Source: Anaerolineales bacterium (GTDB taxonomy: Bacteria > Chloroflexota > Anaerolineae > Anaerolineales > E44-bin32). From it: DNA of 38,607 nt. The position numbers and the translations under genes were made by a program. Location of the stretch: assembly GCA_023250385.1 (NCBI GenBank), contig JAHFAU010000002.1, positions 1 to 38,607 of the forward strand, read 5' to 3'. The notes beneath the pieces were generated by a model. It searched no databases. It had not been told where the DNA came from and saw nothing but the letters and a program-made list of their open reading frames with translations. This document shows, one piece after another, positions 1 through 38,607 of this stretch. Position 1 is the first letter of the stretch, and the number at the start of each line of letters is the position of its first letter.

Positions 1-10
1 GGCTGGGACA

Positions 11-1414
11 ATGCGCGGCCGGACCCCAGCCGAGGTCACCTTGCGAGCCTGGGCGGCCTATGCCGGCGATATTCGGGGGCAACGGTCCGTGGACGATCTC
101 GAATCGTATGCGGCCAGAATGCTGTCACCCGAGGAGCGGCAGGCCGCCTCCGCGGCCGCGCTCGCCTGGCTCCGATCGGAACAGGCAGGGATCCTGGAAC
201 GCGACATGCCGCGCGGAGTGCCGGTAGCCGACCTGGTGGAAGCTGGGCTGTTGGTGCGCCGCGAAGGGGGCCGGGTAGGCTTCTTCCAGCCCGCGGTCGG
301 TGCGTATTTTGCTGCGCTCGCGATGGCGCGGGGAGAGGCGCCTGAATCGATCGAACGGGCCAGCTGGCAGCCTGCGGAAAAGGCGATGCACTACCTGGCG
401 GTCCTCGGAGACATTGAAGCGGTGGTCCAGCGGGCACTGCACACGGCCAGCGACCCGCTCGATGCCAAGCTGCTTGGCTGCGCACGCTGGCTCCCGGACA
501 CCTCCAACAAAGCAGAGTGGCGCGGCAAAGTGCTGCGCGAGATCGCACAATTCGTGCAGGATGCGGTCAAGCCTTACGGCCTGCGGCTGCGGGGCATCCA
601 TGTGCTGGCCCGGGCTGCCGAGCCCTCGGTCGGGATTCTCTTCAATCGGATGTTGAAATCCCCTTCCCCCTCGAGCCGGGTGCTGGGCGCGCTTGGGCTT
701 GGCGGTCTCAATGACGAAGGCTCGGTCGACAAGTTGGTGGCGGCAGCCCAGAACGATACGGAGCAGCTGGTCAGACAGGCGGCCTGCTTGGCCCTCGGCG
801 CTATCGGGACCGACTCCGCTATGGAGGGTCTTGGGCAGGCCTTGTTAGGTGGCGACGAACAGCTTCGGTTGGCGGCGGCCGAGGCGTTGGCAGTCCACCC
901 GGACGAGGGGTTCGGGATGTTGAGGGAAGCCGCCGAGCATCAAGAAATGATGACCCGCCGCGCGGCAGTCTTTGGGCTCTCTCGGACACCGACCGACTGG
1001 GCCTTGGAAGTGCTTCAAAAAGTGAAGACAGACGACCAGGAATGGATCGTTCGGGGTGCGGCCGCCGAAGCGCTCGACCGTCGCACCAAGCCGCCCTGGA
1101 AGGTCCATCGGCCGCCGGGAGACCCAGCGGAACTCCCGTGGCTGGTTGCGTTTGCCGCGAAGCAGGGCATGGGGGTTGGCCCGGGCAAGGCGGCTGTGGA
1201 TATGCTGCGCCGGGCCCTCGCGAGCGGCACTTTGGACGAACGAATTGCCGCGCTCGAAGCCCTCAGTTGGGGGACCGGGGAGCAGGTTGTGCTCGAGCTG
1301 TACAAGACCCTGGCTTCAGGAGATGAACAACTGCGCGACGCGGCCTTTGAATCGCTTTGGCGCCTGGCAGCTACCGGGGCGGCTCTGCCTGACCCAATGA
1401 AGTTTGGCTTCTAG
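11..1414 (+). CDS. HEAT-repeat protein (possibly the C-terminal part of a STAND/NACHT-type NTPase; may be 5'-truncated by the window edge)
   Basis: ATG at 11, but the frame stays open back to base 2, so the true start may lie outside the window. It has repeated helical HEAT/PBS-lyase-like units ([62 protein letters not shown]). The N-terminal stretch LVEAGLLVRREGGRVGFFQPAVGAYFAALA resembles the winged-helix end of STAND NTPases. Confidence 0.7.
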   Translation: MRGRTPAEVTLRAWAAYAGDIRGQRSVDDLESYAARMLSPEERQAASAAALAWLRSEQAGILERDMPRGVPVADLVEAGLLVRREGGRVGFFQPAVGAYFAALAMARGEAPESIERASWQPAEKAMHYLAVLGDIEAVVQRALHTASDPLDAKLLGCARWLPDTSNKAEWRGKVLREIAQFVQDAVKPYGLRLRGIHVLARAAEPSVGILFNRMLKSPSPSSRVLGALGLGGLNDEGSVDKLVAAAQNDTEQLVRQAACLALGAIGTDSAMEGLGQALLGGDEQLRLAAAEALAVHPDEGFGMLREAAEHQEMMTRRAAVFGLSRTPTDWALEVLQKVKTDDQEWIVRGAAAEALDRRTKPPWKVHRPPGDPAELPWLVAFAAKQGMGVGPGKAAVDMLRRALASGTLDERIAALEALSWGTGEQVVLELYKTLASGDEQLRDAAFESLWRLAATGAALPDPMKFGF

Positions 1415-1417
1415 CGG

Positions 1418-1726
1418 CTAGGCGTCCAGCCAGCCCTGGATCCGGTTTTCGACCTCTTCGGCAGACATCGCCTCAACCGCCACAATCTTGTCGAGGCCGG
1501 TCTCACCGGCGACTATTTCGATCCGATTGGCCCGCACCCCCAAGACCTTGGCCAAGAAGGCGATCAAAGCTCGATTGGCCTTGCCTCCGACCGGCGGCTC
1601 TTGGATCCGAATGCGTAGGGTCCCATCTTCCATGATCCCGGCAAACTCGCTTTTGCGAGCTCGGGGGGTAACCCGAACCGTGATCGCCGCCCCCAGCTTT
1701 CCATTGTGGAGTTTGAATTTTCTCAT
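1418..1726 (-). CDS. yggU: DUF167 / YggU-family protein
   Basis: I trimmed the 174-aa track ORF to the internal ATG at 1726..1724 (MRKFKLHNGKLGAAITVRVTPRARKSEF...GGKANRALIAFLAKVLGVRANRIEIVAGETG). This is the typical DUF167 pattern (V.V.P.A..., GKAN..L..FLA..LGV....I.I..G). The start overlaps the yggT stop. Confidence 0.8.
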   Translation of the reverse strand: MRKFKLHNGKLGAAITVRVTPRARKSEFAGIMEDGTLRIRIQEPPVGGKANRALIAFLAKVLGVRANRIEIVAGETGLDKIVAVEAMSAEEVENRIQGWLDA

Positions 1727-1986
1727 CAGCTGAGGCCCACCAGCACCCCGACCAGCAGCCTGCGGACCAGATCGAGGGCGATGAGTAGAACGAGTGGACT
1801 TAGGTCGAGTCCCCCGACCGGCGGGACAAGTCTCCGAATTGGATTGAGCAGGGGCTGTACTACACTGTCCAGAAAGCGGCGAACCTCGTGATACGGGCTC
1901 ATCACCCAGCTCACCAAGACGTCGGCGAGCACAACCAACCATAGCAGCGTGAAAACCACGCCGACGAGCTCAATGATCGCTCCCAT
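1726..1986 (-). CDS. yggT: YggT-family membrane protein
   Basis: 86-aa protein with two hydrophobic helices and the YggT-like core VLVSWV...P...FL..VV.PLLNPIRRLVPPVGGLDLSPLV. It sits between yggS and yggU, as in division/cell-wall clusters. Confidence 0.8.
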   Translation of the reverse strand: MGAIIELVGVVFTLLWLVVLADVLVSWVMSPYHEVRRFLDSVVQPLLNPIRRLVPPVGGLDLSPLVLLIALDLVRRLLVGVLVGLS

Positions 1987-2052
1987 CTAGCCGCCGCATC
2001 GGATTATCCCATAGATTCCCCTGCGGCTCCCGGGAACCCTTTCCTACCCCGC

Positions 2053-2811
2053 TCAAATGGTCGGCCGCGGTCCAAAGATCGCCCTTCCAAGCCGTAGAAT
2101 CGTCGCCCCTTCTTGGACCGCGATCCGAAAGTCATCGCTCATTCCCATCGAGAGTTCCGGCCAGGCTTTGGAGGTCTGTTGCTGCAGGTAATCCCGCAGC
2201 TCTCGCAATCTGCGAAAAATGGGGCGGACCGATTCAGGATCTTCCGTCCAGGGGGCCATCGTCATCAGGCCCCGCACTTCCAGATGTTGGAGGTTGGCCA
2301 GCTGCTCAAACTCGGCCGCCGCTTGGGACCAGGCCGACCGGTCCGCCAGTGGCCAGCCCCATTTGCTGCTCTCGCCGGAGACATTGCATTCCAAGAGAAC
2401 TTGCAGGTCATGTCCCCGCGATCCGACCTCGCGATCGAGTAGCTCGGCGAGCTTCAGGCCGTCGACCGAGTGCACGACAGAAAAGCTTGAGGCCACCCGC
2501 CGGGCCTTGCGACTCTGGATATGTCCGACCATGTGCCATTCAAGATTGGTCAGATCCGTCAGGGCTAGCTGCTTGGGGCCGGCTTCCTCTACCCGATTCT
2601 CACCGATCAGCCACAACCCGGCCGCGTGGGCCGCCCGAATGAATTCGACGGGTTGGGATTTCGTCACGGCGACGATCCGGATCCCACTCGGATCCCGGCT
2701 GGCTTGCGTGGCAGCCGAATCGATCCGCCCCCGAACGTGCTGCAGGTTGGTTAGGACCAGGCTCTCAAGCGCTGAGGGCAAGCACGGCTCCAAATCGGCC
2801 CGTCTGACCAC
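2053..2811 (-). CDS. yggS: YggS-family pyridoxal-phosphate homeostasis protein
   Basis: Motifs: IVAVTKSQP (PLP lysine), LIGENRVEE, HMVGHIQSRKA, LSMGMSDDFRIAVQEGATILRLGRAIFG. The long track ORF (to 3003) runs antisense-overlapping into pgeF. I placed the start at the in-frame GTG at 2811..2809, but this start is uncertain. Confidence 0.8.
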   Translation of the reverse strand: MVRRADLEPCLPSALESLVLTNLQHVRGRIDSAATQASRDPSGIRIVAVTKSQPVEFIRAAHAAGLWLIGENRVEEAGPKQLALTDLTNLEWHMVGHIQSRKARRVASSFSVVHSVDGLKLAELLDREVGSRGHDLQVLLECNVSGESSKWGWPLADRSAWSQAAAEFEQLANLQHLEVRGLMTMAPWTEDPESVRPIFRRLRELRDYLQQQTSKAWPELSMGMSDDFRIAVQEGATILRLGRAIFGPRPTI

Positions 2812-3547
2812 GCTCGCCGCGATGGGAGTACCAATCTTCAAGATTGCAGGCGGTGCAAATCCCGGCGACTTCGACCGAGCCGATCCCGGTAGATTCGAGC
2901 TGCCAGCGATTCGCAGACCACAAGTCGAACGCGACCTGGCCGTCTCGTGGGAGCAGAAGCTGCCCCGCATAGGAGCCGAAGGCCGCTTCCACCTGTGCGG
3001 CAACTTCGGGGCCGACCGGATAATGGTCGGGGCCGATGGATGGGCCCAGCCCAGCGATCAGGTCCTCGGGCCTGGAGCCGAATTCTCGAATCATGGTCCT
3101 CACCAGCTCGAGCGAAACCCCCCGGACCGTTCCCAGCCATCCGGCGTGGGCAACTCCTATCGCGACCCTCACCGGGTCGAAAATTAGGATCGGCACACAG
3201 TCGGCGAACCGCATTAGCAGGGTCAGGCCCGGCTGGGCGGTGACCATTCCATCGGCCTTGACCGGGTCGCCGGCCCGCTGGGGAGAATCCGCTCGAACGA
3301 CTTCGGCCGAATGAATTTGCCAGACCTGGGAGAGCGAGGCGGTTGACAAGTCTACTGCTCCCATAGCCCGGCTCAGATTGGCGCGGACCCGCTCGGCCTG
3401 GTCGCCGACCGTCCCGCCTAAATTGAGGGACGCCCAAGGGTGAGGGCTGTTGCCGCCTCGCCGAGTGAGGATCGCGTGGCGTAGGGCTGGATGCTGAAGA
3501 GTTTCGAATTTGAAGAATCGGACGCCGGCCGATTCGTGGAATGGCAC
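2765..3547 (-). CDS. pgeF: Laccase-domain protein PgeF/YfiH (DUF152, peptidoglycan editing factor family)
   Basis: 260 aa with a GTG start. Motifs: HSAEVV, DG(M)VT, LLMRFADCVPILIFDP, AHAGWLGTVRGV, C-terminal CT....YSHRGE...GRF. It lies immediately upstream of yggS. Confidence 0.85.
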   Translation of the reverse strand: MPFHESAGVRFFKFETLQHPALRHAILTRRGGNSPHPWASLNLGGTVGDQAERVRANLSRAMGAVDLSTASLSQVWQIHSAEVVRADSPQRAGDPVKADGMVTAQPGLTLLMRFADCVPILIFDPVRVAIGVAHAGWLGTVRGVSLELVRTMIREFGSRPEDLIAGLGPSIGPDHYPVGPEVAAQVEAAFGSYAGQLLLPRDGQVAFDLWSANRWQLESTGIGSVEVAGICTACNLEDWYSHRGERGQTGRFGAVLALSA

Positions 3548-3553
3548 CTGGCT

Positions 3554-3562
3554 AGTCTACCA
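3554..3562 (-). promoter_or_regulatory. Candidate extended -10 promoter (TGgTAGACT) for the pgeF operon, implying a leaderless or near-leaderless mRNA
   Basis: The minus strand reads ...ccgggTGGTAGACTagccagGTG. The -10 element ends 6 nt before the pgeF GTG start. There is no convincing -35. Confidence 0.3.
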
Positions 3563-3680
3563 CCCGGTCTCGGGGAGTCGGCTCGGTCGAGTGCTTGCCG
3601 GTTGGGCCGTCAGCGAGCTTGGCGCGCCTCGGCGGCCAAGTAGGCAGCCAAGTCGGCGGACAGGTAGAGGATGACCTGGA

Positions 3681-4283
3681 TCACGGGGTCAACCCGGCTT
3701 GCTTTAAGTAATCGTCGAGCTGGCTCTTGGCCAAGATCCCGATGTGATAGGCCACAATCCGGCCCTGACGGTCCAGGATCACACTGGTGGGGTAGCCGAC
3801 CACCCGATACAGCCGCTGGACCTCGCCGCCCGGATCGAGCAGCAGGGGGAAGCCGATTTGAAGCTCGTTGCCGAATTCGGTCACCAGCTCCGCCGGTTCG
3901 TCGAAATTCACCCCCAAGGCGACGAACCCCTGGCCGCCCAGTTTTTCGTAGGTCTGCTGGATGAGTGGCATTTCGCTTCGGCAAGGGAGGCACCAGGTGG
4001 CCCAGAAATTGAGCAGCACAACCTGGCCACGATAGTCTTCCAACCGAGCGGACCCGCCGTCCGACCGCATCAACTCAAAACCCGGGGCCGGGCTGCCCGT
4101 CAGCAGCCCAGGCTCGTTAACCGGTGCGGCTTGGAGCTCAACCTCAGGTTGGGGTTTAACGGCCCGAGCCGGGACTCCGAAAAAGATGACGGCTCCCAAC
4201 CCGAGCCCCAGCACGATCCCGGCGGCCGTGGGCACCCAGGCGCGCAGTTCTTTCCGGGGGGAATTGATTTCGGTGGTGCCCAT
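3681..4283 (-). CDS. Membrane-anchored TlpA/ResA-like thiol:disulfide oxidoreductase (thioredoxin fold)
   Basis: VVLLNFWATWCLPCRSEMP carries the WCxxC active site. An N-terminal TM helix (AAGIVLGLGLGAVIFFGV) and the redoxin/AhpC-TSA-like core (FVALGVNFD..., GYPTSVILDRQGRIV) are present. I placed the start at ATG 4283; the alternative TTG at 4352 would overlap the upstream gene by 14 nt. Confidence 0.8.
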   Translation of the reverse strand: MGTTEINSPRKELRAWVPTAAGIVLGLGLGAVIFFGVPARAVKPQPEVELQAAPVNEPGLLTGSPAPGFELMRSDGGSARLEDYRGQVVLLNFWATWCLPCRSEMPLIQQTYEKLGGQGFVALGVNFDEPAELVTEFGNELQIGFPLLLDPGGEVQRLYRVVGYPTSVILDRQGRIVAYHIGILAKSQLDDYLKQAGLTP

Positions 4284-4338
4284 GATCGACTTGATCGGTG
4301 GAGCGCTTACGCTCCTCGCACGCGGCGCAGACGGCCCC

Positions 4339-5364
4339 TCAAAATTCGACAATCACCCGGGTCCCGGGATTCGGCCATTGGACCGTGAGGTCGCCCGGCC
4401 GATAGGCCACAATCGGATCGGTCCAACGGAACAGCCACTTGGCGTCCTCCGGTCTCAGATTGATGCAGCCGCGGGATCGAGGAGCCCCGAAGTCTCCGTG
4501 CCAGTAGGTGGAGTGCAGGGCCGCGCCGCTGCCGTGAAAGAGCACCGTCCAGCCGACCCCGGGGAGGTCGTAGCCGCTGACTGCGTCGCCACCCGACATG
4601 TGTCGGGAGACCATCTTGCGCCAGGTCCACATCTGACCGATTGGGGTATTCGAGGTGAACTGGCCATTTTCGGGATAGAAGGAAAATCCAGATGAGATCC
4701 GGGCGAAATAGACTTCCACGCCGGACTCGAAGGCCGAGAGTTCCTGGCGAGTAATGTTTACGACCACCTGCTTGTCCTCGGCGTCGGGAGAGAGCGGAGC
4801 GATCTCCTCGGCCGCGATCGGCCGGAAAGCCTCTCCCGGGGCGTGGAGGACGACCCCGTTCTCATCGTGCACTCGATACCAGACCGCACCATCCGAACCT
4901 GTGACCCGCGCATCGACATTCAGGACCATGTCAAAGTACAGCCGATAACGCAGAGCCGAACTCGGGTCGGGCTGGCGCCGGCCATCTACAAAAGGCACGG
5001 TCACTTCGGTCCACAGGCCCTCGCCCGGCACCTGAGGCAGGATGGGATTGAGTTGATTCCGAACCCGCTGGGCATAGGAGGACCACAGATACCCCTCCGG
5101 CGTCTCGTACCAGACGTGGTTGTGCGGAAAGACCCCGCGCCCAATGATTTCCCGTTGGACCGCCATGACCTCGTCGAATACTTTCGATCCGACGATTGGG
5201 CTTTCGGGCCGGGGGCGGGAGTGAAGCGACGCCATTGGTTCGGTGATGCGAGCCAGCTCGGCCGCGTCAGAAAGGGGGATCAGCCGAGGTCGGTCGGCTA
5301 GGGCGAGGCCGGACAGAGAAATTCCGGCGAGCCGGATGAACTCTCTTCTGGAAATCTGGCTCAT
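4339..5364 (-). CDS. L,D-transpeptidase (YkuD domain) with twin-arginine signal peptide
   Basis: The N-terminus MSQISRREFIRLAGISLSGLALA is a Tat motif. The C-terminal YkuD catalytic region reads LFHGSGAALHSTYWHGDFGAPRSRGCINLRPEDAKWLFRW, matching the H-G...S/R-x-G-C-[IV]-[RN] signature. Confidence 0.8.
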   Translation of the reverse strand: MSQISRREFIRLAGISLSGLALADRPRLIPLSDAAELARITEPMASLHSRPRPESPIVGSKVFDEVMAVQREIIGRGVFPHNHVWYETPEGYLWSSYAQRVRNQLNPILPQVPGEGLWTEVTVPFVDGRRQPDPSSALRYRLYFDMVLNVDARVTGSDGAVWYRVHDENGVVLHAPGEAFRPIAAEEIAPLSPDAEDKQVVVNITRQELSAFESGVEVYFARISSGFSFYPENGQFTSNTPIGQMWTWRKMVSRHMSGGDAVSGYDLPGVGWTVLFHGSGAALHSTYWHGDFGAPRSRGCINLRPEDAKWLFRWTDPIVAYRPGDLTVQWPNPGTRVIVEF

Positions 5365-5422
5365 GGGGCGCGATAGGCTAATTGATCGCAGTGACCCGGA
5401 CGAGGGATCCGGATCCAGAGGG

Positions 5423-7852
5423 TCAGATCCGCATCCGGCGGAGCCGCAGACTGTTGGTGACGACCGCGATCGAGCTGGACGCCATCGCGGCGGCGGCCAA
5501 CATGGGACTCAGCCGCCCAAAGGCTGCCAGCGGGATCAAAAGCGTATTGTAGAAGAAGGCCCAAAACAGGTTTTGCCTGATCACTCGCAGGGTAACCCGC
5601 GAGAGGCGGATCGCCCGAGGCAATACTCGGAGATCACCGCTCATGAGAGTCACCGGCGCGGCGGCTTTCGCCACGTCGGTCCCACTGCCGATCGCAATCC
5701 CAACCCTTGCCTCGGCTAGCGCCGGCGCGTCGTTGATCCCGTCGCCAACCATTGCAACCTGGGTCCCATTCGCTTGCAGCCGCCTGACCTGCTCGGCTTT
5801 CTCCGCCGGGAGGATCTCAGCGAGTATATCAGCCGTGTCGAGCAGCCCAACCTGTCGTGCGATCGCAACTGCTGTCTGTCGATTGTCGCCGCTCATCAAG
5901 ATGACCCGCAACCCCATCTGCTTCAGTTCCTGCACGGCCTGCTGCGAGCCCTCTTTCAATTGGTCCGCGACGCTCAGAACTCCGCTGAGCCTGCCATCTA
6001 ACGCAATGGCAACCACTGTCTCGGCCCCAGCCTCGAGCGCGGCGATTCGCTCCGCAAATCCATCTAGTGCGACACCCTGTTCCCGAAGCAGCTTGGCGTT
6101 GCCCACCAGCACCCGCTGCGCACCGATCTGGGCCAGCACTCCTCCCCCCGGCAAGGCTTCGAACCGGTCCGCCGGCCGCGGCTGCAATCCGCGTGCTTGA
6201 GCTTCCGCGACGATCGCCTCACCGATTGGGTGCTCCGAGCCCATCTCGGCGCTTGCGGCTATGCGCAGCAGCTCCGCACTCTCGAGGCCCGTCCCATTGG
6301 ACAGGATCTTAGTAACAGTGGGCTGCCCGCGGGTGATGGTCCCGGTCTTGTCGAGCGCGACCGTCGACACCCGACCGGTCCGCTCCAGCGCGTCGCTCGA
6401 CCGGAACAGGATCCCCATCCGGGCGCCTTTGCCGAGTCCAACTGTGACTGCCGTCGGAGTCGCCAACCCCATCGCACACGGGCAGGCGATGACAAGGACC
6501 GCAACCATGTTGATCAGGGCCCGCGTGAATTGTGGCGTTGCGAGACTGGGCGGCGCGAGGAAGTACCAGGCGAGGAACGTGAGAGCGGCGACCGGCAACA
6601 CGGCCGGCACAAAGACGGAAGACACCTGGTCCGCCAGGTGCTGGATCGGGGCCTTGCTGGCCTGCGCCTCTTGCACCAGGCGAATGATCTGAGCCAGCGC
6701 CGTATCCCGGCCGACTTTGGTGGCCTCGAATTTGAGCAACCCCAGCCGGTTCAAGGTCGCGGCGAACACGGCCTCCCCGGCCCGCTTGGTGACCGGGATC
6801 GATTCACCGGTCAGCATTGATTCGTCGATTGACGACCGGCCCTCAACTACGACGCCATCGACCGGCAGCTGTTCCCCCGGGCGAACAATCACCAGGTCTC
6901 CAACGAGCACCTCGTCCACCGGAACCTCGATCTCCTGGCCGGCGCGCTCGAGGCGAGCCAGCTTTGGCTTGAGGTCCAGCAGGGCCCGAATCGCCTCGCT
7001 GGTTTGAGCTTTAGCCCGGGCCTCCAGGTAGCGACCGAGCACGATCAAGGTAATGATCACCGCGGCGGTCTCGAAGAACGGTTGCCCCTCGACTTTTCCA
7101 AGCACCACCGCGACCGAGTATGCGTAGGCCGCAAGCGCACCCATCGCGACATGCACGTCCATATTGGCCCTCCGATTGCGGAGCGCCTTGTAACTGCCCT
7201 CCAGGAATTGCCAACCTACATGAAAGACCACGGGGGTGGTCAACCCCAATAGAGTCCAGCCAAACCACGGGGCGGCCGCGATCGCAGCCGGGATCAAGCC
7301 GAGATCGGCGAGCATCGCCATCCCAAAGACAGGCACGGTGAGGATCAGCCCGCGGACGAATAGCGTCCGCTGGCGGCGCACTGCCCTCGCCCGGGCTTCC
7401 CCCTCCGGATCCTCGACGGCCTCTTCGACCTCGAGGGTTCGAAAGCCGGCCTGCCGGATCGCTTCCCGGATCTCGCGTTGCGAGACGGCGGTCGGAATGT
7501 ACTCAAGCAGCGCTCGCTCGGAGGCCAGGTTGACCGCGGCCGAGACGATCCCGGGCAGAGCCGCGAGTCGTTCCTGCAGCCGTTGGGCCTCGGGCCCATC
7601 ATTCAGTCGTTCAAGCGCCACCTCGGCGTGGGCGATGGCAATGTCATAACCCACCTTGCGGATCTGGTCGATGATCTTGGACTGTTCAGAACGCGCAGGA
7701 TCGAATCTGAGGAAGGCCCGCTCACTAGCCAGATTTACACTAACCTTCCCCACTCCCTCCATACGCCCCAAGACACGCTCGATGGTTACCGCACAATTGG
7801 CGCAGTGCATGCCCGTCACGGGCAGAGTCAGCTCGACGGTTTGGTCGGTCAC
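5423..7852 (-). CDS. copA: Copper-translocating P1B-type ATPase
   Basis: The N-terminal HMA domain has GMHCANC. A second HMA-like repeat has lost its CxxC. Other motifs: TM CPC ([11 protein letters not shown]), DKTGTIT phosphorylation site, [10 protein letters not shown], and the Cu(I)-type TM7/8 residues FFYNTL and MASSS. Confidence 0.95.
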
Positions 7853-7870
7853 AACCCGGTCTCCTTGTCG

Positions 7871-8131
7871 CTACACTTTCGAGGCCATCTCGTAGACCTC
7901 GGTAATCTCACGGAGCATCTGATCGCGCTTTTCGCCGTCCAACGAGCGCGTCAGGCAGGTCTGCATGTGATCGTCCAGGACGCTGACGCTAATCTTGGTG
8001 AGCGCCGCCTGCACGGCCTGGATCTGTCGAATCACATCGATGCAGTACGCGTCGCCCTCCAGCATGCGCTGGATCCCCCGCACGTGCCCTTCGACTGTCT
8101 TCATTCGTTTCAAGGTTTCCTGTTTCATCAT
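7871..8131 (-). CDS. csoR: CsoR-family copper-sensing transcriptional repressor
   Basis: MMKQETLKRMKTVEGHVRGIQRMLEGDAYCIDVIRQIQAVQAALTKISVSVLDDHMQTC carries the CsoR/DUF156 pattern with the x-C-H-C Cu(I) ligand set. ATG at 8131 is preceded by GGAAGG 8 nt upstream. It lies 18 nt upstream of copA. Confidence 0.9.
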   Translation of the reverse strand: MMKQETLKRMKTVEGHVRGIQRMLEGDAYCIDVIRQIQAVQAALTKISVSVLDDHMQTCLTRSLDGEKRDQMLREITEVYEMASKV

Positions 8132-8283
8132 CTCACGCCTTCCTACCACTAACCCCGTGCCGATCGGTGCCGCGCCACTCTCGCCCTCGTCCACGCTCTT
8201 GCCGGCCGCGTGGCGGGCTGTGGTCGGCCTCGTGGCACGCCATTCTCCCCTTCGTGCCGCCCCTTTTGCCGACCTATTGGGCG

Positions 8284-8311
8284 ATATCCCCCCCCAGGTG
8301 GGAGGGGTATA
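8284..8311 (-). promoter_or_regulatory. Candidate CsoR operator (G/C-tract pseudo-palindrome at the predicted transcription start)
   Basis: The minus strand reads TATACCCC-TCCCACCT-GGGGGGGG-ATAT, immediately downstream of the -10 box. Known CsoR operators are AT-flanked C-tract/G-tract inverted repeats (ATACCC...GGGTAT type). The right arm here is imperfect (GGGGATAT rather than GGGGTATA). Confidence 0.35.
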
Positions 8312-8316
8312 GGTGG

Positions 8317-8345
8317 AGTATATGCTCAGGGTTCGACCGAGTCAA
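8317..8345 (-). promoter_or_regulatory. Sigma-70-type promoter TTGACT-17 nt-TATACT reading toward csoR-copA
   Basis: The minus strand reads cccTTGACTcggtcgaaccctgagcaTATACTcc (-35 at 8345..8340, -10 at 8322..8317). This is the only near-consensus promoter in the 326-nt non-coding gap upstream of csoR. Confidence 0.55.
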
Positions 8346-8457
8346 GGGCAATTGGGCGTGGCGTGCGGGGTTTTTATCAGACCGGATCCCCCCCACACCG
8401 CGAGTGGAAACTGGGCCCAAGCAGGTGCGCAGAAGGTGGGTTCGGTGGGCGGCAGAC

Positions 8458-8973
8458 TCAGACCGCAGAGGGCGTCGGGGGGAGCTGGTGGCCCTGCTCT
8501 GAACCGGGAGCCCCTCGCAGCAGTGCAAGGGCGTGCGGAAGCGCAGGCAGAATGACTTGTAGGCTCTCCTGAGCAGCTTTCGGATTGCCAGGGAGGTTGA
8601 CGATCAACACTTCCCCCCGAATGCCGGCGACCGCGCGGGAAAGCATCGCATGGGGGGTTTGCTTCAGGCCGCGGGCCCGCATCGCCTCCCCCAGGCCCGG
8701 CGCCAGGCGATTCACGACCGCCAGGGTCGCCTCGGGGGCCACATCCCGCGGCGAGAAACCGGTGCTTCCGGTAGTCAGGATCAGGTCCACCGTTCCGGAG
8801 TCGGCCCACTGCTGCAGTCGTTGGCTGACCAAGGCGGCCTCGTCGGCTACCACCGCAGCCGCGGCCACTTCCCAGCCTTTCGACTCCAACTGCGCAGACA
8901 ACGCCGGCCCCGAACGGTCTTCCCGTTCGCCTCGAGCGGAACGGTCGGAGATGGTCAGCAGCCCGACCCGCAC
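8458..8973 (-). CDS. mog: Molybdopterin adenylyltransferase MogA/MoaB family
   Basis: MRVGLLTISDRSARGEREDRSGPAL...DLILTTGSTGFSPRDVAPEAT...LSRAVAGIRGEVLIVNLPGNPKA contains the MoCF_biosynth domain signatures (TTGGTG-like, PGNP). The start codon is GTG. Confidence 0.85.
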   Translation of the reverse strand: MRVGLLTISDRSARGEREDRSGPALSAQLESKGWEVAAAAVVADEAALVSQRLQQWADSGTVDLILTTGSTGFSPRDVAPEATLAVVNRLAPGLGEAMRARGLKQTPHAMLSRAVAGIRGEVLIVNLPGNPKAAQESLQVILPALPHALALLRGAPGSEQGHQLPPTPSAV

Positions 8974-8976
8974 TGG

Positions 8977-10671
8977 CTACTCGACCTCGCCTCCGACGAG
9001 GCGCTTCCACTCGCCGTGGATTCCATCCCCCGTCACCCCGAAGTACAGCCGGATCGTCCCGTTTGTCTCTTGGGCCAGGTCGTAGCGACTGCCCTCACCC
9101 CGGCCGCGCCGCCGCAGCAGCCCCAGTTCGCCTTGCCAGGCGGAGACCGCCTTGCGCAAATCCGGCGGAAGCTGCAGGTACTGGGTAATTGCGTAATGCC
9201 ACAGGCGGCGGGCAGAGGTCTGGGTGACATTCTTGACCACGTTCCCATTTCGCAGGTCTCGGACGGTGAAATACTTCACTCCGTCGCGTTCATCCACCGC
9301 AACAATCTCGACCCCGGTGCGCGGGGCTGACGGGCCACCTTTGGCGACCTCCTTTTCCTCAGCTTCGGGTTGGATCGATGGACGGGTCCCGCGCGAAACC
9401 AACTGCACGATCTCGTCCCGAACGGCAAGCCCAGTGTCGGCTTCCTCCCGAACGTAGATCTTGTTGTCGTCCACCGCATAGGGCGGATCACCGCCCCGCG
9501 GAACCAGGATGCGCAGGATCGAGACTCCATGGCTCTGCTGGGTGTCGACCTGGCAGTTCAGCGGGGGGCTGATGCGGTTGCTGATTTCCTGCTGGAGCTT
9601 CCGGACCGCGGCAGCCGGGTTGGTCACTCCTTGCGGCTTGCTGGTGGGGTCGGCCCCGATTCCGACAAAGAGGGTGCCGCCATTCGTGTTGGCGAAGGCG
9701 CATACATCGGAGATGATCGAGTACAGGGCTCCGCCACGGGCGGTCATGGACTCGTGAAAGGCCTGCACGATCGTCGGCCCTTCCTCTCGGGCCTGCCGGA
9801 CGAAGTCGAACTCCTCGGCCCGCCGCTCCTGGAAGGGTCGAGTACGGGCAAAGTCGTTGCTGTGGAAGAGCTCGCGCAGCGATTCAAAGCTGATCTCAGG
9901 CAACGACAGCTCCGTCGCTCGGTCCCCCACGCCCAGGTTCTTCGGGTTTCGCGGATCGGTCCGCAGGCGGTGGGCGTCGGAACCCTGAATGCAGTGCATC
10001 CGGCGCGGGTATTCGGGCTTGGTGCCGTTGAAGAAGTCTGCGGTCGAGCGGCGCCCGCGTGGCTCGAGGTCGGTGACCTCCAGAGCGTGCAGATTGGGGT
10101 CCTGGGTGTAGGCGATCTTGGTCTGGCCTCCAATCGGGAAGCCGCGCATGGCAACCCCATTGCTCGAATTGGCGTGGGCCGCGATCGCCAGACCACCGGC
10201 CTCATTGATTCTTTTGTAGGCTGCCAGCACATCGCTGGAGGCTCCGACGGTTACGGAGCCGGAATCCAACTCCTTTGGGTCGATATTCAACGAGAGCAGC
10301 AAGTGATCCAGTTCGCGAAGCGGTTTGTCGGGCGAGAATATCCCGAGGATATGAAAGCCCAGCGTGGCCGTGAACTCGAACCCCGGCAGAACCAACAGAT
10401 CGGTCAGCAGTCGTCGGAACTCACCCAAGCGCTCGCGTTCGTCATTGCGGATGCGTCCCAGCTTCTCGAGCAGTTCTAATTGCTCGAGCTCCTCCCGGAT
10501 TCGTCGATAGCCGGCGACCGTGTTGTGATCGGTAAGGGCGATGATCTTCAGGCCCTGCGCGACGGCAGTGCGCAAGATGTCCAGATACGAAACCTCCGGC
10601 TCCGCATAATCGCCGGAAGCCGGAGTGTGGAGGTGGAGATCTGCCGCAACCCAGCGTCTTACGCCCGTCAT
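8977..10671 (-). CDS. PHP-domain phosphoesterase fused to an AlbA_2/Schlafen-like putative DNA-binding domain and an unknown C-terminal domain
   Basis: The N-terminal PHP motifs are [33 protein letters not shown] and GSDAHR. The central segment [25 protein letters not shown]...[14 protein letters not shown]...[21 protein letters not shown] matches the AlbA_2 (divergent AAA_4) pattern. I do not recognise the roughly 120-aa C-terminal region. Confidence 0.7.
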
Positions 10672-10697
10672 CTAATCTCTCCCCTAACCGGCCGCAG

Positions 10698-11051
10698 TCA
10701 ATTCAGCTTCTGCCGGATCATTGCAATCAGTTCAGGTGGTGAATAAGGCTTGAGCATGAAGCCGTCTGCTCCGGCGTCCAGGGCCCGGTCCGACACATCC
10801 ATCCCGGAGGTCATGATGACCGGTATTTGCCCAAGGTCGGCCGAGGCCCTGACCTGCCGCAGCAGCTCCAGACCATCCCGGCTGTTCATGAAAACGTCCA
10901 TGATCACCAGGTCCGGCCTCAGCTGGCGCATGCTCTCCAGAGCCCGATCCGGGTTCGTGGCCGGGGTAACCTCGAACCCGTCCAGCTCAAGCAGGGTCTT
11001 GAGCAGCGAGACCATCGTGGCGTCATCGTCGACGATCAGGAGTCTTGGCAT
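10698..11051 (-). CDS. Single-domain response regulator (CheY-like receiver)
   Basis: [28 protein letters not shown]...[10 protein letters not shown] (phospho-acceptor Asp)...VIMTSG...[15 protein letters not shown]. There is no output domain. The ATG lies 29 nt inside the 3' end of lon. Confidence 0.85.
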
Positions 11052-13632
11052 TTCTGCTCGTTCGGGCGGGAGGTCCGCCCCGTTTCGCTCGAATTGGGTG
11101 TCCAGAGTTGGCTCCTTTTCTTGGTCGCGCCCGTTTCCGCGACCCGGCCTCCAGGGCCGTCTTCAGTACTTCACCCACGCTGTCGACGAAGACAAACTCG
11201 ATCTCCTTCTTGATCTCCTCCGGCACCTCGTCCAGATCAACTTCATTGCGTTTGGGAAGGATGATGGTTTTCAATTCTGCCCGGTGGGCCGCCAGGACTT
11301 TCTCCTTCACCCCACCGATCGGCAGTACCTTCCCACGCAACGTGATCTCCCCGGTCATTGCAACATCGCTTCGGACCGGCCGACCACTGGCCAGCGAGGC
11401 GAGGGCGGAGGCCATCGTGATCCCCGCCGAGGGCCCATCTTTGGGCTGAGAGCCCGACGGTATGTGAAGGTGCAAATCGTGAGTGGTCCAAAAATCTGCC
11501 CGGATCCCAAGCTCCTTGGAAGCGGAGCGAACATAGGACAGGGCGGCCTGGGCCGACTCTTTCATGACGTCTCCCAGTGATCCGGTCAGTTTGAATTCTC
11601 GGCCTCCGGACATGGCAGTTGCCTCGATAAACAGTACTTCGCCTCCGGCGGGAGTCCAAGCCAAGCCGGCTGCAACCCCGGGCAATTGGGTCCGCTCGGC
11701 GACTTCCTCGGGGCCCCAGAAGCGGCGCTTGCCAATCAGCTCGGGCAACGCGTCCGGCGTGACCTCGAGTCGCTCGATCTTCCCCTCTGCGATCTGGGTC
11801 GCGATCTTGCGGCAGGCTTTGCCGATCTCGCGCTCAAGATTGCGGACTCCGGCCTCCCGGGTATAGGACCGAATGATCTCGCGGACGGCAGCCTCGCTAA
11901 GCGTGACTTCCGCTTCCCGCAAGCTGTTCTCCCGAATCTGCCGCGGGATCAGATAGTCTCGGGCAATGATGGCCTTTTCCCCTTCGGTATAGCCAGACAG
12001 GCGGATGATCTCCATCCGATCCAGCAGCGGGGGCGGGATCGTATCCAGCCAATTGGCGGTGGTGATGAACATCACCTTGGAAAGGTCATAAGCTACTTCT
12101 AAGTAGTGATCGCGAAACTCGCTGTTTTGTTCGGGGTCCAAAACTTCCAAGAGGGCGGAAGCCGGATCACCCCGAAAGTCGCGTCCCAACTTGTCGACTT
12201 CGTCCATCATGAAGACCGGATTGTTGGTCTCGACCCGCCGCAGCGCCTGCAGGATCCGCCCCGGCAGCGCCCCGATATAAGTTCGCCGGTGGCCGCGGAT
12301 TTCGGCCTCGTCGTGCACTCCGCCGAGTGAGATTCGAATGAATTCCCGGCCGGTGGCTCGGGCGATCGATCTACCGAGCGAAGTCTTGCCGACCCCCGGC
12401 GGTCCGATGAAGCAGAGGATCGCCCCCTCCCGCTCCCGCCGGATCTGGTCTTGCGGGGTGTCGCTCTTCAAATCCGCCCGCTCGAGTTTCAGTTTTCGAA
12501 CCGCAAGGTACTCTAGGATCCGCTGCTTGATATCCTGCAGCCCGTAGTGATCTTCATCCAGCACCTGCCGGGCGTTCTCCAAATCCAGGTTGTCGACGGT
12601 TAGCTTGCCCCAGGGAAGCGACACCATCCAATCCAGGTAAGTCCGAATCACACCATACTCGGCGGCCGCAGTCGGAAGCTTGGCAAGTCGATCCAGCTCC
12701 CGCCGGGCCATTTTCTCTGCCTCGGGCGAGAGGCCAGCCTTCTCCATCTTCGCGCGGAATTCTTCCACCTCGGCTGCTTGCTCATCGACCTCACCCAGTT
12801 CGCGCTGAATCGCCTTCAGCTGCTCGCGCAGGAAATACTCACGCTGGACCTTCTCGATCTCTTCCCGGGCCTCCTCCTGGATCTGTTGCCCGAGCGAGAG
12901 CACTTCGACTTCTCGGCTCAGTAAGCCGTTAAGTTTCTGCAATTTGGCGAGGGTGGAGTCTTCTTCGAGCAACTGCTGGGCGACCTCCAGATCCATCCGT
13001 TGATAATTGGCGATGGTGTAGGCGATTTGGAGCGGGTCTTCTTGCAGCATCACGCTGGCCACCACTTCCCGCGGCAGGGAAGGCGCCATCTCTGCAACTT
13101 CCTGGAACTGGTCGGTTGCGGCCCGGACTTGAGCCTCGAGCTCGACTCCGTCTTCGACGATCTCTGGCTTCAGCACGATCCGGGCCTTGAGATACGGGTC
13201 GAGGGAAGTGAACTCCTCCAGCGTAAAACGGGACAATCCCTGGACGATCATCCGGATTGTCCCATCCGGAGCGCGGAACAAACGTTGGACCGTGGCCAGG
13301 GTCCCGATGGAAAACAGATCTTCCGGGCCGGGAAGCTCCAATTCGGGCCGGCGGGAGGCCACCAGCCCTACCATTCGATCTGCGCCGACGACGTCGTCCA
13401 CCAATCGGATCGACCGCGGCTGACCAATCGTCAGCGGAACGACGGTTTGGGGGTACACCACCACCCCGCGGAGCGGCAGAATCGGGAGTTCGGTGGGAAG
13501 CGCCAGCTCGGCGGCGGCGGGGGTCCGCCCCTCGAGGCCCGTGCTTTCGTCCCGAACGATGATCCGCGGCTCACCCAGCCCTTCCTCCGGCTGGGAGCGC
13601 GCGCCAGGCCTGATCGGCCTATTCACGCCCAT
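11023..13632 (-). CDS. lon: ATP-dependent Lon protease (LonA) with a basic C-terminal tail
   Basis: The N-terminal LON substrate-binding domain reads [13 protein letters not shown]. Also present: Walker [24 protein letters not shown], catalytic [15 protein letters not shown] and [14 protein letters not shown] roughly 45-aa Arg/Lys/Pro-rich tail follows the protease domain. Confidence 0.95.
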
Positions 13633-13641
13633 CGGCTCGGC

Positions 13642-14064
13642 TCACTCATCAATCGAGACCTGCCTCGGTTTGAGTTTCGGAAGCTCCACTCTGAGGAAAC
13701 CGTCTTGGTAGGCGGCCTCGATTTTGGAGACTTCAACCGGCTCGGGGATCTGGATGGAGGTCTCGAATTCGCCGTACGCAATCTCCAGTTGACGATACTC
13801 CTTGCGTGGCCCGGCGTCGCTGCGCGCCCCCTGGATCACCAGCACTTGGCGCTCGAAAGTCACTGCGATGTCGGTGCCCCGCATCCCGGCGATCTCCACT
13901 CGAACCTGGTAGGCATCATCGGTCTCATACACATCAGTGGGCGGGCGCCACTTGTGGGTGCGGCGTTTCACTCCCCACAGTGACGGGTGCTCAGACTTTG
14001 GCGGCCAACTGTCGTCTTCGATTGCGCTCAGTTCGAGCGGGTCAGAGAGTTGATTTCGTGGCAT
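13642..14064 (-). CDS. Hsp20/alpha-crystallin small heat-shock protein
   Basis: WRPPTDVYETDDAYQVRVEIAGMRGTDIAVTFERQVLVIQGAR...YGEFETSIQIPEPVEVSKIEAAYQDGFLRVELPK is a canonical ACD pattern. It lies 9 nt upstream of lon. Confidence 0.9.
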   Translation of the reverse strand: MPRNQLSDPLELSAIEDDSWPPKSEHPSLWGVKRRTHKWRPPTDVYETDDAYQVRVEIAGMRGTDIAVTFERQVLVIQGARSDAGPRKEYRQLEIAYGEFETSIQIPEPVEVSKIEAAYQDGFLRVELPKLKPRQVSIDE

Positions 14065-14077
14065 ACTCGGCCTTTAA

Positions 14078-14122
14078 GAGTGACTTTATGATCTGTTCCC
14101 GACGTAATCACTCATTTTACCA
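14078..14122 (-). promoter_or_regulatory. Candidate extended -10 promoter (TGgTAAAAT) for hsp20-lon, followed by inverted repeat GAGTGA-N24-TCACTC
   Basis: The minus strand reads gaTGGTAAAATGAGTGAttacgtcgggaacagatcataaagTCACTCttaaaggccgagtATG. The inverted-repeat arms lie at 14108-14113 and 14078-14083, between the -10 element and the start codon. It does not match CIRCE or HAIR consensus spacing. Confidence 0.3.
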
Positions 14123-14157
14123 TCCTCACCCTTTCAGCGCCTTCGGCGGGCATGCGG

Positions 14158-14186
14158 TTGTCTGGGCATAGGATTGCCGGTAGAAT
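14158..14186 (+). promoter_or_regulatory. Candidate sigma-70 promoter TTGTCT-17 nt-TAGAAT for the cNMP-binding gene
   Basis: -35 at 14158-14163 and -10 at 14181-14186. GGAGG at 14202-14206 lies 7 nt before ATG 14214. Confidence 0.4.
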
Positions 14187-14213
14187 TCTCGAGATGGCTC
14201 CGGAGGCCCTTGC

Positions 14214-14660
14214 ATGAATCTGTCCGAAATCTTGAGTCAGGTTGAGCTGTTTGAGGGGCTTGGCCGGGATGAACTCGAGAAGATCGCCTCGATCTGTAGA
14301 GAGCAGTCGTTCCGATCGGGAGATGTGGTTACTCGTCAAGGCGATACCGGCGACCAATTGTTCGTCATCTGGGACGGCTTGGTAGAGGTCGTTCACGAAG
14401 AAGCCCCCCACGATCCGGCGCCTCGAACAGTCGTCAATCTGGGCCAGGGCCAGGTGTTTGGCGAGATGGCTCTGGTTGATTACGGGCCGCGTTCTGCGAC
14501 CATTCGGGTAATCTCGGACCAAGCAACGGTCCAGACAATTCAGCGGGACGCTTTCATGGAGTTGTGTGAAAGCCATACCCACTTGGGATATGTCGTGATG
14601 CGGAACATTGCGGCCGACTTGTCCTTCAAACTCCGCCATCAGCATCTCGTCGGGCGCTAA
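14214..14660 (+). CDS. Stand-alone cyclic-nucleotide-binding domain protein
   Basis: LFEGLGRDELEKIASICREQSFRSGDVVTRQGDTGDQLFVIWDGLVEV...GQGQVFGEMALVDYGPRSATIRV contains the cNMP_binding signatures (FGE.AL...RSAT). No effector domain is fused. Confidence 0.85.
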   Translation: MNLSEILSQVELFEGLGRDELEKIASICREQSFRSGDVVTRQGDTGDQLFVIWDGLVEVVHEEAPHDPAPRTVVNLGQGQVFGEMALVDYGPRSATIRVISDQATVQTIQRDAFMELCESHTHLGYVVMRNIAADLSFKLRHQHLVGR

Positions 14661-14663
14661 ACC

Positions 14664-14867
14664 ATGACCGCCATCTTCAAGGTGAGCTACGTCGTCCGCG
14701 GCGGGACCCATCCGGGAGCAATCCTCAACGAGGACAAGCGCCCCCAGGTCGGCCAGCGGATCAAGCTGGGAGCTCAGGAGTTCGAGGTTGTGGAGGTGGT
14801 GGATCTGATGCCGGCCCGGGGCGACTTCAGCTTTCTACACGTCACCTTGCAGCCTCCCAAGAAGTAG
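14664..14867 (+). CDS. Small hypothetical protein (67 aa)
   Basis: ATG lies 3 nt after the cNMP gene stop, on the same strand. The predicted sequence is beta-rich and not Arg/Pro-biased. I recognise no motif. Confidence 0.45.
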   Translation: MTAIFKVSYVVRGGTHPGAILNEDKRPQVGQRIKLGAQEFEVVEVVDLMPARGDFSFLHVTLQPPKK

Positions 14868-14975
14868 ACCCTCTGCCCGAGACTGGCCTGCCTCCCCCAC
14901 GCGCCCGGGCACAGTCGGCCGGCACTCGTCTTCTGCTCAACCAATACGAAAATTGATAGGGATCTGCTTGGGTAA

Positions 14976-16415
14976 CTAAGGCACGCCGGCTAGCAGCGCC
15001 ATGGCCACTCGGGGTGTGACAAAGACTTCAATCGCAGCGGCGGCCAAGATCAATGGCAGGACCAGGCCCAGGTTCAGCCGGGCCCATTTCCCCAGCGCCT
15101 CCAGCCAGGAGGCCCCCAGCGATGAACCCTTTGGCAAACTGAGCGCAGCAAGCCCCAGCTGCACGATTGCTGCGCCGGCCAATATTGCGGCCGGGACCTC
15201 CAAGAGCGCATGCGGAAGCACGAGCCCGCCCAAGACGCGACTGGCATTGCCGCCGGCGAGCGCGAAATTACCCGCGAAGTAGCCCACGATCCCGATCGGA
15301 GTCATCAACAGAACCACCGCCGCGACGCCGAAGGTGAAGGCCCCCAGCACGCTCGCCAGTCCCAACGCTCGAATGTTGTTCCAAGCCACCCAGAGCCAGC
15401 CCCTGGCTGTCAGCAAGCCAAAGCTGGACAGCTCATTGCCCAAGGCGCCCTGCAGCCGGTCCGCCCGGAACAAATCGGACGGCAGGGCGAACTCGCTCGC
15501 CGCTCGGTAGCCCACCCAATACGCCACCAGCAGCGCCAGGATCATGATCAGGATTGACCCCCGAGCTTGGGGCAGCGTCTCGCCCAGCAGCTCTCGATAC
15601 CAGCCGGCGATCGACTCTGCCCGGCCCCGGAATCCGGTCCAGAAGCTGCGCTTGACCCATTTGAGATCGAAGTCGTCGAAATCCCGCCCCAGCAACTGCT
15701 CCCGATTGAACAGATGCAGCCCCATTCGAACCAGCACGATCGCCACCAGTACGAGCGCCGCCACAATCCACCACAGGACGCTGTAGCGTCCCCAGAACAT
15801 GATCAGACTTTCCCCAATGATCAACTGCGAGACTGGCACGATGATGAAAGAGGCGAGCAGATTGGCGGCCCGCACCGAGGTGGTCTGGCTCGAGATCACG
15901 ACGGCTCCGGTGACCATGACAATCGACTGGGCCGTGGTCAGCAGCAGGATTTGGACCAAGAGCGGCAGAGGGGGCTGCCAACCCAGTCGCCAGAAGAGCC
16001 CGATCAGGTACACAAAGATCCCAAGGTAAGCGGCGCCGAGCGGCGCAAGCATCGAGGCGATGATCTTACCGAAGTACAACTGACCGTCTGTGAGAGGGGT
16101 GGCCAGCAGCGGCTCGAGCGAGAGCCGCTCGCGTTCACCGGCGAAACTCTCCAAGGCGATTACCAGCGAGATGGAGATCGGGAAGAAACCCACGACCATA
16201 AGCAGGAAGGGGATCAAGCGATCTCCGATGATATCGGCCCCATACCGTTCGACGAACTGAACGGCCTGATTTGCGGTGAAATTCATCAGTACCGGAAAGA
16301 ATAGAGTCAAAAGGATGATCGGCGTCAGGATCCGCCAATCCCGCAATTGATCACGGATCTCCCTTCGGGCGACGGTAAGTGTTCCGGGCAGCCAGGAGAG
16401 CTCGCGACTGCTCAA
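14976..16415 (-). CDS. ABC-2-type transporter permease fused to a SpoIIM-like (DUF95) membrane domain
   Basis: The N-terminal half (REIRDQLRDWRILTPIILLTLFFPVLMNF..., about 6 TM) resembles ABC-2 permeases. The C-terminal half (ILALLVAYWVGYRA...NIRALGLASVLGAFTFGVAAVVLLMTPIGIVGYF...LPHALLEVPAAILAGAAIV) matches the SpoIIM/DUF95 pattern. The TTG start overlaps the ATPase stop (TTGA). Confidence 0.7.
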   Translation of the reverse strand: MSSRELSWLPGTLTVARREIRDQLRDWRILTPIILLTLFFPVLMNFTANQAVQFVERYGADIIGDRLIPFLLMVVGFFPISISLVIALESFAGERERLSLEPLLATPLTDGQLYFGKIIASMLAPLGAAYLGIFVYLIGLFWRLGWQPPLPLLVQILLLTTAQSIVMVTGAVVISSQTTSVRAANLLASFIIVPVSQLIIGESLIMFWGRYSVLWWIVAALVLVAIVLVRMGLHLFNREQLLGRDFDDFDLKWVKRSFWTGFRGRAESIAGWYRELLGETLPQARGSILIMILALLVAYWVGYRAASEFALPSDLFRADRLQGALGNELSSFGLLTARGWLWVAWNNIRALGLASVLGAFTFGVAAVVLLMTPIGIVGYFAGNFALAGGNASRVLGGLVLPHALLEVPAAILAGAAIVQLGLAALSLPKGSSLGASWLEALGKWARLNLGLVLPLILAAAAIEVFVTPRVAMALLAGVP

Positions 16416-17344
16416 TTCGAACGCTCCGACTGCATCACCGAGAGGTAGACCTCCTCCAAGCTGCGACCGATCTCGGAGAGGGTCACAATTTCGATCCCGG
16501 CCATTCCCATGGCTCGAACGACTGCCGGGTTAACGGTCTCGGGATCTTCGGCCTGAAAACGAAGCCAATTTGGGCCGGTCTCGCGCAGAGTGGCCCCGTG
16601 GGGGAGGAGGCGAGCTGCTCCATCCAGGCTGCCCGCTACCCGCAACTCCATGATGGGGCTGCCGAGGAATTCGCGCTTCAACTCTTCCGGCGACCCCTGT
16701 GCCACGATCCTGCCTTTCCTGATCACTGCAATTCGATCGGCGAGTGTCTCGGCCTCGTGCAGGTTGTGGGTGCACACTACGATCGCCCGGTTCCCGGAGC
16801 GCAGACCTCGGATGCTCTCGCGAACCAATCGAGCGCTCTCCGGATCCATCGCGGAGGTCGGCTCGTCAAGCAGCAAGACGGCTGGATCATGGAGCAGGGC
16901 GCGAGCCATGGCCAACTTCTGGCGCATTCCCTTGGAGTAGGCTCCGAGTCGCAGTTCGATCGTCTCGCTCAGACCTAAGCGGTCCAGGAGGCTGTAGGCC
17001 CGCTCTTCCACTGATTCGGGGCGCAACCGGTAAATCTCACCAAAGAAAGCTAGATACTCCATGGCCTTCATGCGAGTGTACAGTCCGTGATGCTCGGTCA
17101 GCATTCCGACCTGGCGCCGGACCTGGCTGGCATGGGCGACCGTGTCGAGGCCGGCGATGCGGACCCAACCCTGGGTGGGCCCGAGAATGGAGGCGAGCAT
17201 TCGGATCGTGGTCGTCTTGCCCGCCCCATTGGGGCCGAGCAAGGCGAGCACTTCGCCGGCCTCAACCCGCAGCGAGACCTGGTCAACCGCGACCAGGCTG
17301 CCAAACCGCTTCCCAAGCTCTAGGGTTTCGATCAGGGGAGTCAT
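16412..17344 (-). CDS. ABC transporter ATP-binding protein (ABC-2 subfamily with C-terminal DUF4162-like extension)
   Basis: Walker A GPNGAGKTTTIRML, signature YSKGMRQKLAMA, Walker B LLLDEPTSAMD, H-loop VCTHN. I placed the start at ATG 17344 (MTPLIETLELGKRFG), because the upstream in-frame ATG falls inside the predicted -10 box. Confidence 0.9.
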   Translation of the reverse strand: MTPLIETLELGKRFGSLVAVDQVSLRVEAGEVLALLGPNGAGKTTTIRMLASILGPTQGWVRIAGLDTVAHASQVRRQVGMLTEHHGLYTRMKAMEYLAFFGEIYRLRPESVEERAYSLLDRLGLSETIELRLGAYSKGMRQKLAMARALLHDPAVLLLDEPTSAMDPESARLVRESIRGLRSGNRAIVVCTHNLHEAETLADRIAVIRKGRIVAQGSPEELKREFLGSPIMELRVAGSLDGAARLLPHGATLRETGPNWLRFQAEDPETVNPAVVRAMGMAGIEIVTLSEIGRSLEEVYLSVMQSERSN

Positions 17345-17360
17345 CGCGCCGTCGCCGCGC

Positions 17361-17390
17361 ATTATAGCAGGCGGGACCATTCGGACTCAA
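17361..17390 (-). promoter_or_regulatory. Candidate sigma-70 promoter TTGAGT-18 nt-TATAAT for the ABC transporter operon (very short leader)
   Basis: The minus strand reads cgaTTGAGTccgaatggtcccgcctgcTATAATgcgcggcgacggcgcgATG. The consensus -10 ends about 17 nt before the ATG at 17344. Confidence 0.45.
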
Positions 17391-17424
17391 TCGGCCCGAG
17401 TTCCCACATGATAAGTGACGGCGT

Positions 17425-18279
17425 TTAGGCTTGCTTTGGACGGCGCTTGCGGGGCCGGACCGGCACTTGCCGATTGCGAAGATAAAGGGCAACTGCCGCA
17501 GCGACGGCTACAACTAGCATTACGGCCTGGTTGAAGTTGATTCCAAATGCCGGAACGTAGTCGAGCCTTATGAATTCGAGCACAAAGCGGCCCAGCGGAT
17601 AGGTGACCAAGTAAGTAAGGAAGATGTCTCCGGAGCCCAGACGATCTCGATAGTTTCTCCACAACCAGAGCAGGAAGAAGAAATTAGCCAGATTCCAAAT
17701 CGACTCGTACAGGAATAGCGGGTGGAATCGCTCAAACGGCTCATAGCCGGGCAATCGATTTGCCGGGTCGATTCGGATCCCCCAGGGTAGGTTGGTTGGG
17801 GGCCCGTACAGCTCCTGATTGACGTAGTTCCCCCAACGCCCAATCGCCTGAGCGAGCGCCACGCCAGGCGCGGCCGCGTCCATCAACCGACCCAGGGGTA
17901 GTTTGCGCCGCCGGGCAAAGAGGTACAGGCCGAATACGCCGCCGATGATCGCCCCGGGCATCGCAAGCCCGCCCCGGGTCGTGTTGATGAGATCGAGCGG
18001 ATGGGTCAGGTACCAACCGGTCGTGATTCCTTGTTCTAGCAAGCTCTTCGATGGCGTGAAGACGTGATAGAGCCGGGCCCCAATGACCCCAAAGACCAAC
18101 ACCCAGATCAATCCGTCCCAAGCGACCTCGGAGTCGGCGCGGTCGATCTTCAACAAGCGGCTTGCGACGCTGGCAGCTGCGATCGCACCGAGCATCAGCA
18201 GCATGCCATAGTAGCGCAGGAGAAAACTCAGCCCAAACGCGGTGATTTGGATCCCGACCGGTTGAAAATCAACGCTCAC
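17425..18279 (-). CDS. lgt: Prolipoprotein diacylglyceryl transferase
   Basis: Motifs: RYYGMLLMLG, GARLYHVF, GGLAMPGAIIGG, AIGRWGNYVNQELYGPPTNLPWGIRI, HPLFLYESIWN. I placed the start at GTG 18279 (VSVDFQPVGIQ...). The ORF-track start at 18324 would overlap the upstream gene by 56 nt. Confidence 0.9.
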   Translation of the reverse strand: MSVDFQPVGIQITAFGLSFLLRYYGMLLMLGAIAAASVASRLLKIDRADSEVAWDGLIWVLVFGVIGARLYHVFTPSKSLLEQGITTGWYLTHPLDLINTTRGGLAMPGAIIGGVFGLYLFARRRKLPLGRLMDAAAPGVALAQAIGRWGNYVNQELYGPPTNLPWGIRIDPANRLPGYEPFERFHPLFLYESIWNLANFFFLLWLWRNYRDRLGSGDIFLTYLVTYPLGRFVLEFIRLDYVPAFGINFNQAVMLVVAVAAAVALYLRNRQVPVRPRKRRPKQA

Positions 18280-18895
18280 GAAACGCCTTCTCCTTCTTGT
18301 TCCAGGCCTGTTGCCGAACGTCAAGAAAACGCTGAACCGCGGTGAAGTTCGCTAAGACCGCGATAAGACCGACCCCCCATTTGGGGAGACCGAACAGCAG
18401 GCTTGGCACCAGTATCAGATATCGCTCGAAGCGGGTCAGCATTCCGCCCCGGACGATATATCCGAGGGCCTCGCCCCGGGCTCGGGCATACGAGACCAGC
18501 ACCGAACCAGCCGCCGCGACGAACACCAACGTGACCATCCCTTTGTCAAATCGGTTCTGGAAGTAGATCAACAGGCCACCGAACACGAGCATCTCCGAGT
18601 AGCGATCGATCACCGAATCAAAGAACCCGCCGAAATTTGAAGTTTCGCCACGCAAGCGAGCCAGCGTGCCGTCCAATGCATCAACCGGGGCCAGAAATAA
18701 CAAGAACAGGCCACCGATCAGGAATTGACCGCGGGCCACCAGGACTGCCGCCACCAAATGCCCGGCCAAGCCGACCAGCGAGAGCGCAATTGGCGTGACG
18801 CCCAAATCCTTAAGCACCGTTCCGATTCCATCGACGACCCCCCGGAATCGGGCGCGCATGAAATCGCTCAGAGTGCGAGGTTGGGTCTGGTCCAT
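18269..18895 (-). CDS. CDP-alcohol phosphatidyltransferase family protein (PgsA-like)
   Basis: PVDALDGTLARLRGETSNFGGFFDSVIDRYSE matches the D-x2-DG-x2-AR-x8-G-x3-D-x3-D motif. The protein has multiple TM helices. Confidence 0.85.
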   Translation of the reverse strand: MDQTQPRTLSDFMRARFRGVVDGIGTVLKDLGVTPIALSLVGLAGHLVAAVLVARGQFLIGGLFLLFLAPVDALDGTLARLRGETSNFGGFFDSVIDRYSEMLVFGGLLIYFQNRFDKGMVTLVFVAAAGSVLVSYARARGEALGYIVRGGMLTRFERYLILVPSLLFGLPKWGVGLIAVLANFTAVQRFLDVRQQAWNKKEKAFRER

Positions 18896-18919
18896 GGTTC
18901 TCGGTCGGTTGGTTTCGAA

Positions 18920-18948
18920 ATGCTAACCTGCGGGTATAGGCCAGTCAA
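18920..18948 (-). promoter_or_regulatory. Candidate promoter TTGACT-17 nt-TAGCAT for pgsA-like/lgt
   Basis: The minus strand reads gccTTGACTggcctatacccgcaggtTAGCATttcg. The -35 overlaps the ftsK stop codon. Confidence 0.3.
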
Positions 18949-21002
18949 GGCTGGGGACTTGCAGGGTCGTCTCCTGTGCGGTCTTCGTCCGAGATCAACA
19001 CCTCTCGAGTCCGGCCGCCCCCGGTAGCTCGGCCGATCAGGCCAAGCTCTTCAAGTTCGTCCATTAGGCGCGCGGCCCGCGGGTAGCCGACCCGCAACCG
19101 GCGCTGCAGCAGCGAGGCGCTCGCCTGGCCGCTCTCCTTCACCAACTCGATGGCCCGTTCGAGCACGTTGTCTTGCTGGCTGAGCGCATCTTGCCGCACT
19201 AGGAAATCCTCCCACGGCGCCATCGCCGCCCGAGCGGCACCCGAGTTCCAGCTGGTGATCAATCCCTCCAGTTCTTTGTCGCTGACGTACACGCCCTGCA
19301 GCCGCACTGGGGCGGCTGCCTCCGGGGCCAGGTACAGCATGTCACCCTTGCCCAGCAGCGATTCGGCACCTGGCCCGTCCAGGATCACGCGCGAATCAAT
19401 GCTGGAGGCGACCGCGCAGGCGATCCGGGCCGGGAAATTCGCCTTGATCAGGCCGGTCACCACATCGGTGCTCGGCCGTTGGGTCGCCACGACGAGATGA
19501 ATGCCGGTCGCCCGGGCCATCTGCGCCAAGCGCACCAGTGCCGATTCGGTCTGATCCGGAGCCAGCATCATCAGGTCGGCCAGCTCATCAATCATGACGA
19601 CGACTCGGGGCAGCGCTTCACCGCCCTTTCGGCGCAGGATCTTCCGATTGTAGGCCGCAAGATCCCGGGCAGAGGCGGCTTCCAGCAGTTTGAAGCGCCG
19701 GTCCATTTCCAACGTGCACCAGCGCAGCACACCCGCAATTCGGGTTAGCTCGGTCTCAACCTTGCCCATCAGGTGTGGCAAGCCGTTGAAGCGCAGGAGC
19801 TCGACTCGCTTCGGATCGATCAATACAAATCGCAGCTGCTCCGGCCCGTTGTTGATCGCCAGACAGGTCGCCAAGGCGGTGATGCAGACCGACTTGCCCG
19901 AACCCGTTGTCCCGGCGATCAGCAGGTGCGGCATGGAGGCCAGATCAGCAACGATGGGCTCGCCGGCCACGTCGCGGCCCAGGGCGATCGTCATGGGGGA
20001 ATCCAGCGAACGAAACCGCTCCGATTCCAAGATCGGGCGCAGCCGCACTCGTTCAGGCTTTCGGTTCGGGACCTCGATCCCGAGGTAGGCCTTGCCGGGA
20101 ACAGGGGCTTCTACCCGGATCGCGGGCGCGGAGAGCGCCAAGGCGAGATCGTTGGCGAGCGACGAGATCTGGGATACCCGCACCTTGCTGCGGGACACCG
20201 ATCCATCGGGTGCCTGGTGTTCCACGTAGCCGGGCTCGACCGCAAATTGAGTAACCGAGGGGCCGGTCCTGAAATCTACCACTTTCGCCGGTAGTCCGAA
20301 TTCCGCCAGAGTTTTCTCGATCAGGCCGGCCGCCAGGTTGATCTCACGGGCAGTGACCTGACGGGTCTCTCCGGATTCGAGGAAGTCAAGCGAGGCCGGC
20401 AAATCACTCCGAGCTCTCGAGCCGCCCTTCGCCGAACTTGCAGCGTCCTGCAACTTGAATTCTTTGCGGAACTCGGGCGGCACCCGCCGTTTGCCGGGGG
20501 TCTTCGAGGCCTCGGCAGGCGCAGCCGAGCTGGCCACGGTCGCCTGCATCGAAGCTGCCGGTCGCGGACCCCCAAGGCGATCGCCGAGGGCAAGCGCGGC
20601 GGCGCCTCCGCCTATAAGCAGCAGTGCCAGGATCCGGCCAACCGAGCCCACCACCCGCCCTAAACTGTCGCCGATCGCCCAGCCGACGATCCCCCCGCCC
20701 CTTCCTAACTCGGCTTCCGGGAGGCTATCGGCTGCGAGTGCACTCAACAACCCGAGGACCGAAAAGAAGATCAGCTCCGCGGCGATGACCCGGTCCCAGC
20801 GGCCGGGCCGGAAGATTATCGCCACCGCCGCTATGATCGGCACGGCCATTGCCCCGAGCCCCAGCCAGCGGCGCAGGAACCCGACCCAGGCGTCCAAGAG
20901 CCCTCCCCGGCTGAGGTCAAGCAGGCCGAGGAAGGTGATGGCCGCCGCGGCTAGCAGCGGGATTGCAAGCAAGTCCCGAAAAGAACGGCGGGCGATTCTC
21001 AT
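18945..21002 (-). CDS. ftsK: DNA translocase FtsK/SpoIIIE
   Basis: N-terminal TM helices are followed by a Pro/Ala/Ser linker. Also present: Walker A LLIAGTTGSGKSVCI, Walker B VVMIDELADLMM, HLVVATQRPS, and the C-terminal gamma winged-helix LLQRRLRVGYPRAARLMDELEELGLIG. Confidence 0.95.
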   Translation of the reverse strand: MRIARRSFRDLLAIPLLAAAAITFLGLLDLSRGGLLDAWVGFLRRWLGLGAMAVPIIAAVAIIFRPGRWDRVIAAELIFFSVLGLLSALAADSLPEAELGRGGGIVGWAIGDSLGRVVGSVGRILALLLIGGGAAALALGDRLGGPRPAASMQATVASSAAPAEASKTPGKRRVPPEFRKEFKLQDAASSAKGGSRARSDLPASLDFLESGETRQVTAREINLAAGLIEKTLAEFGLPAKVVDFRTGPSVTQFAVEPGYVEHQAPDGSVSRSKVRVSQISSLANDLALALSAPAIRVEAPVPGKAYLGIEVPNRKPERVRLRPILESERFRSLDSPMTIALGRDVAGEPIVADLASMPHLLIAGTTGSGKSVCITALATCLAINNGPEQLRFVLIDPKRVELLRFNGLPHLMGKVETELTRIAGVLRWCTLEMDRRFKLLEAASARDLAAYNRKILRRKGGEALPRVVVMIDELADLMMLAPDQTESALVRLAQMARATGIHLVVATQRPSTDVVTGLIKANFPARIACAVASSIDSRVILDGPGAESLLGKGDMLYLAPEAAAPVRLQGVYVSDKELEGLITSWNSGAARAAMAPWEDFLVRQDALSQQDNVLERAIELVKESGQASASLLQRRLRVGYPRAARLMDELEELGLIGRATGGGRTREVLISDEDRTGDDPASPQP

Positions 21003-21056
21003 GCAGGCGGGATCAGAGTGTCCCCTGCCGGTTCAAAAAAGGCAAGTTCCGCACCT

Positions 21057-22976
21057 TCAGCTTCGCGGAGCGAGTGGCTTGGCCGCCCGGGCTTCCCGCT
21101 CCATCTCTTCCATGGCCCGGGCGACGGTTTCGATGGCGACTTTCTGCTTGCGATACAAGTCCGCCTCGGACATTGCCAGTCGGACCGCCACATCGCGCAC
21201 CTTGCGTCCTTCCAGAAACTTCATTTCGAGAATGTTATACAGCATCCACTCTCCGGTGAACCGGCGCTCCCCCTGCGGTCTGACCCGATCGATGGCCTGA
21301 CGCAGCGTGGCTCGCAGTGCGCTGACCGCGTTCCCGTCGTGTGCCGCCACTGCCTCACGTACCACGCTCAGGCGCAGCAGCGGACTCTTGGTCAGCCGGG
21401 GGCCACCCCAATAATGACCGAGTGCCTCTCGGACCAGGTTGACCAGGTCGGCATCGGCCGGCAGGCTAGCCTCGGGCATAGTGAGCGCTTGGACCCCGCC
21501 GTAGCGAGCGGCTGCCCGCATCCGCTGTACGGCCTCAACCTGCGGGACCAGCCGGTCCACCGCCGCAAATACCTCCCGCTGCAGGGCCCGATCGGTGAGC
21601 GCGACCGCGGCTCGCTCGCGAACGAGCGCCAAGGCTTCCACCGTTTCCGCTTCGAATTCGAAATCCTCTGCGGGGAGCTTTAACCCAAGGACACCCACCA
21701 GCTCGGCCGTCGGCGAGGCCAGCAGCGGCGCCAGCCAGTATCGATCCCAGCGGAAGAGCGGTCCGAATCCAGGCAGCTCACGATTGTTATCCGAAGACAG
21801 GTCTGGAGCGCTGTCGAGCGGATCGCGCAGCGGATCGTCCGGTCCAACAGCTACCTCGAGCTCGACTCCTTGTTCACCCACCGCGGCGACGAACGCGGAA
21901 GGGGCACCGGTCAGATCGCAGGCCGCATTCAGGATCGCTTCGAGGTACTGGCGCAGATCCCCCGTAGTTAGCAATCGCTCTTCAAGCAAATGGAGCCGGC
22001 TGACGTCGTTTCGGTCCTGGCCATAGAACAGCCAGCGTTCCACCGTTGGGCGGATCATGGTGATTAGATACTGCAGACTCAAGATCGTACCGACCATGAA
22101 GAGCGGAACGGCTCGGCTGTTTTCCAGGCCGATCCGATGGCCGAGCCGATCGATGACCACCGTCACGGCGAGGGTCGTTGAGGCAACCACCGGCCCGCGC
22201 AGCAACCACTGAAATAGCCGGCTCTTGACCACCCGATCTGGGAAACTCACTCCGAAGTAGGCGACCGCGTAGGTCATCATTACGATCTGAACTGCTACCA
22301 GCAGGTTGAGCACCCCAAGCAGCGCCCAGGTCAGAAGCGGAGCCTGTAGGACGAAACTGCCGCCCGAGCTGAGGAAGGGATATGCGCCCAAGAACGGCGC
22401 CGCGGCGCCGAAGATCAGGTACCGCATCCGGCGGCGGCTTACCGAGGTCAGGCAGCGTTTGTATGCGCGCCAGAGGTTGAATCCGGTGAAAGCCAAAGCG
22501 AGCCCAAAGTACGCCGCGAACACAAGAAACCAGCGCCCGGCTGAGAGGAAGGCCACCGGCCCCAGCCGGTCGACCGGGCCGACCAACTCATTACTCAAGG
22601 CCGCGAACACAAAACCGACCAGGCTCAAGAGGTAGCCGATCCGAACTACCCATTTGCGGCGGCCGCGGGACGGCCGGCCGGTTGCCGCCAGCAACGCGTC
22701 TGAGAGGTGCATGTAGCCGGCCGGCACGAAGCTAATCCCGGCCCATTGAAGCCGCAGCCAAATCTGCTGCTCACTCTGCAGAGCGGCGGTGCCGGCCATG
22801 ACATCCGTGCCGTAGACCAAAGCCAGGCAGCCAAGCAGCAGAGCCAGGATTCGGGCCGCCCGTTCCTTCGGGTTGAACGTGAGGGAATAAAGCAGCAGGG
22901 AGAACGCAGTCACGGCGATCCCCGCATTCAGGATCTGATTCACCACCGTCAGGGCGGAAGTGAGCGTCTCGAGCAT
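21057..22976 (-). CDS. Membrane-bound putative one-component regulator: N-terminal 7TM-like sensor, GAF-like domain, C-terminal sigma70-region-4-like HTH
   Basis: The first roughly 300 aa form multiple TM helices resembling the histidine-kinase 7TM N-terminal module, but no kinase domain follows. The central part is GAF-like (LEAILNAACDLTGAPSAFVAAVGEQG...). The C-terminus reads WMLYNILEMKFLEGRKVRDVAVRLAMSEADLYRKQKVAIETVARAME, an HTH pattern. Confidence 0.55.
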   Translation of the reverse strand: MLETLTSALTVVNQILNAGIAVTAFSLLLYSLTFNPKERAARILALLLGCLALVYGTDVMAGTAALQSEQQIWLRLQWAGISFVPAGYMHLSDALLAATGRPSRGRRKWVVRIGYLLSLVGFVFAALSNELVGPVDRLGPVAFLSAGRWFLVFAAYFGLALAFTGFNLWRAYKRCLTSVSRRRMRYLIFGAAAPFLGAYPFLSSGGSFVLQAPLLTWALLGVLNLLVAVQIVMMTYAVAYFGVSFPDRVVKSRLFQWLLRGPVVASTTLAVTVVIDRLGHRIGLENSRAVPLFMVGTILSLQYLITMIRPTVERWLFYGQDRNDVSRLHLLEERLLTTGDLRQYLEAILNAACDLTGAPSAFVAAVGEQGVELEVAVGPDDPLRDPLDSAPDLSSDNNRELPGFGPLFRWDRYWLAPLLASPTAELVGVLGLKLPAEDFEFEAETVEALALVRERAAVALTDRALQREVFAAVDRLVPQVEAVQRMRAAARYGGVQALTMPEASLPADADLVNLVREALGHYWGGPRLTKSPLLRLSVVREAVAAHDGNAVSALRATLRQAIDRVRPQGERRFTGEWMLYNILEMKFLEGRKVRDVAVRLAMSEADLYRKQKVAIETVARAMEEMEREARAAKPLAPRS

Positions 22977-22984
22977 GCTCTGAG

Positions 22985-23515
22985 CTATTTGAGATTCAGG
23001 GTGAAGAACAGCGCAATCTCTTCGTCCGGATAATACTTATCGTGATAACCGGAGTAGAAGAAGCCAAGCTTGCGGACCAGGCTGATTCCGGGGAAATTCT
23101 TGCTCTGCATTTCCAGGGTAAGCCGGGCGAACCCTGCTTGCTGAGACCAACGCTTCGCGGCGGCCAGCAGCCGGGTTGCGACTCCCTGGCGCCGGTGAGC
23201 TCCGGCCACTACCAAATCCGTAACCCATCCGGTCGAGGGTGCCTGGCTGCTTTCCAGGACCAGATAACCCAACGGCTCGTGATTCGTCTCGGCCAAGAAG
23301 ATTTCGGCGGCATGCGTCCATTCGTCGGCCAGACGCCGGGGATCGCGCGGATACTCGACCCGCATTGGGCGCGGCAACCTGACTTCCCGAAATATCACGC
23401 TGGTGTCCGGCGAGTGAGCGCTCACCGCCATCTGCCAGACATGGTCGGTCTGATAGCTAGCGTCGATCGCCATCAAAGCGGGAATATCACTCGAAATCGC
23501 GGGACGGACCTCCAT
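22985..23515 (-). CDS. GNAT-family N-acetyltransferase
   Basis: LVVAGAHRRQGVATRLLAAAKRWSQQAGFARLTLEMQSKNFPGISLVRKLGFFYSGY contains the acetyl-CoA binding motif A (R/Q-x-x-G-x-A/G). Confidence 0.85.
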   Translation of the reverse strand: MEVRPAISSDIPALMAIDASYQTDHVWQMAVSAHSPDTSVIFREVRLPRPMRVEYPRDPRRLADEWTHAAEIFLAETNHEPLGYLVLESSQAPSTGWVTDLVVAGAHRRQGVATRLLAAAKRWSQQAGFARLTLEMQSKNFPGISLVRKLGFFYSGYHDKYYPDEEIALFFTLNLK

Positions 23516-23535
23516 CGGAGTTTAGCCTTGGGTTC

Positions 23536-24198
23536 TCACCCGCCGGAGGGCAGCACAACCACTTCTAGGGCGCAAGGTAATGGAGCGTTACCAGCAGTGT
23601 CCGTGACGACCAACTGTAGCAGGTACACCCCATTGATTACAAGGCTGGTGTCCCAGACCCCCAGCAGATTCTCGACTTTGGACTCGGTGCCTGCCGTGAT
23701 TACCTGCCAATTGGCCGATGAATCGCTAGCTTTGATCTCGATCTTGTAGAAGGCGAAATTAGGTATGTTGGCGCTGCCCCGAATTTCGACCAACCCTTGA
23801 ATTTGCGCGCCGCCGGAAGGTGAGCTGATCGTCGCGGTTGGGTTCAAGCAGCCGGTGCTGTCGGGGGCTTGAGGTACGACTGTTCCGCCGATTGCTTCGG
23901 TCGCGGTCGTTAGCAGCGAGATGGTCGGCACCAGAGTGGGCCTGGCGACTGCCGGGACCGAGGGAACCAGGAAAGTCGAAACTAAGAAGGTTGCCAGCCC
24001 GGCCAGCCCGATCAGGCCGAGCATCGCTAGTGCCCGGCTCCGGCGCGCAGCGCCCCGCTCCCGCTCCAGTCCAAAAAGCGAGCTGCGGACTTCGGCATTC
24101 GATTGAACTGCCAGCCTCAGATACACCAAGGCAGCCAGCGCCAGCAGTGTGTAGATCCATCCCTGCAAAGAGGCGATGAGCAGCAGAGCCTCTTCCAT
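23536..24198 (-). CDS. Hypothetical membrane-anchored protein with extracytoplasmic beta-rich domain
   Basis: It has two N-terminal hydrophobic helices, then a C-terminal domain (IQGLVEIRGSANIPNFAFYKIEIKASD...VYLLQLVVTDTAGN) that looks like an Ig-like/beta-sandwich. I recognise no family. Confidence 0.5.
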   Translation of the reverse strand: MEEALLLIASLQGWIYTLLALAALVYLRLAVQSNAEVRSSLFGLERERGAARRSRALAMLGLIGLAGLATFLVSTFLVPSVPAVARPTLVPTISLLTTATEAIGGTVVPQAPDSTGCLNPTATISSPSGGAQIQGLVEIRGSANIPNFAFYKIEIKASDSSANWQVITAGTESKVENLLGVWDTSLVINGVYLLQLVVTDTAGNAPLPCALEVVVLPSGG

Positions 24199-24203
24199 CC
24201 TGG

Positions 24204-25049
24204 CTACAACCCGCGCAGCACACCGCGAATTAGGCGCTCCAGTCTTGGACCGATCCGCTTGCCTGCTTCCAGCACTTCCGAATGGGTCGTCAACTTTTCA
24301 CCGTCTAGACTCGCCTTATTGCTAATCCCGGAGAATCCCAAAGTCCGCATTCCACCATGCCGGGCGACCGTAATCTCCGGCACGGTGGACATCCCGACAG
24401 CGTCGACCCCGATCATCCGGAGGAACCGCAGGTCGGCTGGAGATTCGAAGGCCGGCCCGCCTAGACAGATGTAGATGCCTTCTCGTAGAGCCAGACCTTC
24501 TTGAGCGGCCACCCGACGGGCCAGGGCTTGGAGTTGGCGGTCGTAGGCTTGGCTCATGTCCGGGAACCGAGGGCCAAATTCTTCCAGGTTCGGACCGCGA
24601 AGTGGAGAGAGCCCGGCCATTCCGATCAAGTTGATGTGATCGATTATCAGCATGATATCGCCTGGTTCGAACGATGGGTTCACTCCGCCGGCTGCGTTGG
24701 TCACGATCAGCGTGTCTGCCCCAAGCCGCTGAAGTACTCGGATCGGGAGCCCAATCCTGGCCATTGGGTGACCCTCGTAATAGTGAACCCGACCTTGCAG
24801 CACGCAGACCGGCATCCCTTCGAGCACTCCCATCAGCAATCGCCCGGCATGGCCTTCGACCGTTGATTTCGGCCAGCCTGGCAGCTCGTCCGTCGGCAGT
24901 GAGATCGAAGTCTCGAGAGAATCGGCCAACTCACCCAAACCCGAGCCCAGGATCATTCCGACTTTGGGGCGCAGGTCTGTGGATCCCCGGATCCGATTCG
25001 CCAGCATGTCGATTTCTTCGATCGTAGGGAATTGATCCTGGTTCATCAT
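24204..25049 (-). CDS. punA: Purine nucleoside phosphorylase (trimeric PNP/MTAP family)
   Basis: Motifs: ILGSGLGELAD, GHAGRLLMG, LQGRVHYYEGH, IVTNAAGG, GPRFPDMSQAY, GPAFESPAD, GMSTVPE. Confidence 0.9.
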   Translation of the reverse strand: MMNQDQFPTIEEIDMLANRIRGSTDLRPKVGMILGSGLGELADSLETSISLPTDELPGWPKSTVEGHAGRLLMGVLEGMPVCVLQGRVHYYEGHPMARIGLPIRVLQRLGADTLIVTNAAGGVNPSFEPGDIMLIIDHINLIGMAGLSPLRGPNLEEFGPRFPDMSQAYDRQLQALARRVAAQEGLALREGIYICLGGPAFESPADLRFLRMIGVDAVGMSTVPEITVARHGGMRTLGFSGISNKASLDGEKLTTHSEVLEAGKRIGPRLERLIRGVLRGL

Positions 25050-25948
25050 TTTGAAGTCAATCGGACCCGGATCGCGTTGGGGCTGCTCAAGCCAAGCAGG
25101 GCCTGGATATCGCGCTTGCTTTTCCCGTGCTGCAGCAGATGCCGGATCAACGAGTGGCGCAAGGAATGCGGTGAAAGATCGCTGCCCAGGTCCACCGCGG
25201 CGGCCCAGCGCTTGACAACCAGCCAGAGCCCTTGCCGACTCAGACGTTTCCCGCGCAGGTTGAGATAAAGGGCGCGCTCGCGGGTGTCGCGGACGAGATG
25301 CGGCCGACCCGCGCTCAGGTAGCGCCCCAAGGCACCCACCGACTCGGCGAGCTGCAGCGTCACCGGCTCCGGTCCGCGCCGCAGCAGGGTTCCCGCCTTC
25401 AGGTCCAGATCCTCTAAGTTGACCTGAACCGCTTCAGAGGCGCGCATCCCAGCCGAGTACAACAAGGCAAGCGCCGCCGCATCGCGCAACGCGCGCGGAC
25501 TCTCGAACCGCGCCGGGGCTGCCAGCAACCGGCGCACCTCGTCTTCCGTGAGGGTTCGGGGCAATCGTCGGGGAGTGCTTGGCGGTTGGAGCTGGTCCGG
25601 GATCCGGCGGCTGACGGTTCCTTCTTCTTCCGACAGGTAAAGCAGGAAGGCCCGGGCGGCCGCCATCTTGCGCGAAACCGTCGACGGCAGGTAGCCCTGC
25701 TCGACGAGCCACTTTGAATACTCTGTCACCATTCGAGCGTTCAGATCGTGGGGCTTGACTGCCCCGCCGGCCCTGGCGCTCAGCACCTGTTCGAACTGCC
25801 GCACGTCGATCGAGTAGGCCGAGATGGTGTTCTTGGCGCGCGCCTGCTCGTCTCGCAGATGGTTAAGGAATCGATCAATGGCAGGCTTCATCTTGCTGCT
25901 GATGCTAAACGCCTCGTTATTATACAGCCGAGGGGGTTTACTTGTCAT
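25046..25948 (-). CDS. XerC/XerD-like tyrosine-recombinase homologue lacking the catalytic Tyr (probably inactive or degenerate)
   Basis: The N-terminal SAM-like core-binding domain reads AIDRFLNHLRDEQARAKNTISAYSIDVRQF. The catalytic domain retains Arg-I (GMRASEA) and HSLRHS (H-x-x-R). The C-terminus LLGLSSPNAIRVRLTSK* replaces the canonical LLGHxxxxTTxxYTHV. The stop overlaps the punA ATG (ATGA). Confidence 0.75.
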   Translation of the reverse strand: MTSKPPRLYNNEAFSISSKMKPAIDRFLNHLRDEQARAKNTISAYSIDVRQFEQVLSARAGGAVKPHDLNARMVTEYSKWLVEQGYLPSTVSRKMAAARAFLLYLSEEEGTVSRRIPDQLQPPSTPRRLPRTLTEDEVRRLLAAPARFESPRALRDAAALALLYSAGMRASEAVQVNLEDLDLKAGTLLRRGPEPVTLQLAESVGALGRYLSAGRPHLVRDTRERALYLNLRGKRLSRQGLWLVVKRWAAAVDLGSDLSPHSLRHSLIRHLLQHGKSKRDIQALLGLSSPNAIRVRLTSK

Positions 25949-26008
25949 AAGTGCACAAGACGAGTGTGCGGCTAGCCGGCGAGCGGGGATCGGGCGTCGA
26001 CCCGGCAG

Positions 26009-26992
26009 CTAGCCGGCGCTTATCCAGGCGCTCGCCCGCTCAAGCTGCGTGACCTCCTCCGGCTCCAATCGAACCTCGAGCGCCGCCAGATTATCTTCCA
26101 GCTGCTCTAGCGAGCGGGGGCCGATGATGGGGCTGGTGATGCCCGGCCGCTGCATCAGCCACGCAAGCGCCAGTTGGGAGGTCGAAGCGGCGTGTATACG
26201 AGTCAAGCCCTCCAGGCTGGCCAGCACGTCCCAGGGTCGTCGCTCGCGGGCGTATTGCTCGAGACGTGGGCTTCCCGCCAGGCGGCCGTCGGCCGGCGCC
26301 GGCTCGCCTTTCCGATACTTGCCGGTGAGAAAGCCGCGGGCAAGTGGGCTATAGGGAATTACCCCCAGGCCATAGGTCTGGCAAACCTGCTCGAGCTCCT
26401 GTTCGAATGGCTGACGGGCCAACAAGCTGTACTCGGGCTGCAAGCACACATAGCTCTCCAGCCCCAGCCGGTCGGAGCTCCAGAGCGCCTGCATGAGGCG
26501 CCACGCCGGATAGTTCGAACAACCAAGGTAGCGGACCACTCCCTGATGGACAAGATCATCGAGTGCCCGCAGGGTCTCATCAATCGGTGTATCGGGATCC
26601 ACCGAGTGGGTTTGGTACAGATCGATGTAGTCGGTCCCGAGGCGGCGCAATGAGTTCTTAACCGCCTCCATGATGTGCAGCCGTGAGAGTCCTTGCTCGT
26701 TCGGCCCCTCCCCCATCTGACCTCGAACCTTAGTTGCCAGCACGACCTGGTCCCGGGGTACGACTTTCATGCCCAGCCACTTGCCGATGATGCCCTCCGC
26801 GACCCCGCCGGGATTGCCGGCGGCCCAGCGGGAATAGACATCGGCGGTGTCGATGAAGTTGATTCCGCGCTCGGCCGCTCGAGTGAGGACCTTGAGCGAG
26901 ACCTGCTCATCGGCCGTCCAGCCGAACTGCATGGCGCCAAGGCAGAGCGGGGTGACTTTGAGCCCAGTCTTTCCTAGATTGCGGAATTCCAT
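26009..26992 (-). CDS. Aldo/keto reductase
   Basis: MEFRNLGKTGLKVTPLCLGAMQFG...INFIDTADVYS...ATKV...YIDLYQTHSVD...LGCSNY...IPYSPLARGFLTGKY... is a canonical AKR pattern. I placed the start at ATG 26992. Confidence 0.9.
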   Translation of the reverse strand: MEFRNLGKTGLKVTPLCLGAMQFGWTADEQVSLKVLTRAAERGINFIDTADVYSRWAAGNPGGVAEGIIGKWLGMKVVPRDQVVLATKVRGQMGEGPNEQGLSRLHIMEAVKNSLRRLGTDYIDLYQTHSVDPDTPIDETLRALDDLVHQGVVRYLGCSNYPAWRLMQALWSSDRLGLESYVCLQPEYSLLARQPFEQELEQVCQTYGLGVIPYSPLARGFLTGKYRKGEPAPADGRLAGSPRLEQYARERRPWDVLASLEGLTRIHAASTSQLALAWLMQRPGITSPIIGPRSLEQLEDNLAALEVRLEPEEVTQLERASAWISAG

Positions 26993-28568
26993 GGGTTGCC
27001 TCCGAATTGCATTCGCCACTGCCGGCCTTCGAGTTCAATCACTGCTGCTAGCTCTGGCTGCGCTGATAGTCACCTTCCTGCTGCGAGCCGCTATTTCAAC
27101 CGGATATCTAGCCTACCACGCGTGGGCCCGGGCCCAGCCACTCCGTGGTCCGGCTCAAACTCTGCAACTGCCTGCATCGCTTGGCTCCTTTGCGCTGCCC
27201 CACCTGGTCGATCCATTCGGAGTGTTGGCAGCCGGATTGTATGTCGAGGCCGGCCCGCCGGCCTTCTTATTCCTGGGGGCCGGGCTGCTGATAGTCGCGG
27301 TGCTCGCCCGCCAGCTGACTTGGGCGGCCGAACCCAACCGACAACAAGCCAGGGCCTACGGCCAGCTCGAGCAACTGAGCCGCGCGATTCTTAACACCCC
27401 GCCCGGGCCTGATCGAATCCCGCTCCTGCTCGAAGCACATCTGGCTGGGATGTTTCCGTCCGGGCCCTTAGCAGTTTGGCGCTTTCCAGATCAATTCTTC
27501 TACAAGCAGCCGGACAACTGGAACCCCGGCCTCGAGCCGATCTGGACCTGGCTGTGCAGTGAATTCGAGGGACGCGAAATCCTTCCGGGCGAACCCCTGC
27601 CGTGGAATGGCGCTCGCGATCACCATAGACCGATCCTTGTCGCACCTATCTGCGGCCCGAATGACACCCAGCCAATCGGAGGGATCTATCTAAAGCTCCG
27701 AGCCGATCAGCCATGGGACCGGGCCTCGGTCCGTAACCTGGTAGAGCCGGCAGAGGCTCTCGCCTCTTTGATCGCCTCTGCGCTGGATCAGGCTGCAGCC
27801 TACGACAACCGACTGGAGTTCGAGCGCGTGTCGCATGAACTGCGACTGGCAGGTGAGATCCAGTCCGGTTTGATCCCCTTTGACATCCCCCGCATCCCGG
27901 GTTGGCAGCTGGCCGTAACACTGAATCCGGCGGGGGAAACCTCCGGAGACTTCTTCGATATCATCCCACTGCCGGAAGGCAGGATTGGGTTGGTCATCGC
28001 GGATGTCGTCGACAAGGGCATTGGAGCCGCGCTCTATATGATCCTCAGCCGGACCTTGCTGCGGACCTATGCGGTCGAGGCGGATTCCGACCCCGCGCTG
28101 GTCTTCTTCGCCACCAATGCCAGAATGATTGCGGATACTACATCCAATCTCTTTGTCACCGCATTCTATGGAGTGCTGGATCCGGCAACCGGGAAACTGT
28201 CCTACAGCAATGCCGGGCATAATCCGCCCTATGTCCTCCGGTCCAGTGAGAAGATCATCATTCAGGAGCTCATTCGAACGGGTCTTCCGATCGGTGTCCA
28301 GGCGGGGGCCAGCTGGTCGAAGGCTTCGGTCCAAATCGAACCCGGAGATCGGTTAATCCTGTATACGGACGGAGTCCCAGACGCCCGAAACCCAAGCGGC
28401 CAAGGCTTGTCCATCCAACCGATCTTGGAGGTCGCAAAACAAAACCTCGGCCTCACGGCCGAGGACCTTCAATCCAAGTTGTTGGGGGAGATCTCTGCCT
28501 TCGTAGCCGGTGCGGCTCAGACCGATGATATCACTCTGATGGTGCTGGCGCGCGACCTTCCCGGTTAG
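26991..28568 (+). CDS. Membrane-associated PP2C-type phosphatase (SpoIIE/RsbU family) with N-terminal TM region and GAF-like sensor
   Basis: GETSGDFFDIIPLPEGRIGLVIADVVDKGIGAALYM...FVTAFYGVLD...YSNAGHNPPY...LILYTDGVPDA...QTDDITLMVLA are SpoIIE-domain motifs. The start is uncertain: ATG 26991 overlaps the divergent AKR start by 2 nt, and a downstream non-ATG start is possible. Confidence 0.8.
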   Translation: MGCLRIAFATAGLRVQSLLLALAALIVTFLLRAAISTGYLAYHAWARAQPLRGPAQTLQLPASLGSFALPHLVDPFGVLAAGLYVEAGPPAFLFLGAGLLIVAVLARQLTWAAEPNRQQARAYGQLEQLSRAILNTPPGPDRIPLLLEAHLAGMFPSGPLAVWRFPDQFFYKQPDNWNPGLEPIWTWLCSEFEGREILPGEPLPWNGARDHHRPILVAPICGPNDTQPIGGIYLKLRADQPWDRASVRNLVEPAEALASLIASALDQAAAYDNRLEFERVSHELRLAGEIQSGLIPFDIPRIPGWQLAVTLNPAGETSGDFFDIIPLPEGRIGLVIADVVDKGIGAALYMILSRTLLRTYAVEADSDPALVFFATNARMIADTTSNLFVTAFYGVLDPATGKLSYSNAGHNPPYVLRSSEKIIIQELIRTGLPIGVQAGASWSKASVQIEPGDRLILYTDGVPDARNPSGQGLSIQPILEVAKQNLGLTAEDLQSKLLGEISAFVAGAAQTDDITLMVLARDLPG

Positions 28569-28972
28569 CGGCTCTTGCGCATCGTCAGCCGATTGCCGTT
28601 GCCGGGGATCGGCTCAAACTGGACCTCGTCCATTGATCCGCGGATCAGCCGCAGCCCCGCCCCCCGCGGGTTCAATTCCTCCAGAGGGACCTCGAAATCA
28701 GCTTCCGGCACGCTGGAGGGATCGAACGGCCGGCTCCAATCGAGCAGGACAACTGTCACTCCGCCATCATCCGCTTCGATCGAGCATTCGATCTGTCCAT
28801 CGCCTTCCCCGCCGTAACCGTGCTCGATGATGTTGGTGCAAGCTTCATTGGTGGCCAATTCCACTGCGTACGCCGCAGAGTCGTCCAACCCCGCCCGCTT
28901 TGCAGTGCTTGAGACGAACTCGCAGATTCGTCCCAGGTTCTCGTATCGAGCCTCGAACGTCGCCTTCGGCAT
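28565..28972 (-). CDS. Anti-sigma regulatory factor, Ser/Thr kinase (RsbW/SpoIIAB-like HATPase_c)
   Basis: LATNEACTNIIEHGYGG (N-box) and GAGLRLIRGSMDEV (G-box-like), in a 135-aa protein directly downstream of a STAS protein. Confidence 0.8.
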   Translation of the reverse strand: MPKATFEARYENLGRICEFVSSTAKRAGLDDSAAYAVELATNEACTNIIEHGYGGEGDGQIECSIEADDGGVTVVLLDWSRPFDPSSVPEADFEVPLEELNPRGAGLRLIRGSMDEVQFEPIPGNGNRLTMRKSR

Positions 28973-28991
28973 GACGCGTCAGCACTCAATT

Positions 28992-29324
28992 TCAGAAACC
29001 AGCTACCGCAGTGTCGACCCCGTCAAAGATCTTCATGAAATGCATCAATCCGGCTAGATCGAGGGTCTTCTTTATGTTGTCGCTCGGGTTTGCGAGCACC
29101 AGGTCCCCCTTGCTGCGGCGGCGAGCTCGCTTTTGGGTTTCCAGTAAGACCCACACCCCGCTACTGGATAAGAACTCGACCTCGCTCATGTCGAAGACCA
29201 GTTTATTGCGCCCGTCATTCAGCAAGACGTCAAAGGCGTCTTTCAGCTCGGGCGACGAGTGGCTGTCGATCCGCCCGGCAGCCTTCACCACGTCCACCTT
29301 CTCCATCCGGATTGTCTCAACCAT
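28992..29324 (-). CDS. STAS-domain anti-sigma-factor antagonist (RsbV/SpoIIAA-like)
   Basis: KLVFDMSEVEFLSSSGVWVLLETQKRARRRSKGDLVLANPSDNIKKTLDLAGLMHFMKIFD shows the STAS pattern with the phosphorylatable Ser in D-x-S-x-V-x-F-x-(S/D)-S-x-G. ATG 29324 is preceded by GGGAGGAG. Confidence 0.8.
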   Translation of the reverse strand: MVETIRMEKVDVVKAAGRIDSHSSPELKDAFDVLLNDGRNKLVFDMSEVEFLSSSGVWVLLETQKRARRRSKGDLVLANPSDNIKKTLDLAGLMHFMKIFDGVDTAVAGF

Positions 29325-29365
29325 CGCTCCTCCCAAGTTCCCTGGATCGGCCGAAGTTTATCATG

Positions 29366-30268
29366 TCACCCAATGAGCAGCGCGTCGACCGCCAACGCCA
29401 GAAAGATTCCTCCAAGATACAGGCTCGAGTAGCGATACATCCTCCAGGCGAATCGATTACCGCCTCGCCGCTGCAAGATCAAGGCATGGCGGATCAATCC
29501 GAGCCCCAGCAATACCGCCGCCAGCAAGAAGAACCCACCGCCCAGCCCTACCAGCGGGAGCAGGATCGTTAGAGCAACCACCTGCAGACTGTAGAGCAGT
29601 ATCTGGCGCCGGGTCTCCACCTCCCCCGAGACGACCGGCAGCATAGGAATCCCGGCCCGGGCGTAATCTGACCGCTTAAGCAGCGCCAGGGCCCAGAAGT
29701 GGGGCGGGGTCCAGAAGAAGATCACCGCGAACAGAAAGAACGCCGGCAGGCTGAGGGAACCGGCGGCTGCTGCCCATCCGACCAACGGGGGAATCGCGCC
29801 CGCTCCTCCACCGACCACGATGTTCTGCGGGGTGCTCGGTTTGAGCAGGACGCTGTAGAGCAGGGCGTAATAGATGATCCCGGCCAGGGCGAGGATCGAG
29901 CTGAGCGGGTTCACGCCAATTGCCAGGACCGCCAGGCCGGCCACACACAGCGCCAGGCCGAAGAGCAGGCCCTGCATCGGCCTGAGCCGATGGTCAGCAA
30001 GGGCACGACCCATGGTGCGAACCATCCTGCGATCGATGCCCCGGTCGATGTACTGATTGAGAGCCCCCGCCCCTCCGGCGGTGAGCCCGCCTCCGAGCAG
30101 GGTCAATGCCACCGTTGGCAGCGGGGGAATTCCACCAATTGCGACCACCATCCCGCAAAAGGTCGTCAACAGCAGCAACGCGACGATCGCCGGCTTCGTG
30201 AGCGAGAGGTAGTCTACCAATCGGATGAACGCGCGGGAGGCTTGCGACTGCGTCAGACCGCTGGTCAT
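29366..30268 (-). CDS. ctaB: Protoheme IX farnesyltransferase (heme O synthase)
   Basis: UbiA-family motifs NQYIDRGIDRRM and LYSVLLKPSTPQNIVVGGGAGAIPPLVGW, plus FFWTPPHFWALAL. The ATG overlaps the subunit I stop (ATGA). Confidence 0.9.
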   Translation of the reverse strand: MTSGLTQSQASRAFIRLVDYLSLTKPAIVALLLLTTFCGMVVAIGGIPPLPTVALTLLGGGLTAGGAGALNQYIDRGIDRRMVRTMGRALADHRLRPMQGLLFGLALCVAGLAVLAIGVNPLSSILALAGIIYYALLYSVLLKPSTPQNIVVGGGAGAIPPLVGWAAAAGSLSLPAFFLFAVIFFWTPPHFWALALLKRSDYARAGIPMLPVVSGEVETRRQILLYSLQVVALTILLPLVGLGGGFFLLAAVLLGLGLIRHALILQRRGGNRFAWRMYRYSSLYLGGIFLALAVDALLIG

Positions 30269-31725
30269 GGGATTGACTCGGGCAGGATCCCTTGGGTTGC
30301 CCGGCCGGTCCGCCAGGCGAAAAACATGTTGTAAAGAAACAACAAGGATGCGCCGGCCAATATCAGCGCCCCTCCGCTGGAAGCCAGCTGGAACAGATTG
30401 ACTTCAGGGCCGAATTCAAAGACCCGGCGTGGGATGCCCTGCAGCCCGATTAGGAGCATCGGCAGGAAGGCCAAGTGCGCACCTCCGGCGTGGGCGAGGA
30501 AATGGAGCTTCCCGAGGTTTTCATCGTAGTCTTTGCCGGTGAAGCTCGGAAAGACGTAATAGATACCGGCAAACAACCCCGACATCACCCCGCCGAAGAG
30601 GGCGAGATGCGAATGGCCCGAGACAAAGTAGCTGCCGTGCAATTGAAGGTTGGCGGGAACCGAGGCAAGTACCAGTCCACTGAGGCCGGCCAGCAAGAGC
30701 ATCGAAATGAATCCGAGTGAGAAAAGCATCGGCGTGCTGAACCGGACCTGGCTAAGCCAGAGGGTGGTCAACCAAGCCAGGCCGATGAAAGCCAGCGGGA
30801 CGGCGACCGCCATTGAAGTCAGCATGAACGAGACCCGGACGGTCGGGATCAATCCGCTGGCGAACATATGTTGACCCCAGGAGACCAGGCCCAATCCGCC
30901 AACTGCCAGCATGGCAAGGCTGACCGAGCGCCTGGCCACAAGTGGCCGGCCGGTGTTGGCCTGAATGATCTCGGACACCGTCCCGATCGCCGGCAAGAGC
31001 ATGACGGTCATTGCTGGATGCGCGAAGAACCAGAAAGCGTTCTGCCACAGGGTCAGCCCAAGCGAGCTGGCGAGAAAACTTGGCCCGCCGACCAGCCGGT
31101 CCACCAGCAGCGCGCTCAGAGCCGCCAGCAAGACCGGGACCGAGATCAGCGCCAGCGCCGAGCTAATCAGGCTGGCAATCGCGAATTGTGAGAGGCCGGG
31201 TGAAGCGGTCCGCTGTGCCTGAAGAATGGTCGCCAGAAATGAGGTCGCATTACAGCCGAGGGAGAGAACGAGCACGATCAGGCCGGCAACCCACACGGTC
31301 TGGCCTGCGCCACCCGCCTGGGCGGAGAGCGGGACAGAAGCAGTCCAGCCGGAGGAGGCTCCGCCGAGGAAGAAACTGGCCAGCATGAGCAGTCCGCCGG
31401 GCGGCAGCAGCCAGAAACCCAACCCGCTCACCCGGGGCAATGCGCTCCGGGTCACACCGAGCACCCGCCCCAACAGCGCATGGGTGAGGCCGGCAACTGC
31501 GGGCATCAGCCAGAGGAAGATCATGATTGAGCCGTGGTTGGTGAAGGCCCGGGAATAAGCCTCCGCGCCCAGCAGCTCCACTCCAGGCAGACTGGCCTCG
31601 GCCGTCATCCCGAGCGCCAGAGCGCCGCCGAGCAGGAAGAAGACGAAGCTGGTGACCAGGAACTGCACAGCCAGCACCGCCGGATCCGTAGACGGACGAA
31701 GATAGCTGCGGCCGGATCCGCTCAT
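30265..31725 (-). CDS. Heme-copper oxidase superfamily subunit I homologue with non-canonical active site
   Basis: Roughly 12-TM protein. Matches to canonical landmarks:
- FTNHGSIMIFLWLMP: helix II His.
- WQNAFWFFAHPAMTVMLLP versus canonical WFFGHPEVY.
- VSWGQHMFASG versus WAHHMF.
- VSGHSHLALFGG versus HFH.
- GIPRR versus GMPRR.
I placed the start at ATG 31725, 2 nt after the subunit II stop. Confidence 0.8.
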   Translation of the reverse strand: MSGSGRSYLRPSTDPAVLAVQFLVTSFVFFLLGGALALGMTAEASLPGVELLGAEAYSRAFTNHGSIMIFLWLMPAVAGLTHALLGRVLGVTRSALPRVSGLGFWLLPPGGLLMLASFFLGGASSGWTASVPLSAQAGGAGQTVWVAGLIVLVLSLGCNATSFLATILQAQRTASPGLSQFAIASLISSALALISVPVLLAALSALLVDRLVGGPSFLASSLGLTLWQNAFWFFAHPAMTVMLLPAIGTVSEIIQANTGRPLVARRSVSLAMLAVGGLGLVSWGQHMFASGLIPTVRVSFMLTSMAVAVPLAFIGLAWLTTLWLSQVRFSTPMLFSLGFISMLLLAGLSGLVLASVPANLQLHGSYFVSGHSHLALFGGVMSGLFAGIYYVFPSFTGKDYDENLGKLHFLAHAGGAHLAFLPMLLIGLQGIPRRVFEFGPEVNLFQLASSGGALILAGASLLFLYNMFFAWRTGRATQGILPESIP

Positions 31726-31727
31726 GA

Positions 31728-32426
31728 TCACTCTCCGCCCCCAGATTGCAACCACTGCTCGAAACTGGCCGGGTCCTCAACCTGCACCGTTGCGATCATT
31801 CCGGTGTGACCCGGGCCGCAAAACTCGGCGCAGACGGCCTCGTACTCCCCGGTCCGCAGTTGAGTCAACGCTAGGGAAGTCACCCGATCCGGCAGGGCGT
31901 CTACCTTACCTCCGAAGGCCGGAACCCAGAAGGAGTGGATCACATCTTTGGATCTGAACTCTAGCACGACCGCACGTCCCGCCGGCAGATGCAGTTCGTT
32001 GGCGATAACGCCGCTCTCCGGGTAGCGGAACTCCCACTGATACTGGCTGGCCGTGATTTCGACCTGCAGCGGATCGGGCCCGGACGCTTCCATCAGCAGC
32101 AGGACTCGGATCGAGTACACGCTGAGCGCAAGCACAATGGCGGCCGGTACCGCGAGCCACAACAATTCCAGGGACGAGTTCGAATTCCCAATGGCCACCG
32201 GGGACTGGAAAAGCCGTCCGCGTATTGCCGCAAAAACGAGCAACCCCTCCACTCCCAGAAACACTGCAGTTGCAAGCCCGAAGAAGACTCGGAGCAGCTG
32301 GTCGACCAGAACAGCGCGATCGCTGGCAGCTTGTGGCAAGGGGCGCACGAAGCTGGCAACCGCCACGCCGACTCCGATCAGGAGCAGGACCAGAATCGTT
32401 ACGGCAAGGATGTTTCGTTCACGCAT
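31728..32426 (-). CDS. coxB: Cytochrome oxidase subunit II with intact CuA site
   Basis: Two N-terminal TM helices, then a cupredoxin domain with DVIHSFWVPAFGGKVDALP and CAEFCGPGHTGM (H...C-x-E-x-C-x3-H-x2-M CuA ligands). Confidence 0.9.
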   Translation of the reverse strand: MRERNILAVTILVLLLIGVGVAVASFVRPLPQAASDRAVLVDQLLRVFFGLATAVFLGVEGLLVFAAIRGRLFQSPVAIGNSNSSLELLWLAVPAAIVLALSVYSIRVLLLMEASGPDPLQVEITASQYQWEFRYPESGVIANELHLPAGRAVVLEFRSKDVIHSFWVPAFGGKVDALPDRVTSLALTQLRTGEYEAVCAEFCGPGHTGMIATVQVEDPASFEQWLQSGGGE

Positions 32427-32448
32427 CGTTGGGGAGACGGCGGCTGGA

Positions 32449-32457
32449 AGTTTATCA
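32449..32457 (-). promoter_or_regulatory. Candidate extended -10 promoter (TGaTAAACT) for coxII-coxI-ctaB
   Basis: The minus strand reads caccgaTGATAAACTtccagccgccgtctccccaacgATG. The element ends 22 nt upstream of the coxII ATG. There is no clear -35 or Shine-Dalgarno sequence. Confidence 0.3.
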
Positions 32458-32552
32458 TCGGTGTTGGCAGCGGCCTGGGTTGGCGTAGACTGATTCCTTG
32501 CGCTCTCGGACCGACCGGCTTAGACTCGTGCTGCATCCGGAGGAAAATGCAT

Positions 32553-32957
32553 ATGACTACCCGTCACCAGATTTACGTCGTAGCAATTCTCGTGCTCGCG
32601 AGTGGACTTGCGGCCTGTGGCGGCCCGAAGACCGCGGAGCTGGCGATGTCCATGTCGGAGTTTTCTTTCTCACCCGCCAGCGCCACTGTGCCGGCAGGGG
32701 CCGAAGTCACCCTCACCGTGACCAACAGCGGCACGATCGAACACAACTGGGTGCTGCTGGATGCCGGTTACCAAGCCTCGGCCCCATTCGACGCAACTGA
32801 CCAGGCGTATGTTGTTACCGAGACCAAGGTTCCGGCAGGCGAAGTCCAGACCTTCACCTTCACCGCGCCATCGAAGGCAGGGTCATACCAAATCGTCTGC
32901 AGCGTCCCTGGCCACTTGGAGGCCGGCATGAAGGCCACCCTGACCGTTGGCGGCTAA
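32553..32957 (+). CDS. Type-1 (blue) copper cupredoxin lipoprotein
   Basis: The signal peptide carries the lipobox LAAC (MTTRHQIYVVAILVLASGLAACGG). The T1Cu ligands are H in GTIEHNW and C-x4-H-x4-M in IVCSVPGHLEAGM. GGAGGA lies 8 nt before ATG 32553; an alternative ATG is at 32547. The gene is divergent from coxII. The upstream part of track ORF 31989..32957 is antisense shadow. Confidence 0.85.
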   Translation: MTTRHQIYVVAILVLASGLAACGGPKTAELAMSMSEFSFSPASATVPAGAEVTLTVTNSGTIEHNWVLLDAGYQASAPFDATDQAYVVTETKVPAGEVQTFTFTAPSKAGSYQIVCSVPGHLEAGMKATLTVGG

Positions 32958-33524
32958 AGCAGGCGAAGTGGCCCGATTGCCCTCTGCTCGCCACATCTGG
33001 CGCAGACCCTTGTACTTGCGGCGGAACTCGGCCGGGTCCTGCTGAATGGTCTCGGTGGAAAACTGAGGGAGCAACTCGGCCAGCAGGCGATCCAGCTCGC
33101 TGAACTGAATCCATCCCTGGCGTAGAAAAACTAACACGACCATGTAATCCGGCTCATCGCCCCTTGCGATGAGCCGGATCGCGGTACTGTACGGGTCGAA
33201 ATGATATAGCTTGAGCAGCGCTGGCGAACTGCGCCCCGCGATCTCCCAACCCTGAGCGCGTCGTTCGTGCCCCTCAGGGAGCGGGACAACTTCCGCGGGT
33301 GACTCACACAGGATGCGCAATTGGCGCTGAGCCGCCACATGCTCGATCGATTGTTGCAGCTCGGTGAGATCAGCGGCTTGCGCCATGTACACCAATTGAT
33401 CCGTCCATTCCCGCCAGCCCTCGACCACCAGTGAGCTCTCGCCGACCAGATAGAGCCGGGCCGGCGAGGTCAGCCGGTCGTCCAGGGCCGCCACAAATTC
33501 GTAGATCGCCGGTCTTGTGATCAC
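32883..33524 (-). CDS. Hypothetical protein (possibly a degenerate nucleotidyltransferase-fold / DUF6036-like protein)
   Basis: GTG 33524..33522 overlaps the stop of the upstream FGE-like gene (GTGA). LYLVGESSLVVEGWREWTDQLVY and AIRLIARGDEPDYMVVLVFL weakly resemble NTase-fold proteins. The last 75 nt overlap the convergent cupredoxin gene. Confidence 0.45.
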   Translation of the reverse strand: MITRPAIYEFVAALDDRLTSPARLYLVGESSLVVEGWREWTDQLVYMAQAADLTELQQSIEHVAAQRQLRILCESPAEVVPLPEGHERRAQGWEIAGRSSPALLKLYHFDPYSTAIRLIARGDEPDYMVVLVFLRQGWIQFSELDRLLAELLPQFSTETIQQDPAEFRRKYKGLRQMWRAEGNRATSPALAANGQGGLHAGLQVARDAADDLV

Positions 33525-34195
33525 TTTGGCCAGCCATCCCAGGCGCAGCGGAACCCGATCGCCGTGTTGCGAAACGCCGGCCCAAAATAGACCCGGGCCG
33601 CAGCCCGCGCATCCTTGAAGCCTTTGTAATCCCACGAGCCGCCCTTCAACACCCTCCAGTCCGCACCGAGTTCGTAGAGAGAGCTCGTCCACTCCCATAC
33701 ATTTCCGGCCATATCCATCACACCGTAAGGCGAGGCGCCTCCCGGGTGAGCGTCTACCGGCCGCGTGCCGGCGCTCTTCGATTCGCTGGAGTTGCAATTC
33801 TCTGGCACGAATTCATTTCCCCACGGATACAGCCAACCCTGCGAGCCTCGGGCTGACTTCTCCCATTCGGCCTCGCTGGGCAGCCGAGCGCCAGCCCAGT
33901 TCGTATAGGCCGCGGCATCTTCCCAGCTGACGTTGACTACCGGGTGCCTGGCGGCATCGAGCGGAAACTTGCCCCCAGGCCATTTGGGGGGCCGATGGCC
34001 GGTTGCCTCGACGAAACGTGCATATTCCACATTCGTAGTCGGAAATTTGGCAATCGAGAACTCATCCAGTTCGACGGCCTCCATGTCCTTCCCCATCAGG
34101 AATCCTCCGGCCGGGATCCGGATGATTTCCGCCGGGTCGTGAGCTCGAGGGTGGAGGGCTACTTGTACCGTCGCTTGGGCGTCTTTTCTTTCCAA
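33521..34195 (-). CDS. FGE/SUMF1-fold (formylglycine-generating-enzyme family) protein lacking the catalytic Cys pair
   Basis: Motifs: IPAGGFLMGKD, HPVVNVSWEDAAAYTNWAGARLPSEAEWEKSARG, YPWGNEF, SPYGVMDMAGNVWEWTSS, RVLKGGSW...NTAIGFRCA. There is no signal peptide. The start is uncertain; TTG 34195 overlaps the upstream gene by 37 nt. Confidence 0.8.
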   Translation of the reverse strand: MERKDAQATVQVALHPRAHDPAEIIRIPAGGFLMGKDMEAVELDEFSIAKFPTTNVEYARFVEATGHRPPKWPGGKFPLDAARHPVVNVSWEDAAAYTNWAGARLPSEAEWEKSARGSQGWLYPWGNEFVPENCNSSESKSAGTRPVDAHPGGASPYGVMDMAGNVWEWTSSLYELGADWRVLKGGSWDYKGFKDARAAARVYFGPAFRNTAIGFRCAWDGWPK

Positions 34196-34866
34196 TCGTA
34201 GACCCAGAAGGTATAGGAGTAGGGGAACATGGTTTGGACGACGTGAAACGGTTCGTATTCAAACAGGCGTCTCATCGCCCATGAAAAGCGGTAACGAGGA
34301 TGCTCGGGGGTGATGACTTCAACGACGCAGTTAACCTGAAAACTGACAAAGATCGGTGAATCCCCTGTCCACAGCACGGCGGCCATCGGGTTCCGGCTCA
34401 AGTTGCGGTAGGTGCTCCCCTCGAAGATCTCGAGCAGGCCGAGCCGCCTCCAGTCGATGTGTTCCGGGTGAGAGTAGAACGCACGCGCGGTCGCGATTCG
34501 CAGCCGCCGGGTGTCGTCCACCGCGTGCGGAGGGAGCTGCTCGATCTCGGCGACCGCACCCTCCACAAGCTTCAGGTAATGCTCGATGAATTCGTCTTTG
34601 GGGGTGAACCCCACCCCTTTGTTGGCCAGGTTAGGGAAGGCCGACTCGATGTCCCAGGTGCCGACGACCGGAAGATGACCGGCATTGAATGCAACGTATC
34701 GGTCGTGTTCGATCGCATCGTATACCCGCTCTTTGTAGTCGAGCTGCCAGCGGATAAAGCTTTCAGGAAGCTCTTTGACCTGATATTCCTGTACCTTCCC
34801 ATTAGTGCGGACTCGGGCTAGCCCATCGGAAACTACGACCTGGCCAATCAGATCAACCTCCGACAT
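34159..34866 (-). CDS. Hypothetical protein (C-terminal half possibly PNPOx-like split-barrel)
   Basis: ATG 34866 is preceded by a strong AAGGAG. The composition looks like real protein (rich in aromatic residues, E and K). NLSRNPMAAVLWTGDSPIFVSFQVNCVVEVITPEHPRYRF resembles split beta-barrel FMN/heme-binding proteins, but the assignment is weak. Confidence 0.55.
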   Translation of the reverse strand: MSEVDLIGQVVVSDGLARVRTNGKVQEYQVKELPESFIRWQLDYKERVYDAIEHDRYVAFNAGHLPVVGTWDIESAFPNLANKGVGFTPKDEFIEHYLKLVEGAVAEIEQLPPHAVDDTRRLRIATARAFYSHPEHIDWRRLGLLEIFEGSTYRNLSRNPMAAVLWTGDSPIFVSFQVNCVVEVITPEHPRYRFSWAMRRLFEYEPFHVVQTMFPYSYTFWVYDWKEKTPKRRYK

Positions 34867-34892
34867 CAGCGGTCTCCTTATAACGGCCCATC

Positions 34893-36152
34893 TCAGAGCA
34901 GCCGCTCCACCGCAGCCGGAACCGCCTGCGGGCTGCGGTCGGCAAGCTGGAACGCCGGGGGCCGCTCAAAACCGGCGAGGGCTCGCCGCATGATCTCTTC
35001 CGTTATCCAGCGGCTGGACTGACTTCGGGCATACGCCTCGACGCCTCGTTCAACCTTCTGGCGGATAAACGTAATCGGGATCCGCTCCAGCCGAGCGCGC
35101 GCCTCGCCACTCCAGAGGATCTCCTGGGCGGCGATTGCAGCCCCCGTCGGTTCATAGCTGCAGCCCGGGTCTTCTTCCAGGAAGTCGCCGAAGCGGGCAT
35201 AGGCTCGGCAGCGGCAGCCACCGCAGAGCTCCTTGTATTCGCAGCGGCCACAGCGGCCTTTCAGCTGGCCAGGATCGCGCAGCGCCAACAACTCAGGCGC
35301 GCTCTGCCAGATCTCAGAAAACGAACGTTCCCGGATATTCCCGACCGGCAGCGCCATGTAGGGGCAGGGTGTCACCTCCCCTTCCGGAGTGATCCGGCAA
35401 TACTCGGTCCCCGCCATGCAGCCGCCGCTCTCCATCCCGCCCAACCCGGCCTCGAAGGCAATCCGTTTGAAGTGCGGTGCGCACTTGGCCCGCACCAACA
35501 TCGGGCGGTAGCGCTCCTGGGACTCCGCCAAGAACGCCAGCATCTCTTCGGTTCGCGCTGCGGTGAGATCGTTCATTTGCTGACCGCGTCCGGTCTGCAC
35601 GAGAAAATATAGATTGAATGACCAGGCCCCGAGCTGGCGGGCAAACTCCAGCAGCCGGGGCACTTCAGAATAGTTGAGGTCCATGACGGTGCTTTGGACC
35701 AGTACTTCGAGGCCCTGAGCTCGGCAGACTTCGAGCGCCCGCACCGATTGCTCCCAGGAGTGGGGGCCGCCGCGGAAGCTGTTGTGGACGGCGGGATCGG
35801 TCGAGTCGATGCTGATCCCGACCCCCCGCACCCCACATTCGATCATCTTCGTGGCGACCAAGTCGTTCACCAACACGCCATTGGTGCCCATGACGACCCA
35901 GATCCCACGCCCGGAGGCGTAGCTGGCGATATCGTAAATGTCTTTGCGCAGCAGGGGTTCCCCGCCGGTCAGGATCAACATCTCCGTCCCCAAGCCAGCC
36001 ATCTCATCGATCAGTGCCAGGCATTCGGAGGTGCTTAATTCGTGCTCGGCCTTGACCCCGGCCTCCAGGTAACAATGGGGGCAGCGCAGGTTGCAGCGCT
36101 TGGTCAGGTTCCAAGAAACTAAGGAGGGCCGAAACTCGGTCTGGGTGCTCAT
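34893..36152 (-). CDS. Radical SAM/SPASM enzyme of the NirJ/AhbC/AhbD-like type, fused to a C-terminal PCP_red domain
   Basis: The rSAM cluster motif is CNLRCPHC (36072-36095). Also present: LTGGEPLL, the family-typical FNLYFLVQTGRG, and SPASM cysteines GGCMAGTEYCRITPEGEVTPCPYM...GRCGRCEYKELCGGCRCRAYA. The C-terminal extension ILWSGEARARLERIPITFIRQKVERGVEAYARSQSSRWITEEIM (34971-35120) matches the BchB/ChlB C-terminal domain. I placed the start at ATG 36152. Confidence 0.8.
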   Translation of the reverse strand: MSTQTEFRPSLVSWNLTKRCNLRCPHCYLEAGVKAEHELSTSECLALIDEMAGLGTEMLILTGGEPLLRKDIYDIASYASGRGIWVVMGTNGVLVNDLVATKMIECGVRGVGISIDSTDPAVHNSFRGGPHSWEQSVRALEVCRAQGLEVLVQSTVMDLNYSEVPRLLEFARQLGAWSFNLYFLVQTGRGQQMNDLTAARTEEMLAFLAESQERYRPMLVRAKCAPHFKRIAFEAGLGGMESGGCMAGTEYCRITPEGEVTPCPYMALPVGNIRERSFSEIWQSAPELLALRDPGQLKGRCGRCEYKELCGGCRCRAYARFGDFLEEDPGCSYEPTGAAIAAQEILWSGEARARLERIPITFIRQKVERGVEAYARSQSSRWITEEIMRRALAGFERPPAFQLADRSPQAVPAAVERLL

Positions 36153-36178
36153 GCCGCCCTTCGTTCCCGGCAGCGCGT

Positions 36179-36622
36179 TCACATCTCGGACATTCCGAGG
36201 GCGTCGCGGGCCTTGCTCATGACTGCGGGGCTGACCTCGGGGTAGCCGTTTCGCCTGGCCCAATCGGTGTACAGCCGGCGGACCATCCCCTGCACGAAGG
36301 CCGGAGCCGCGGCCAAGCGCTTTTCGGCCGCCTCGGTCCAGACCGGATCCGGTAGTCCGCGGTCGTCGATCCAGCCGGTTTCGCCCTCCAGCGAGCGCCG
36401 AATCTGATCCATCGGCCCTGCCTCCCCCTCGGAGAGCGTCTCATGCCCGATGGTCACTCCAAGGCTGGATACCAACTGGGTCTCGCCTGGGTTGGTGACC
36501 ATCGAGATTCGACGGCCACAATTGGGGCAGGAATACCGGATCGCCATGACACCACTGGCGCGGTCGGTGTCATTCGAGACGAACTCCATCGTTTCCTGAC
36601 ACTCTTCGCAGCGGAATTTCAC
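36179..36622 (-). CDS. Zinc-ribbon protein with C-terminal PCP_red domain
   Basis: The N-terminus has CEEC...CPNC (a 4-Cys ribbon). The C-terminus reads VWTEAAEKRLAAAPAFVQGMVRRLYTDWARRNGYPEVSPAVMSKA (36200-36340). The GTG start overlaps the stop of the upstream ATPase gene (GTGA). Confidence 0.7.
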   Translation of the reverse strand: MKFRCEECQETMEFVSNDTDRASGVMAIRYSCPNCGRRISMVTNPGETQLVSSLGVTIGHETLSEGEAGPMDQIRRSLEGETGWIDDRGLPDPVWTEAAEKRLAAAPAFVQGMVRRLYTDWARRNGYPEVSPAVMSKARDALGMSEM

Positions 36623-37455
36623 GCCAGCATTCCTCTGAGCCGATCCGCCAGTTCAAGGATCGCTCGGGCGGCCGGGGTCTCCGGATTGATCAGTACCCCG
36701 GGCCGCCCGTTCTCGGTGCTCTGGGCCAACTTCGGATCGAAAGGAACACTCGCCAGAATGGGGATCCCCACGGCATCCGCCAGCTCTCGGACCCGCCCCG
36801 ACTCGGCCGTCTCGGCCATGTTCTCCACCAAGCCGAGCAGCCGGGCTCCGGCCTGCTTAGCCCCGACAGATGCCCGCCGGACGACCAGCATGGAAGCTTC
36901 GCTGGGGGTTGTGATCATTACTGCGCCGCGGAGCTCCGGCAGCAGCCTCAGAAGCGTTTCGAAGCGGTCGGCGCCCGGAGGCATGTCAATCAAAAGATAG
37001 TCTAGCTCACCCCACTCGGTATCGGCCAGGAACTCGCGCAGAACGTTGGCTTCCAAAGTCCCGCGCCAGACAAACGAATCTTCGGCCAAGCCCCCATAGT
37101 GTCGCCAGCGGACGGCCGTACCATCGTCTTTCAGGAACAAATCCATCGACATCACTCGCACATCGCCGACTCCGATGGCCGGCCGCGCCCCTTCCGGGCC
37201 AAACTGCGGCCGCTGCCCGCGGGCACCCAGCATCAGCGCCGCGCTCGGCCCGTGGATATCGGCGTCCAAGACCCCCACCTTGGCCGCCTCGGTCCCCAGA
37301 GCGGCGGCCAGGTTGGCGGTCAGCAAACTCTTACCGACCCCACCTTTGCCACTGGCGATTGCAACCACATGGCGGACAGAGGCAAGCCGGCGGGCGACCG
37401 CCGCTCGCTGCGCAACAACCTGCCCCAGGACGTCCACGGGCGGAAGGCTTTCCAC
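36619..37455 (-). CDS. Mrp/NBP35/ParA-type P-loop ATPase lacking all cysteines
   Basis: Motifs: VVAIASGKGGVGKSLLTANLAAAL (deviant Walker A), VGVLDADIHGPS, WRGTL, LDYLLIDMPPG, GLVENM. The canonical C-x-x-C Fe-S ligands of Mrp/ApbC are absent, and the protein contains no Cys at all. The start codon is GTG. Confidence 0.8.
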   Translation of the reverse strand: MESLPPVDVLGQVVAQRAAVARRLASVRHVVAIASGKGGVGKSLLTANLAAALGTEAAKVGVLDADIHGPSAALMLGARGQRPQFGPEGARPAIGVGDVRVMSMDLFLKDDGTAVRWRHYGGLAEDSFVWRGTLEANVLREFLADTEWGELDYLLIDMPPGADRFETLLRLLPELRGAVMITTPSEASMLVVRRASVGAKQAGARLLGLVENMAETAESGRVRELADAVGIPILASVPFDPKLAQSTENGRPGVLINPETPAARAILELADRLRGMLA

Positions 37456-37466
37456 TGGTCAGCTCA

Positions 37467-37485
37467 GCCGCGCCCCAAGCGCGGC
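37467..37485 (-). other. Intercistronic GC hairpin between the Usp-PCP_red gene and the ATPase gene
   Basis: GCCGCGC-cccaa-GCGCGGC forms a perfect 7-bp stem with a 5-nt loop in the 45-nt gap. No U-tract follows on the coding strand, so it is not a classical terminator. Confidence 0.3.
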
Positions 37486-37500
37486 AGTCCTCTCACACTC

Positions 37501-38607
37501 TCAGCCACTCGGACCGGCGGCCCCGCCAGTGCCCTGGTCGCGCGCGGCGGATTCGGGGCCCGACATGCCCCTGAAATAACCAAAAGCTCCCTCGCTCTCG
37601 GCCTCCCAAAGCTCGCGCACCCTGCGCAGCATTTCGTCGGCGATCTCGAAATTGACCTCTTGATGTCCTGCTTCCCGCGCCAGACTGTCCACCATCTCTT
37701 TGACCATCTGGCGTTCAAACTTCGGAACTCGCGAAAGACGTTCCAGGGCGGAGTCATTCCAGATCAGCTCGGTCCCCGGCCCGTCGTCGCCCGCATAGCC
37801 CAGCCGGCGGGCCACCTGAATCGTCACTTCCAGCGTCACTTCGGGAAGCTGTTTCTCACGGGCATACCGTTCCATGGCCAGCATGGCCATCGGCTGAATG
37901 AACGGGGGTACCCGCGACTGCACCCGTGCGAGTGCCGCTTCGGTCCAGGGAAACGCCCGCTCGTGAGGTATGTATTCTTCAATCGGCGAGCGGGCCTTTT
38001 GCCGCGCTTCGGCGAGTTTCCGGTCTTCGGCCTCCAGCCCCATGAGATGCTTGGCAGAAGGCGGCAGTATCTCACTAAGCGCCCCGTACAGGAGATCGAG
38101 GGTCACCCGCCCATACCCCTCATGGCGGGCGTACTCCTCGACCGAAGCCTTAGCCATCGCCTGAGCGAAGGGCGGCGCCCGCAGCACAAGCTTGAGGGCG
38201 TCGTCGTCCCACTCCAGCGGCTCCTCCTCGTACTCCTCCAGCAACGGGATATCGAAAGGTCGGGCGTCGGCCGCCCCGACGATCAGCAGATTGTTGATGG
38301 CCAGCCGCAGCAGGTTATCGGTGTTGGACCCGAGGTCCGCGCCCTCCACATGGTGAGCTCCCCAACGCCCAATAACCACCAGGTCGTAGGCGTCCCGCTC
38401 ACACACGTCAATGATCTTTGCAAACGGCTTACCAACCAGCACCTCAGTGGTGATCTCCACCCCTTCCTCGGCCGCCACCTGCTCCGCCCGGAGCAGATTG
38501 GCTTCGCAGACCTTCTTCAGGCCGCGATCGATGATGTTGTTGTGCAGCTCTTCCTGCTCTTCGAACTTGAACACCTTGCCCGCCTGGTAGGAGAGCACGT
38601 AGCGAAT
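37501..38607 (-). CDS. Universal-stress-protein (Usp) domain protein followed by three tandem PCP_red domains (5' end outside window)
   Basis: The frame is open to the window edge. The C-terminal half of a Usp domain reads YDLVVIGRWGAHHVEGADLGSNTDNLLRLAINNLLIV. Three repeats follow:
- LEWDDDALKLVLRAPPFAQAMAKASVEEYARHEGYGRVTLDLL (38083-38211)
- FPWTEAALARVQSRVPPFIQPMAMLAMERYAREKQLPEVTLEVT (37813-37947)
- LIWNDSALERLSRVPKFERQMVKEMVDSLAREAGHQEVNFEIA (37621-37761). Confidence 0.75.
   Translation of the reverse strand: MRYVLSYQAGKVFKFEEQEELHNNIIDRGLKKVCEANLLRAEQVAAEEGVEITTEVLVGKPFAKIIDVCERDAYDLVVIGRWGAHHVEGADLGSNTDNLLRLAINNLLIVGAADARPFDIPLLEEYEEEPLEWDDDALKLVLRAPPFAQAMAKASVEEYARHEGYGRVTLDLLYGALSEILPPSAKHLMGLEAEDRKLAEARQKARSPIEEYIPHERAFPWTEAALARVQSRVPPFIQPMAMLAMERYAREKQLPEVTLEVTIQVARRLGYAGDDGPGTELIWNDSALERLSRVPKFERQMVKEMVDSLAREAGHQEVNFEIADEMLRRVRELWEAESEGAFGYFRGMSGPESAARDQGTGGAAGPSG

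Follow-up and report, generated by a model that had tools for sequence, protein, structure and literature searches.

The window analysed here, 38,607 nucleotides of an Anaerolineales contig, carries on its reverse strand a gene for subunit I of a remodelled heme-copper oxidase (HCO), here called Q-type, together with genes for subunit II and a heme O synthase (Table 1). Subunit II reads H...C-A-E-F-C-G-P-G-H-T-G-M; this motif and the CoxB score uphold the original prediction of a complete CuA site, and all eight Q-type loci keep the CuA ligands. The heme O synthase (CtaB) is 64–89% identical between Q-type loci and is translationally coupled to subunit I. A divergent cupredoxin with the ligand pattern H...C-x-x-P-G-H-x-x-x-M, also present in the related loci L006 and L007 (dN/dS 0.14–0.18), is the probable electron donor to CuA. 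In three other loci (L002, L003 and L009) a Cox11 gene with an intact CFCF motif adjoins the operon; a 173-aa ORF upstream of COX2 in L002 was discarded as a real gene, having no family match and a low-complexity translation. On the far side of the operon lies a partner-switching module, whose SpoIIE/PP2C gene probably starts downstream of 26847. Is this module a partner specific to the Q-type enzyme? This was considered and rejected: in L086 the canonical A2 operon is likewise followed by this module, so its linkage to the oxidase is ancestral. Among the genes upstream, the radical SAM/SPASM protein resembles NirJ2 or AhbD heme b synthase; a functional tie of these genes to the oxidase is unproven. 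No nir, nor or nos genes (nirK, nirS, nor-accessory genes or nosZ) were found in the 38.6-kb window or in the 10-kb flanks of eight related loci.

Table 1. Features of the Q-type locus and of its subunit I, in window coordinates.
Feature	Coordinates	Strand	Basis or remark
SpoIIE/PP2C phosphatase of the partner-switching module, convergent	26847..28568	+	Pfam SpoIIE E 4.7e-48
RsbW-like kinase	28565-28972	-	19 nt after preceding gene
STAS anti-sigma antagonist	28992-29336	-	29 nt after preceding gene
Heme O synthase (CtaB/CyoE)	29366..30268	-	NF003349 333 bits, above 246 cutoff; start overlaps subunit I stop by 4 nt (ATGA)
Subunit I, remodelled heme-copper oxidase (Q-type), 486 aa	30265..31725	-	Pfam COX1 E 6.5e-102
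GHSHLAL motif	30598-30618	-	Coordinate check
H371-S-H373: proximal high-spin heme ligand (H371) and second low-spin heme ligand (H373)	30607..30615	-	Alignment
VPLAFIG motif	30781-30801	-	Coordinate check
Ile314 replacing K-channel Lys362	30784..30786	-	Alignment; Ile in 40/41 clade members
Gln285 (CAA codon) at the position of CuB ligand His333	30871..30873	-	HMMER alignment, coordinate check
H-P-A-M-T: His236 (first CuB ligand) kept, Ala at Glu286 position, Thr240 at cross-linked Tyr position	31006..31020	-	Alignment
RSALPRVSG motif	31423-31449	-	Coordinate check
Arg93 replacing D-channel entrance Asp132	31447..31449	-	Alignment; clade R22, K16
FTNHG motif	31531-31545	-	Coordinate check
His64, low-spin heme ligand, invariant in clade	31534..31536	-	Alignment
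Subunit II, complete CuA site	31728..32426	-	NCBIfam CoxB 164 bits, above 147.7 cutoff; stop codon 2 nt before subunit I ATG
Blue-copper (type 1) cupredoxin, divergent, lipoprotein-like N-terminus (LASGLAAC)	32547..32957	+	Pfam Copper-bind E 1.2e-11
FGE-sulfatase-fold protein, 235-aa unknown, radical SAM/SPASM protein	33521..36263	-	Upstream genes common to L004, L006, L007

That the central ORF encodes an HCO subunit I, as originally predicted, is confirmed by the Pfam COX1 match and by a HMMER alignment to the actinobacterial CtaD (7rh6) that spans all motifs without a gap (E 2e-87). The AF2 model (pLDDT 83, pTM 0.87) has 12 transmembrane helices, and the best 50 Foldseek matches to it are all A-family, with TM scores of about 0.9. 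The protein nevertheless fails the equivalog test of NCBIfam TIGR02891 (CtaD_CoxA), with 389 bits under a cutoff of 670.75. An upstream GTG at 31755 would add 10 codons; homologues favour the ATG at 31725. Q-type genes are annotated as cytochrome c oxidase or ‘cbb3-type oxidase subunit I’.

What is left of the catalytic core? Ligand numbers such as His333, Glu286, Lys362 and Asp132 are those of R. sphaeroides, and Gln285, Thr240 and the like are those of the protein itself. In the alignment, WFFGHPEVY of 7rh6 corresponds to WFFAHPAMT, WAHHMY to WGQHMF, D-V-A-F-P-R-L-N to R-S-A-L-P-R-V-S, PTGIK to PLAFI (the Lys becoming Ile314) and AHFHY to GHSHL; the heme a His is kept. The residue calls and coordinates first proposed for the heme His, Q-H, HPAMT, RSALPRVSG and VPLAFIG all stood on re-checking. 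In place of the three-His CuB site of the A-family, Gln285 occupies the H333 position. In helix VI, where the A-family has its His-cross-linked Tyr at position +4 from the first CuB His, this protein has Thr240, and reading LGLVSWGQH directly reveals no Tyr at the C-family-type position in helix VII. Both proton channels have lost their hallmarks: D132 is R/K, N121 is H, N139 is G/S, Y-S is F-A, K362 is I and T359 is L. The original prediction also counted the change of the D-channel Glu to Ala as a loss. The Ala is there, but it is probably inherited, because the sister A2-type oxidases already have Y-S-H-P-A-V-Y; the new loss is Y-S to F-A.

From which oxidases does this protein come? A profile of the clade scored 157–403 bits on A-family PDB chains and 27–32 bits on B-family ba3, and found no match at E<=10 among cbb3, cNOR and qNOR chains. 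The best phmmer matches of subunit I in the PDB were likewise all A-family (E 2e-87), and similarity searches of this kind mark subunit I as A-family-derived. Its nearest relatives outside the clade are the A2 enzymes of Anaerolineales (44% identity, 437 bits), all others scoring 340 bits or less. Q-type loci run UvrB-PHP-PolX-DegV-[COX2-COX1Q-CtaB]-STAS-RsbW-SpoIIE-XerC-PNP-hyp-GNAT, and canonical A2 loci run UvrB-PHP-PolX-DegV-[COX2-COX1-COX3-COX4(-CtaB)]-STAS-RsbW-SpoIIE...XerC-PNP-hyp-GNAT. Since the two operons share a chromosomal slot and flanking genes, gene order identifies the Q-type operon as the positional orthologue, by vertical, in-place descent, of the aa3/caa3 operon (canonical, A2-type) that sister Anaerolineales carry. 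This descent from an ordinary oxidase, readable in the synteny, was a point the original prediction had missed. The A2 sister is 53–57% identical to A2 oxidases of other phyla and only 42–45% identical to the Q-type, and the stem branch of the Q-type clade appears accelerated. Neighbour joining on 61 sequences (BLOSUM62 distances, midpoint root) united the clade as one monophyletic group at the end of a very long stem; the tree gives no placement within the A-family, the clade being drawn toward the degenerate P0145, and the descent call is based on bit-score ranking and synteny instead.

Along this stem, the operon shed subunits III and IV. The D-channel went through Y33F, N121H, D132R/K, N139G/S and, just ahead of the first CuB His, the replacement of Y-S by F-A, and the K-channel went through T359L and K362I; the His-Tyr cofactor and the Mg-site Asp disappeared as well, and the middle CuB His became Gln. 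Side by side with the canonical Anaerolineales A2 enzymes (P0041–P0048; loci L086 and L089), the Q-type is alike in genomic slot, flanks, 12-helix fold (at 44% identity), CuA subunit II, low-spin heme ligands, H-P-A motif, Arg pair and heme O synthase. It differs in lacking subunits III and IV, D132, N121, N139, K362, T359, the cross-linked Tyr, the Mg-site Asp and some 50 C-terminal residues, in having F-A for Y-S and Gln for H333, and in falling below the NCBIfam CtaD cutoff. Degenerate A-family sequences also occur elsewhere, several of them with W-G-Q-H, and one of them at the least, P0244, branches off the canonical A2 oxidases as a singleton. Uniting the W-G-Q-H sequences outside Anaerolineales with the clade in one wider family was tried and rejected: they are 31–35% identical to the clade, below the canonical sister. 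Because of this low identity, and because P0244 has its closest kin among canonical A2 oxidases (117 of 120 among the matches listed), we treated them as independent events. Given such degenerates, Gln could be a tolerated decay route of the CuB site.

Within Anaerolineales, W-G-Q-H is carried by about 40 protein clusters (clustered at 90% identity), 49–100% identical and all from MAGs of this order, from many samples. Gln stands at the H333 position in 40 of 41 clade members, and its codon alternates between CAA and CAG among lineages. The original prediction had left it to the orthologues whether Q-H and the Ala/Thr substitutions are conserved. Q-H is kept, but Thr is found in three of 41 members: the cross-linked Tyr position is variable and mostly hydrophobic (M16 L11 S4 T3 I3 F3 Y1), with P0008 as the one member that has Tyr there, and like the Glu286 position it drifts freely across the clade. 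At the distal site, Gln285, His236, His286 and W232/W283 are 92–100% conserved. H373 is invariant and the proximal H371 is present in 36 of 41 members; all five without it have V368E, a Glu three residues before, which appears to compensate for the missing His. Small subclades have lost more, with H236N in P0029, P0033 and P0036, H286N in P0033 and H286Y in P0034, and the distal metal site is therefore dispensable in some members. Among cofactor residues, only the CuA and low-spin heme ligands never vary. Subunit I has a dN/dS of 0.12–0.14 at dS 0.3–0.8, inside the range of neighbouring genes, and the gene is maintained by purifying selection.

What might such an enzyme do? The account we place first, although we stop a little short of calling it probable, is that an A2 oxidase remodelled in place now works as a non-pumping reductase of small oxidants, with scavenging of NO to N2O as the likeliest chemistry. 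Its job is probably one other than the reduction of oxygen. The complex has two subunits, contains CuA and is supplied by the co-transcribed CtaB. Purifying selection has preserved the path of electron input, made up of the type 1 cupredoxin, CuA, the two low-spin heme His and Arg482, and of the catalytic pocket it has preserved the greater part (His236, Gln285, His286 and the proximal His371). Electrons would run from the cupredoxin to CuA, to the low-spin heme and on to heme O as the high-spin heme, opposite a His/Gln/His site. Copper probably still binds there, since an intact Cox11 stands beside the operon in some lineages. With the N-side proton pathway absent, protons would come from the outer (P) side, pumping would cease and the gain in membrane potential would be little or nil; disposal of small oxidants seems a more likely role than energy conservation. 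Across the superfamily, the Tyr cofactor counts as a requirement for O2 reduction, and NO reduction tolerates many active sites (PMC11214002), for which reason the conversion of NO to N2O would be the single likeliest chemistry. As a function NO reduction is unproven, and it is this ‘no Tyr’ rule that makes it most likely. Several observations run against an NO role. Denitrification genes are absent from the window and from the 10-kb flanks of the eight related loci; the helix VI site that is Glu in cNOR/qNOR, Asn in sNOR/bNOR and Gln in eNOR is unconserved and mostly hydrophobic here; and Cox11 hints at Cu, not at the FeB of characterised NORs. The further ligand losses in small subclades (H236N, H286N, H286Y) speak against the whole account, and so do the degenerate A-family sequences that arose elsewhere, several with W-G-Q-H.

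Could the enzyme still reduce O2? It might be a non-pumping scavenger, in which heme O and the His-Gln-His site slowly reduce O2 (or H2O2) with P-side protons and shield an anaerobic or microaerotolerant Anaerolineales cell without conserving energy; we consider this improbable, though far from negligible. It would fit the fact that the direct ancestor at this locus was an O2 reductase, the retention of Cox11 and CuA, which suggests a copper enzyme, the lack of nitrogen-oxide genes nearby and the Tyr at the cross-link position of P0008. However, bo3 and aa3 oxidases in which H333/H334 were replaced by site-directed mutagenesis in the 1990s reportedly lost both CuB and activity. These mutants are like the Q-type in that H333 is replaced in an A-family scaffold; they differ in that the Q-type change is ancient, comes with many co-adapted changes and is under selection. 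The cross-linked Tyr is moreover held necessary for O2 reduction (PMC11214002), and 40 of the 41 members are without it.

No better placed is a catalytically inert relic with a non-catalytic role, be it an electron sink or relay working through CuA and the low-spin heme alone, a heme O scaffold or a redox input to STAS/RsbW/SpoIIE. Strict invariance confined to CuA and low-spin heme residues, binuclear-centre ligands gone in several subclades, the free drift at the Tyr and Glu286 positions and the independent degeneration of other A-family subunits I would all suit a relic, and the partner-switching genes appear co-transcribed (gaps of 29 and 19 nt). The distal residues argue otherwise, as an inert protein would sit poorly with 92–100% conservation of Gln285, His236, His286 and W232/W283, with an apparent compensation of the proximal His loss by V368E, or with a retained heme O synthase and, in some lineages, Cox11; the STAS module, found after the canonical operon in L086 too, is not specific to the Q-type.

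Does the protein then belong to a known type of NOR? In gNOR, Asp takes the place of an active-site His, making it the first HCO with a replaced active-site His, and it is a proposed NO reducer (Murali et al. 2024, PMC11214002); the same paper bears out the statement in the original prediction that His-substituted HCOs without the Tyr had been proposed as NORs. A His-to-Glu substitution of a heme ligand has been reported for gNOR as well (preprint 10.1101/592808). Like the Q-type, gNOR (Sievert 2008, Murali 2024) lacks the Tyr and the canonical proton channels and has another residue in place of one active-site His, but it is B-family-related, is predicted to oxidise quinol, and combines its Asp with a cupredoxin-fold subunit II without CuA ligands; the Q-type has Gln and a complete CuA. 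The eNOR enzymes, with NO reductase activity shown for Rhodothermus marinus, share with it a CuA-type subunit II, the lack of Tyr, an active-site Gln and hosts in Anaerolineales. They are defined, however, by Gln at the cross-linked Tyr position with three His retained (PMC8756737 Table A4), are B-family-related, have a K-channel analogue and may be electrogenic; the Q-type has Thr at that position (Met or Leu in other members) and one His replaced. As for cNOR and qNOR, they too lack the Tyr and N-side proton channels, with protons presumably from the P side; they differ in being C-family-related, in an FeB held by three His and a Glu at H+4, and in a donor that is NorC cytochrome c or quinol and not CuA. 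The Q-type has no Glu at H+4, nor any cNOR, qNOR or cbb3 match at E<=10. Membership in gNOR, eNOR, sNOR, nNOR or bNOR (families set apart here by their descriptions and by ba3 scores as a B-family proxy), possibly through horizontal acquisition, is very unlikely. The absent Tyr and replaced His, as in gNOR, and the occurrence of eNOR with its diagnostic Gln in Anaerolineales (PMC8756737) would favour it, but the clade scores about 30 bits on ba3 against 157–403 on the A-family, and synteny speaks for vertical descent, not acquisition. The original prediction of an alternative NOR or a further variant holds for its second half; the NOR family is contradicted by A-family derivation, CuA and Gln, and NOR function is without direct support. 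Finally, a sequencing or assembly error or a strain-specific decaying pseudogene can be set aside almost entirely, as the original prediction had anticipated for a single sequencing error: His to Gln takes one third-position change (CAY to CAR), but the substitutions recur in many samples, across about 40 independent clusters at 90% identity, Gln occurs in 40 of 41 members and is written with either codon, CAA or CAG, the ORFs are intact and dN/dS is 0.12–0.14.

What would an A2 oxidase remodelled in place mean for the superfamily? Reviews hold the three active-site His to be conserved in all families but gNOR, and the newly proposed NORs are all B-family-derived. A Gln variant of the active-site His was not described in the literature searched; an earlier mention elsewhere is possible. 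If the present reading is true, the Q-type would be the second independent natural replacement of an active-site His, the first by Gln, and from the A-family. The stronger claim, that this is the first HCO family to arise from an A-family pump by in-place remodelling and now performs NO or other non-O2 chemistry at a heme/His-Gln-His site, is possible but rather doubtful. The unmodified ancestral operon at the same locus in sister genomes offers a natural before/after pair from which the transition would be reconstructable, and which could tell which changes turn a proton-pumping O2 reductase into something else. The Q-type also lends itself, as a scaffold provided by nature, to studying the binding and the function of a His2Gln distal site. 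For the biology of Anaerolineales the consequence is practical: current annotation would wrongly count Q-type genes as evidence of aerobic respiration in their MAGs.

What remains of the active site in this subunit I? When it is aligned by HMMER with A-family subunits of known structure, none of the diagnostic motifs is interrupted by a gap. Both histidines of the low-spin heme (H64, H373), the high-spin heme's proximal histidine (H371) and the first and third CuB histidines (H236, H286) are retained. The middle CuB histidine (H333 in R. sphaeroides numbering) is Gln285, Thr240 stands at the position of the cross-linked tyrosine, and Ile314, Arg93 and a serine occupy the positions of K362, D132 and N139. 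The original prediction had read each of these residues correctly, down to the CAA codon of the glutamine, together with the complete CuA site of subunit II. The alanine that it reported at the Glu286 position is there as well, but it was probably inherited from the A2 ancestor; the new loss in this motif of the remodelled (Q-type) subunit I is Y-S to F-A. A GTG ten codons upstream of the ATG is a possible start, but homologues lend it no support.

Coordinates of the features discussed
Feature	Locus and position	Strand	Remarks
Subunit I (heme-copper oxidase)	window 30265-31725	minus	486 aa; ATG at 31725, stop at 30265; Pfam COX1 E 6.5e-102
Gln285 codon	window 30871-30873	minus	CAA; middle CuB His position
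Subunit II	window 31728-32426	minus	all CuA ligands present
STAS/RsbW-like kinase/SpoIIE-phosphatase module	window 26847-29336; L086 12642-15509; L001 12466-13456		directly downstream of oxidase operon
Longest SpoIIE ORF	window 26847-28568	plus
Aldo/keto reductase	window 26009-27019	minus
FGE-sulfatase-fold protein (224 aa) and 235-aa protein	window 33521-34866	minus	ORFs overlap by 37 nt
Conserved upstream cluster	window 34893-38598; L004 1-4012; L007 2730-6800	minus (window)
Cox11/CtaG homologue	L002 3857-4729	minus	290 aa; CFCF intact; also in L003, L009
P1B-type copper ATPase	window 5423-7852	minus	two HMA domains
TlpA/ResA-like thioredoxin-fold protein	window 3681-4352	minus

Could the glutamine be an error? 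A search of 5.8 billion proteins returned about 40 clusters (49-100% identity) with the same substitutions, and every named one is an Anaerolineales or Anaerolineaceae MAG. Among 41 clade sequences, Gln285 and Ile314 are each present in 40, His286 in 39, His236 in 38 and His371 in 36; position 93 is Arg or Lys in 38 of the 40 aligned there, and the low-spin heme ligands and Arg482 are invariant. The glutamine codon is CAA or CAG depending on lineage, and one third-position change suffices for reversion to histidine. For pairs whose dS is not saturated (0.3-0.8), dN/dS of subunit I comes to 0.12-0.14, and the values for the flanking genes (0.01-0.21) span this. The clusters, both codons and the dN/dS exclude a sequencing error or pseudogene, bearing out the argument first made from the coordinated substitutions. 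The clade is narrow, with one representative at 50% clustering (790 bits; next match 447 bits) and the gene in at least 4 of 185,579 GTDB species representatives.

Descent from the A-family is clear. The clade profile scores 157-403 bits against A-family chains and 27-32 bits against Thermus ba3 (B-family), and gives no match to cbb3, cNOR or qNOR chains at E<=10. AlphaFold predicts twelve TM helices (pLDDT 83, pTM 0.87); the model fits onto A-family subunit I with a TM of ~0.9, and its best 50 structural matches are all A-family. The NCBIfam model CtaD_CoxA gives 389 bits, far under its cutoff of 670.75. Canonical A2-type (Y-S-H-P-A-V-Y) Anaerolineales oxidases come nearest to the clade, at 44% identity. 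Their gene order is UvrB-PHP-PolX-DegV-[COX2-COX1-COX3-COX4(-CtaB)]-STAS-RsbW-SpoIIE-...-XerC-PNP-hyp-GNAT; that of the Q-type is UvrB-PHP-PolX-DegV-[COX2-COX1Q-CtaB]-STAS-RsbW-SpoIIE-XerC-PNP-hyp-GNAT-.... The shared order decides the question: the Q-type gene sits where others have that of an ordinary aa3/caa3 oxidase, and is its positional orthologue. Flanking proteins share 49-67% identity between the window and canonical-type genomes, about the same as among Q-type lineages. The canonical Anaerolineales enzyme is 53-57% identical to A2 oxidases of other phyla versus 42-45% to its Q-type orthologue; the stem of the clade evolved at a strongly accelerated rate before constraint was renewed.

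Neither proton channel survives, and the residues that replace them are themselves conserved (Arg/Lys at the mouth of the D-channel, N121 to His, K362 to Ile). Subunits III and IV have dropped out of the operon, and the Tyr cofactor, the Mg-site Asp and the C-terminal tail are also missing. What is kept is the electron input: CuA is intact in 8/8 Q-type loci examined, the most divergent included, as is the low-spin heme site. Heme O synthase (64-89% identity across loci) is translationally coupled to subunit I by an ATGA overlap. The window shares with L006 and L007 a divergently transcribed type 1 cupredoxin whose N-terminus resembles that of a lipoprotein; it is the likely donor of electrons. 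A Cox11/CtaG homologue with the CFCF copper motif adjoins the operon in three related loci; neither the window nor the flanks of L001, L004 and L006-L008 contain one. The copper ATPase and the TlpA/ResA-like gene, about 22 kb from the window operon, may help to supply copper and mature CuA.

The partner-switching module looks co-transcribed with the oxidase (29-nt and 19-nt gaps) and accompanies canonical as well as Q-type loci, suggesting an ancestral regulatory tie to the terminal oxidase. The SpoIIE phosphatase probably starts downstream of 26847, since its longest ORF shares ~170 nt with the aldo/keto reductase gene, which is on the other strand. The FGE-sulfatase-fold and 235-aa genes lie directly upstream of the cupredoxin/COX2 genes; the 235-aa protein is well conserved (91% identity to L006 and L007, dN/dS ~0.05) and matched nothing in a family search. 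Alongside a P-loop ATPase of the Mrp/NUBPL type and a Usp protein that carries three PCP_red repeats, the upstream cluster encodes a radical SAM/SPASM protein that ends in a PCP_red domain and is similar to NirJ2 or the heme b synthase AhbD (340 and 313 bits, both under cutoff). The cluster may serve oxygen-independent heme or tetrapyrrole maturation.

What might such an enzyme do? Electrons would pass from cupredoxin through CuA and the low-spin heme to a high-spin heme that is probably heme O and faces a His/Gln/His site. With no N-side proton pathway, the chemistry would have to use P-side protons, as in cNOR, and pumping would be impossible. According to Murali et al. (PMC11214002), O2 reduction in the superfamily requires the Tyr cofactor and several active-site designs support NO reduction; by that criterion the likeliest activity is NO scavenging, and the nitric-oxide reductase first proposed stays plausible. 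The evidence is thin: neither the window nor the flanks of related loci contain nir, nor or nos genes, the Tyr position lacks the polar residue by which every known NOR is marked there, and Cox11 points to Cu where characterised NORs have Fe. Scavenging of O2 or peroxide is a live alternative, and so is a non-catalytic electron-transfer role. Drift at the Tyr (M/L/S/T/I/F) and Glu286 (L/A) positions and distal ligand losses (H236N in three members, H286N and H286Y in one each) count against a tightly constrained catalytic pocket. All five sequences whose proximal His is Thr or Asn carry V368E one turn earlier, which looks like a compensating ligand switch and recalls the His-to-Glu heme-ligand substitution reported for gNOR (preprint 10.1101/592808).

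Membership of a proposed NOR family, also raised at the outset, does not hold. The relatives with a substituted histidine that the original prediction mentioned correspond to gNOR, described as the first HCO with a replaced active-site histidine (PMC11214002), but gNOR has Asp for His and no CuA, whereas here Gln replaces His and CuA is complete. eNOR, which occurs in Anaerolineales, is also diagnosed by a Gln, but at the Tyr position with all three His kept (PMC8756737). gNOR, eNOR, sNOR and nNOR are all described as B-family relatives, and the Q-type fits none of their definitions.

Is the glutamine unique to this clade? About 15 other A-family-like sequences with degenerate centres, all missing K362, occur among the best 150 50%-cluster representatives. 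Degenerate or W-G-Q-H representatives outside the clade (31-35% identity to the window protein, below the canonical sister's) include P0182, P0220, P0243 and P0244, in which W-G-Q-H arose independently, P0258 (Glu at the H333 position), P0145 (Gln at the first CuB His and also at the heme a3 His), P0270, P0232, P0236 and P0095. P0244 is a singleton offshoot from canonical Myxococcota-type A2 oxidases, its nearest relatives among the matches listed being normal A2 oxidases of Myxococcota and Acidobacteriota. His333 to Gln thus recurs when A-type oxidases shed their pump, either as the best-tolerated substitution or as a convergent functional solution. Of the cases here, only the Anaerolineales clade has been shown to be both old and diversified and to evolve under purifying selection.

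Given the database names of P0003 and P0024, metabolic reconstructions of the MAGs that carry them would wrongly infer aerobic respiration from these proteins. The literature searched contained no account of a clade derived from the A-family in which Gln replaces His333. The clade breaks the 'three histidines' rule inside the A-family while the unmodified ancestor survives at the same locus in sister genomes, which makes it truly interesting for specialists in heme-copper oxidases.

Follow-up and report, generated by a model that had tools for sequence, protein, structure and literature searches.

The closest described counterparts of the locus considered here are the radical SAM/SPASM enzymes AhbD and NirJ2 (EC 1.3.98.6), and the C-terminal PCP_red domain (PF08369) of BchB/ChlB in the dark-operative protochlorophyllide reductase (DPOR). 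We know of no AhbD-like enzyme that has been characterised as the last enzyme of the coproporphyrin-dependent (CPD) pathway beyond sulfate reducers and archaea, and to our knowledge no physiological electron acceptor of AhbD has been identified. The structure of PCP_red has been solved twice by structural genomics, and we are aware of no function ever assigned to it. Our literature search found no description of the C-terminal segment of BchB in DPOR reviews, and nothing relevant on PCP_red joined to a radical SAM enzyme; a search by carrier taxon likewise returned nothing relevant on AhbD.

In the CPD pathway, coproheme is decarboxylated by ChdC/HemQ, which acts after CgoX and CpfC (PMC13564367). 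AhbD homologues are also found in CPD-pathway organisms that have no other Ahb enzymes (PMC13564367, PMC7242693, PMC10114771), and reviews state that an AhbD-like enzyme "might" carry out the last CPD step where ChdC or oxygen is missing. The full SPASM motif of AhbD has been given as CX20-33CX17CX36-37CX2CX5CX2CX17-35C (Fix et al. 2023, PMC10452713).

The window analysed in this study is a stretch of 38,607 nucleotides from an Anaerolineales bacterium (Chloroflexota; contig JAHFAU010000002.1). A preliminary description of it had singled out one gene as a NirJ/AhbD-like radical SAM/SPASM enzyme with a fused BchB-type domain. This gene belongs to a widespread subfamily, and the fusion is one part of a conserved multi-gene module.

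Architecture and family placement of the radical SAM gene

The gene and its parts are as follows.

34893..36152, minus strand: AhbD/NirJ2-like radical SAM/SPASM enzyme with C-terminal PCP_red, 419 aa (ORF, Pfam, NCBIfam)
35640..36110, minus strand: Radical_SAM domain PF04055, residues 15-171 (Pfam, E 3.5e-30)
36072-36095, minus strand: CX3CX2C cluster motif CNLRCPHC (C20/C24/C27), within the Radical_SAM domain
35160..35483, minus strand: SPASM region with eight Cys, two auxiliary [4Fe-4S] clusters (Pfam PF13186 and spacing)
34980..35114, minus strand: PCP_red PF08369, residues 347-391 (E 2.3e-9; 37.6 bits against a gathering cut-off of 32.5)
34893..34979, minus strand: C-terminal tail, 28 aa and stop codon, variable in the 24-sequence alignment and predicted to be disordered

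The longest reading frame on the minus strand covers 34893-36263 and opens with a TTG; the ATG at 36152, 27 nt past the stop of the upstream gene, agrees with the N-termini of homologues and gives the 419-aa protein. Scans for promoters and terminators gave no signal over the shuffled expectation. The domain architecture is demonstrated by its sequence matches. In the Radical_SAM domain, the SAM-binding motif GGEP (G63-G64-E65-P66) is invariant together with C20, C24, and C27 in an alignment of 24 homologues, and so are all eight cysteines of the SPASM region, which are spaced C224-X20-C245-X17-C263-X37-C301-X2-C304-X5-C310-X2-C313-X17-C331, an exact fit to the published AhbD motif. The SPASM model PF13186 covers residues 245-304 (E 9.5e-12; 45.5 bits against a cut-off of 21.5). 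The three motifs quoted in the preliminary description, CNLRCPHC, FNLYFLVQTGRG, and CGGCRCRAYA, were all recovered, and the C-terminal domain that it had placed at 34971-35120 coincides with the Pfam PCP_red match. AF2 predicts three helices in this region (349-356, 361-377, and 385-392) at moderate confidence only (pLDDT 62-82), and residues 394-419 of the tail have pLDDT below 50. The top Foldseek matches of the whole protein are SPASM enzymes, the closest solved structures being PqqE, SkfB, SuiB, and anSME. Sequence and fold searches of the PDB returned generic SPASM enzymes only and no structure of AhbD or NirJ; these neighbours are therefore simply the sole SPASM folds on offer.

The assignment to the NirJ/AhbD type holds: the best NCBIfam matches are NirJ2 (TIGR04055, 340.6 bits) and AhbD (TIGR04545, 313.6 bits), both end to end. 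Since these scores are well under the 500-bit equivalog cut-offs of the two models, the protein is not an AhbD or NirJ2 equivalog by NCBI criteria. The AhbC, NirJ, and NirJ1 models reach 190-218 bits and match the N-terminal half only. Models of peptide maturases stay at or below 165 bits, far under AhbD and NirJ2 (MftC 153.6 against a cut-off of 265, PqqE 141.2 against 381, and AlbA 87 against 850), and these scores lend no support to the peptide-maturase affiliation that had been named earlier as a point to check. In a neighbour-joining tree of 113 cluster representatives, a quick distance tree calculated without curated references or support values, the PCP_red bearers form one clade beside groups with a NirJ2 equivalog. 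The nearest relatives that lack PCP_red include one protein (P0150) above the NirJ2 equivalog cut-off (533 against 500 bits).

The protein thus shares with AhbD/NirJ2 the CX3CX2C motif, the eight-Cys SPASM spacing, the full-length model match, and a tetrapyrrole context. It differs from them in its lower scores and in its C-terminal PCP_red, which canonical enzymes lack. Moreover, the subfamily does not adjoin ahbA, ahbB, or ahbC, and it is found in diderm, largely aerobic phyla with conserved partner genes of its own. No AhbA/B-like genes appear in the annotation of the window, and no second AhbC/NirJ-like radical SAM gene was found within 10 kb at any of 83 loci. Overall, the gene probably represents a subfamily of AhbD-type radical SAM haem synthases that is both distinct and widespread.

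The PCP_red fusion and its conserved partner genes

The conservation of this architecture is demonstrated across phyla. PF08369 was found in all of the 120 best homologues, which have the same architecture at approximately 70% identity, and eleven PCP_red residues (W347, A351, R354, L355, I358, P359, F362, R364, G370, E372, and A375) are invariant in 24 sequences from several phyla. Therefore, the PCP_red match is not due to chance, and the concern that the extension might be a local fusion artefact is removed. Members with the fusion come from Anaerolineae, Myxococcota, Acidobacteriota, Rhodothermales, Latescibacterota, Calditrichota, and further phyla; the verified species-level genomes that contain the subfamily number at least 80 and span many phyla, and its carriers probably total several hundred genomes.

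The signature W-x3-A-x3-L-x3-(I/V)P-x-F-x-R...AR is common to the protein, BchB, and four other PCP_red copies in the window, so that three adjacent proteins of a non-phototrophic host carry five copies. The domain is the same 45-aa helical unit as the C-terminus of BchB/ChlB, the protein matches the BchB models over their final ~55 positions, and the host enzyme handles a tetrapyrrole in both cases. In contrast to BchB/ChlB, the fusion partners of PCP_red here are a radical SAM enzyme, a zinc-ribbon protein, and, with three copies, a Usp protein; the nitrogenase-like BchN/BchB core and BchL of DPOR are missing, and BchB models match over those last positions only. PCP_red proteins that stand alone have been solved by NMR (PDB 2KRU; 2L09, Asr4154) and resemble it as an independently folding module of ~60 aa; however, they have no enzyme attached.

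The preliminary description considered the fusion on its own and overlooked the module around it, in which two adjacent proteins likewise bear PCP_red. The neighbouring genes in the window are as follows.

36179..36622, minus strand: partner 1, zinc-ribbon-PCP_red protein, 147 aa (Pfam PCP_red, 39.7 bits)
36619..37455, minus strand: partner 2, Mrp/ApbC/NUBPL-type P-loop ATPase, 278 aa (Pfam ParA/NUBPL, E 1.3e-60)
37501..38607, minus strand: partner 3, Usp protein with three tandem PCP_red domains (Pfam PCP_red x3, 104.5 bits, and Usp)
34159..34866, minus strand: partner 4, 235-aa split-barrel protein, labelled 'DUF235' by us (AF2 and Foldseek)
33521..34195, minus strand: FGE-sulfatase-domain protein in the same gene string (Pfam PF03781, E 2.8e-48)
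32883..33540, minus strand: 'c14' homologue, ~200 aa, with an uncertain start codon (tblastn)

Neighbours were counted by tblastn/blastp with defined queries in a range of 10 kb at 83 loci (81 for HemY). An orthologue of partner 1, which has an N-terminal four-Cys zinc-ribbon or rubredoxin-like knuckle and a C-terminal PCP_red, occurs at 46 of the 83 loci, and two CxxC motifs are present in 44 of 45 orthologues. Partner 2, which overlaps the next gene by 4 nt, is likewise found at 46 loci and scores 193.7 bits on the NCBIfam model MrpORP, under its cut-off. It resembles the Mrp/ApbC/NBP35 carriers in its NUBPL fold and its deviant Walker A motif GKGGVGKS, and in most lineages its orthologues keep a CxxC after VENM. 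In contrast to these carriers, the Anaerolineae relatives and the copy in the window have lost this motif and every other cysteine; therefore, canonical cluster bridging is not possible for them. Partner 2 was also considered as a BchL-like electron donor, a second DPOR-like part, and this was rejected since the protein is of the Mrp/NUBPL type, its copy in the window is free of cysteine, and its NifH and BchL matches do not exceed 36 bits.

Partner 3 has lost its 5' end at the edge of the window; full-length orthologues are ~645 aa long with two Usp and three PCP_red domains (e.g. L016:5935-7866). It is present at 45 of the 83 loci and still adjoins the radical SAM gene in relatives at 44-49% identity. 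Partner 4 begins 26 nt past the stop of the radical SAM gene and occurs at 29 loci (69-76% identity). It matched no Pfam or NCBIfam family, and its 473 homologues, 71-92% identical, are all annotated 'hypothetical'. AF2 predicts a PNPOx-like split beta-barrel fold (pLDDT 84), for which Foldseek gave weak matches to FMN/F420- and haem-binding split barrels, including HupZ, HutZ, and ChuZ (best E 3.7e-4).

The FGE-sulfatase-domain gene is lineage-specific (4 of 83 loci, Anaerolineae only) and probably lies outside the core of the module. The c14 family, represented in 25 loci, has no Pfam or NCBIfam match; the query L007:12192-12788 aligned to 32949-33521 of the window with 46% identity (tblastn, E 1.5e-56). 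Small conserved ORFs without known function (c10, c12, and c17) accompany some neighbourhoods. The module as a whole is kept around relatives at 44-49% identity and is missing around a canonical NirJ2.

The 'substrate-capping' role that had been given to PCP_red is an unproven analogy with BchB. The number of tandem copies varies from one to four among the relatives, and two non-enzymatic neighbours carry the domain as well. Therefore, a modular binding or docking unit appears to be a better fit, and a fixed active-site lid is less likely.

Haem-pathway context and the proposed reaction

Two genes for haem-dependent respiration lie further along the same strand of the window.

29366..30268, minus strand: haem o synthase CtaB (NCBIfam 333 bits against a cut-off of 246; Pfam UbiA)
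30265..31755, minus strand: haem-copper oxidase subunit I (Pfam COX1; CtaD_CoxA 389 bits, under the cut-off)

The window itself contains neither hemY nor hemH, and the link to these genes rests on other phyla. At 20 of 81 loci, a HemY-family oxidase that passes TIGR00562 is encoded within 10 kb, in at least ten of them as the abutting gene, and a ferrochelatase lies near the radical SAM gene at six; in Myxococcota and Acidobacteriota, the radical SAM gene directly abuts hemY and hemH. COX1 is found at 33 of the 83 loci, CydA-like and cytochrome c genes at 38, and DUF420/CtaM is also tightly linked. This neighbourhood, with its hemY, hemH, haem o synthase, and oxidase genes, backs the tetrapyrrole-type substrate suggested by the preliminary description. 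A radical SAM haem synthase is oxygen-labile, and it is therefore unexpected that many of the carriers are aerobes possessing haem-copper oxidases.

It had also been held that the reaction could not be read from the sequence. It can be narrowed, most probably to the decarboxylation of coproheme to haem b. We propose, with a probability of roughly 0.6, that the protein is an AhbD-type enzyme that makes haem b from coproheme at the end of the coproporphyrin-dependent route, and that its PCP_red domain binds tetrapyrrole or docks helper proteins. The substrate, the reaction, and the roles of PCP_red and the partners are what we infer, with the mechanistic steps taken over by analogy from AhbD biochemistry. 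The [4Fe-4S] cluster at CX3CX2C would cleave SAM, and the 5'-deoxyadenosyl radical would take hydrogen from the propionates of rings A and B of Fe-coproporphyrin III (coproheme). Each propionate would then lose CO2 and one electron to give the vinyl groups of haem b, and the electrons would be carried off by the two auxiliary clusters of the SPASM region. The order of steps would be CgoX, CpfC, and the AhbD-like enzyme, which would stand in place of ChdC/HemQ; it would share the reaction and pathway position of ChdC/HemQ but not its fold, which is unrelated, chlorite-dismutase-like, and H2O2-dependent, with no Fe-S clusters or SAM. Haem o synthase and the terminal oxidases encoded nearby may receive the product. 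PCP_red may serve as a modular tetrapyrrole-binding or partner-docking unit that holds the synthase together with its helpers, namely a Mrp-type Fe-S carrier or ATPase, a rubredoxin-like candidate electron carrier, and a putative flavin- or haem-binding split-barrel protein.

The alternative that survives best, which we nevertheless consider unlikely, is a metal-free substrate: the enzyme would substitute for CgdH/HemN and convert coproporphyrinogen III to protoporphyrinogen IX, with HemY and HemH acting as PgoX and PpfC. The gene order hemH-hemY-rSAM is compatible with CPD and PPD alike, and the carriers include Myxococcota, a phylum in which one PgoX, HemY of Myxococcus xanthus, has been characterised (PMC10740692). 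However, the neighbouring HemY proteins, one of them from a Myxococcota MAG, score 203 and 239 bits against CgoX of B. subtilis (3I6D) and 143 and 190 bits against PgoX of M. xanthus (2IVD), and are thus 50-60 bits nearer to CgoX. In addition, all characterised members of the AhbD lineage act on the iron-containing coproheme, with a proposed role for the substrate iron in electron transfer (PMC10114771).

It is more doubtful still that the enzyme makes no haem b and tailors haem for the adjacent oxidases, for instance through a step, independent of oxygen, on the way to a modified haem, or through a NirJ-like removal of side chains. The tight linkage with haem o synthase, COX1, DUF420/CtaM, and the CydA-like and cytochrome c clusters would suit such a role, as would the score under the AhbD equivalog cut-off and the lack of a CtaA-like gene in the oxidase operons inspected. 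The abutment of hemY and hemH in Myxococcota and Acidobacteriota points instead to the synthesis of haem b itself; nir and haem d1 genes did not turn up, the NirJ and AhbC models fit the N-terminal half only, and the sequence gives no sign of oxygenation or methyl-oxidation chemistry. The oxidase context and the inspected operons without CtaA also led us to consider an oxygen-independent haem A synthase, which we rejected as the main reading since in other phyla the gene sits directly beside hemY and hemH.

A HemW-like haem chaperone or sensor, in which PCP_red would bind haem for the oxidases with scant or no turnover, is very improbable. PCP_red is indeed found on non-enzymatic partners, the module lies within oxidase operons, and HemW sets a precedent for a radical SAM fold put to use as a chaperone (PMC10114771), but the catalytic features (CX3CX2C, GGEP, and eight SPASM cysteines) are invariant across phyla, and the ~70% identity over the same range suggests strong catalytic constraint. 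Finally, a SPASM peptide (RiPP) maturase acting on a small neighbouring ORF, as the SPASM domain, the nearest solved structures, and the ORFs c10, c12, and c17 might suggest, is scarcely credible given maturase scores 150-200 bits under AhbD/NirJ2 and far short of their own cut-offs, the lack of an RRE/leader-binding domain in Pfam searches and of any identified precursor-like gene, and the tetrapyrrole and respiratory gene context.

Coproheme decarboxylation to haem b remains the preferred reading. A broader and quite tentative suggestion is that the module forms a machine for haem synthesis and delivery, composed of AhbD-PCP_red, Usp-PCP_red x3, zinc-ribbon-PCP_red, the Mrp-type ATPase, and the split-barrel protein, and joined through PCP_red as a general module for tetrapyrrole handling and docking. 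Such a machine might keep an oxygen-labile synthase supplied with clusters and electrons in aerobes and might provide haem o synthase and the terminal oxidases directly with nascent haem b.

Implications for haem synthesis and PCP_red

The gene neighbourhood demonstrated here is a previously undescribed conserved gene set beside respiratory oxidase genes in many bacterial phyla. With five copies in three adjacent proteins, it offers a handle on PCP_red, and its rubredoxin-like, split-barrel, and Mrp-type candidate partners are concrete proteins for the question of electron transfer in AhbD. If the module does act as the suggested machine, this would provide the first function of PCP_red beyond chlorophyll synthesis and identify the long-sought electron-transfer partners of AhbD. 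Confirmation of the module would change the annotation of the haem pathway in Chloroflexota, Myxococcota, Acidobacteriota, Rhodothermales, Latescibacterota, and Calditrichota.

Domain organisation and family placement

The longest frame of the target gene covers 34893-36263 on the minus strand from a TTG start. An ATG at 36152 (minus strand), 27 nt past the upstream gene's stop codon and in agreement with the start points of homologues, gives a 419-aa AhbD-like protein. The preliminary description of 34893-36152 as a NirJ/AhbD-like radical SAM/SPASM enzyme with a C-terminal PCP_red domain is borne out as worded: the motifs CNLRCPHC, FNLYFLVQTGRG and CGGCRCRAYA are all found in this protein, together with three Pfam domains, and the PCP_red match exceeds its gathering cut-off of 32.5 bits. 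A 28-aa tail, predicted by AlphaFold2 to be disordered, follows PCP_red.

Pfam domains of the AhbD-like protein
Residues 15-171, minus strand: Radical_SAM, E 3.5e-30
Residues 245-304, minus strand: SPASM, E 9.5e-12
Residues 347-391 (nt 34980-35114), minus strand: PCP_red PF08369, 37.6 bits

The two best NCBIfam models, NirJ2 (TIGR04055, 340.6 bits) and AhbD haem b synthase (TIGR04545, 313.6 bits), align with the protein from end to end, while NirJ, AhbC and NirJ1 models reach 190-218 bits over the N-terminal half only. Since both top scores lie below the equivalog cut-off of 500 bits set for these two models, the protein is not a canonical AhbD. The spacing of its SPASM cysteines (C224-X20-C245-X17-C263-X37-C301-X2-C304-X5-C310-X2-C313-X17-C331) nevertheless fits exactly the full eight-cysteine AhbD motif defined by Fix et al. 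2023 (PMC10452713). Sequence and fold searches of the PDB found no AhbD or NirJ structure, the matches being solely the generic SPASM folds of PqqE, SkfB, BlsE, SuiB and anSME. Peptide maturation would be the rival at this level, and models of peptide maturases (MftC, PqqE, AlbA, SkfB and others) score at most 165 bits; the protein is very probably a tetrapyrrole-side-chain enzyme of the AhbD/NirJ lineage, as first claimed, and not a peptide maturase.

Conservation and spread of the PCP_red fusion

Orthologues keep the C-terminal domain: Radical_SAM, SPASM and PCP_red occur together in 120 of the 120 best homologues (66-90% identical) from a collection of 5.8 billion proteins. In a 24-sequence alignment of homologues from several phyla, mean column identity is 71%, with no variation at the PCP_red signature residues. 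Scanning one genome per species confirmed at least 573 relatives, of which the best 80 (64-90% identical) come from Anaerolineae, Latescibacterota, Myxococcota, Calditrichota, Thermoanaerobaculia and other Acidobacteriota, Rhodothermales, Marinimicrobia, Pirellulales, Opitutales and Deferribacteres. Locus L004, 88% identical, is syntenic along the entire 29-38 kb stretch of the window, and the window is Anaerolineaceae-like.

After clustering at 50% identity, a PCP_red C-terminus was present in 32 of 150 representatives, and in a neighbour-joining tree the carriers form one clade with three exceptions within it. Groups of ~340-aa proteins adjoin this clade, among them P0150, which at 533 bits is above the NirJ2 equivalog cut-off. 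The fusion of PCP_red to an AhbD-like core is old and conserved. Several clade members have two to four tandem, Pfam-confirmed PCP_red copies; such tandems follow SPASM in P0126, P0127, P0129, P0133, P0142 and P0148. The relatives P0121 and P0160 have N-terminal extensions of 160-180 aa without a Pfam match.

The partner module

The AhbD-like gene takes fourth place in a compact string of minus-strand genes, in which five PCP_red domains are spread across three neighbouring proteins.

Gene string in the window
37501-38607, minus: Usp + three PCP_red; 5' part beyond the window end
36619-37455, minus: Mrp/NUBPL-type ATPase
36179-36622, minus: zinc-ribbon + PCP_red protein
34893-36152, minus: AhbD-like gene
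34159-34866, minus: 235-aa protein of no family, directly downstream of the radical SAM gene
33521-34195, minus: FGE-sulfatase-domain protein
about 32883-33540, minus: c14, conserved ~200-aa protein

COX1 is found past a cupredoxin gene, as is a haem o synthase that scores above its equivalog cut-off. The FGE-sulfatase-domain protein (EgtB/SenA-like C-terminal domain) is in the operon only in Anaerolineae loci (4/83). Elsewhere in the window, a copper P-type ATPase with HMA domains stands beside a CsoR-family metal-sensing repressor, with a 564-aa PHP + Schlafen AlbA_2 protein beyond (5423-8194 and 8977-10671, minus); a XerC/D-like tyrosine recombinase (Phage_integrase + SAM-like N-terminal domain; 25046-25948, minus) adjoins a PNP_UDP_1 phosphorylase; and a 573-aa SpoIIE-type PP2C phosphatase convergent with a HATPase_c_2 anti-sigma-type kinase (26847-28972) looks like a partner-switching pair, apparently unconnected with the AhbD-like gene.

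Genes within 10 kb of the radical SAM gene in 83 related loci, many of them short contigs (tblastn)
Zinc-ribbon-PCP_red: 46/83
Mrp-like ATPase: 46/83
Usp-PCP_red: 45/83
235-aa protein: 29/83, 69-76% identity
COX1: 33/83

The association persists at far lower identity: for P0127 (44% identical, with PCP_red in three copies) the flanking genes encode Usp-PCP_red and a HemY-like oxidase, and for P0124 (49% identical) Usp-PCP_red occurs together with SCO1 and with CydA-like and cytochrome c genes. None of these neighbours is seen at a canonical NirJ2. Usp-PCP_red adjoins AhbD-like genes that bear PCP_red in relatives as remote as 44-49% identity. Small conserved companions of no known family include c14 (25 loci; 46% identity for the window homologue), c10 (28), c12 (25) and c17 (18), with examples at L007:12192-12788, L007:12843-13223, L007:8121-8642 and L003:8778-9140. 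In Latescibacterota, Calditrichia and Rhodothermales (L003:1030-6623, L006, L009, L048, L052, L069, L073) the module has an oxidase cluster on each side. The first consists of a CydA-like gene (cytochrome bd subunit I family) with several cytochrome c genes after it, and the second is an operon of the order DUF420-COX2-COX1-haem o synthase-COX3; a CopD-like gene is close by. In the acidobacterial 'Multivoradales' (L018, L022, L033, L041, L050, L067), the AhbD-PCP_red gene occurs with hemY, COX1 and genes of NrfD type, which resemble alternative complex III; within 10 kb there is no Usp, Mrp or zinc-ribbon partner, and c15, a 174-aa membrane protein with 4 TM segments, is immediately upstream.

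The 235-aa family comprises 473 homologues, 71-92% identical and all annotated 'hypothetical', and has no Pfam model. AlphaFold2 models the protein as a PNPOx-like split barrel (pLDDT 84), which Foldseek matches weakly to proteins that bind FMN/F420 and to the haem binders HupZ, HutZ and ChuZ (best E 3.7e-4); judging from this model, the protein may accept electrons by means of a flavin, or may receive haem. At full length, Usp-PCP_red proteins measure about 645 aa and contain Usp twice and PCP_red three times. The zinc-ribbon-PCP_red protein has two CxxC pairs in 44/45 orthologues and the linker motif KCPF(T/S/P)G in 37/45. In most lineages the Mrp-like ATPase retains, after VENM, the canonical CxxC that bridges a cluster; 31 loci have it, and six Anaerolineae loci (L004, L010, L011, L012, L016, L034) have lost it. 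The copy in the window is devoid of cysteine. In the same six loci the zinc-ribbon-PCP_red protein is without KCPFxG. Since both losses are confined to one lineage, they represent a single evolutionary event, and their joint occurrence hints that the two features cooperate.

The preliminary description was right about the lineage and the fused domain, and its idea of PCP_red as a substrate cap rests on a putative analogy with BchB. We argue instead for a modular binding or docking unit, since copy number varies from one to four, two non-catalytic partners carry the domain, and it folds by itself in PDB 2KRU and 2L09. Tetrapyrrole carboxylates or other proteins are candidate ligands.

Haem-biosynthesis neighbours and probable reaction

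The target homologue of Myxococcota and Acidobacteriota loci directly adjoins a HemY-family oxidase (TIGR00562, 230-233 bits; cut-off 97.85), often with a ferrochelatase. Overall, 20 of 81 loci have HemY within 10 kb, next to the AhbD-PCP_red gene in at least 10, and 6 loci have HemH. Neighbouring HemY proteins score higher against B. subtilis CgoX (3I6D; 203 and 239 bits) than against M. xanthus PgoX (2IVD; 143 and 190 bits), which favours the coproporphyrin-dependent route. Since no locus has a second AhbC/NirJ-like radical SAM gene within 10 kb, this is not an ahbABCD cluster. AhbD homologues are known from organisms with the coproporphyrin-dependent pathway and no other Ahb enzymes, where they may replace ChdC (PMC13564367, PMC10114771, PMC7242693).

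The enzyme is most likely (probability about 0.6) an AhbD-type oxidative decarboxylase that converts coproheme to haem b as the terminal step of a CgoX-CpfC route. The two ring A/B propionates of coproheme would be oxidatively decarboxylated, haem b formation being the last step after CgoX and CpfC, and the product would be supplied to the adjacent haem o synthase and oxidases. Less probable are a CgdH-like role on a metal-free substrate, then tailoring of haem for the oxidases encoded nearby, and then a chaperone role for the protein.

The three reviews mention neither the PCP_red fusion nor the carrier phyla found here, and full-text literature searches on PF08369 or PCP_red with radical SAM turned up no relevant paper. 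What is newly recognised is a subfamily of AhbD-like, probable haem synthases that is marked by fusion to PCP_red and by a conserved module of partner genes not described before.
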